Origin: an uncultured Bacilli bacterium
GTDB lineage: Bacteria; Bacillota_I; Bacilli_A; RF39; UBA660
Assembly: GCA_944358225.1 (NCBI GenBank)
Contig: CALVQP010000002.1
Location: forward strand, 1-33,999
DNA: 33,999 nucleotides
Reading direction: 5' to 3'
Notes under the pieces: model-generated
What the model was told of the DNA's origin: nothing
The model's database searches: none
What the model saw: the letters and a program-made list of their open reading frames with translations, nothing else
Shown here: positions 1 to 33,999 of the stretch, piece by piece
Position numbering within the stretch: position 1 is the first letter of the stretch
How the letters are laid out: each line of letters starts with the position of its first letter
Program-made: the position numbers and the translations under genes

Positions 1-42
1 TCATTTATGGTATATTAAATATAAATAAGAAGGGAGATAAAA

Positions 43-1605
43 ATGAAAGTTGTTAAAATTCAAACTTATAAAAACTCTTTAATATTTTCCTTCGTCGAAC
101 AAGAAAAATTAGATACTAATTTAACCATAATTACCACTCGCATTAATCTAGAAGAATTAGTTTTTTCAGCCCAGTATATATTAAAAAATAAAAAATTAGT
201 TATTAAATTCTTAGAAGAAATAATTTTAAAAAATAAAATAACTAAAATTACAATTGCTGATTATGAACTTTTTGATATCGTCATCGATTTAATAAGTAAG
301 TTAAAAATTATTACCCATTTACAATTGCGTGATAAAACTGTCCTAACCTACAATGATTGCTTAAAAATAATAAACATTAAGCATTTAAAAAAACTGACAT
401 GTTACTCTTTACCATTATTCATGCTTGAAAAACTAGATAATAATAATTTAGACGTTAAACTATATAGTGAAGAGTTTTACTTAAGCAATTTTTTTATTGA
501 TAATAAATTTAATAACTATGCTGACATTTACTATGCTAAAACCATAATTATCGACCATGACATGAAAGACGAAGATTATAATGATTTTGATACTTTTTTA
601 GAAATAAATAAATACTTAAAAGAAATATATTTGTATTACTATGACAAAGAAATTATTAGTAAACTGATTGATAAATTATATGAAGTTAATATTAAAAATA
701 TCAAATTTAAAATTTATCAACAAGAAGATGATAGTAAAGTTTTAAATGATATCGGAGTTTACTTAAATAAAAACAAAGTCAAAAAGAGAAATTATACTTT
801 TAAAATAATTTATTCCAAAGAATATATTAGTAAAAATTTATTTAAACAATTAACTTTTACAAATCTTAAAATGTGTGCCCTCATTATGATATCCATTTTA
901 CTAGTAGGTATCAGCTTTAAAATTTACTATGACTATAAATCTAATCAAGAAATTGATGATATCTACGATATGTTAGATATTATGGAAGATATTGAAGTTG
1001 AAGAAGGTAATGAAAACCAACAAATGGACGCAGCTGAACAACAAAAAGTTGTTGAAGCTTTAACTGAAGATTACGAAAAGCTTTTAGCCATCAATAGTGA
1101 TACTGTAGGATGGATAAAAGTAAATAATACTAATGTTAACTATCCCGTTGTGCAAACTACTGATAACGAATACTATTTAAATTATAATTTCTATAAAAAA
1201 CGCAACTATAATGGTTGGGTATTTATGGATTATCGCAATAGCATTGAAGAAATTAATGATAATACTATTATTTATGGCCATAATGGCACAATGTTTGGCT
1301 CTTTAAAAAATACTTTAAAAGAAAGATGGTATACAAATTCTAATAATCATATCATTAGTTTTAACACTTTATACGGTCAATTAAGATATAAAATATTTGC
1401 CATTTATGTCACAACTCCTGACTTTGATTATTTAGTAAATAATTATAAAAGTAAAACTAATTTTGAAAACTTTTTAGCCGAAGTAAAACAAAGAAGTATT
1501 TACAACTTTAATGTTGATGTTACCAGTAATGATAAAATTTTAACCCTATCAACTTGCGCCGAAAACGGTGCCAAAAGAATTGTTATTCATGCCAAATTAA
1601 TTTAA
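43..1605 (+). CDS. Membrane-anchored class B sortase-like transpeptidase with ~275-aa N-terminal extension
   Basis: ORF track. The C-terminal ~180 aa show sortase B hallmarks (TVGWIKVNNTNVNYPVVQ, IIYGHN, TLSTC catalytic Cys). One TM (ALIMISILLVGISF) follows a long N-terminal domain. GGGAG sits upstream of the ATG. Confidence 0.75.
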   Translation: MKVVKIQTYKNSLIFSFVEQEKLDTNLTIITTRINLEELVFSAQYILKNKKLVIKFLEEIILKNKITKITIADYELFDIVIDLISKLKIITHLQLRDKTVLTYNDCLKIINIKHLKKLTCYSLPLFMLEKLDNNNLDVKLYSEEFYLSNFFIDNKFNNYADIYYAKTIIIDHDMKDEDYNDFDTFLEINKYLKEIYLYYYDKEIISKLIDKLYEVNIKNIKFKIYQQEDDSKVLNDIGVYLNKNKVKKRNYTFKIIYSKEYISKNLFKQLTFTNLKMCALIMISILLVGISFKIYYDYKSNQEIDDIYDMLDIMEDIEVEEGNENQQMDAAEQQKVVEALTEDYEKLLAINSDTVGWIKVNNTNVNYPVVQTTDNEYYLNYNFYKKRNYNGWVFMDYRNSIEEINDNTIIYGHNGTMFGSLKNTLKERWYTNSNNHIISFNTLYGQLRYKIFAIYVTTPDFDYLVNNYKSKTNFENFLAEVKQRSIYNFNVDVTSNDKILTLSTCAENGAKRIVIHAKLI

Positions 1606-1609
1606 AAAA

Positions 1610-1942
1610 CTAAGTGTTTTTATGTATTTCACTTAGTTTTTCATTTATCCAAATATTCAGATTATTTTGTAGTCCTTTAAAACCTTGAGGATAGTTTAAA
1701 TTATTTTGTAAATCCTTAATAGATAAAGTTATTTGTTTTTTATCATCATCCACTGCCAAAATTTTTGCATTAATTACTTTATTAACATTCACATAATCTC
1801 TAATATCTTTCACAAAAGAATTCGAAATTTCTGAAATATGAATTAATCCGCTATAATCTTTATCCACAATTACAAAAGCTCCATAATTTTTAATTGCCGT
1901 TACTTTAACTTTAATAATATCTCCAACATTATATTTTTTCAT
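1610..1942 (-). CDS. S1 RNA-binding domain protein (YugI/general stress protein 13-like)
   Basis: GDIIKVKVTAIKNYGAFVIVDKDYSGLIHISEIS is a typical S1 OB-fold signature. Confidence 0.8.
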   Translation of the reverse strand: MKKYNVGDIIKVKVTAIKNYGAFVIVDKDYSGLIHISEISNSFVKDIRDYVNVNKVINAKILAVDDDKKQITLSIKDLQNNLNYPQGFKGLQNNLNIWINEKLSEIHKNT

Positions 1943-2031
1943 TTCTTTCTCCTATTTGCATTATATCGAATTTTTCTTAAAGTTCATAGACATTAATTAA
2001 AATTTTTTTTATAATATAATCGGTGATTTAA

Positions 2032-2250
2032 ATGGAAGAAAAAATACAAGCAGTGATAAAAGAGATTAATCCCTACTTAAATAGTGATGGTGGTAACATC
2101 GAGTTTATCAAGCTTGAAGATAATAAAGTATATATCAGATTAACAGGAGCTTGCCAAGGCTGCGATTATAGAGATATCACTATCAAAAATGTAATTTTGA
2201 ATATGATTCAAGAAGAAGTTCCTCAAATAACTGATGTTATAGCTATATAA
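2032..2250 (+). CDS. NifU C-terminal-domain (Nfu-type) Fe-S cluster protein
   Basis: 72 aa with DGGNIEF..V.LTGACQGC, the CxxC motif typical of Nfu/NifU-like domains. Confidence 0.8.
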   Translation: MEEKIQAVIKEINPYLNSDGGNIEFIKLEDNKVYIRLTGACQGCDYRDITIKNVILNMIQEEVPQITDVIAI

Positions 2251-2251
2251 A

Positions 2252-2276
2252 AACAACCATCAAGGTTGTTTTTTAC
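2252..2276 (+). terminator. Rho-independent terminator after the Nfu gene
   Basis: Stem aacaacc/ggttgtt, 5-nt loop, then a T-run. Confidence 0.6.
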
Positions 2277-2893
2277 AGATTTTTTTCTTTTTTTAACTTT
2301 TCATAATATATTTTTTGAGCCATCATCATGTACGGTAATACCCAAATCAAAAGTATTCCAAAGCTCATAATTCCCAACATAAGCCATCCTAAAAAGCTAA
2401 TCAAAAAATTAAAATAATCCCACTTATAGTTTTTCATAATTTCTATACAAGTTTTTAAGTTATCTTGAACTTTATTATATCCATCAACAAATAAATTACT
2501 ACTTTGTGAAAATAATATAGCTACATATATTGCCGGAAATAAAAACAAAACGATGCCCAAACTAGTCAAAATACTAATAATAAACGAAACGATTATTGCT
2601 TCTAAGACATTATGTTTATAATAATAAAATAAATCACTAAAATTATATTCTTCTTTTCGTAATAATTTTAATAAGTATCTAGAAATTCCAAACATTAAGG
2701 GAATAGTAACTAGATTATAGGCTAAAGATAAAACATTATACAAAAGCGATGTACTGTCTTTTATAACATAAGCAAATAAGAAAGTATATAAAAAAGAAAC
2801 AATTAAATTAACTAGTAAAGCTTTCCATATATTCCAAATATTATCTTTTACAAATTCTTTAGCTTCTTTTTTTATTTGATATCTATCCATCAT
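2273..2893 (-). CDS. Polytopic membrane protein (DUF975-like)
   Basis: Several hydrophobic segments. The N-terminal IKKEAKEFVKDNIWNIWKALLV pattern resembles the DUF975 family. Recalled by eye only. Confidence 0.5.
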   Translation of the reverse strand: MMDRYQIKKEAKEFVKDNIWNIWKALLVNLIVSFLYTFLFAYVIKDSTSLLYNVLSLAYNLVTIPLMFGISRYLLKLLRKEEYNFSDLFYYYKHNVLEAIIVSFIISILTSLGIVLFLFPAIYVAILFSQSSNLFVDGYNKVQDNLKTCIEIMKNYKWDYFNFLISFLGWLMLGIMSFGILLIWVLPYMMMAQKIYYEKLKKEKNL

Positions 2894-2920
2894 TTTCCTC
2901 CCACTACCATTATATTACAA

Positions 2921-4927
2921 CTATTTTAGAAAATCTATTTCTTTTATAATTTTTAAATATTTCTGATTCCCCAAAAAATTATTATTAATATTATCTTCTA
3001 AGTATTTTAAAGAATCTTTTTGAGCTTGCAATAAAATTTTATAATCTGTTTTAATATTAGCTAATTTAAAACTTACTTCTCCACTTTGTCTATCTCCAAA
3101 TAAATCTCCCTCTTTACGTAATTCAAAATCTTTTTGACTAATATAAAATCCATCATTACTTTCTTCTAAAATTTGCAGTCTTAAAGTATTTTTAGCACTT
3201 ATTAAATAGCAATAACTATCAAGATCATTTCGTCCAACTCTTCCCCTAAGTTGGTGTAATGTAGCCAGTCCAAATCTCTCACTATTAAAAATAACCATCA
3301 TTGTAGCATTAGCAACATCAACACCTACTTCGATAACTGTAGTCGAAATTAAAATACTATACTTTTTATTCAAAAAGTCTTCCATTACTTTTTCTTTTTG
3401 TTCTTGTTTCAATTTACCATGAATTACCCCGATATTCACATGATCCTTAAATGCTAATTTAAATTTTCTTACTAAACTGTTTACATCTGTTAATAAAGGA
3501 TCATCATTTTCTTCAATACTAGGAGCAACTATATATATTTGATGTCCCTTCTTTAACTCTTCTAAAATATGATACAAAACATCTTTTAATTCTTCAGGCT
3601 TTTTTAAAATTGTTTTTACTTCCCTACGTCCTTGAGGTTTAGTTTTTATTATTGAAGTTTGCATATCACCATACAAAGTTAAAGCATAAGTACGTGGAAT
3701 TGGTGTTGCCGATAAATATAAAACATCTGGCATTTGTCCCTTATTAACCAAATTACTTCTTTGATTAACCCCAAAACGATGCTGTTCATCAGTAATAACC
3801 AATCCTAAATTATTAAAACTTACATCCTCACTTAATACTGCGTGAGTGGCGATTACAAAATCTATTTTTTGATTTTTAATATCTTCTAAAATTAAAGATC
3901 TTTCTTTCTTTTTACATTTTCCAGTTAACAAACAAATATTTAAATTATAATCTTTAAAAATTTCCAAAAGAGAATAATAATGTTGTCTAGCTAATATTTC
4001 AGTCGGAGCCATCAAAACACTTTGATAGCCATCCAAAAAGTTTAAATACATCGCCATAAAACTCACTATGCTTTTACCGCTGCCTACATCCCCTAATATT
4101 AACCGATTCATTCTTTTGCTATCCAAAAAATCTTCTTCAATATCTTGGATAGCTTGCTTTTGATCATTAGTAAGTTCAAATTTTAAAGATTTTATAAATT
4201 GCCATAGTTCTTTATTATGTTCTTTTCTTTTTAAAAACGTCTTAGAATTATTATTTTTATACTTTAAATAATTTATTTTAAACATAAATATAAATAACTC
4301 TTCATAGATAAGACGCAATCGAGCCTTTTTTAAACTTTTAATATCCTGCGGCTGATGAATAATTTTTAAAGCTTCTTCTTTACTAGTAAAATTATAAGTT
4401 TTAGTTAAATAAAAGGGAATATAATCATCAATATCGATATTCTCTACCAACGCTTCTTGAATTATTTTAATTAAAAAAGAATTTTTAACTTCTTTTACTA
4501 CATGGTATTTAGGTCCTATTTCTAACTTATTTATTTCTTTTAATTTAATACCACTAGCATTAAAAGTATTATTTTTAGGATTATATTTGCCAATTAAAGT
4601 AATCACTTGACCCAATTTTAAATGTTATTTTAAAAAAGCTCTATTAAAAATAACCACATTTATTAAAGCATTATTAGTCATAAATTTAAAAGATAATCTA
4701 TTTAAATTTTTCTTTATAAAACTTAATCCAATATTAGAACTTATTCTTCCCACAATACATTTACTAACTTCAGTTGCACTTTTATAATCTTGAGGATAGA
4801 AAAAATCATAACGATATGGATAATATTCCAACAAATCTTTAATATTACTAATTTTTAATTTATTTAGATGTTCCAATGTTTTTGGACCAACACCTTTTAA
4901 ATTTTCTAACGATTTCATAGCTATCAC
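2921..4927 (-). pseudogene. recG: ATP-dependent DNA helicase RecG interrupted by one in-frame TAA (4625-4627)
   Basis: ORFs 4625..4927 (wedge-domain N-terminus) and 2921..4615 (GDVGSGKS Walker A, DEQHRFG, QLRGRVGR) are in the same frame. They are separated only by TAA-CAT-TTA-AAA. The stop aligns to a Lys in the conserved FNRxxLKKxL stretch. Confidence 0.8.
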
Positions 4928-4971
4928 TATTCAAAAGTATAACACAAACATACATTTGCTTGCAATGATCA

Positions 4972-5001
4972 AAAATAAAAAAGTCATATAAGAATATGAC
5001 C
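4972..5001 (-). terminator. Rho-independent terminator downstream of ORF 5014..5271
   Basis: On the minus strand: GGTCATAT-TCTT-ATATGAC followed by TTTTTTATTTT. Confidence 0.65.
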
Positions 5002-5013
5002 TCTAAAAATCAA

Positions 5014-5271
5014 TTAGCGTAAACGATGTGTACGACGTGCTACTACAGAATTAGTTTTAGCTCCTTGCTCAGCAGCTTGCTGTAACTCTACATCAATATG
5101 GCTTAAATTCAACTCTTGACCATGAGCTTTATACCAGCGTTCAGCTATTAACTTAGCAGTAAAACAATCACTTGCACTAACATAAGAATTATCAAATATT
5201 TTTATATCAAAATTATCCATAATATACTTAGCACATTCTTCACATACTGGAAAACTTACTAACATTATCAA
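5014..5271 (-). CDS. Hypothetical small protein with N-terminal CxxC
   Basis: ORF track with GGAGG upstream. No family recognised. Confidence 0.45.
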   Translation of the reverse strand: MIMLVSFPVCEECAKYIMDNFDIKIFDNSYVSASDCFTAKLIAERWYKAHGQELNLSHIDVELQQAAEQGAKTNSVVARRTHRLR

Positions 5272-5334
5272 AACCTCCTTAACTTTAAACTATATTATAG
5301 TGTTTTTTTCATTAAAATCAATAGTAAAATAACT

Positions 5335-5544
5335 CTACATATATTTATTCATTTGATTCATCATCTGACGAACTTGCTTTTGTGAAGGTTTTCTTCCCAT
5401 TCCACTCATCAAAGCCTCAATCATTTTTTCATTTATTGGAGGATTTTCTTTTAAGTATTTTTGTGTCATTTTCTTAGATATCAAAAATCCAATCACTAGT
5501 CCTACTACTAGTCCCAAAACTACAAGTAAGATATCTCCTAACAT
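5335..5544 (-). CDS. yneF: UPF0154/YneF-family small membrane protein
   Basis: An N-terminal TM followed by [29 protein letters not shown], the typical YneF signature. Synteny with lexA and the sirA-like gene supports it. Confidence 0.75.
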
Positions 5545-5597
5545 ATCAAATCTCCTTTACATTTAATATTTTACTAAATTTTTCTTTTAAAAACAAG

Positions 5598-6014
5598 TTA
5601 TACCAAAATACTTTCTAACCAAAAATAATCCTTATTCATAAAATCACAAACAAATATATTTTTTTCATTAACAAGTCTTTTTAAAAAATCTGGATTAGTA
5701 ACATTTGTCTTTAAAAGCATAAACGATTTATTAATAATTAACTTAGATTGTTCATCACTATAAAAATCATTAATCATATGCACATTATTAAATTTTGTAT
5801 AATTTATATTTTCTTGATAATATAAAAACAAATTCTTATTTAAAATATTATCTTTAAAAGGTTCTATTATTTGTTCAAAGATGTTATAAGCCATATCTAC
5901 ATTAGTTTTATCTGTATAATATATTTCTTCTAAACTTTTAAATAAATTCAAAGGACAATTTTTAGTTAAATTACAAAATTCTTTATTTATTTTAAACAAA
6001 TAAAATGTACGCAT
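5598..6014 (-). CDS. sirA: SirA (YneE)-like sporulation inhibitor of replication
   Basis: N-terminus (MRTFYLFKINKEFCN) and C-terminus (CDFMNKDYFWL) resemble recalled B. subtilis SirA. It lies next to yneF as in Bacillus. Recalled by eye only. Confidence 0.5.
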   Translation of the reverse strand: MRTFYLFKINKEFCNLTKNCPLNLFKSLEEIYYTDKTNVDMAYNIFEQIIEPFKDNILNKNLFLYYQENINYTKFNNVHMINDFYSDEQSKLIINKSFMLLKTNVTNPDFLKRLVNEKNIFVCDFMNKDYFWLESILV

Positions 6015-6073
6015 TTTATATCACCAATAATATTATAAAAGCATCTTCAACTGTAATATGTCGCATTTTGTCA

Positions 6074-6217
6074 TTAGTATTTTAGGATAATAACGTTTGC
6101 CTTTTCTTCTAAGCTTTCATTTACTTTTTCATTATTACTACATAACACAAAAATAAAAATAACAATCAATAAATAGAAACCTCCTATTTTGAAATAATCT
6201 TTTAACTCTTGTTTCAT
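6074..6217 (-). CDS. Unlisted 47-aa single-TM peptide (MKQELKDYFKIGGFYLLIVIFIFVLCSNNEKVNESLEEKANVIILKY), divergent from lexA
   Basis: Hand translation. ATG at 6217-6215, AGGAAG 7 nt upstream, TAA at 6076-6074. A promoter overlapping an SOS box lies upstream. Confidence 0.45.
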   Translation of the reverse strand: MKQELKDYFKIGGFYLLIVIFIFVLCSNNEKVNESLEEKANVIILKY

Positions 6218-6241
6218 AAACACACTTCCTTTTCTAGATCA

Positions 6242-6271
6242 ACAATATCACGAACATTTATTCGTTGTCAA
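6242..6271 (-). promoter_or_regulatory. Putative sigma-A promoter for the 47-aa ORF
   Basis: Minus strand: TTGACA (6271-6266), an 18-nt spacer containing the SOS box, then TGaTATTGT (-10 at 6247-6242). Confidence 0.45.
6251..6264. promoter_or_regulatory. LexA operator (Cheo/SOS box) 1
   Basis: CGAACATTTATTCG against the Gram-positive consensus CGAACRNRYGTTCG. Confidence 0.7.
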
Positions 6272-6279
6272 ATGTTTTT

Positions 6280-6293
6280 TGAACAAATGTTTG
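6280..6293. promoter_or_regulatory. LexA operator (Cheo/SOS box) 2, overlapping the lexA -35
   Basis: TGAACAAATGTTTG against consensus CGAACRNRYGTTCG. Confidence 0.6.
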
Positions 6294-6319
6294 ACTTTTT
6301 ACATGTGCTATGTTAAGAT
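6291..6319 (+). promoter_or_regulatory. Putative lexA promoter
   Basis: TTGACT (6291-6296), a 17-nt spacer, then TGtTAAGAT extended -10 (6314-6319). GGAGG RBS before the ATG at 6338. Confidence 0.5.
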
Positions 6320-6337
6320 TATTTTGGAGGTATAAAT

Positions 6338-6958
6338 ATGGATAAAAAACTCACTAAAAAACAACAAGAAGTCTTGCAATATGTCAAGAAATTTGTTGTA
6401 GAACATGGGTTCCCACCGTCTACAAGAGAAATATGTGCTGGTTTAAACTTATCATCTCCTGCCACAGTACATGCTCACTTAAAACACTTAGAAAAAGCAG
6501 GATGCATTCGCAAAACTAATTCTAAATTCCGTACAATCGAAATTTTAGTTGAAAATGAGTTTGATAAACAAGATGATAATATTATTAAAGTACCTTTATT
6601 AGGTAAAATAACAGCTGGAAGTCCCATTGAAGCAATTGAAATGCCCGATACTTTTTTTGATCTCCCAGCATCTTTAGTTTCTTCAAATAAAGAAATATTT
6701 ACTTTAAAAGTGAGTGGTGAAAGTATGATTAACGCCGGGATTTTCGACGGTGATATCGTCATTGTCGAACGTCAAAACACTGCTCATAACGGTCAAATAA
6801 TCGTTGCTATGACAGAAGAAAATGAAGTTACATTAAAAACATTTTATAAAGAAAAAGACCATATTAGATTACAACCAGAAAATGATACCATGGATCCAAT
6901 TATTTTACCCAACATTACTATATTAGGAATAGCCGTTGGATTATATCGTAAAATATAA
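6338..6958 (+). CDS. lexA: LexA repressor
   Basis: N-terminal wHTH (PPSTREICAGLNLSSPATVHAHLKHLEKAG), Ala-Gly cleavage site (ITAGSP), and S24 peptidase motifs (GESM .. LK). Confidence 0.95.
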   Translation: MDKKLTKKQQEVLQYVKKFVVEHGFPPSTREICAGLNLSSPATVHAHLKHLEKAGCIRKTNSKFRTIEILVENEFDKQDDNIIKVPLLGKITAGSPIEAIEMPDTFFDLPASLVSSNKEIFTLKVSGESMINAGIFDGDIVIVERQNTAHNGQIIVAMTEENEVTLKTFYKEKDHIRLQPENDTMDPIILPNITILGIAVGLYRKI

Positions 6959-6965
6959 AAATTAA

Positions 6966-6992
6966 AAATGTAGACTAAGTTCTACATTTTTT
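6966..6992. terminator. Bidirectional rho-independent terminator between lexA and the rhomboid gene
   Basis: Stem aaatgtaga/tctacattt, 6-nt loop, with T-runs on both strands. Confidence 0.7.
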
Positions 6993-7012
6993 GTTTTAAA
7001 TATTTTAATTTA

Positions 7013-8170
7013 TTAATGAGCTACTATCATAAATCCTAAAAATATTACTAAAAGTACATATACAATAACCCCATTAACACGCTCTAAAACTTGACTTTTA
7101 TTTTTTAATCCTAATCCCATAGTAGCAAGGACGCCCCCAATTAATCCCCCGATGTGAGCAAAATTATCTATTCCAGATAAACAAAATCCTAAAAGCAGAT
7201 TAAAGATAATTAAAGGAATTATTTGTGTTTTCAAAACACTTCCAAAATATACTCGGTAATGATAGCCAAAGTAAGCTAAAGATCCTATGAGACCAAACAC
7301 TGCGCCACTTGCGCCAATAGATAGTTCTCTTGTTAAAACACAAGATAACAAACTTCCCATTAAAGCACTAGCAAAATAAATTACTAAAAACTTAGCTTTT
7401 CCTAAAAAATTTTCTAACTGACTACCGACTATTTTTAAAGAATACATATTAAATACTAGATGCATAGGAAAATAAATTGGACCAGCATGTAAAAAAGTAC
7501 CTGTAATTAAACGATAAATTTCTCCGTTTTTAACTAAAGTAGCATCAAGGGCAAACATATCATACAAACTAATATTTCCATAAGATGCATAAAATAATAA
7601 ATAAGTAAGTACAAAACAAGCAATATTTATACCGATTAAGACATTAGTTACAACGATTTTTTTAGGTTTAAAAACTTCTTCATAATCTTTATTCTTTTTA
7701 TCTGTTTTTTCATTAATCCCATTAGTAACATCAATAAATAGATCTAATCCTTTTTCATCATTCAAAGGATTATTTTTAATTTCCGGAAAAATTGCGGCTA
7801 ATTTTGAAGATTTTTTTACATCTGAAATATTTCTAATAACAATTGTCTGAATATTTTTAGTATCCTTAACTTCAATATCTTCATTTAAATCCAGTAAAAT
7901 ATTTACCACACGCATTTTCCAAGTTAAAGTTTTTCTTTTAATTTGTTTACAAATATTATTTACTTTAAACAAATCATAATTTAACTGTTCCACATTATGT
8001 ATATAATTAGCATTAATGCGAACTATTTTATAAAAAGCTTCTGTATTTTCCAACCAAATCTCATCTTTAACTCCCTTGACAATCACTGGAGTATAATTTT
8101 CTTCGGTTACAAAATAATGTACTAGCTTCATTATAATTTCATCACTTTTACTCATCACTAGTTTGTCCAT
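7013..8170 (-). CDS. Rhomboid-family intramembrane serine protease with N-terminal cytoplasmic domain
   Basis: GASGAVFGLIGS (catalytic Ser) and AHIGGLIGG (catalytic His) within a multi-TM C-terminal half. Confidence 0.85.
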   Translation of the reverse strand: MDKLVMSKSDEIIMKLVHYFVTEENYTPVIVKGVKDEIWLENTEAFYKIVRINANYIHNVEQLNYDLFKVNNICKQIKRKTLTWKMRVVNILLDLNEDIEVKDTKNIQTIVIRNISDVKKSSKLAAIFPEIKNNPLNDEKGLDLFIDVTNGINEKTDKKNKDYEEVFKPKKIVVTNVLIGINIACFVLTYLLFYASYGNISLYDMFALDATLVKNGEIYRLITGTFLHAGPIYFPMHLVFNMYSLKIVGSQLENFLGKAKFLVIYFASALMGSLLSCVLTRELSIGASGAVFGLIGSLAYFGYHYRVYFGSVLKTQIIPLIIFNLLLGFCLSGIDNFAHIGGLIGGVLATMGLGLKNKSQVLERVNGVIVYVLLVIFLGFMIVAH

Positions 8171-8234
8171 ATGTTCTGCCTCTTTCTCATAATATTATAT
8201 TATTTTTCATAGGATTAGTAAAGGAGTTGTTATT

Positions 8235-8678
8235 ATGGCTATTTTAACATTTTTAAGTATTTTAGTACCATGGTTTTTATCAAGTATCGTTTTTCCCTTT
8301 AACCCTGAATTTTACAATAATTTAAATCTACCAAACTTCACTCCTCCAAATATTATCTTCGCCATCGTTTGGAGTATCGTTTATATTTTAATAGCTTTAA
8401 GTATTTATCTTATTTTAAAACAAAATAAAGGTAACAAAAGTTATTTGTTTAGTATCTTAACCAATTACATTTTTAATCAATCTTTTTCATTATTTTTTTT
8501 CTACTTTCAAAATTTAACCTTAACTTTATATACAATATTTCTATTACTAGCTAGCACTATCTACTTTATCAAAGAAACAAAAAAAATAAGCAATACATCA
8601 TTTTATTTACTTATTTTTTATTTATTATGGGTTATTTTTGCCACTATTTTATTTACAACTATCTATTTTACTAATTAA
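8235..8678 (+). CDS. TspO/MBR-family membrane protein
   Basis: Five-TM ~150-aa protein with an FTPPN..F..VWSIVYILIALS pattern. Confidence 0.65.
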   Translation: MAILTFLSILVPWFLSSIVFPFNPEFYNNLNLPNFTPPNIIFAIVWSIVYILIALSIYLILKQNKGNKSYLFSILTNYIFNQSFSLFFFYFQNLTLTLYTIFLLLASTIYFIKETKKISNTSFYLLIFYLLWVIFATILFTTIYFTN

Positions 8679-8679
8679 T

Positions 8680-9513
8680 TTACTTTAAATCTTTAATTTT
8701 TAAATCATCCATATCTTCAAACACTTTATTTTCACCAACCATCGCCCAAATAAACTTATAACTACTTGTACCACAACCAGCATGAATTGACCAACTTGGC
8801 GAAATAACTGCTTGTTCATTTTTCATAACAATATGTCTAGTTTCATCAGGTTCTCCCATATAATGCATTACTACATTATCATCATTTAAATCAAAGTAAA
8901 AATATACTTCCATTCTTCTTTCATGAGTATGAGCAGGCATTGTGTTCCATACACTACCATCTTTTAATTCTGTACAGCCCATCATAAGTTGACATGTATC
9001 GACAATACTAGAATGAATTAATTGATTAATCACTCTTTTATTAGAAGTTTTACTATCGCCACAAGGTACTCTTTTAGCGTTTTCCATATTTATAAGTACA
9101 GTCTCTTTTGCTTCATGAGCAGGTGCAGATGCTAAATAAAACTTCGCATTCTCTATATTTTCAAAAATAATTCTTTTATGATTTTTTCCTACATACAAAG
9201 CATTTAAATTATCTAAAACATACTCTTTGTCATCTACTACTACTTTTCCTTTAGTTCCAATATTAATAATTCCTAGTTCCCTAGATTCTAAAAAATAATT
9301 CATTCCTAATTCTTTTTTGACATCCATTGCTTCATCTAAAACTAGTGGTTTACTTACAGGCATAGCCCCACCAAAAATAATTCTATCAATATGTGAATAA
9401 GTTAATAAAATCTCATCTTTACTAAATATTTTTTTTACTAAAAATTCTTTTCTAATTTCTTTTGTTGTATAATGTTTAAAATCTTTTGGATTTGCTCCAT
9501 ATCTTACTTTCAT
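8680..9513 (-). CDS. kduI: 5-dehydro-4-deoxy-D-glucuronate isomerase
   Basis: 277 aa. Colinear with recalled B. subtilis KduI (WNTMPAHTHERRMEVYFY, AVISPSWSIHAGCGT, FIWAMVGEN). Confidence 0.85.
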   Translation of the reverse strand: MKVRYGANPKDFKHYTTKEIRKEFLVKKIFSKDEILLTYSHIDRIIFGGAMPVSKPLVLDEAMDVKKELGMNYFLESRELGIINIGTKGKVVVDDKEYVLDNLNALYVGKNHKRIIFENIENAKFYLASAPAHEAKETVLINMENAKRVPCGDSKTSNKRVINQLIHSSIVDTCQLMMGCTELKDGSVWNTMPAHTHERRMEVYFYFDLNDDNVVMHYMGEPDETRHIVMKNEQAVISPSWSIHAGCGTSSYKFIWAMVGENKVFEDMDDLKIKDLK

Positions 9514-9549
9514 TTTAATAATCTAACTCCTTTTTATATATTTTATATT

Positions 9550-11235
9550 TTACATCTTACTTGGCACATCAATTACTAATAAACTAAGTAATGTTTTAAT
9601 GCTCATCGCCGTTAATCCTATTAAATTCAACCATTCTATCTTTTTTACATCATCTTCACAAGTTAAAATATGATTATGCTGATAAAAAGCATTAGCACAT
9701 ACACATAAATTATAAACATAATCAGCAATATATGATGGTTTTCTTTCGACAAAAGCGCTATTTAAAGCAGTGCTAAGTTCTAAAAGTTTCATTCTTAAAT
9801 CTCGATCATATTCATTATAAATTACTTCGTTAAAAACATATTTTTGACTATTTTCCCCTAAGATTTTTTTTAATCTTACATAAGTATATAAAATATAAGG
9901 ACCCGTTTTACCAACAACATCACTAAACTTATTTAAATCAAAAATATAATCTTTATCTCTAGAGTTTACTAAATCAGCAAATTTTAAAATTGCATTTACA
10001 ACAATATTCAAATCCTGATTATTCATATTTTCATTTTCTTCACGTTTACTAACAAAAATATTTTTTGTTTGCTCAAATAAACTTGCTAAAGCAGGCGCAT
10101 CCCCATTTCTTGTTTTAAAAGGTTTATTATCATTGCCATTAACTGTTCCATAACCTAAAAATTCTAAATTTTTATAATCTATTAATCCTAAGCTTTCACT
10201 AACGCGAAAAACTTGTTCAAAATGCAAACTCTGGCGATTATCTACAACATATAAAATGTGATTAGGATTATACTTATTTACCCGATCATATATAGTTGCT
10301 AAATCAGTTGAAGCATATAAATAAGCACCATTACTCTTTTTAAATAACAAAGGGGGAATTTCTTTTTTATCCGTATCTTTGCTTACTTCAACAACTAAAG
10401 CTCCTTGACTTTTTTGAAGTAAACCTTTTTTTCTTAATAAATTTTCTACCGTACTCAAATAAGGATATGCATCACTTTCTCCTAGCCATAAATCAAAATC
10501 AACATTCAAATACTCATATAATTTTTTCATATCAGCAATAGAAACTGCTAATATCTTCTTAAAATACTTTTGATATTCTTCATTATTATCTTGTAATTGT
10601 TTAGTTATCAAAGCACAAGTATCTTTAACTTGTTCATCTTCTTTACATAAACTACTCACCTTGGGATATATACGGTTTAAGTCTTCAATTGTAATTTCAT
10701 CTATTTTAATATTTTCTTGCTTCAAACCATAAATTACTTGTCCTATTTGTAACCCATAATCACCTAAATGAATATCACTAATTGTTTTATGACCCATATA
10801 TTTAATAATTCTTTTTAGACTTTCTCCAACTATTAAAGTACGCATATGTCCTACATGTAAAGGTTTAGCTACATTTGCTCCCCCATAATCTAAAATAAAT
10901 AATTCTTCCTTTATTGGTTTAGATATACCTAAATGTTCATTTAAAGTTTCTAAATTTTCATTAATAAATTTATCACTTAATGTGAAATTTAAAAAACCAG
11001 GCTTAACAAACTCAATATTTTTAAATATATCTGTTAAAGAACTATCAACACAAGCCATTATTTTTTGACCTATTTCTATAGGCGAACGACTATATAATTT
11101 AGCTAATTTAAAAATATCATTAGATTGATAATCACAACTTTGTTCCTTACTTGATTTCGTAATTACTACCTTATCTACATCAAAACCGCTTTTTAAAAAC
11201 AATTCCTTTACTACTTGTTCTAATTTAAAAATCAT
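9550..11235 (-). CDS. argS: Arginine--tRNA ligase
   Basis: 561 aa. Class I HIGH motif (ANVAKPLHVGHMR) and a typical ArgS C-terminal anticodon-binding region ending in M. Confidence 0.93.
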   Translation of the reverse strand: MIFKLEQVVKELFLKSGFDVDKVVITKSSKEQSCDYQSNDIFKLAKLYSRSPIEIGQKIMACVDSSLTDIFKNIEFVKPGFLNFTLSDKFINENLETLNEHLGISKPIKEELFILDYGGANVAKPLHVGHMRTLIVGESLKRIIKYMGHKTISDIHLGDYGLQIGQVIYGLKQENIKIDEITIEDLNRIYPKVSSLCKEDEQVKDTCALITKQLQDNNEEYQKYFKKILAVSIADMKKLYEYLNVDFDLWLGESDAYPYLSTVENLLRKKGLLQKSQGALVVEVSKDTDKKEIPPLLFKKSNGAYLYASTDLATIYDRVNKYNPNHILYVVDNRQSLHFEQVFRVSESLGLIDYKNLEFLGYGTVNGNDNKPFKTRNGDAPALASLFEQTKNIFVSKREENENMNNQDLNIVVNAILKFADLVNSRDKDYIFDLNKFSDVVGKTGPYILYTYVRLKKILGENSQKYVFNEVIYNEYDRDLRMKLLELSTALNSAFVERKPSYIADYVYNLCVCANAFYQHNHILTCEDDVKKIEWLNLIGLTAMSIKTLLSLLVIDVPSKM

Positions 11236-11236
11236 C

Positions 11237-11818
11237 CTAATTCTCCTTTTTCTTCTTCTTTTTTCCTTTTTGCAAACATCTCCACCCTAAAAATAAAAAT
11301 AAACCAGCAATTAAATAATTAGTAATATCTCCCAAATCAAAAAAGGTTCGTAAAGTTATTATTTCATAAGGTTCTCTAAATAAAAAATTATTTAGCACTG
11401 TCCAAACCATTATAAAACCACAGGCAATATAAGAAAATACTCCGACAGCTTCTTTAAAAGCTTTTAAAAAAGCACTGTCTTTAGCAAATTTATATCCTAT
11501 AATTCCTCCTAGAAAACCTAAAATTAAATATAGAAAAAAATACCCCAAATAATTGCCGTTATAAATTGCAAAGACGCTAGGAATATAAAGGATTGACGCT
11601 ATTATAGGTTCTAAATAAAAATTAGCATTATATCTAGCATAAACGATAGATGTAAATAAAATAACGAGTGGATTAACAACAAGAAGTAAATTACCTACAC
11701 TTTTAAAATCATAGCCATTAACAGCCACATTACAAGCAGGAATTAATATAAATAAGATTAACAATATCATCAATATCTCTATTTCTAAACGATACTTCTT
11801 AATAGAAATCACCTTCAA
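11237..11818 (-). CDS. Polytopic membrane protein, unknown function
   Basis: ORF track. Hydrophobic throughout with a Lys-rich tail. Abuts argS. Confidence 0.5.
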   Translation of the reverse strand: MKVISIKKYRLEIEILMILLILFILIPACNVAVNGYDFKSVGNLLLVVNPLVILFTSIVYARYNANFYLEPIIASILYIPSVFAIYNGNYLGYFFLYLILGFLGGIIGYKFAKDSAFLKAFKEAVGVFSYIACGFIMVWTVLNNFLFREPYEIITLRTFFDLGDITNYLIAGLFLFLGWRCLQKGKKKKKKEN

Positions 11819-11990
11819 ACTTACGTTTATTATACCTTGTTAGACTTCTAAGTGCAAGCAACAATATAAGAAGTATATGGAAATACTTAATTTTGATTAT
11901 GCAATTATTAAGACTCTATTTCCAAAATAATCATTTTCTTACGTTCTATTTTTATTAGCTACAAATAAACTTTAATAAAGGAAGTGAATT

Positions 11991-12318
11991 ATGTTACTAA
12001 GTTTATTAAGTCTATTTAAACAAATGCTTTTTTTCACTGGAAGTTATTCCAATAATGTTTTTCCAGATCCTCTAAGTAAAGAAGAAGAAGAACATCATAT
12101 CAAATTAATGTTAGCAGGAAATAAAGATTCACGTAATAAATTAATTGAACACAATCTGCGCTTAGTTGCTCATATTGTCAAAAAATTCGACAACGCTAGT
12201 AATGATAATGACGACCTAATAAGTATTGGCACTATTGGATTAATTAAAGGAATTGATACTTATAAAAACAGCCATAAAACAAAAATTACTACCTACTGTG
12301 CCCGTTGTATTGAAAATG
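11991..12318 (+). CDS. sigK: 5' segment of pro-sigma-K gene (spoIVCB-like)
   Basis: The pro-sequence and regions 1.2/2 (IEHNLRLVAHIVKKF, DLISIGTIGLIKGIDTY, YCARCIEN) match recalled SigK up to CIEN. Beyond 12318 the frame runs 28 unrelated codons to TAA at 12402-12404. Confidence 0.9.
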
Positions 12319-12328
12319 CAACGTTCAC
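12303..12328. other. attL junction (core AATG at 12315-12318)
   Basis: sigK homology ends here. The same AATG recurs at 21326-21329, where sigK homology resumes. Confidence 0.8.
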
Positions 12329-12826
12329 ATCAAAGAACTTTTTGATAGAACTAATGCACTATTTAAACGAATTGGAACTAAACTACAACTTTCTTACACG
12401 TTAACAACCCATACGTGTTGGAACTTAACACCAATAACGTCGGAAAGTACGTTCGGTGAACAAATAAAATATTATCGTAGACTTAACGATGTTAAGCAAA
12501 CGGAATTGGGTATTAAGTTAAACTTTGAGAGAAGTACCCTAAACCACCTTGAAAACCACGAGATAAAACTTGTAAACGTTAATCTAATAAAAGGAATAAT
12601 AGAAGAACTAGGAATTGAAGATGAAATCAACATAAATGACGATTATATTAACTTCTTACTTAATAACCCTTGTGAGAAGATAAGAAAAACACGAAAGAAA
12701 ATGAAACTTACCTTACAACAATTTGGCGACTTACTAGGTGTAAGTGATACATCAGTAAGACGTTGGGAACACGGAAATTGTCAGATAAGTAGAAAAAAAT
12801 ACGAGAGACTTAAAGATTATATTTAA
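12317..12826 (+). CDS. Start-less coding segment (169 codons) with two XRE-type HTH domains; predicted 3' end of the recombinase gene on the excised circle
   Basis: The frame is open from 12314 with no ATG/GTG/TTG before the called TTG at 12506. HTH1 (FGEQIKYYRRLNDVKQTELGIKLNFERSTLNHLENHE) straddles that TTG. HTH2 is LTLQQFGDLLGVSDTSVRRWEHG. The frame matches the recombinase frame across attP. Confidence 0.6.
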   Translation, partial: CNVHIKELFDRTNALFKRIGTKLQLSYTLTTHTCWNLTPITSESTFGEQIKYYRRLNDVKQTELGIKLNFERSTLNHLENHEIKLVNVNLIKGIIEELGIEDEININDDYINFLLNNPCEKIRKTRKKMKLTLQQFGDLLGVSDTSVRRWEHGNCQISRKKYERLKDYI

Positions 12827-12848
12827 TCAACAAGTCTCTCTTTTATTT
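12803..12848 (+). terminator. Hairpin terminator at the end of the HTH segment
   Basis: Stem gagagact/agtctctc (8 bp), a loop containing the TAA, then a ttttatttt run. Confidence 0.55.
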
Positions 12849-13005
12849 TATCTATTATTCCGTAAAGTATTTTTTCTTTTTCATCAATGCTTACGTTTAA
12901 TTTTCTTATACCTAACAAGACAAGTTCACTTTGTAATTTAGCAAACTCACTATAAAACTCACACCAACCAGTTTTATCAGTTGGTAAGTTCATTATCAGT
13001 TTCAC
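12823..13005 (-). CDS. Small protein, paralog of 18150..18341
   Basis: Shared pattern NLPTD...F..FAKLQ..LV...I.KLNV. The first 15 nt of the conserved part are identical in both copies. GTG or ATG start. Confidence 0.45.
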   Translation of the reverse strand: MKLIMNLPTDKTGWCEFYSEFAKLQSELVLLGIRKLNVSIDEKEKILYGIIDKIKERLVD

Positions 13006-13059
13006 ACTATCACCAATTAAGTATATGAAAAGTTTTTATAAATCTGAACACGAAAGGAA

Positions 13060-13323
13060 GTGGTATTAACGGACAAAAGGTTATTGCCTATAAAAGATAT
13101 GGAATTCACTATCAACAATGATATGGAAGAAGAAGTCTTTGTGTTATTGTCAATACAACAAATACTGAATTCTACTGAATTAAGTAAAAGAGAAAAGAAG
13201 CTGTTAGAGAAACTAAAATTTGAAATACTAGATGACTTTAGGTCTCAATTACATAGTCTTAATCTTACACAAGTTGCAATTGCAAGAGCATTCCTTAATG
13301 GCAAAAAAAATGATGAGAGATAA
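13060..13323 (+). CDS. Hypothetical protein (start uncertain; alternative ATG at 13099)
   Basis: ORF track. Ends in a hairpin. No family recognised and the RBS is poor. Confidence 0.35.
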   Translation: MVLTDKRLLPIKDMEFTINNDMEEEVFVLLSIQQILNSTELSKREKKLLEKLKFEILDDFRSQLHSLNLTQVAIARAFLNGKKNDER

Positions 13324-13341
13324 GCACTGAACTTATCTCTC
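13315..13341. terminator. Hairpin between convergent genes
   Basis: Stem gagagataa/ttatctctc with an 8-9-nt loop (cactgaac), then tttatt. Confidence 0.55.
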
Positions 13342-13342
13342 T

Positions 13343-13672
13343 TTATTCGCAACCATTATTATTTGTTCTTTTAGTTGTTGCTTTACCATAACCTAATTCA
13401 ACTCGATTAGAATATCTACAGCCAGCACAATTAACTGCAATTTGTTGTCTTGGGTCTTTTTGAAATTCCCAAATAATCTCTTGAAAGCACTCTCTAAATA
13501 GTTGCATAAACTCTTTCTTCTTGTTCTCGTGTTCTTGTTGCATTTGATTATACTTTTCAATTCCGTTCTCAATGATGAAGTTTAAGTCATATTCAAGAGT
13601 GTTTTTCTTTGGCTCTGATAGTCCTAATAATTCCTCAATATCTAAATCAATACTTACTTTCTTATTCGCCAT
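13343..13672 (-). CDS. Hypothetical protein
   Basis: ORF track. GGAGG lies 9 nt upstream, and the ORF overlaps the upstream Xis-like ORF by 11 nt, which suggests translational coupling. Confidence 0.5.
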   Translation of the reverse strand: MANKKVSIDLDIEELLGLSEPKKNTLEYDLNFIIENGIEKYNQMQQEHENKKKEFMQLFRECFQEIIWEFQKDPRQQIAVNCAGCRYSNRVELGYGKATTKRTNNNGCE

Positions 13673-13847
13673 TTGTCTTAACCTCCATAAGTTCTAAAAA
13701 CTTGTAATATTCATATTCACTTACTAAATAATCTTTTGATATTTTAGTTGCCTTTAATGTTCCATTTTTTATTAGTCTCTTAAGATAAATAACTGATGTA
13801 TGGGTCATCTCATTTATTTCTTTCAATGTATAAAACTTTTCTTTCAT
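13662..13847 (-). CDS. Excisionase/MerR-like HTH DNA-binding protein
   Basis: 61 aa. YTLKEINEMTHTSVIYLKRLIKNGTLKATKI resembles the excisionase-family HTH pattern. GGAGG RBS. Confidence 0.6.
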   Translation of the reverse strand: MKEKFYTLKEINEMTHTSVIYLKRLIKNGTLKATKISKDYLVSEYEYYKFLELMEVKTNGE

Positions 13848-13895
13848 CTAACCTCCAAAAATACTAGGTGGGGGGTGGTTAAGTAAAGTGCCACT

Positions 13896-13918
13896 AAAAA
13901 AAAGGACATATAAGTCCT
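13896..13918 (-). terminator. Weak terminator after the RepL-like gene
   Basis: Minus strand: AGGAC-TTATAT-GTCCT followed by T8. Confidence 0.45.
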
Positions 13919-13938
13919 ATGCCCCTACCTAAATTTAC

Positions 13939-14466
13939 CTAATCATTTTGAGTATTCCATTTACTCTTTTTAAATATTCTATATAGTGTTGCATTGATGT
14001 AAGTCCCATTCTGAAATATAAAGGGGTTCATTATAAACACACTATTTCTTCCGGACTTTGTCCTTGCCATAATGTTTAATTTGATGAGTCTATTAACACT
14101 CTCGTTAAATGTATTATGCGACATATCTGCCAGTTCAAGAAATCTTGCTTTACTTATATTAACACCATCTTCTATTAAGACACCACTAGTCTTATCTAAA
14201 TAAGCAAGTGCGATTAGAATAAGTTTATAATCACTCTTGGTTAAATCTTCTCGTGCAAGTATTCCTATTGTATCTTTATATACTTTAACAAACGTATTGT
14301 TCTTCTTTATGACCTTACGATTTGCCATATAATCTTTTTGTTCTTTAGTATAGACTCGCAAAGAATCTCCCTCTCTTAAAGAGTATTCTATCTCACCAGT
14401 ATCGGTGTTCATAAATTGGCAGACTATTTCTTCATCAGTAATTTGCTTACGTTTTACTTGTTCCAT
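13939..14466 (-). CDS. RepL-like winged-helix replication/maintenance protein
   Basis: Colinear with recalled firmicute plasmid RepL (D..TGEI.., NTFVKVY, a wHTH region, then MNPFIFQNG). The likely start is the ATG at 14466, with GGAGG 5 nt upstream. The track ORF extends to 14496. Confidence 0.55.
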   Translation of the reverse strand: MEQVKRKQITDEEIVCQFMNTDTGEIEYSLREGDSLRVYTKEQKDYMANRKVIKKNNTFVKVYKDTIGILAREDLTKSDYKLILIALAYLDKTSGVLIEDGVNISKARFLELADMSHNTFNESVNRLIKLNIMARTKSGRNSVFIMNPFIFQNGTYINATLYRIFKKSKWNTQND

Positions 14467-14496
14467 AACTACCTCCAAGTTGTAAATACATACCAA

Positions 14497-14806
14497 TTTT
14501 AGTTTTAAAACAACCTAAATAGACCTCAATTGTTTGGTATGATATGTCCCAATATACTGGTATCTTTTTTTGTTTAAAAGTCCGATAAATAAAGGAAAAC
14601 TGCTTGTCTTTCTTCTTATCTTTTCTTATATATAATTGTAAAGTTAATTTTATTAAGTTTAACTCTACTATAATGTATATATATAAATAATATATATATT
14701 AGTAATATACTCTATATTACCCAAAAACCTTTTGTAAACCTCCTTAAATTGCTTTAACAAGACAATGGTATGTCTTACATAAATCTTTTACAATTAAATT
14801 CTAATA
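14497..14806. other. AT-rich intergenic region with TA-tracts and short repeats (candidate origin/promoter)
   Basis: Contains AGTTAA..TTAACT, AAGTTnAA twice, and gtatatatataaataatatatatatt tracts. It lies immediately upstream of the RepL-like gene. Confidence 0.3.
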
Positions 14807-14995
14807 TTATTTTGTGGCTTGTGTTAAGTCTTTAGAGTAAACAAAAACAAGAGCATTAAGTTGCTCTTGCGATAAATAGTATCTACTACCAATTTTAGTA
14901 TAAGATATTATGTTGTTAACTACCCAACTATAAAGTGTCTTATATGACACACCAATTTCTTTACAAGCACTTTTCAATGGTATTAAGTCTCTAAT
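14807..14995 (-). CDS. Unlisted small excisionase/AlpA-like HTH protein (start uncertain: ATT at 14995 or 14998, or TTG at 14977)
   Basis: Hand translation: (IIRDLIP)LKSACKEIGVSYKTLYSWVVNNIISYTKIGSRYYLSQEQLNALVFVYSKDLTQATK*. GGAGG is at 15008-15004. There is no in-frame ATG or GTG. Confidence 0.5.
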   Translation of the reverse strand: MRDLIPLKSACKEIGVSYKTLYSWVVNNIISYTKIGSRYYLSQEQLNALVFVYSKDLTQATK

Positions 14996-15063
14996 AATAT
15001 CTACCTCCTCATATATATAGTAGTTTATAAGAAACTTTCATACAATTTCGTGTATTTTTGTAT

Positions 15064-15090
15064 AAAAAAAGTATATAGCATTTGCTATAC
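15064..15090 (-). terminator. Terminator of the three-gene cargo operon
   Basis: Minus strand: GTATAGCA-AA-TGCTATA(T)AC followed by T7. Confidence 0.6.
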
Positions 15091-15091
15091 A

Positions 15092-16585
15092 CTATCTATT
15101 ATGTTTATTAGTATCACTATTTTGACCTAAAGTTTGTTCTAACAACATTTTATATTCACTACTATCAAATATTTGAGGTTGTGGAAATTGACCAAACTTG
15201 CTTTGATAATACTGCATTACTTCATTAAAAGTTCCTTTTGCAACATCAGTTGAATATTGTTGTGAGAAAGTTGTAAGTTGTCTTTGTTTGTACTCACTCA
15301 TTAAGTCTGTTCTATTATAACCGGCAAAAACGTTGAATTGTTCGTGAGAGTAAGCCATACCATTAGGATTATATATAGGACAAAAGTTAGGGTTAGTAAT
15401 AAATCCATCAATAGTTTTGTTATATACCCCTTGAATTAAATTTGGACTAAACACACTATTACCATCACCAGTATTTTTCCATAAAGGCATAGGGACATCA
15501 CAACTACCGTCTCTATGAGGTTGACAAGATAAATACTCTTTAGGAACTTTAATTACAAATACTGATTTAAAATCTTCTAATTGAGAATATGACTTCATTA
15601 TACTTTCTAGACCTTGTGTTTTAATATCTTCATCACTAATTGGTGCTAGAGTAGAATGTAGACTAAGTGATATATCATTTTCTAATATTAAACCATTATT
15701 GAAGAAATCTGCTAAAGCCTCCGGACTTTCATTTGCCGTCCCGTGAAGAAAGTAAGCATATTCTATGTTATTCTGTTTAACACCAATTTTATTTAAAAAG
15801 TTCTCATCTTGTATCTCTAAAGTTAGACTTTGTAATAATTGAGAGTTGTTTTTTGAAACTGATTTAACAAGCCCTTGTATAAAACTTATTATTTGTTCTT
15901 TTCTTGTATCTAACAGTTTCATATCTGCGTCATTTAATTTGGCATAGTGTTTTGTTTTACTTAAAGCATATATTTCATTCATCATACTTGCAAACGAACT
16001 AAACTTTCCATTTGTAAGACTATCAAATTCTTGCTCAAACATATTGTTATTATTAAGATATTGATTAGCTAGTTTATCAGCACCAATAATAACTTTCATA
16101 ACTCGCATTACATTTTTAACAAAATATAAATAATCTTCACTTTCACTTAAACGGCATTGTTCTATATCTTCTGCAAATAATTGAGTGATTGCTTCATCAA
16201 GACCAGTATATATGCTTTGTCCGTTTCCTTGATATTGATGTCCAAAAAAATGTTGATTGCCATCTTTCATTTGACTTAATCCGTGTAAGACTTCGTGTGT
16301 AGTTTGAACGTTAGTTATTTGAGGGTTATTTAAAGCAAAAGTTTCATCTATATAAATTTCCTTTGACCCATCTTGAAATGGCCAACAAACCATATTAGAC
16401 CATCTAATTTGTCTTACTGGGGCATAGAACAAATTAAAACCCTTACTCATATTTTGTTCTAAATTATTTACTAATACTATATTTCTAAAGTATTCCCAAG
16501 CCATTCTTTTTTTATTGTTTATTACATCAAGAGGTTGTTGTTTTCTATACTTTAATAATTCATTATATTGTTCTTGTAGTGTCAT
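15092..16585 (-). CDS. 497-aa two-domain protein: N-terminal HExxH zincin-like domain plus uncharacterised C-terminal domain
   Basis: HEVLH at aa 97-101 (nt 16297-16283) with GLDEAITQ about 30 aa downstream, a gluzincin-like spacing. The C-terminal half carries FLHGT and HEQFNVF motifs. AGGAGG RBS. No signal peptide or TM. Confidence 0.6.
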   Translation of the reverse strand: MTLQEQYNELLKYRKQQPLDVINNKKRMAWEYFRNIVLVNNLEQNMSKGFNLFYAPVRQIRWSNMVCWPFQDGSKEIYIDETFALNNPQITNVQTTHEVLHGLSQMKDGNQHFFGHQYQGNGQSIYTGLDEAITQLFAEDIEQCRLSESEDYLYFVKNVMRVMKVIIGADKLANQYLNNNNMFEQEFDSLTNGKFSSFASMMNEIYALSKTKHYAKLNDADMKLLDTRKEQIISFIQGLVKSVSKNNSQLLQSLTLEIQDENFLNKIGVKQNNIEYAYFLHGTANESPEALADFFNNGLILENDISLSLHSTLAPISDEDIKTQGLESIMKSYSQLEDFKSVFVIKVPKEYLSCQPHRDGSCDVPMPLWKNTGDGNSVFSPNLIQGVYNKTIDGFITNPNFCPIYNPNGMAYSHEQFNVFAGYNRTDLMSEYKQRQLTTFSQQYSTDVAKGTFNEVMQYYQSKFGQFPQPQIFDSSEYKMLLEQTLGQNSDTNKHNR

Positions 16586-16601
16586 TTTAAAACCTCCTTA
16601 A

Positions 16602-17234
16602 TTACTTTATATTTTTTATTGACTTTAGCACATTTTTATCATCAAATTCCAATTCAAATAGTTCTGGACAATTCCAATTGCCATCAAAAACCATTTCATT
16701 ATTGAAATATATTTCTATCAATTTGTTATCTTCATTTAGAATAACATCACAACATTTAGATAGCATAGTCGAAATAGCAGTTCCGTGAGATACAACGGCA
16801 ATTTTCTTATTAGAATGCTTATTTAATATATCTGCTATTGCATTATTCATTCTTTCCGATACTTCATTTGCAGACTCACCATTATCAAGTTTATAATCCC
16901 AGTCTCTAAACTGATTCTCAAAAAAGTCTTTTGGAAGTTCATACATATTATTTACCCCAAATCTTCTCTCACCAAGTCTCTCATCAACATTTAATAAAAT
17001 GTTATTGTTGGTTGCAATATATTTAGCAGTACACATTGCTCTTACATAATGAGACGAGTAAATTACATCTATATTTTGTAATTCCTCACGTTTGCTCATT
17101 TGTTCTGCAAGTCTTTCACCCTCAACACTTAACATATTCTTTTCATTTCTAATTTGCTCAACTTCGTTAACGTTGTAATCACCCAACAAAGACCTAAATG
17201 GTTGTGAGTGTCTTAACAAATAAATAGTTGTCAT
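16602..17234 (-). CDS. Histidine phosphatase (phosphoglycerate mutase-like superfamily)
   Basis: LLRHSQ (RH motif), SSHYVRAMCTA, ERLGERRFG and VVSHGTAIS are all present in order. GGAGGG RBS. Confidence 0.8.
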   Translation of the reverse strand: MTTIYLLRHSQPFRSLLGDYNVNEVEQIRNEKNMLSVEGERLAEQMSKREELQNIDVIYSSHYVRAMCTAKYIATNNNILLNVDERLGERRFGVNNMYELPKDFFENQFRDWDYKLDNGESANEVSERMNNAIADILNKHSNKKIAVVSHGTAISTMLSKCCDVILNEDNKLIEIYFNNEMVFDGNWNCPELFELEFDDKNVLKSIKNIK

Positions 17235-17253
17235 TATAATTCACCCTCCGATA

Positions 17254-17688
17254 TTACTTTATATTAAATTCATCTTTCATCATTTCAAATATTTTAAGTC
17301 TTTCTTCTTTAGTAAAAATGTCTTTTTGTTTCTTGAATTTGCTTAAAGCCCATTTCCAAAAATTATAACCAAAATGCTTGTCCTTGTATACCTTGCCAAA
17401 CAATTTTAATTCATCTTTATATCGTGGTACAAAGTGATAATGGACGTGTGGTTTCTCATTATCTCTATAAGCATTATTCATTAAGCAAGCAAAGTTAAAC
17501 ATTGTTGCACCAAAAACTTTTTTACAAACTCTTTCAAGTTCTTTCTCAAGTTGTCCTAGTTCTTCCCAAGCCTCCGGTGTTAAATCACTTAAAGATTTTT
17601 TATCATTCCCTATGATACAATAACCAACAAATTCTTGACACCAGTCGCCAAAAATAACGTCCCAATTTTTTCCTTTATACAATTCCAT
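17254..17688 (-). CDS. HIT-family (histidine triad) protein
   Basis: The HVHYHFVPRY histidine triad lies about aa 80-90 of 144, preceded by a typical FN.A.L.N segment. GAGGTGG RBS. Confidence 0.8.
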   Translation of the reverse strand: MELYKGKNWDVIFGDWCQEFVGYCIIGNDKKSLSDLTPEAWEELGQLEKELERVCKKVFGATMFNFACLMNNAYRDNEKPHVHYHFVPRYKDELKLFGKVYKDKHFGYNFWKWALSKFKKQKDIFTKEERLKIFEMMKDEFNIK

Positions 17689-17727
17689 AGTTCCACCTCA
17701 ATTATAATTATACTATATTTAAGCAAA

Positions 17728-17759
17728 TTTAAAAAGCACATAACTTTTTATTATGTACT
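17728..17759 (-). terminator. Terminator separating the 18341-17801 unit from the HIT operon
   Basis: Minus strand: AGTACATAA-TAAAAAG-TTATGTGCT (9 bp, one G-U) followed by TTTTTAAATTT. Confidence 0.6.
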
Positions 17760-17800
17760 TTTGAGTTTGTTAGACGTTCTAGAAAGTTCTTAACTAGTAT

Positions 17801-18157
17801 CTATTTAGTTCTTTCTTGGTTAAAATTTATTCCCAAGATGTAATTTAGTTTTTGAAATTGGCTATAATAACCTTTCATCTCGTTGCATAGACTTTTTATT
17901 CTATTAACATAATGGTTGCTTGATGTGTTTACTGGCTTAATATTTTTTAAATATTTAGTAAACATAGTTAATTCTTTGTCAGTTATATTTCTTTGAGAAT
18001 AAGCACTCATATATGCCTTAATAAATTCCTTTTGAACAAAGTTTAGTATTTGTTCTTCGTTTATATCAGTTAAAGGCTTATTATGTCTTTTTTTATTTCC
18101 CTTATTATTCCCATTATTTTGCTTATTACTTGCAATAGTGTTATCACTATTATTCAT
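17801..18157 (-). CDS. Hypothetical protein with basic Asn/Lys-rich N-terminus
   Basis: ORF track. GGAGG lies 9 nt upstream, and the ORF overlaps the upstream small ORF by 8 nt. Confidence 0.5.
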   Translation of the reverse strand: MNNSDNTIASNKQNNGNNKGNKKRHNKPLTDINEEQILNFVQKEFIKAYMSAYSQRNITDKELTMFTKYLKNIKPVNTSSNHYVNRIKSLCNEMKGYYSQFQKLNYILGINFNQERTK

Positions 18158-18341
18158 CTTTCTTTACCTCCTTGACTTTATTTTTAAGTAGTTCTAGAAC
18201 ACCTATACAAACATTTTCTTTAGATGTATCGTCAACATTAAGTTTCTTAATTGACTCTGCAACTAACTTGGCTTGTAGTTTAGCAAATTGTTCATTAAAC
18301 ATACTTTTTTCTTTATCATCAGTTGGTAAGTTAATAATCAA
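18150..18341 (-). CDS. Small protein, paralog of 12823..13005
   Basis: IINLPTDDKEKSMFNEQFAKLQAKLVAESIKKLNV aligns with the other copy. TTG start without a well-placed SD, so the start is uncertain. Confidence 0.45.
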   Translation of the reverse strand: MIINLPTDDKEKSMFNEQFAKLQAKLVAESIKKLNVDDTSKENVCIGVLELLKNKVKEVKKDE

Positions 18342-18437
18342 CTTGATGACAATACATCTCCTTTCCCCCTTACTTGCAAATAATAAACCGGTTTCTTCTT
18401 TGCATAACCATCATATCAAACTAAAATATTATTACAA

Positions 18438-18488
18438 TAAAAAAAGTGCATTTTTTACCTTTAGTACCGAACGGCAAAATTTGCACTT
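18438..18488 (-). terminator. Long-loop hairpin after the 313-aa ORF
   Basis: Minus strand: AAGTGCA ... TGCACTT followed by T7. The loop is about 31 nt, so this is weak. Confidence 0.4.
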
Positions 18489-18489
18489 C

Positions 18490-19431
18490 TTATATATTTA
18501 TAACTTTTGAGTAAGTAGATTCTTGTAAGTCAATTGCAACACTTTCAAATAAAGTAAATGATGAGATGTACTTGTTATTTTCTCTTTCAATAATCTCTTG
18601 AATTAAAGTTAACCCTTTATGGTTTTTGCCTTGACTTAATAAGTTATACACCTCGTGTAGTTCGTAGTATTCTTTCAAGTAGTATATGTCTCTACAATTA
18701 GCCATATTTTTATTGTCATCAAAATAGTCTTGCAACAACTCAATGGCTTTAACATTATATTTTGTAATTAAGTAGTTGTTTACATCTGCAATAGTAATAA
18801 GTAAATAACTAATTTGATTATATAGTGTTGCCTTATACTTGCTTTCTATAAACACATTATCAAAGTAAATCTTTTTAAACTTTAAGATAACCTTATCATT
18901 ATTAAGCGAACAATGGACTCTTTTCTTAATGTTGTCTACTATTGACCTATCATATATGATATTTTCACCCATAACCCAACAATAATGCTCGTTATCTATT
19001 TCTTGCATTTCGTCATAGATGTAATCTTTAAAGCCCTCAAAATCACGTTCAAACTTATCTTGCCAACTAACTAGTGTTTCTAGTTTTTTATATACCTTGT
19101 TTATATATTCGTTTGTTAAATTGTCTTTGTTAACACTAATATACATATTATATAAAGGTACACTTCTATTAACTGAATAATAGTGGCGACCGGCTTTCAA
19201 ATACATTTGCTTTATGTTATCAATAGCATTTTGAACACTACCACGTCTTGCAATAGCATTATTACATCTAATAATAAAGTCTATGGTATCAATAATAAAT
19301 CTTGGTATATAATCACCACTTCTGATAACATATCTTTTATTGCCTCTGCATAAATAAGCCAAATATGTTTGTTCACTAAACTTATTGTCAAAATAATTGT
19401 GGAACTTAAAGTCTTTCTTTAAGTGAGACAT
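18490..19431 (-). CDS. 313-aa orphan protein, divergent from the recombinase
   Basis: ORF track with a GGAGGGGG RBS. No motif recognised. Confidence 0.55.
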   Translation of the reverse strand: MSHLKKDFKFHNYFDNKFSEQTYLAYLCRGNKRYVIRSGDYIPRFIIDTIDFIIRCNNAIARRGSVQNAIDNIKQMYLKAGRHYYSVNRSVPLYNMYISVNKDNLTNEYINKVYKKLETLVSWQDKFERDFEGFKDYIYDEMQEIDNEHYCWVMGENIIYDRSIVDNIKKRVHCSLNNDKVILKFKKIYFDNVFIESKYKATLYNQISYLLITIADVNNYLITKYNVKAIELLQDYFDDNKNMANCRDIYYLKEYYELHEVYNLLSQGKNHKGLTLIQEIIERENNKYISSFTLFESVAIDLQESTYSKVINI

Positions 19432-19503
19432 ATAACCCCCTCCAGTTAGTCAATTATTATAACACAACTTTAAGCGAAAATCTGCCCTAAAATGCTTTTA
19501 TTT

Positions 19504-19542
19504 TTATGTGTTATGTGATATATTATTAGTATAATCACATAA
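19504..19542. promoter_or_regulatory. Repeat cluster over the recombinase promoter (TTATGTG x2 direct; TTATGTGAT-N14-ATCACATAA inverted)
   Basis: A perfect 9-bp inverted repeat (19511-19519 / 19534-19542) brackets TATAAT at 19530-19535. An additional TTATGTG lies at 19504-19510. Confidence 0.45.
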
Positions 19543-19560
19543 AAGAAAGGAACTGATTTT

Positions 19561-21330
19561 ATGGGTAATGACAATATAGCAAAAATAAGAAACGATTTAA
19601 GGAAATATGTTATATATTCTCGTAAGTCAAAATTTACTGGTAAGGGTGAGTCAGTAGAAAACCAAATTGAAATATGTAAGGCATACATCAAGAGTAAATT
19701 TGATATAAACATTAAAGACGAAGATATTATCATTAAACAAGATGAGGGCTTTAGTGGTAAAGATGTCAAACGTCCTCAATTTCAAGAGATGATGAAACTT
19801 GTTAAAGACAAGCAAGTTAAAATGATAGTGGTATATAAACTGGATAGACTCTCTCGTAATGTTCTAGACTTCTGCGAGATGTATAATGAACTAGAATTAT
19901 ATGATACTAAATTTGCTAGTGTATCAGAAAGTTTTGATACTACTACTTCAATGGGACGTGCTATGCTTATGATAACAATGACGTTCGCCCAACTAGAACG
20001 AGAAACAATTGCAGAACGTATCAGAGACAATATGATGGAACTTGCTAAAACTGGACGTTGGCTTGGTGGTAATACACCTATGGGCTTTGAGTCAGAAAAA
20101 ATGGAAAAGTTTAACATCAATGGTAAAAAGGTTTCACTATACAAATTAAGCCCTATAAATGATGAAATAGAGATTATAAAACTTATCTATGATAAATACC
20201 TAGAATTAAAGTCTTTAACCACTCTAGAAACGTTTTTACTTAACAATAATCTAAAGACAAGACGTGAGTGTGATTTTGCTCGTTGGGGGCTTAAAAAGAT
20301 ACTTACAAACCCCGTTTATGCAATAGCAGACAAAGATATGTTCAATTACTTTAAAGACAATGATATGGACATATTTAACGAGGAAATTGACTGGGACGGA
20401 ACTTATGGTGTTATGAGTTATAACAAGACTAGTAAAACCAAAACTGGTAGTGTTAAAACTAAAGACAAAGACCAATGGATAAATGCTATTGGAAAACATC
20501 AAGGAATTATTAAAGGTAAAGACTGGGTAGAAGTTCAAACATTACTTAATAGTAATCAGAACAAGGCATACAGACTACCAGTTAAAAATAATTCTATTCT
20601 AGCCGGTATATTAAGATGTGAACATTGTGGCAACCTTATGAGACCAAAACTTAAAGACACAACACTTCCTAATGGCGATAGAAAGTTTAACTATATATGC
20701 GACCTTAAAATGAGGTCTAGAGGTAAACAATGCAATTGTCCTAACGTTAATGGAAACGAGGCAGACAAACTTGTTATTGACGGAATAAAGGAACTTGCTA
20801 AACCTACTAGTGAGTTCTACCAAGAACTACTTAAAGTTATTAAATATGAAAACTATGGCAAGAATAGTCAGACAACTGAATTAGAAGTGTTAGAAAGAAA
20901 ACACAACCAAAACCTTGCTAGTATTAAAAATTATATCTCTCGTATAGAATATGTTGATGAAGATTTATTAGATGACGTACAAAACAAAATAAAAGATTTA
21001 AAACAAAAGGACAAAGAAGTTGTAGCGAAAATTCAAGAACTTAAAGAGACACAACCAGACTCTTACACCGACCAAGAAACTGCTAAAATGCTTGTATACA
21101 TACTTGATAACTATATGAGCAACTTTACTGAACTTGATTTACTATCACAAAGAAACTTCTTAAAGTTGTTTATAGGTAATTGTTCTACTGATGGAAAAGA
21201 CATACATATTGACTTAATCGGTAGTAGAAATCATACAACAACCTATCAACCAGTTTTTGAAGGTAGTGAGAATTCCGAAACCGGAACTCACGGAGGACAA
21301 ATCGTTCTTTTAAGTGATAGTAGCGAATGA
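19561..21330 (+). CDS. Large serine recombinase (SpoIVCA-like), integrated-state form of 589 aa
   Basis: N-terminal resolvase domain (VIYSRKS catalytic Ser, VYKLDRLSRN), a recombinase domain, a zinc ribbon (CEHCG..CDLK..CNC), and a coiled-coil. The stop TGA at 21328-21330 straddles the attR core. Confidence 0.92.
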   Translation: MGNDNIAKIRNDLRKYVIYSRKSKFTGKGESVENQIEICKAYIKSKFDINIKDEDIIIKQDEGFSGKDVKRPQFQEMMKLVKDKQVKMIVVYKLDRLSRNVLDFCEMYNELELYDTKFASVSESFDTTTSMGRAMLMITMTFAQLERETIAERIRDNMMELAKTGRWLGGNTPMGFESEKMEKFNINGKKVSLYKLSPINDEIEIIKLIYDKYLELKSLTTLETFLLNNNLKTRRECDFARWGLKKILTNPVYAIADKDMFNYFKDNDMDIFNEEIDWDGTYGVMSYNKTSKTKTGSVKTKDKDQWINAIGKHQGIIKGKDWVEVQTLLNSNQNKAYRLPVKNNSILAGILRCEHCGNLMRPKLKDTTLPNGDRKFNYICDLKMRSRGKQCNCPNVNGNEADKLVIDGIKELAKPTSEFYQELLKVIKYENYGKNSQTTELEVLERKHNQNLASIKNYISRIEYVDEDLLDDVQNKIKDLKQKDKEVVAKIQELKETQPDSYTDQETAKMLVYILDNYMSNFTELDLLSQRNFLKLFIGNCSTDGKDIHIDLIGSRNHTTTYQPVFEGSENSETGTHGGQIVLLSDSSE

Positions 21331-21339
21331 AATATTGAT
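21314..21339. other. attR junction (core AATG at 21326-21329)
   Basis: sigK homology resumes at AAT-GAA-ATA-TTG-ATG (N-E-I-L-M). Confidence 0.8.
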
Positions 21340-21697
21340 GTTTTTTCGTTCCAACAAAAAAAATGACAATAATGTTAGTTTAAATGATTCAATTGGTTAT
21401 GATAAAGAAGGAAACGAAATTAACTTAATTGACGTAATTAAAGATGATAACCAAGATATATTATCAACAATTCATAATCAACATAATATTAATCTTTTAA
21501 ATAAATATTTAAAATTATTAACTCCCCGGGAAAAAGAAATAATAATAAAAAGGTATGGCTTAAACAACCAAGAAGAACAAACTCAAAAAGAAATAGCTGC
21601 CGATTTAAAAATATCTCGCAGCTACGTTTCACGTATTGAAAAAAGAGCTTTAACAAAAATTTTAAAAGAATTTATTAAAAGCAAAAATGAAATCTAA
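21326..21697 (+). CDS. sigK: 3' segment of the sigma-K gene (spoIIIC-like)
   Basis: NEILMFFRSNKK..VSLNDSIGYDKEGNEINLIDV..LTPREKEII..TQKEIAADLKISRSYVSRIEKRAL covers sigma-70 regions 3/4 and is colinear with recalled SigK. Confidence 0.9.
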   Translation, partial: NEILMFFRSNKKNDNNVSLNDSIGYDKEGNEINLIDVIKDDNQDILSTIHNQHNINLLNKYLKLLTPREKEIIIKRYGLNNQEEQTQKEIAADLKISRSYVSRIEKRALTKILKEFIKSKNEI

Positions 21698-22962
21698 TAA
21701 TATACTACATATGGATCATCAGCCGTACCACTACCTGTAGTTTTAAGGCTAGCTTTTAAATTTATAACCGGATACACCATTGGTGTCAAATCAGCTGCTG
21801 AACGTTGAGAATATCTAGAAGAAACTCCTGTTGTAACAAAATAAACTTGACTAGCTGTAGCTGGAGTCATCGTCCATTCAATTTTTTCCTTATATAAAAA
21901 GCCATTTCCTGCTCCACTTAAATAGAACTCATTAAATGTCATAAGACCAACATTTAATTTTAAAGGAGTAACATTACACAAAAAATTAGTCGTTGTACTC
22001 GTTACTTTATTAGAAGTATCATTACAAAAATCACTTTCTAAAGCGATATAATTTGCCAATTTACTTTTATTATCTTTATACCATTTATTCAAAAATGAAG
22101 AAGCATCATAAGCATATGTTGAACTCGCATTATATATTGATGATCCCGTATTATTAAAAGTTGCCTTAGTACTACCATTTACAGTTACCGGTTCATCTAA
22201 AGTAACTCTTACAGTTCTATCTTCATTAATCCTTATTATTCGAAAATTTAAATCCCCTATTTTTAAATAATTGTTTGGTTCTCCCTTAAAATAATAAGTT
22301 TCTTTATTATCATTACCAGTTCCTACAAATAAACCATTTGTTGCTGTACTAGGTTTATCATATAAAGTATCCAAATTATTATCAAATAATATTTTATTAG
22401 CTAAATATTCTTGATTAAATTCCACCGTAATTTTATTTTTAAAAATAGTATTTTCTTGTTGATTATTTCGTACATTCGAATCCATCCAAGATTTAAAACT
22501 AATATTAACTGTTTTTCCCGCCTCTATTATACCACTACCAACATTATAGGCACGTAAAGCATTATCCACAGTTGAACTAGAAACCGGATTGGAAGTTAAT
22601 AAAGTAACTTCATCATTAACAGCAATTTTAATTGCACTATCACTAGTAGTACTACCACTTAAAATATTTAAATTAACTGTATAGGGTAATGTTTGAGAAC
22701 AGTTATTTTTTATTGATAAAACATATGGATCAGTTTTAAGACCATCACTATCACTCATTGGTACTCTACTTTCTAAACTAATTCCTTCAGTATTTTCTGA
22801 ATAAGTAACGTTATAACATGCTGCTACAAAATTATTAAATTCATCTTGCTTAGTTGTATACATCAAATAAGCATAAGAAAAGGCTACAATTAAAATAATT
22901 GCTATAATTGATAAACTAAAAATAAAAAGCATTTTTTTATTTTTCATAATCATCAACCTCAT
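21694..22962 (-). CDS. N-terminally anchored extracytoplasmic protein, unknown function
   Basis: An N-terminal TM/signal anchor followed by a Ser/Thr/Asn-rich beta-type sequence. Convergent with sigK, overlapping by 4 nt. Confidence 0.5.
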   Translation of the reverse strand: MRLMIMKNKKMLFIFSLSIIAIILIVAFSYAYLMYTTKQDEFNNFVAACYNVTYSENTEGISLESRVPMSDSDGLKTDPYVLSIKNNCSQTLPYTVNLNILSGSTTSDSAIKIAVNDEVTLLTSNPVSSSTVDNALRAYNVGSGIIEAGKTVNISFKSWMDSNVRNNQQENTIFKNKITVEFNQEYLANKILFDNNLDTLYDKPSTATNGLFVGTGNDNKETYYFKGEPNNYLKIGDLNFRIIRINEDRTVRVTLDEPVTVNGSTKATFNNTGSSIYNASSTYAYDASSFLNKWYKDNKSKLANYIALESDFCNDTSNKVTSTTTNFLCNVTPLKLNVGLMTFNEFYLSGAGNGFLYKEKIEWTMTPATASQVYFVTTGVSSRYSQRSAADLTPMVYPVINLKASLKTTGSGTADDPYVVYY

Positions 22963-23001
22963 ACTATAATAAGTTTAGCAAAATAACTATTTATATTCAA
23001 G

Positions 23002-23033
23002 CAAAAAGAAGAAACACACTAACCGTTTCTTCT
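23002..23033 (-). terminator. Terminator downstream of yihY
   Basis: Minus strand: AGAAGAAAC-GGTTAGTGT-GTTTCTTCT followed by TTTTGCTT. Confidence 0.6.
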
Positions 23034-23136
23034 TCTAAGTATTATCCCCTTATATAAAGTAAGTACCTCAAATACTTTTTATATTCGGGTTAAAGTACAC
23101 AAATAATACTCGTGTGTACCTTTATAGTATTAATAA

Positions 23137-23979
23137 TTATTTCAATTTTATTTGACTAGTTTTTTCCAATTTTTCTTCCTCATTATGGTAATTTAAGCAC
23201 ATCCCTATTACAAATATATAAGCTAATAAATACACCCATAACATCAAAATAATAATATTAGCTAAACCACCGTAAAATAAATCATATCTAGCAAAATGAG
23301 TTATATAATAAGAATAAATTGCCGTACTAATTATCCATAAAATCGAAGTAAAAAGTGCTCCATAAGTTGTATAACTACTTGATCTTCTCCGATCCGGAGC
23401 CATTGTGTAAATAATTTTAATAAACATAAATATAATAAACCATGATATCGGGCCCTTCAAAAAACTTAGTAATTTTTCTATTCGTAACGTAATAGTAGCA
23501 TTTATATCAATATATTTAAATAATTCGATAATTTTATTTCCAAATACCGGAACTAATAAAATAAAAACAAACAAAGTAACAATAAACATTGTCATAATTA
23601 TAGCTTTTACTCGTCTTCTTAAATAACTACCATTAGACGTACCATCAATGGCATTAGCAGTAACAATCATTGAATCAGCCCCATTAGAAGCTATAAAAAA
23701 ACCAATAATTAGCGACACAAAAAACTTTATTCCTACATCATTTTTTTGCACAATTGGTAAGATTAACTGGGCAATATCTTTAGAAAAAGCCTTTTCTAAA
23801 AAATCTGCTATAAAATTAATCGATACATTAAAAAAAGAAGCTCCATAACTAATTAATGTAGCTATTGGAACAACAGAAAGCACAAAGAAAAAAGCAAGCT
23901 GTCCCGGTAATATAGACATCTCGGGCCTTTTTAAAGTTTTTAAAAACTTTTTATAAAAAGACTTAAATCTTCTTTTCAT
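23137..23979 (-). CDS. yihY: YihY/BrkB-family membrane protein
   Basis: LPGQLAFFFVLSVVPIATL and six hydrophobic segments are typical of YihY. I prefer the ATG at 23979, preceded by GGTGAGGA. The track ORF extends to 24033. Confidence 0.75.
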   Translation of the reverse strand: MKRRFKSFYKKFLKTLKRPEMSILPGQLAFFFVLSVVPIATLISYGASFFNVSINFIADFLEKAFSKDIAQLILPIVQKNDVGIKFFVSLIIGFFIASNGADSMIVTANAIDGTSNGSYLRRRVKAIIMTMFIVTLFVFILLVPVFGNKIIELFKYIDINATITLRIEKLLSFLKGPISWFIIFMFIKIIYTMAPDRRRSSSYTTYGALFTSILWIISTAIYSYYITHFARYDLFYGGLANIIILMLWVYLLAYIFVIGMCLNYHNEEEKLEKTSQIKLK

Positions 23980-26002
23980 TTTCCTCACCAGCCATTGCAT
24001 TTTTCTTTTCTTTAACTGCCAAGGTTGCTTCATTTATAGCATCTTCTAATAATTTAATATCATCAGTAATGCTACTACTTGCCATAATAGCCCCATATTC
24101 ATACGGTAACTTTTTAAATTCTTTAGTTAATTTACGCATATAAGAAGCAACTTGCTTTTCATTATATCCTACTAAATAAACCAAAAATTCTGTTCCATCA
24201 GTTCGCATAATATCAGTATTATCAAGCTGTGTTTTAATTAAAATATTAGCAGCAGCCTTAATTTGTTTGTCGCCTTCTTCATAACCATAAGTATCATTTA
24301 TATATTGGATATTACTTATATCTATTACTATTGTTACTTGCGGATAAATAGTATTTTTATTCCAATGATCAATATTTTCATTTAAATAATTTCTGTTTTT
24401 TAAAGAAGTCAACTGATCAATAAACTTCATTTTATCTTCTCGTTTGATTCTCTTAGCAATCTTCACTTTTTTAGAAGCTTTATAAATAATAATACCAATA
24501 ATAATACCGCCAAATACTAAATATAAAATATATGAAGCAATAGTTCCTAAAAGCGTCCCATTTTTTTGAACAACTTCATTAGAATATAATCCCTCATTAA
24601 TAACTTCCGTAGGATCTAAAGTATTAATATATTTAACGAACAATCTATTAAATGTACTATTGGTATTCGCAGCAAAATTATAAGTACTATCAATTACCCC
24701 AGTGTATCTACTAGAATAATTTTTTAATTCTTTATTTTGTAAAGCTAAATAATTATTATGATCTAAAACTAATATTTTTTCTTTTTTTGTTAGTTTTTTT
24801 AATTCTTTATTATTTTTAAAAGTTTCTAAATCATATGATTTTAAATACTGCTCTAATACACTATCTTCTAAAACGCTAATTCTTTCATTTTTCAAAGAAG
24901 TTAAACTATTTATAACCATATTATTGTCTTTTTTAACTAAAACATCATACTTTACATTAAATAAAGTTTTTATAGTATCATAATCACTTTTTATATTATA
25001 AAAATCAAAATACATATCAATATCTTTTTTATTTATAGCTTTCATTAAAGCATCTTTACTTTTATATCGTGTATAAGAAATATCAATGCTAGCAAACTGT
25101 TTAAATCTATCTAGTAAAACATTTGTAATTCCGCCATAGTTAGACCCAGCTACTACTTCGTAAGGAGCGTTAGCAATAAATCCATAATTATAAGTTTTAC
25201 TGCGCAAGCGATCTTTTTGTTCATCACTTACTTCTAATTCTTCTGTAAAAAAAGTAAACAGTTCTTGATTATAATGATTTAAAAAATTTTTTAAAGTCCA
25301 ATTATTATAATATTTTTCTACAATGGATGCAAATTTCTCATCGGCAATATTTATATAAATTGTATAATATTGTGGTATATCTGATAAATGAAAATTAATA
25401 TAATTATCATCTTGTAAATAAACCTCTAAATATTCATTTAAAGGAACCAAAATATAATCTATTTCTTCTTGTTCATCAAAAGCATTTATTAACTTTTCTT
25501 TTTCATCATATTGTCTAAAACTCCCACCATTTATCTCGTTTAAAAAAGTTGTAACATGCGAAAGATCACGACTCAAAACACCAACTTTACGATTAGCCAA
25601 ATCCGCAATATTTTTAAGAGAAACATCTTTTTTTCCTATTAGTACATAATGATCTTTATATATTAGTAAATCATTGTCACTGAGCTCATTAGTTACTCTA
25701 AAAGAAATCCCTTCACCTGATTCGTCACCAGTGTAAGTATTAGGATTAATAGTTAAACCATATTCATTAGAAAAATCGGTAATAAAATCATAAAATACTC
25801 CTACACCATCATTAGCAAATATGTTAGTATTATTTTTTATCCCCATGTTTAAAACAATTTTATTGTTATTATTTATCCATTGTTTTTCTAAAATAGTAAG
25901 CTTATTATCATCTTTTAAAACATTTAGTAATATTATAGTTCCTACTATTAATAAAATTAAAATTATACCCCCAATTATTATTTTAGTTTTATTTCTTTTC
26001 AT
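23963..26002 (-). CDS. Membrane sensor with large extracytoplasmic region and degenerate GGDEF domain
   Basis: Two TMs flank about 450 aa. The C-terminal domain has the GGDEF-domain pattern (IDISNIQYINDTYGYEEGD .. RTDGTEFLVYL), but the signature reads DGTEF (nt 24199-24185). Confidence 0.65.
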   Translation of the reverse strand: MKRNKTKIIIGGIILILLIVGTIILLNVLKDDNKLTILEKQWINNNNKIVLNMGIKNNTNIFANDGVGVFYDFITDFSNEYGLTINPNTYTGDESGEGISFRVTNELSDNDLLIYKDHYVLIGKKDVSLKNIADLANRKVGVLSRDLSHVTTFLNEINGGSFRQYDEKEKLINAFDEQEEIDYILVPLNEYLEVYLQDDNYINFHLSDIPQYYTIYINIADEKFASIVEKYYNNWTLKNFLNHYNQELFTFFTEELEVSDEQKDRLRSKTYNYGFIANAPYEVVAGSNYGGITNVLLDRFKQFASIDISYTRYKSKDALMKAINKKDIDMYFDFYNIKSDYDTIKTLFNVKYDVLVKKDNNMVINSLTSLKNERISVLEDSVLEQYLKSYDLETFKNNKELKKLTKKEKILVLDHNNYLALQNKELKNYSSRYTGVIDSTYNFAANTNSTFNRLFVKYINTLDPTEVINEGLYSNEVVQKNGTLLGTIASYILYLVFGGIIIGIIIYKASKKVKIAKRIKREDKMKFIDQLTSLKNRNYLNENIDHWNKNTIYPQVTIVIDISNIQYINDTYGYEEGDKQIKAAANILIKTQLDNTDIMRTDGTEFLVYLVGYNEKQVASYMRKLTKEFKKLPYEYGAIMASSSITDDIKLLEDAINEATLAVKEKKNAMAGEENEKKI

Positions 26003-26011
26003 AATCCATTC

Positions 26012-26485
26012 CTACTCTTGTGCCACTGGAGTATTGTTATTCCATACAATATTCGTTCCATTGACATTCTTAGCTCCCATTATAGTAAATCCCTCAGAAC
26101 TATCAGTACTCTCACAATTTAAAATAAATTCTATATCATAATATCCCATCTGCTTTTCACTAAATTTTTCTAGTACTGTTACAGCCTTACCTTGAGCTTC
26201 AACTAAAGAAATTCCAGTATTAAATTCCATTTTTACATAAATAGTTCTTACACTTACTCTAACACTAGCTTCTTTTATAACTTCATCACTTTCTAATGAA
26301 GATACTATTTCTTCTTTTAATTCATCGCTTACTTCATACTTTTCTACATCTTCTAAACGATCTCCATAAGCACTCCCGCCAAAGAAAAATGACTTAAACA
26401 AAACAGCTAACATAAGTATCACACAAATAATAACAATAATCATTAATATTGAAAATACTCTATTTTCTTTATAAAATTTTTTCAT
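26012..26485 (-). CDS. Membrane-anchored hypothetical protein
   Basis: ORF track with an N-terminal TM. No family recognised. Confidence 0.45.
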   Translation of the reverse strand: MKKFYKENRVFSILMIIVIICVILMLAVLFKSFFFGGSAYGDRLEDVEKYEVSDELKEEIVSSLESDEVIKEASVRVSVRTIYVKMEFNTGISLVEAQGKAVTVLEKFSEKQMGYYDIEFILNCESTDSSEGFTIMGAKNVNGTNIVWNNNTPVAQE

Positions 26486-26583
26486 AAATTAACCTTCCTT
26501 TTTACATTCACATCCATTTAAATATTTCTACATCATTATAGCACGTATATTATAAGATGTAAATTGATGCATTTTTAAGAAAA

Positions 26584-29303
<2,720 letters not shown>

Positions 29304-29313
29304 AATTACAATC

Positions 29314-31398
29314 CTACATTTTTTTTAAACTTTTATGATTTTTAAGTAATTTTTTTACGCCATAGTTTCTCGCAAAAGCAACACTTACAAAAGATTCCTC
29401 TAATTTAACAACTACACCATGGCCATAAATCGTATGCATAACATTATCACCGACTTTATAATTATTATCATTATCAGTATCATAATACATTTCTTTATTT
29501 ATTTTCCTTTTTTCTTCCATCATCGGATTTTCTATATCAATTAAATTCTCATCAATTTCTTTGATAAAACGGCTTGGCATATTCATACTATCTTTACCAT
29601 AAAGCATTCTTCTTTTAGCATTAGAAATAAATAATTGTTTTTTAGCTCTCGTAATTCCCACATAACATAATCTACGTTCTTCTTCTAAACCATTTTCTTC
29701 CATTAAAGAATTCGTGTGTGGAAATATTCCTTCTTCCATACCCACTAAAAAAACCACTTCGAATTCTAACCCCTTTGCACTGTGAATTGTCATTAAAGTT
29801 ACTTCATCATTACTTTCTTTATGTTCACTAATATCAGCAATCAAACTTATCTCTTCTAAAAAATCTCCTAAATTAACACTGCCCGTTCTTTCCTCAAAAG
29901 AAGCAGTAATACTTTTAAATTCCATCAAGTTTTCTAATCTTAATTCTGCTTCCAAAGTTTTAATACTCTCCAAATCTTGTCTCATTCCCGATTTTTCTAA
30001 AATCAATTCTATTAATTCTGTTAATGATAAATTATTAGCTTCCTCAGTTAAATTTAGGATCAACTTTTTAAATTCTAATTCTTTCCCTTTACTAATTGCT
30101 TCAAACATACTCATACCTTGTTGCAATGCTTCTTTTTCTAATTTATCAATCGTTGTTTGACCAATTCCTCTTTTAGGCACGTTAATTACTCGCCTTAAAC
30201 TAATCTCATCTTGATGATTTAAAATTAAACGTAAATAAGCAATTAAATCCTTAATTTCTTTTCGAGCATAGAAATAATAGCTTCCCACTACTTTATAAGG
30301 AATATTTTCTTTTAAAAATTGTTCTTCAATTACACGTGCCTGTCCATTGGTTCGATATAACACCCCAATGTTATTATAAGAAAAACCTTCTTGCTTTAGC
30401 TTATTAATATGATCAATTACCTGTTTAATTTCATGTTTTTCATCATAAGCACGCATATATTTAATATTTATGCCCTTTCCTAAATCACTAAATAATTCCA
30501 CATCTTTACGTTCCTTATTATTTTTTATCACACTATTAGCAGCATCTAAAATAGTTTTCGTACTCCGATAATTCTGATTTAAGGTAATAACAGTAGCATC
30601 TTTATAATCTTTCTCAAAATTTAAAATATTTTTATAATTAGACCCTCTAAAGGCATATATTGCTTGATTAGAATCCCCTACTACAAATATATTTTTATAT
30701 TTTTTAGCAAGCATTTTACTTAATTTATATTGTACTTCATTAGTGTCTTGATACTCATCTATTAAAATATACGGAAATTTATCTTGATAATATTCTAATA
30801 CCTGTGGATGATGAGTAAATAAATCCACAGGAAGTTTTAACAAATCATCAAAATCTACTGAATTATTTATCCTTAATTTATCTATATAGGCATAATAAAT
30901 TTCTTTAGCCACTTTTTCGGCTGGAGTATTAAAAAATTGATCTATTTGACTATCATTAAGCATCTCATTTTTAATAAAACTAATCCTATTTTTAATATAA
31001 GAAGGACTATATATTTTCGGATCATAACCCTTATCTTTTAATAATTTTCTAATGATACTCGTTACATCATCGGAATCTAAAATCGTAAAATTATTATCTA
31101 ATCCTAAAGTGCTATAATTTTCTCTAATAATTCTAATTCCCAAAGAGTGAAATGTTCCTACAAAAGCCTTATGATCGGGTACTAACACTTCCAATCTTTC
31201 TCTCATTTCTCTTGCTGCTTTATTAGTAAATGTAATAGCTAATATCTTATAAGAAGGAATACCACTTTGAATCAAATAAGCAATTCTTGTTGTTAATACC
31301 CTTGTTTTGCCACTTCCAGCACCGGCTATTACTAAACATGGTCCTTCTTTATGATTAACTGCCTTTAATTGATTTTCATTTAATGTTTCTAAATTCAT
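29314..31398 (-). CDS. pcrA: ATP-dependent DNA helicase PcrA (UvrD family)
   Basis: GAGSGKT Walker A, DEYQDT, TIHSAKGLEF, and a C-terminal Tudor-like tail. Linkage to ligA supports it. Confidence 0.93.
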   Translation of the reverse strand: MNLETLNENQLKAVNHKEGPCLVIAGAGSGKTRVLTTRIAYLIQSGIPSYKILAITFTNKAAREMRERLEVLVPDHKAFVGTFHSLGIRIIRENYSTLGLDNNFTILDSDDVTSIIRKLLKDKGYDPKIYSPSYIKNRISFIKNEMLNDSQIDQFFNTPAEKVAKEIYYAYIDKLRINNSVDFDDLLKLPVDLFTHHPQVLEYYQDKFPYILIDEYQDTNEVQYKLSKMLAKKYKNIFVVGDSNQAIYAFRGSNYKNILNFEKDYKDATVITLNQNYRSTKTILDAANSVIKNNKERKDVELFSDLGKGINIKYMRAYDEKHEIKQVIDHINKLKQEGFSYNNIGVLYRTNGQARVIEEQFLKENIPYKVVGSYYFYARKEIKDLIAYLRLILNHQDEISLRRVINVPKRGIGQTTIDKLEKEALQQGMSMFEAISKGKELEFKKLILNLTEEANNLSLTELIELILEKSGMRQDLESIKTLEAELRLENLMEFKSITASFEERTGSVNLGDFLEEISLIADISEHKESNDEVTLMTIHSAKGLEFEVVFLVGMEEGIFPHTNSLMEENGLEEERRLCYVGITRAKKQLFISNAKRRMLYGKDSMNMPSRFIKEIDENLIDIENPMMEEKRKINKEMYYDTDNDNNYKVGDNVMHTIYGHGVVVKLEESFVSVAFARNYGVKKLLKNHKSLKKM

Positions 31399-31507
31399 TC
31401 TACCAAATCCTAACCTTATTTAAGTATATCAAAATTACTTCTAATATTAAATCCTTTTTTATATATCTCACAGCCAAAAACAAACTTTTGTACGCTAATA
31501 AAGCGGT

Positions 31508-31530
31508 TAAAAAAGTACTTTAACAGTACT
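31508..31530 (-). terminator. Terminator after ORF 31529..31816
   Basis: Minus strand: AGTACT-GTTAA-AGTACT followed by T6. Confidence 0.5.
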
Positions 31531-31816
31531 ATAAAAATTCGACAACATCAATATTAGAATTTAATTTTTCTAATAATGAATTTTTTTCATATTTAGTAAA
31601 AATCTTTTGAAATTTTGAAGGATCCATTAAAAACAAACGACTATAATTAATATATATTTGTTTATAATTATCAATTCCATATTCTTGCAAAAACTTCAAA
31701 TTATGAATTACTAAATCCTTAGCACTAATAAGCTCTTTAATTAATAAATCGGTAACATTATTTTCAGCTTGTTTAATTTCATCTTCGCTAAAATTCAATT
31801 CTTCTAAAAAGTTCAT
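31529..31816 (-). CDS. Hypothetical 95-aa protein
   Basis: ORF track with GGAGG-like sequence upstream. No family recognised. Confidence 0.4.
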   Translation of the reverse strand: MNFLEELNFSEDEIKQAENNVTDLLIKELISAKDLVIHNLKFLQEYGIDNYKQIYINYSRLFLMDPSKFQKIFTKYEKNSLLEKLNSNIDVVEFL

Positions 31817-31827
31817 TTTATTCCTCC

Positions 31828-33654
31828 TTAAGCTGCCAATGACATTGACATAGTATTGGGATCAAGAGCAATGTTAACCTCTTTAATAGACTCAGGATTT
31901 TTATGTTCTCCATACCACATCGAAGCATTGATAAGATCATTATCAGACGCCTCAATTTTTTTACTAATTAACCAGCTCAAATTCTTCTGAATATTAAATA
32001 TTCCAAATTTTTTACCAGCTATTACTACCACAGAATTTGAAGCAACAGTACTTTTAGCTTTAATATTATTAAAGATTTTCATAAAACGTTCCATCTGTTC
32101 TTGGTCTAATTCAATACTTTCTAAATACTTTCCACTTTTCCAAAAATCACTAAGAGCCATCACTACATCAGGGTTTTCTACCATCTCTATTAAAGCCTCA
32201 TTACACTTTTTGGCTGAAGGTAGAGATTTAGAATCAATATCAATTCCAAATAATTCTTTAAATTCTTTAGCACTTTCAATAAAACTTTCTACAGTTCCAT
32301 CTGCTTTTATATAATTAATACCATTTTCTTGACAATAATTCATTCTAGCAGCAGGTCCTCCAATAATCTTAGCCATATTAACAGGATCAATTCTAAAATA
32401 GTTTTCATCAATAGTTTCAATCAAATGAATTGCACTTTCTAATTTATTAGTCTCTCTACTAACAACGATTAAAGCCGGATTACCTGTATATCTTACTAAT
32501 GACATGCCTCTTTGAGCCAGTAACTCTAAATCATTACTCACTCTTTCATTTGGTATAACTGTCAGATACGGATTTTTGGCGATTAACATATCATTAACTT
32601 CATAGCCATATTTTTTAATTGTTTTAACATTTTCAACCAATTTTTTAATACCATTTACAAATTCTTTTAAACTAACTTCTTTAGGATCAATTCCATTTTC
32701 TTGACACAATTTAATTGCTTCTTTAACTTCACCAAGCGACATATTCAAAATAGCTGGAGTAAACTTAATATCCTCATCAGTAACGTCTAAATTTTGTTTT
32801 AAAAAGTCTTCAATACTTTCTTTAACCACTTTTTCTGTTTTGACAACTTTTTTTGGCTCATCACTTTTTTTAGGTTCTTCTTTTTTTGTATTACGTGCTG
32901 CATTTAAATGTGCATCTAAATCAAAAGCTTTCGTTGCCGCTTTAGTCGTCGATGTCTTTTTTACTGTACTAGCTGGTTTTTTAGCCACTTTCTTAGCACC
33001 AAACTCCAAAGCATCTTTAACCATATCACTAGTTGTCTTTCCCTTTTCAACAAAACTTTCCACAGCTGCTTTAAGACCTTGTTCTGGAAACATAATTGGT
33101 AATAACATAGCTTCAATTTCTTCTTCACTAAATACATTTAATTTACTTAAAGTTTCTCTAATACGTCTTTTATCAACATCATCTGCTCCAGATAATGCTC
33201 TATCAAGTAAAGTCTTTAATTCCTTACGGATTGTCTCTTCTTGTTTTAATCTTAAAGGTGCTTCACTAATAATATTTTTTGCCTCTTCGATTGCTTTGGT
33301 ATTATCCTCAATTTTATTTAATAAATCCTTCTTCTCTGCTTCTTCATTTTCGACAATAATTTTTGCCGCCTGAGTAATACTTGGCATATCAAATGGTAGT
33401 TTATTTGTATCAATAACATTAATATAATCTTTACCTATTTTAATAATACTTTCATTAAATCCTAGAAGTCCCTTAACATTTTCATCTATCTCTGCAACAC
33501 GGGCATTAAAATCCACATTTTCAGTTTCCGCTTGTTTTTTAGTATCTACTGCTTCTTTTTCACTTGCTTTTATTTCTGTAATTATTTCATTATCTTCCCT
33601 TGTTAAACTAACTAACTTATGCAAATCAGTTTCCGCTTTATATCCGATATTCAT
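31828..33654 (-). CDS. Hypothetical 608-aa protein (coiled-coil N-terminus, Lys-rich linker, helical-repeat C-terminus)
   Basis: ORF track with a GGAGTGG RBS. No enzymatic motif seen. Confidence 0.5.
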   Translation of the reverse strand: MNIGYKAETDLHKLVSLTREDNEIITEIKASEKEAVDTKKQAETENVDFNARVAEIDENVKGLLGFNESIIKIGKDYINVIDTNKLPFDMPSITQAAKIIVENEEAEKKDLLNKIEDNTKAIEEAKNIISEAPLRLKQEETIRKELKTLLDRALSGADDVDKRRIRETLSKLNVFSEEEIEAMLLPIMFPEQGLKAAVESFVEKGKTTSDMVKDALEFGAKKVAKKPASTVKKTSTTKAATKAFDLDAHLNAARNTKKEEPKKSDEPKKVVKTEKVVKESIEDFLKQNLDVTDEDIKFTPAILNMSLGEVKEAIKLCQENGIDPKEVSLKEFVNGIKKLVENVKTIKKYGYEVNDMLIAKNPYLTVIPNERVSNDLELLAQRGMSLVRYTGNPALIVVSRETNKLESAIHLIETIDENYFRIDPVNMAKIIGGPAARMNYCQENGINYIKADGTVESFIESAKEFKELFGIDIDSKSLPSAKKCNEALIEMVENPDVVMALSDFWKSGKYLESIELDQEQMERFMKIFNNIKAKSTVASNSVVVIAGKKFGIFNIQKNLSWLISKKIEASDNDLINASMWYGEHKNPESIKEVNIALDPNTMSMSLAA

Positions 33655-33785
33655 AATAAGCCACTCCTTATCTTAATACCAAAATTATAACAAACATCTT
33701 TAGCAAAGTAAATACATACGTTCAAATTTCACCAATATTCATTACTTAGAATATAATAAAAATGAAGTTAGGAGGAATATTTATT

Positions 33786-33999
33786 TTGAAAAAAAGAATT
33801 ATTATTTTATTAGCTATTATTTTAGTTTTTGGCTGTTGCTTTTTAGGTATAAAACTATTTAAAGAGGATGGACAAGATCTTAAAAAAATCAAAATAGCTG
33901 AAGTCACCCATTCTATATTTTACGCTCCACTATATGCAGCTATTGAAAATGGTTACTTTGCCGATGAAGGTATCGAAGTTGAACTTATCTTAACCCCTG
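33786..33999 (+). CDS. ABC transporter substrate-binding lipoprotein (NMT1/SsuA/TauA-like), 5' partial
   Basis: Hand translation: (M)KKRIIILLAIILVFGCC.. (lipobox-like) then KIAEVTHSIFYAPLYAAIENGYFADEGIEVELILTPG. AGGAGG lies 10 nt upstream of the TTG. There is an alternative in-frame ATG at 33762. The ORF runs off the window. Confidence 0.6.
   Translation, partial: MKKRIIILLAIILVFGCCFLGIKLFKEDGQDLKKIKIAEVTHSIFYAPLYAAIENGYFADEGIEVELILTP

Follow-up and report, generated by a model that had tools for sequence, protein, structure and literature searches.

A sigK-interrupting element whose recombinase gene appears to span its own attachment site

We analyzed a 33,999-nucleotide stretch of DNA from an uncultured Bacilli bacterium (GenBank assembly GCA_944358225.1, contig CALVQP010000002.1; hereafter the window), in which the host sigK gene is split by a 9,011-bp insert. 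Our best explanation, to which we assign a probability of about 0.85 as a whole, is that the insert is a mobile, sigK-targeting integrative element whose large serine recombinase (LSR) gene spans attP; the predicted recombinase has 589 aa and a host-derived stop when integrated, and 758 aa on the excised circle. We document both coding states and show that they are conserved, that the silent module is under selection, and that un-integrated relatives carry a contiguous gene. One such arrangement has been reported for a serine recombinase.

Results

The insert occupies positions 12317-21327, and precise rejoining of its flanks in silico restores an intact SigK (...YCARCIEN/EILMFFRS..., the slash marking the junction), as in skin-type elements. 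By tblastn, the same 5' fragment of sigK adjoins homologs of the element's leftmost ORF in about 35 related loci, and the insertion point is identical in about 35 loci. The recombinase is 97.6% identical between the window and one relative (L001), their SigK N-termini 65% identical, which points to mobility. The features discussed below are collected in Table 1.

Table 1. Positions of the element, its attachment sites and the interrupted sigK gene in the window
Feature	Coordinates	Strand	Remark
Host sigK 5' segment	11991..12316	+	SigK residues 1-109, to crossover dinucleotide
attL	12293..12341	.	core AATG 12315-12318; inferred crossover AA 12315-12316
attL right half (attP P' arm)	12317-12341		TGCAACGTTCACATCAAAGAACTTT
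Start-less ORF, 169 codons + TAA	12317..12826	+	predicted 3' part of recombinase gene of excised circle
First HTH domain, approximate limits	12458..12631	+	alignment; AF2 helices 50-102
Second HTH domain, approximate limits	12668..12823	+	AF2 helices 122-170
Inverted repeat (hairpin) around TAA 12824-12826	12794..12849	.	arms 12794-12819 / 12824-12849
Putative LSR promoter/operator region	19514..19552	+	conserved 5' of LSR start in family
LSR ORF, integrated state, 589 codons + TGA	19561..21330	+	TGA 21328-21330
attR	21303..21352	.	core AATG 21326-21329; left half (to 21327) is attP P arm
Host sigK 3' segment	21328..21697	+	from third base of Asn codon, ..N/EILMFFRS.., to stop

The attP that excision would create resembles those of LSRs: it is about 50 bp long, with a central dinucleotide, a short identity with attB and arms, from the attL right half and the attR left half, that form an imperfect inverted repeat (gttcttttaagtga versus TCACATCAAAGAAC), whose inner GTGA and TCAC are 18 bp apart. 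The predicted attP junction reads ...GATAGTAGCGAATGCAACGTTCAC... and the predicted restored attB ...TGTATTGAAAATGAAATATTGATG...; the left half of attR also encodes the last residues of the recombinase, ..QIVLLSDSSE. The position of the crossover could be refined from three relatives (L008, L030 and L031) in which the host sigK Asn codon is AAC. In these, attL carries T and attR carries C, which puts the crossover in the AA 5' of that base. The TGA stop of the recombinase is accordingly wholly host DNA (sigK AAT GAA read in another frame), and the TGC formed on excision is wholly element DNA. The first-pass annotation had rightly noted the position of this stop, the 9,011-bp spacing of the AATG cores and the TGC that results from joining them; it had, however, placed the crossover after the TG and assigned only the final A of the stop to sigK, and both of these details are superseded.

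The gene at the right end encodes a typical LSR. Pfam identifies a Resolvase domain (PF00239, E=1e-33, residues 17-167), a Recombinase domain (PF07508, E=2e-14, residues 200-331) and a Zn_ribbon_recom domain (PF13408, E=9e-9, residues 346-409). The motif VIYSRKSK, with the nucleophilic serine of a resolvase-type catalytic domain, can be read directly, and the Recombinase domain is joined by a zinc ribbon with an inserted coiled coil, which probably occupies about residues 420-520. Integrated homologs have 555-650 aa, with more than 100 homolog clusters all at 585-611 aa; those of 595 aa come from hosts with AAC, in which the frame extends into sigK. A scan from the LSR stop to the end of sigK detected no terminator-like site, in agreement with the first-pass annotation. 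Upstream of the gene, an inverted repeat TGTGAT-N14-ATCACA covers an extended -10 and is followed by ATCACATAAAAGAAAG and then by the SD AAAGGAA, an arrangement suggestive of an operator and promoter. ATCACATAAAAGAAAG resembles the P' arm of attP; 11 of 15 loci have their best P'-arm match at the same position (-26 to -29), with co-variation between subfamilies.

At the left end of the element lies an ORF that lacks a start. Its frame is open back to 12314, just past a TGA in sigK DNA (12311-12313), and the 64 codons of 12314-12505 (63 if counted from the TGC at 12317) include no ATG, GTG or TTG, as the first-pass annotation had observed. By our own base-composition estimate, about 63 stop-free codons in DNA of 27-30% GC have a p of roughly 0.004; more to the point, as we judge from the sequence comparisons below, is the in-phase recurrence in 14 of 15 relatives, which weighs more against chance. 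The called start, TTG 12506, is codon 64 of the ORF and the first ATG, GTG or TTG in it. It has no SD and is located within the first HTH (FGEQIKYYRRLNDVKQTE-L-GIKLNFERSTLNHLEN), conserved in all homologs, and the earlier view that it is not a real start stands.

Codons 1-47 of this ORF are predicted to form a long helix and a linker, followed by two Cro/C1-type (XRE) HTH domains. The first has weak Pfam matches to HTH_37 and HTH_26 (residues 49-107) and the second matches HTH_3 (E=4e-10) and HTH_31 (E=6e-9; residues 122-165 of the 169-aa part). The AlphaFold2 model, with a pLDDT of 87 and two helical HTH domains at about 90, has an HTH_3-type fold that agrees with this signature. Its top Foldseek matches, to HipB, C-proteins and SinR, were weak throughout (E no lower than 0.03), and for the function of the module Foldseek and a PDB sequence search returned only generic XRE regulators. 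The ORF ends at a TAA between the arms of a hairpin that a repeat search delineated (26-nt arms, 77% complementary, 4-nt loop). This hairpin sits between the ORF and a convergent small ORF (12823..13005) and is likely a bidirectional terminator; a GC-demanding terminator scan did not flag it. The conserved small convergent ORF (12823-13005) and two small HTH_17 proteins (13665-13847, 14810-14977) are candidate recombination directionality factors (RDFs) only.

When the two ends are joined in silico, the LSR frame runs directly into the start-less frame to give one 758-codon ORF ending at TAA 12824-12826, as the first-pass annotation had proposed. The same arrangement recurs across a family of sigK-inserted elements of 5-10 kb in MAGs of uncultured gut Bacilli and Clostridia. 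We compared 38 related loci, 15 of which contain both element ends and encode LSRs that are 46-98% identical. The HTH ORF adjoins sigK (...CIEN/) in nearly all 38. In 14 of the 15 two-ended loci, the element supplies no stop for the LSR ORF ahead of its right end, the HTH ORF is open as far as the left end and the two are in phase; the LSR stop lies outside the element, as TGA or, in hosts with AAC, after read-through. L031, the one locus that departs from this pattern, carries a 1-nt shift some 25 nt 5' of the junction, and the conserved FPTGENCK peptide can still be read there in the in-phase frame. Near the junction, phase conservation is in part enforced at the DNA level by the recombinase-binding arms.

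About 35 loci, in different host species, retain an undamaged HTH ORF; two of the 38 are damaged (L017, a 4-nt deletion in the linker; L037, a fragment only). Among copies without any start, dN/dS is 0.05-0.14 for codons 48-169, which encode the HTH domains, and 0.12-0.7 for codons 9-47. By this measure the HTH domains are under strong purifying selection, although the module would be untranslatable in the integrated state of the window.

Contiguous versions of the gene were found in un-integrated relatives. The search for an uninterrupted LSR-HTH protein of about 750 aa, which had been suggested as a check, yielded proteins of 753 aa (P0230), 716 aa (P0284) and 655 aa (from Clostridium phage CP51). 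P0230 combines Resolvase, Recombinase, Zn_ribbon and HTH_3 domains in one protein, and is 44% identical to the predicted 758-aa fusion over residues 17-755, collinear through the junction. It is encoded on a 7,514-bp contig (L044) that has no sigK and whose junction reads AGCAAATGCGCA; because the contig ends overlap exactly over 141 bp, we take it to be circular (7.4 kb). P0284 is encoded on 15 contigs with phage-like genes on both sides. The crossover site lies inside the integrase ORF in silico in the window and directly in the un-integrated L044, L045-47 and CP51. Within the window's own subfamily, neither an attP junction nor a 758-aa protein was found among 58 HTH and 120 LSR homologs, and protein searches with the 169-aa part and the 758-aa fusion returned no close-range fused member. 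In phages and plasmids, tblastn with the 169-aa part gave generic HTH matches or nothing. The subfamily's junction patterns had no matches in viral_contigs, where P0230 was not found either; three matches in metagenome_contigs, all in unrelated 59%-GC DNA, were rejected as chance.

Both coding states are on record for CP51. The "putative resolvase" of vB_CpeS-CP51 (phiCP51_0029, KC237729) is a contiguous LSR of 655 aa that carries an HTH_3 domain at its C-terminus and shares 35% identity with the window LSR; an attP-like perfect 15-bp inverted repeat lies inside its gene. IMG/VR proviruses 99% identical to CP51 diverge from it inside this repeat and end ..SHSMSSI at 571 aa, with the recombinase stop in non-phage DNA. 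CP51 resembles the window element in having LSR and HTH in one gene, an attP-like repeat within it and a shorter provirus form. It differs in having one HTH rather than two, in its attB flank (..GTCCAG/TATCTAA, not sigK) and in being a 39-kb siphovirus. Outside subscription journals, we found no paper that remarks on the LSR-HTH arrangement of CP51. Together, the phase and selection seen in the family, the contiguous relatives and the two states of CP51 uphold the originally predicted 589-aa and 758-aa forms.

The HTH ORF could also be read without the fusion. It might be an independent gene, translatable only when integrated, with an NTG start donated by host sigK (the wobble base of Arg plus the TG of Cys in ..ARC(I/V)EN..); transcription would then come from the sigK promoter, the HTH protein would appear in the mother cell once sigK is on, and the phase with the LSR would be incidental. 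Most database homologs are indeed called as 173-aa proteins beginning M[YHCR][RGS]K-CN.H.., an in-frame start of this kind, uninterrupted by a stop, exists in 11 of 34 loci, and L033 uses the ATG of its core with an SD-like AGGTG 8 nt upstream. However, L033 is the only locus with an SD before a candidate HTH start, and in 21 of the 34, including the window and four of its six closest relatives, the host instead supplies a TGA or TAA 0-1 codon upstream of the ORF. Whether a start or a stop arises merely follows the wobble base of the host Ile/Val or Asp codon. Given also that strong purifying selection persists in start-less copies and that un-integrated relatives carry contiguous genes, we regard a host-donated start as an improbable account of the family. 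Two other routes from the 5' part of sigK were rejected. The sigK' frame (11991..12404) overlaps the HTH frame for 29 codons, but programmed frameshifting lacks a canonical slippery heptamer and the overlap is unconserved (sigK' of L009 stops after nine codons); re-initiation after the sigK' stop (12402-12404) lacks a following start codon.

Translation of the HTH ORF alone from an internal or non-canonical start in either DNA state, for instance from an LSR-HTH operon on the circle in which it is the distal cistron, would make the fusion minor or absent. Candidate starts are ATT, ATC or ATA in the window and, in subfamily 2, ATG, GTG or TTG at codons 5-6, where H-(M/V)-L-E (CAC ATG/GTG TTG GAA) follows a few codons past the junction; moreover, the distant homologs P0035, P0041, P0048 and P0051 are called from an internal M in the same column (MF..LKD). 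Yet the subfamily 2 codons belong to the conserved P' arm CACATGTTGGAAA and may serve DNA recognition, an SD is absent, and members of the window's subfamily go 40-83 codons without a start codon, with no canonical one before the middle of the first HTH. On the circle, ribosomes arriving in the LSR frame would meet no stop, so the fusion would be made anyway, and we consider this explanation very unlikely. Some members (subfamily 2, the 11 loci with a host-donated start, and L033) may nevertheless translate the HTH ORF independently when integrated, and non-canonical initiation may also occur. The reading of the ORF as a former regulator that is decaying into a pseudogene and matches the LSR phase by chance is effectively refuted: the two damaged loci and the lack of a fused protein of the window's subfamily on record would fit decay, but not the low dN/dS of an ORF intact in about 35 loci, the phase kept in 14 of 15 loci or contiguous homologs collinear over 750 residues.

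Discussion

The first-pass annotation knew of no attP within the integrase gene of a skin-type LSR, a view that is out of date since the description of Goe14 in 2021. Goe14 (vB_BsuS-Goe14) is an SPbeta-like Bacillus phage of about 130 kb. Its integrase is a SpoIVCA-like LSR, 28% identical to SpoIVCA, that targets spoVK; attP lies within the part of the gene that encodes the C-terminus, and integration removes 131 aa and leaves a 97-aa ORF that corresponds to the lost C-terminus (bioRxiv 10.1101/2021.11.22.469490). That study puts forward, as speculation, that integration is the task of the long form and excision that of the short one (bioRxiv 10.1101/2021.11.22.469490). Both systems thus have a serine integrase that is shortened by its own integration into a sporulation gene. 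The window element differs in targeting sigK rather than spoVK, in being a 5-10 kb non-phage-like island, and in that the detached part has 169 aa and is recognizably two Cro/C1 HTH domains, a comparison made with the published description of Goe14. Beyond what is described for Goe14, the arrangement here is conserved over a large family, with purifying selection and a host-donated stop. The self-truncating design is real and widespread in this family, and with one reported serine-recombinase precedent its novelty is reduced.

Other systems share parts of the design. The integrase ORFs of Mx8 (IntP/IntX) and SSV1 extend across attP, and integration alters (Mx8) or splits (SSV1) the gene (PMC4383910). 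These likewise have an integrase ORF that crosses attP, but both enzymes are tyrosine recombinases, and SSV-type integration splits the gene in two parts. In Mx8, the integrase C-terminus is reportedly replaced by a short host-encoded peptide, a finding ascribed to Tojo et al. in 1996. Neither Mx8 nor SSV1 loses a discrete DNA-binding module. In skin-type elements, including skin with SpoIVCA in B. subtilis, skinCd with CD1231 and the RDF CD1234 in C. difficile, and phage phiS63 in C. perfringens, an LSR-bearing element interrupts sigK and precise excision restores the ORF (PMC5025042, PMC3442830). The window element shares the LSR, the sigK location and, in silico, the restored SigK. A recombinase gene running across attP is not described for skin, skinCd or phiS63, however, and the window family is small (5-10 kb) and found in MAGs of uncultured gut Bacilli and Clostridia. 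The literature outside subscription journals yielded no description of an attP-spanning recombinase gene in sigK elements. As a close relative, phiS63 was rejected on its other insertion position (core GTAATGAAAT) and opposite orientation.

In the integration-dependent immunity of mycobacteriophages, which Broussard et al. are said to have described in 2013, attP lies inside the repressor gene. There too, integration changes the C-terminus of a phage HTH protein, and the state of the DNA sets the form of the protein. In those systems, however, attP is in a stand-alone repressor gene and truncation activates or stabilizes the repressor, whereas here attP is in the integrase gene, the HTH part has neither start nor SD, and integration would remove the HTH domains from expression. 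A study of engineered integrase-RDF fusions describes how a C-terminally fused polypeptide can set the direction of recombination (Olorunniji et al. 2017, PMC5737554). The fusions described there are artificial and the fused part is a known RDF, whereas the HTH module here has a conjectural role.

As we picture the cycle, the free circle would carry one gene, read from a promoter near 19514 through the catalytic, recombinase and zinc-ribbon domains with their coiled coil and through a low-complexity tail, then onward across the attP arms and core into the helix-linker and the two Cro/C1-type HTH domains, 758 aa in total. Because the circle would encode only this form, logic requires that the 758-aa form perform attP x attB integration. 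Integration would cut the gene at the crossover AA; the integrated copy would keep a complete 589-aa LSR closed by the sigK-derived TGA, and the 169-codon HTH module would end up at the opposite end, following the 5' half of sigK. There it should be silent, because it has no start codon, ribosome-binding site or promoter of its own. Excision, which on the model of skin elements would take place in the mother cell during sporulation, or else on induction, would rebuild both sigK and the long recombinase gene.

What the HTH module does is a matter of conjecture; it may be a DNA-binding domain, regulatory or accessory, by which the un-integrated state is marked. Our preferred reading, held tentatively, is that it represses or autoregulates element genes while the element is free. 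We think it rather less probable that it acts directly on the directionality of recombination or prevents re-integration. The short form, together with a putative RDF, would presumably be the excision enzyme. A more speculative idea, which we rate as somewhat unlikely, is that the tandem-HTH module, which would be part of the recombinase on the free element only, acts as an intrinsic sensor of DNA state. In that role it would either render the long form competent for integration through accessory DNA binding or repress element genes and the recombinase promoter, and directionality would be set in addition to a separate RDF or without sole reliance on one. Integration would remove the module from the proteome and turn the short form into an excision-only enzyme, and whether the circle could return to sigK after its excision in sporulating cells would depend on the reassembled long form. 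If true, the element would offer a natural parallel to the engineered integrase-RDF fusions and would represent, among serine recombinases, an analogue of integration-dependent immunity.

A recombination event that rewrites the gene of its own enzyme amounts to a structural switch between DNA state and protein form. How natural serine integrases set directionality and how sigK elements avoid re-integration are still being worked out, and a state-specific C-terminal DNA-binding module is a testable candidate; CP51 of C. perfringens, a cultured system showing both states, offers an experimental handle. Routine annotation and prophage surveys for genome-engineering integrases would show only the truncated 589-aa form, and annotation also calls a 173-aa "regulator" that is chimeric, its first four residues coming from out-of-frame host sigK. 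In such families, the enzyme that performs attP x attB would be the longer protein, which is missing from prophage-derived catalogues.

The recombinase gene spans attP and has two coding states

In the window, sigK is split by an element of 9,011 bp (12317-21327, 29.6% GC), and joining the flanks in silico restores an intact SigK. The large serine recombinase (LSR) gene at the right end stops at TGA 21328-21330, and no terminator-like site was found 3' of this stop, as expected from the first-pass annotation that the LSR lacks a terminator of its own. At the left end, the frame of the automatically called ORF (12506..12826) has no stop as far back as 12314, and no ATG, GTG, or TTG upstream of 12506; the TTG at 12506 lies inside the first HTH domain and lacks an SD sequence, confirming that it is not a real start. 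When 21327/21329 is joined to 12317/12319 across the shared AATG, the join predicted earlier is reproduced in silico: TGA becomes TGC and the recombinase frame runs into the start-less frame, giving one 758-codon ORF. Its stop, TAA 12824-12826, is flanked by the two arms of a 26-nt inverted repeat (12794-12849). The 169 residues gained by this join contain two Cro/C1-type HTH domains (HTH_3, E=4e-10). All of the sequence statements in the first-pass annotation are thus borne out. The integrase gene of the element spans attP: the free form is an LSR followed by a helix-linker and two HTH domains, the integrated form is a complete LSR whose reading frame ends at a host stop codon, and integration deprives the HTH module of every translation signal. 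In the integrated state, the sigK 5' fragment is itself extended by 28 element-encoded codons (11991-12404; ..CIEN-ATFTSKNFLIELMHYLNELELNYNFLTR and stop), and the resulting ORF, which may yield a truncated SigK', overlaps the HTH frame.

Features of the element, its sigK flanks, and a circular relative (window coordinates unless stated; slash, insertion point)
Feature	Position	Strand	Remarks
sigK 5' part	11991-12316		split at ...YCARCIEN/EILM...
sigK 3' part	from 21328		
LSR ORF	19561..21330		element right end; Resolvase, Recombinase, Zn_ribbon_recom domains; stop TGA 21328-21330
Linker	codons 9-47 of the 169		dN/dS 0.12-0.7
Two HTH domains	codons 48-169 of the 169		dN/dS 0.05-0.14
LSR promoter region with inverted repeat	19514-19552		TGTGAT-N14-ATCACA over extended -10; conserved
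Small ORF convergent with HTH part	12823-13005	-	motif ..NLPTD....FAKLQ..LV....KLNV..
Its paralog	18150-18341	-	inside element
Its counterpart on the circular relative	L044 3337-3504	-	same position
Small HTH_17 (excisionase-type) protein	13665-13847	-	E=1e-3
Small HTH_17 (excisionase-type) protein	14810-14977	-	E=3e-6
Cargo: weak Phage_rep_O-like protein	13942-14496		
Cargo: 497-aa protein	15095-16585		no Pfam match
Cargo: histidine phosphatase	16605-17234		
Cargo: HIT-like protein	17257-17688		

Conservation of the split gene

Both element ends were available at 15 loci, whose LSRs are 46-98% identical to that of the window. The LSR ORF has no stop inside the element in all 15, and most end at a TGA that spans the junction; in hosts with AAC as the Asn codon, CGA takes the place of this TGA and the ORF extends 4-10 codons into sigK. 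Such hosts have a T at attL and a C at attR, which puts the crossover in the AA just 5' of that base; all of the TGA stop is therefore derived from the host, and all of the TGC from the element. Thus, the stop is where the first-pass annotation placed it, but not only its A comes from sigK. The in silico attP join is in phase at 14 of the 15 loci; in L031 alone the frame is shifted by 1 nt, ca. 25 nt upstream of the junction, and even there the conserved peptide FPTGENCK can be read in phase. No indels occur in the 169 codons within the window's subfamily, and the dN/dS values take in comparisons among copies without a start codon. The low values of the HTH domains therefore show that the HTH module, untranslatable when integrated, is under strong purifying selection. 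Two damaged copies were observed: L017 (~9990) has a 4-nt linker deletion relative to the near-identical L011, and L037 (9653-15488) retains only a 33-codon HTH fragment beside sigK, with a second sigK 5' fragment 5 kb away.

Contiguous genes in un-integrated relatives and phages

A search of 1.84 billion representative proteins with a profile of the HTH part recovered uninterrupted homologs, of the kind that the first-pass annotation had proposed seeking, with lengths of 753, 716, and 736 aa; in all of them HTH_3 follows the Resolvase, Recombinase, and Zn_ribbon domains. The 753-aa protein (P0230) is 44% identical to residues 17-755 of the predicted 758-aa fusion and collinear through the junction (LSDSSE/CNVHIKEL in the fusion versus LGENSK/CAPHITEL in P0230). 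Its contig, L044 from an NCBI MAG, is 7,514 bp long with an exact 141-bp terminal overlap, and is therefore a circle of 7,373 bp; it has 29% GC and no sigK, and its junction DNA, AGCAAATGCGCAcctcac, matches the family attP. The other listed relatives of P0230 are all (119/119) truncated forms of 555-650 aa. Fifteen contigs, the longest 19.4 kb, carry the 716-aa protein (P0284), with the junction AGCAAATGCAAT and with phage-like genes (rolling-circle Rep, FtsK, holin, M23 peptidase) on both sides of it.

The cultured, packaged Clostridium phage vB_CpeS-CP51 (KC237729) encodes a 655-aa LSR-HTH_3 protein, 35% identical to the window LSR, in a gene containing a perfect 15-bp inverted repeat. IMG/VR proviruses that are 99% identical follow the CP51 sequence as far as ...CACAGCATGTCCAG; beyond this point the provirus has TATCTAA and its LSR ends in ..SHSMSSI at 571 aa, whereas the phage reads on into the HTH domain. 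Thus, both states are seen for one phage. In CP51-type phages (CP51, L043 4178-4223; L050-L053, L058, L060), the host side of the integration site is ..ATGTCCAG/TATCTAA, with the variants TATCAAGTAA in L053 and ..ATGACCTG/TATCTAG in L060; the provirus LSR therefore ends in ..SSI (..SSIK in L053, ..TCI in L060) before its stop. Further contiguous forms of 650 aa occur in L065, L067, and L068.

Phase across the family, purifying selection, and contiguous relatives all support the earlier prediction that the circle encodes a 758-aa LSR with linker and two HTH domains. We consider the structural interpretation, a recombinase gene spanning attP with two coding states, to be supported, with a probability of roughly 85%.

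A possible start codon donated by the host

In nearly all of 38 related loci the HTH ORF adjoins the same sigK point; these loci come from species-representative genomes, each a gut or rumen MAG with the label Bacilli, Tenericutes, or Clostridia. The host might complete the HTH gene upon integration by supplying a start from sigK, an alternative raised by the homologs of the 169-aa part, most of which are called as 173-aa proteins beginning M[YHCR][RGS]K-CN.H..; a donated start is present at 11 of the 34 readable junctions. The four extra codons are host sigK (..ARC(I/V)EN..) in another frame, their NTG start composed of an Arg wobble base and the TG of a Cys codon. TGA or TAA lies 0-1 codon upstream at 21 of the 34 junctions, including four of the six closest relatives of the window and the window itself, where the same codons (12305-12319) read TTG TAT TGA AAA; one further junction is open without a start, and one (L033) is shifted in phase and uses the ATG of the core. 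Since the outcome tracks the wobble base of the host Ile/Val or Asp codon, and no SD precedes any candidate start in any locus except L033, we regard the donated start as incidental. With four host-derived, out-of-frame residues at their N termini (M-Y/H/C/R-R/G-K), the 173-aa database proteins (P0001-P0022 and similar public calls) are gene-caller chimeras, and this annotation artefact conceals the split gene. In L033 (9926-10471), the start of the HTH ORF is the ATG within the AATG core, preceded 8 nt upstream by an AGGTG that belongs to sigK; this start may have evolved independently for integrated-state expression.

Mobility, promoter, and candidate accessory factors

The window LSR is 97.6% and 92.7% identical to those of L001 and L003, whereas the host SigK N-termini are only 65% and 61% identical, so the element is not a fixed relic but mobile. 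This contrast indicates that a small sigK-targeting element has recently been transferred horizontally among uncultured gut Bacilli. The elements are between 5 and 9.8 kb long (9.2 kb in L001, 6.9 kb in L003).

The promoter repeat recurs at the equivalent position 5' of the LSR start in L001, L003-L006, L008, L012, L015, L021, and L031. Its right half with the next bases (ATCACATAAAAGAAAG) resembles the P' arm of attP (TTCACATCAAAGAACT); the resemblance co-varies between subfamilies (e.g., L031, 14/16) and lies at -26 to -29 in 11 of 15 loci, which suggests that the recombinase, or its HTH module, binds its own promoter. The small ORF convergent with the HTH part, which has no Pfam match, is a candidate accessory or directionality factor (RDF), and the two HTH_17 proteins are further RDF candidates.

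Discussion

Integrase genes spanning attP are known from Mx8 and SSV (PMC4383910); those are tyrosine recombinases, unlike the serine recombinase described here. The first-pass annotation knew of no precedent among skin-type large serine recombinases, a belief that is out of date: the serine integrase of phage vB_BsuS-Goe14, 28% identical to SpoIVCA, has attP in its C-terminal coding region, and it loses 131 aa upon integration into spoVK, with a 97-aa ORF left behind; the authors of that study suggest that integration is the task of the long form and excision that of the short form (bioRxiv 10.1101/2021.11.22.469490). What appears to be new is the occurrence in sigK-intervening elements, the detached part recognisable as a tandem-HTH module, the conservation over a large family that includes a cultured Clostridium phage, the evidence for selection, and the host-donated stop. 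No description of an attP-spanning recombinase in sigK elements or CP51 was found in the literature searched, coverage of which is incomplete.

In an AlphaFold2 model of the module (pLDDT 87), a long N-terminal helix is followed by a linker and two HTH domains; the structural and sequence neighbours of the module are generic XRE regulators only, from which no specific function can be read. Because the free element encodes only the long form, the long form must, logically, be the inserting integrase. In the free state only, the HTH module would act as a DNA-binding or regulatory domain, which may either repress element genes or the LSR promoter, or influence directionality and re-integration, and excision would be carried out by the short form with an RDF.

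Follow-up and report, generated by a model that had tools for sequence, protein, structure and literature searches.

The genes for a HIT-superfamily protein, a histidine phosphatase and a 497-aa HExxH protein form one co-transcribed, horizontally mobile accessory module on the minus strand of the window, that is, of the whole stretch of 33,999 nucleotides that was analysed (Table 1). The 497-aa protein consists of two new modules. Its N-terminal part (N-domain) is a predicted, previously unclassified gluzincin-type zinc metallopeptidase domain and is the constant core of the module, and it is followed by a C-terminal domain (C-domain) of a family of its own.

Table 1. Features of the module and of its carrier island; positions are those of the window
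Feature	Position	Strand	Remarks
Integrative island, approximate extent	11991..21330	.	backbone synteny with L002 and L033
Large serine recombinase	19561..21330	+	Pfam Resolvase, Recombinase, Zn_ribbon_recom
Upstream hairpin	~17732..17762	-	AT-rich, 13 bp; -13.0 kcal/mol, z = -4.05
Two overlapping TATAAT boxes	17701..17712	-	between upstream hairpin and HIT start
HIT-superfamily gene	17254..17688	-	144 aa
Histidine phosphatase gene	16602..17234	-	210 aa
497-aa HExxH protein gene	15092..16585	-	N-domain and C-domain
N-domain of 497-aa protein	15770..16585	-	aa 1-272; gluzincin-like metallopeptidase domain
C-domain of 497-aa protein	15092..15793	-	aa ~265-497 and stop codon; new alpha/beta domain, ~200 aa
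Downstream hairpin	~15070..15093	-	10 pairs, then TTTTTTT; -12.9 kcal/mol, z = -4.29

An earlier note on this DNA had described the three co-directional open reading frames as an operon with intact catalytic motifs, bounded by hairpin terminators and coding for proteins that have neither a signal peptide nor a transmembrane segment. Our analysis agrees with this description in nearly every respect. The genes are spaced by 19 nt and then by 16 nt, and each has a strong Shine–Dalgarno sequence in front of it (GAGGTGG, GGAGGG, and AGGAGG); the motifs of all three proteins are present, and signal peptides and membrane segments are absent (maximal 19-residue Kyte–Doolittle mean ≤1.02). Both hairpins are significant when compared with shuffled sequences, and for the upstream one 0 of 200 shuffles folded equally well. 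This hairpin, however, probably ends transcription of the 118-aa gene that lies before it; it was missed by a consensus terminator scan because its AT-rich stem has too few G–C pairs. The 497-aa gene is followed directly after its stop codon by the downstream hairpin, which appeared terminator-like in the scan. The pair of TATAAT boxes may serve the operon as the -10 element of a promoter of its own.

The 144-aa protein carries the HIT triad as HVHYHFV (aa 81–87), which conforms to the HφHφHφφ pattern, and only just clears the Pfam HIT cutoff of 21.5 bits, scoring 21.9 (E = 2.8e-4). In the PDB it matches 2oik best (E = 3e-4) and Fhit next, and its top match in NCBIfam, a weak one, is ATP adenylyltransferase. 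Ten orthologues are 64–90% identical to it. All ten have the central His, and all but one have it together with the first; the third position is occupied by H or Q, with HxHxQ in two. The hydrolases of the Fhit/Hint type (2oik, human Fhit) thus give the best sequence matches and are also alike in the motif, which is followed by PR, and in the length of ~145 aa, whereas the window protein has a shorter N-terminal part and a conserved, family-specific C-terminal extension of ~50 aa, barely reaches the Pfam threshold and has orthologues with Q in the third His position. Membership in the MccH-type microcin C immunity clade was rejected, as HxHxK is absent and H or Q is found instead.

Judged by its sequence, the 210-aa protein is a histidine phosphatase of branch 1, similar to dPGM, SixA and CobC. 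It is matched by Pfam His_Phos_1 with E = 3.9e-26, and the catalytic set R8-H9, R65, E89, H150 is intact within the motifs RHS (aa 8–10), YVRA (aa 63–66), GER (aa 88–90) and SHG (aa 149–151). The same RH...R...E...H set is conserved in the type-A orthologues (alignment of 12 sequences). An assignment to PspA, CobC, GpmB or SixA was rejected, since the protein stays under every NCBIfam equivalog cutoff; the best score was 67 bits for PspA (cutoff 350), and CobC gave 62 bits (cutoff 163).

For the 497-aa protein no match was found in Pfam, NCBIfam, PADLOC, PHROGs or the PDB sequences, and it is not a housekeeping enzyme, a point that the earlier note had raised as a test of its claim. The N-domain contains HEVLH at aa 97–101 and Glu131 within GLDEAITQ, and the residues H97, E98, H101, G128, E131, T134 and Q135 are invariant across 28 N-domain sequences. 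In the AlphaFold model (pLDDT 93.9) a three-stranded sheet (strands 50–55, 65–69 and 75–80) is followed by the HExxH helix (88–104) and then by the helix bearing Glu131 (127–142). The model therefore has HExxH on a helix and the third-ligand Glu on the next helix as gluzincins do, and the three-stranded sheet ahead of the active-site helix corresponds to the zincin core fold (PMC5512222). When the model was compared with the PDB by Foldseek, only sub-threshold matches were obtained, four of them zincin families: collagenase T was the best of these (E = 0.49, probability 0.47, TM = 0.33), and ZMPSTE24, BlaR1 and EfeO scored below it. The Pfam peptidase families matched none of the 28 members at E up to 10, there was no match of any Pfam family to the N-domain proper in these members, and a PDB profile search of the N-domain found nothing. 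Motif and predicted topology suggest that the domain could act as a peptidase. At loci where the N-domain is only 47–50% identical, the HIT protein is 66–69% and the phosphatase 75–77% identical; the faster divergence of the N-domain would fit a constant small-molecule chemistry combined with a changing macromolecular target.

The C-domain family comprises 84 representative clusters, mostly standalone proteins of ~200 aa, and the domain is found alone or behind other head domains besides the N-domain. One domain coupled to it is a head of ~145 aa without a family match. The C-domain model (pLDDT 93.6) has no significant fold match in the PDB or BFVD. Sub-threshold Foldseek matches were cholera toxin A1 (E = 0.14, TM ~0.3), Tpt1, DarT1, phage DarT and lethal factor, and all of these ART-like and lethal-factor matches are far from significance (E ≥ 0.14, TM ≤ 0.33). 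Conserved ART catalytic residues (H-Y-E or R-S-E) are missing: the His of 'LHGT' varies between H, Y, C and I, and there is no conserved Glu among 48 C-domain sequences. Most of the residues that never vary are Gly, Pro or Asn, and none is conserved as catalytic. Apparently, the C-domain is a non-catalytic recognition or regulatory domain. The former description as a two-domain effector-like protein is thus correct as to the two domains, whereas a C-domain without conserved catalytic residues does not speak for an effector.

The operon had also been regarded as cargo of a mobile element, and in fact it lies on a ~10-kb serine-recombinase island within housekeeping genes (ArgRS, rhomboid, LexA, LigA and PcrA in the flanks). 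The GC content is 0.29–0.30 in the island interior versus 0.25–0.27 in the flanks, and the gene content of the island includes HTH genes and Rep-like genes in addition to the large serine recombinase. By tblastn synteny the island backbone recurs with changed cargo in two other samples (loci L002 and L033), and a 75%-identical copy of the recombinase is located at the end of the sibling element L002. At 12506–12826 the island encodes a 106-aa HTH protein, the candidate repressor of the element. Across the loci, serine recombinases and Mob_Pre relaxases adjoin the module, parts of which are often pseudogenised (L003, L015, L018, L027, L033). The N-domain family was not found in IMG/VR viral contigs, and tblastn with the 497-aa protein gave no match among sequenced phages or plasmids. 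A 32%-identical relative of the HIT protein is encoded in a conjugative element, between a primase and a SNF2/methylase polyvalent protein.

Co-occurrence of the trio elsewhere, which had been proposed as a further check, was found: among 30 distinct N-domain loci the phosphatase is present at 16, the HIT protein at 10 and both at 8 (partner gene ≤3 kb away and on the same strand as the N-domain gene), counts that are inflated by shared ancestry because every locus comes from a single, poorly known lineage. All loci are from gut MAGs or metagenomes and belong to uncultured low-GC Bacilli. The gene order is HIT–phosphatase–N-domain in the window, L010, L017 and L032; phosphatase–N-domain–HIT in L013, L019 and L038 as well as, with a fragmented phosphatase gene, in L015 and L018; N-domain–phosphatase in L023–L025; and HIT–kinase–N-domain in L002. 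Fusions also vary between the loci. The partners themselves can be exchanged. A P-loop kinase takes the place of the phosphatase in L002 and also adjoins the N-domain in L016 and L025, and a GNAT occupies the phosphatase position in L014. An ENPP-type phosphodiesterase (L021) and a NUDIX protein (L049) occur as partners, HD is fused to the N-domain in L012 and L016, and in some relatives either the N-domain or the C-domain carries a fused HopA1-like domain. In L050 the C-domain protein encoded ahead of the phosphatase lacks an N-domain. These swaps point to one common theme, namely phosphate or nucleotide esters, or peptides. The C-domain is missing from most N-domain loci. N-domain genes are also found singly, with housekeeping genes around them (L001, L020, L026, L047); thus, the peptidase is not strictly dependent on its partners.

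We suggest, with somewhat less than even confidence, that this is a cytoplasmic, mobile-element-borne protective module which dismantles phospho- or nucleotidyl-linked adducts of peptides or proteins; we infer its substrate, the sequence of the reactions and its protective effect. The zincin would cleave the peptide portion of the adduct-bearing peptide or protein, the HIT enzyme would take a nucleoside monophosphate off a P–N or P–O–P linkage, and the histidine phosphatase would strip the leftover phosphomonoester. In this way the element and its new host might be shielded from a toxin, from an effector or signal of host defence, or from a Trojan-horse peptide–nucleotide antibiotic. HIT enzymes are known to confer immunity to peptide–nucleotide antibiotics (PMC7157772), zincins are the most frequent domain in the polyvalent counter-defence proteins that mobile elements carry (PMC5512222), and the HopA1-type domain is a proven phospho-Ser/Thr peptide lyase of class V lanthipeptide synthesis (PMC9486802). 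Against adduct removal it can be said that at none of the loci is the module connected with a substrate, a toxin, an antibiotic cluster or a defence system, and that the HIT triad reads HxHxH in the window and HxHxQ in two orthologues rather than HxHxK as in the MccH clade.

The earlier note could not place the combination in any known pathway or defence system, and neither could we. In PADLOC-DB v2 the HIT and the 497-aa proteins were unmatched and the phosphatase had one weak, irrelevant match (E = 0.0023), and a literature search gave no described pathway with the combination of HIT protein, phosphatase and zincin. From the former interpretation as a nucleotide- or NAD-linked conflict system we retain that the partners point to phospho- or nucleotidyl-ester chemistry, whereas a link to NAD and a role in defence, in anti-defence or as a toxin are conjectural. 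The partner enzymes do not reveal which side of a conflict, if any, the module serves.

It is rather unlikely that the module acts in anti-phage defence or abortive infection, with the HIT enzyme, of transferase type in its HxHxQ variants, and the phosphatase making or destroying a nucleotide signal, the C-domain as sensor and the zincin as effector. A cargo operon of several genes that is carried by integrative and mobilisable elements and has a fast-evolving core protein of variable architecture would agree with such a role, and so would a C-domain that is joined to several head domains in the manner of a sensor or adaptor. In addition, the HxHxQ of two HIT orthologues is found in nucleotidyl transferases of the GalT/Apa branch, and the adenylyltransferase match, weak as it is, points in the same direction. 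However, no PADLOC model fits the module, and neither an infection sensor nor a known signalling domain is recognisable. As a kinase or a GNAT can replace the phosphatase and the C-domain is absent at most loci, there is no fixed sensor–effector pair. Moreover, single components often decay while the rest is kept, which counts against a tightly balanced toxic effector.

More speculatively, and in our opinion quite unlikely, the module may represent a new conflict system which gut Bacilli with reduced genomes use as a proteolytic switch in defence or counter-defence that is controlled by a nucleotide or phospho mark. The different heads (zincin, HopA1-type phospho-lyase and the ~145-aa domain) would then be tied via an ART-derived, non-catalytic C-domain to a nucleotide or phospho-adduct that is written and erased by the HIT, histidine phosphatase, NUDIX, HD and kinase enzymes.

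That the three enzymes have no joint function and merely share, as independent accessory genes, the cargo slot of related mobile elements is improbable. One gut Bacilli lineage and related elements supply all loci, single components are frequently lost or swapped, and solo N-domain genes occur. Nevertheless, the linkage holds over at least four gene orders and over serine-recombinase islands, Mob_Pre elements and chromosomal remnants, and it is retained down to 40% N-domain identity. The genes lie close together on the same strand, with stop and start codons often abutting or overlapping (0–4 nt), and the replacement enzymes keep the same chemical theme.

A RiPP-like maturation is very unlikely, in which a kinase and a HopA1-type lyase would dehydrate Ser/Thr, the zincin would remove the leader, and the HIT enzyme and the phosphatase would tailor or proofread intermediates. 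The fusions of HopA1-like domains and the P-loop kinases beside the N-domain are consistent with this proposal, as the LanY/CaoY lyases of the HopA1 Pfam family act on phosphorylated peptides (PMC9486802). On the contrary, both the kinase and the lyase are absent from the window operon and from most loci, the kinase is of the P-loop type and not an APH-like LanK, and no precursor peptide, cyclase or exporter is found among the annotated neighbourhood genes.

ImmA/IrrE proteases are gluzincins on integrative elements, and the island encodes HTH proteins, but it is hardly conceivable that the zincin controls the life cycle of the element as an ImmA/IrrE-like anti-repressor protease that cuts the HTH repressor, as Peptidase_M78 is among the Pfam peptidases that the 28 members do not match, the 497-aa gene is not beside the repressor gene, the conserved neighbours are HIT and phosphatase and not HTH genes, and the N-domain gene is also found away from any element.

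If adduct removal is indeed the function, uncultured gut Bacilli with reduced genomes have, on small mobilisable elements, a dedicated enzyme kit for adduct removal. Toxins, host immunity or Trojan-horse antibiotics would then be countered by a new route in a part of the human and animal gut flora that is very common yet uncultured. The analysis also defines families which are absent from Pfam and the PDB: the zincin-like N-domain, the ~200-aa C-domain, a neighbouring ~280-aa family for which the protein database contains 2131 relatives at E ≤ 0.001, and, at the N-terminus of a P-loop kinase, another new domain. The conserved network of gene neighbourhoods makes the new domain families experimentally approachable.

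Anthrax lethal factor combines an active zincin with a catalytically dead ADP-ribosyltransferase-like domain. The 497-aa protein may be comparable in that a predicted gluzincin is joined to an alpha/beta domain without catalytic residues, but it is cytoplasmic and not secreted, has no sequence similarity to lethal factor, and its fold matches are below significance. To the LanK/LanY enzymes of class V lanthipeptides (PMC9486802) the module is connected by the HopA1 domain in some relatives of the 497-aa protein and by a kinase gene nearby at some loci. The window operon, however, has neither, the kinases elsewhere are of the P-loop type and not APH-like, and a precursor peptide or cyclase is not evident. 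Closer in enzyme content is microcin C immunity by MccH, MccF and MccE (PMC7157772), whose enzymes act in the cytoplasm on a peptide–nucleotide conjugate. The same enzyme types, HIT, peptidase and GNAT (L014), are found near the N-domain, and both HIT proteins have a conserved C-terminal extension. Nevertheless, MccH is a HIT phosphoramidase with an HxHxK triad and a catalytic Lys, and the peptidase MccF is an S66 serine peptidase and not a zincin. Moreover, mcc-like biosynthetic genes are not nearby, and nothing in the microcin system corresponds to the phosphatase, HD, NUDIX and HopA1 partners. The zincin-like metallopeptidase domains of the polyvalent proteins of phages and conjugative elements (Iyer et al. 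2017, PMC5512222) occur together with ArdC-N, SNF2 and methylase partners which are absent here, where the proteins are small (one to three domains) and neighboured by HIT and histidine phosphatase genes that are unmentioned in that survey. The present family was not found in viral contigs, phages or plasmids and shows no sign of transfer with the DNA; relaxase genes adjoin the module at some loci. In spite of these differences, both groups appear unrelated to the classical peptidase families, both have, in the N-domain as predicted by the model, the HExxH helix after a three-stranded sheet with the Glu on the next helix, and both are carried on mobile elements and fused to varied enzymatic or binding domains.

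The earlier note would have given up its claim had the three genes not been found together in other genomes; this check does not refute it, as the trio is not confined to the window. Its genes co-occur across a set of 30 distinct loci, counted after near-identical copies were dropped, which carry relatives of the N-domain (aa 1–272) of the 497-aa HExxH protein. Searching with an N-domain alignment yielded 17 loci from species-representative genomes plus 15 from metagenomes, and more came from contig look-ups, whereas a genome-collection scan with the single 497-aa protein as query gave no match. The samples are from animal and human guts, and the metagenome-assembled genomes are labelled uncultured Bacilli, Mycoplasmatota or Candidatus Onthousia. 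Within 3 kb of the N-domain gene a phosphatase gene is present in 16 of the 30 loci, a HIT gene in 10, at least one of them in 18 and both in eight; among the others, several contigs are truncated. All counted phosphatase and HIT genes share the strand of the N-domain gene. One locus, L027, keeps a remnant, namely the HIT gene and a 262-aa protein in which the final 45 N-domain residues are joined to the entire C-domain (aa ~270–497 of the window protein). The contigs of three loci, L020, L022 and L025 (CAZRJK010000032.1, CAYOWI010000028.1 and CAYOAY010000008.1), are labelled Muribaculaceae (Bacteroidota) yet carry the Bacilli-typical module, which points to mis-binning or inter-phylum transfer.

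In the window we recovered three head-to-tail ORFs with gaps of 19 and 16 nt whose ribosome-binding sites read GAGGTGG, GGAGGG and AGGAGG, in agreement with the earlier note, which had described three co-directional genes with strong Shine–Dalgarno sequences. The catalytic motifs quoted there are all found in the proteins, and the proposed lack of signal peptides and transmembrane segments was borne out, as all three proteins lack hydrophobic segments (maximal 19-residue hydropathy 1.02). The operon had also been regarded as isolated by hairpin terminators on both sides. Both hairpins are present: the downstream one (−12.9 kcal/mol, z = −4.29) was picked up by the terminator scan, and the upstream one (−13.0 kcal/mol, z = −4.05) escaped the consensus scan because its stem is AT-rich. 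The upstream hairpin is, however, most simply the terminator of the preceding 118-aa gene, and two overlapping TATAAT boxes follow it. No Rfam match to a regulatory RNA or riboswitch was found in the window.

The DNA of the window is chromosomal, from a Firmicute with very low GC (0.21–0.32), and also encodes LexA, ArgRS, a rhomboid protease, SirA, LigA, PcrA and a sortase. The operon lies inside a ~10-kb island that is slightly GC-richer (0.29–0.30) and contains small HTH and Rep-like genes. The island backbone recurs in two further samples, L002, a sibling element, and L033. L002 encodes a 75%-identical recombinase and has the 313-, 118-, 185-, 109- and 106-aa genes arranged as in the window; in L033, whose contig begins within the 118-aa gene, the backbone is seen from the end of this gene on, with the order of the 185-, 109- and 106-aa genes kept. 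On this common backbone the cargo differs. In L002 the HIT gene is followed by the gene of a 362-aa P-loop protein, which takes the place of the phosphatase, and by a 497-aa homologue, and in L033 a HIT gene with an internal deletion precedes a paralogous phosphatase and a 497-aa homologue. The trio therefore occupies a slot in which the mobile element carries variable cargo; the earlier note had already regarded it as cargo of such an element. A search for attachment sites of the island gave nothing beyond an imperfect 47-nt direct repeat (70% identity; exact ends AAAATAAT...CTACAAATAAAC), whose copies lie 10.4 kb apart and bracket the island, the right copy being located within a 422-aa ORF. 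These repeats could be attachment-site remnants but are not convincing as such. Two small paralogues (63 and 60 aa, ~45–50% identical) are encoded near opposite ends of the island, and both are also present in L002. Just beyond the island, adjoining a BrkB-like membrane protein, a 679-aa protein with a C-terminal GGDEF domain is encoded, which has no relation to the module.

The 497-aa protein had been described as a two-domain protein, and homologue searches indeed divide it into two modules. The protein has no match in Pfam, NCBIfam, PADLOC, PHROGs or PDB sequences, and the N-domain proper matches no Pfam family in 28 of 28 members. Invariant in these 28 sequences are H97, E98, H101, F114, G115, G128, E131, A132, T134 and Q135. 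In the N-domain model, which is confident (pLDDT 93.9), three strands precede the HExxH helix and E131 sits on a further helix, which is the topology of the zincin core as defined in PMC5512222; Foldseek gave no significant match, and its weak list contains four zincin families. Because of the motif and the predicted topology we file the N-domain as a new family in the gluzincin-type zincin superfamily, with a putative peptidase activity. It is found in four architectures: alone (~280 aa), with the C-domain, followed by HD plus a membrane anchor at the C-terminus (946–965 aa), and preceded by Pfam HopA1 (~625 aa). A Cys-rich protein of ~200–220 aa is encoded after the N-domain–HD proteins of L012 and L016.

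The C-domain occurs in 84 representative clusters, mostly as standalone proteins of ~200 aa, and also behind HopA1 (P0061), behind an N-domain in which HExxH is lost (P0041) and behind a new ~145-aa domain (seven representatives: P0140 and its relatives P0066, P0079, P0087, P0092, P0097 and P0103). At L050 a phosphatase gene follows that of a C-domain protein without N-domain in a chromosomal setting with DnaB, DnaI and PolC. The invariant residues of the C-domain are mainly Gly, Pro and Asn. Its model (pLDDT 93.6) has no significant match in PDB or BFVD; the weak fold matches are repeatedly to ART-fold proteins (cholera toxin A1, Tpt1, DarT), and a kinship suggested by these matches is only a lead. 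An active ADP-ribosyltransferase, an idea derived from 'YFLHGT...GL', was rejected, as the candidate catalytic His varies, no Glu is conserved and the fold searches are non-significant. The C-domain is read as a binding or regulatory module. A possible kinship with a ~280-aa neighbour family, for which there is a marginal profile–profile link (E ~1e-4, probability 56–62%), is likewise only a lead.

Clearly a histidine phosphatase of branch 1 (Pfam E = 3.9e-26), the 210-aa protein has an intact RH...R...E...H set and stays below every NCBIfam equivalog cutoff. A paralogue, here called type B (208 aa, ~37% identical to the window enzyme), has the nucleophile motif KH instead of RH, and its gene is at times in tandem with that of type A. 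The 144-aa protein barely clears the Pfam HIT threshold, with PDB 2oik and Fhit as best matches; PRY follows its HVHYHFV motif, and its C-terminal extension of ~50 aa is strongly conserved. In two orthologues HxHxH is replaced by HxHxQ, the form found in HIT transferases. An immunity HIT protein of the MccH type was rejected, as the triad variant differs. Identity to the window proteins is 66–69% for HIT and 75–77% for the type-A phosphatase where the N-domain shares only 47–50%. Judged by these identities, HIT and phosphatase would be enzymes whose small substrate stays constant, and the N-domain, whose fusions change, would be the part to meet a variable macromolecule.

Among the other neighbours, a P-loop kinase-like protein is encoded in about six loci and joins a new ~200-aa N-terminal domain to a P-loop half (GESGSGKS, DTD) with weak matches to AAA_33, Zeta_toxin and CoaE. 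The ~280-aa family (cl5), found in about six to seven loci, has the motifs LLHGT..GL, YSG, FMPS, IEGILVGR and YICNLDG and 2131 relatives in the protein database (E ≤ 0.001), on contigs up to 1 Mb. It has no Pfam or PDB match and may be an H-Y-E-type enzyme.

Features of the window and of the homologous loci (N, N-domain gene; HP, histidine phosphatase gene)
Feature	Locus	Coordinates	Strand	Remark
HIT-like ORF	window	17254-17688	minus	144 aa
Histidine phosphatase ORF	window	16602-17234	minus	210 aa
HExxH-protein ORF	window	15092-16585	minus	497 aa
Upstream hairpin	window	~17732-17762		
Downstream hairpin	window	~15070-15093		
Large serine recombinase	window	19561-21330		island end
47-nt repeat copies	window	11924-11970, 22288-22334		
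422-aa ORF	window	21694-22962		
63-aa paralogue	window	18150-18341	minus	
60-aa paralogue	window	12823-13005	minus	
GGDEF protein	window	23963-26002	minus	
Order HIT-HP-N	window, L010, L017, L032			
Order HP-N-HIT	L013, L019, L038, L015, L018			HP gene fragmented in L015, L018
Order N-HP	L023-L025			
Order HIT-HP...kinase-N	L016			
Order HIT-kinase-N	L002			
N-domain + HD phosphohydrolase	L012, L016	L012:10001-12841, L016:10001-12898		followed by ~450 aa of no-family sequence and single C-terminal membrane anchor
New ~145-aa N-terminal domain	L050	4771-5874		P0140; fused to C-domain; F.IDRLFG..GLI.KEGR.DYI.LG
Type-B phosphatase	L013, L019, L033, L036, L038	L013:1141-1767, L019:3216-3842, L033:485-1108, L036:4723-5343, L038:5365-5988		
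P-loop kinase-like protein	L002, L016, L025	L002:3323-4411, L016:8853-9977, L025:6864-7952		362-374 aa
Its N-terminal domain alone	L037, L040	L037:6986-7555, L040:6986-7555		adjoins N-domain gene
~280-aa family	L023, L016, L019, L022, L024, L025, L049	L023:11433-12272, L016:13536-14381, L019:1910-2761, L022:10800-11636, L024:1715-2554, L025:7949-8758, L049:8023-8850		
ENPP-type phosphodiesterase	L021			neighbour
NUDIX	L049			neighbour
GNAT	L014			occupies phosphatase position
HIT relative	MT835870.1	7956-8408		150 aa; 32% identity to window HIT; between primase and polyvalent protein

The operon matches no PADLOC model of a known defence system, and literature searches gave no description of the gene combination, which accords with the earlier view that it has no place in a named anti-phage system. 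An origin from phages was rejected, as the sole PHROG match is the phosphatase, relatives of the N-domain family are absent from IMG/VR viral contigs and the 497-aa protein has no tblastn match among 50,697 phages; neither is a plasmid origin supported, since the 497-aa and HIT proteins are without match in 72,556 plasmids. A genuine defence system, built on a nucleotide signal and an effector protease, appears unlikely to us. Frequent neighbours of the module are genes or fragments of Mob_Pre relaxases and serine recombinases, and components are often pseudogenised (L003, L015, L018, L033); that the genes hitchhike with no joint function is, beside the recurrent linkage, quite improbable.

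All enzymes fused or adjacent to the N-domain fall into two groups. HIT, histidine phosphatase, HD, NUDIX, the ENPP-type enzyme and the P-loop kinase act on esters of phosphate or nucleotides, whereas modified peptides are the substrates of the GNAT and of the HopA1-like domain, a phospho-Ser/Thr lyase type (PMC9486802). The core itself is of peptidase type. With such partners a RiPP-like maturation pathway could be imagined, but we give it a slender chance only, and an ImmA-like regulator is highly improbable, as an ImmA/IrrE-type protease was rejected for the lack of a profile match and the wrong neighbours. Our best reading, held tentatively, is that the module would act in the cytoplasm as a kit for taking apart a peptide or protein with a phospho- or nucleotidyl-linked group and serve as protective cargo of small mobile elements. 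We favour the dismantling kit because it covers most of the partner-enzyme chemistry together with the peptidase-type core. The single 'phage' record with a HIT relative (L052, MT835870.1, 'Bacteriophage sp.') is a fragment of a conjugative element with a T4SS coupling protein, a MobA/VirD2 relaxase, NikA, a DUF3991-Toprim primase, YodL-DUF3846 and a 2500-aa SNF2/methylase polyvalent protein; this relative beside a polyvalent protein is a weak hint in the protective or counter-defence direction.

The linkage network is solid and testable, and the hosts are uncultured. The module would belong with accessory conflict or protection cargo of mobile elements. Its superfamilies, HIT, histidine phosphatase and zincin, are known ones, their recurrent combination is undescribed, and two of its domain families are not in Pfam. 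Two precedents make the dismantling of a modified peptide or protein plausible: HIT, peptidase and GNAT are the three known immunity routes against peptide–nucleotide antibiotics of the microcin C type (PMC7157772), and the zincin is the hub domain of the counter-defence polyvalent proteins on mobile elements (PMC5512222).
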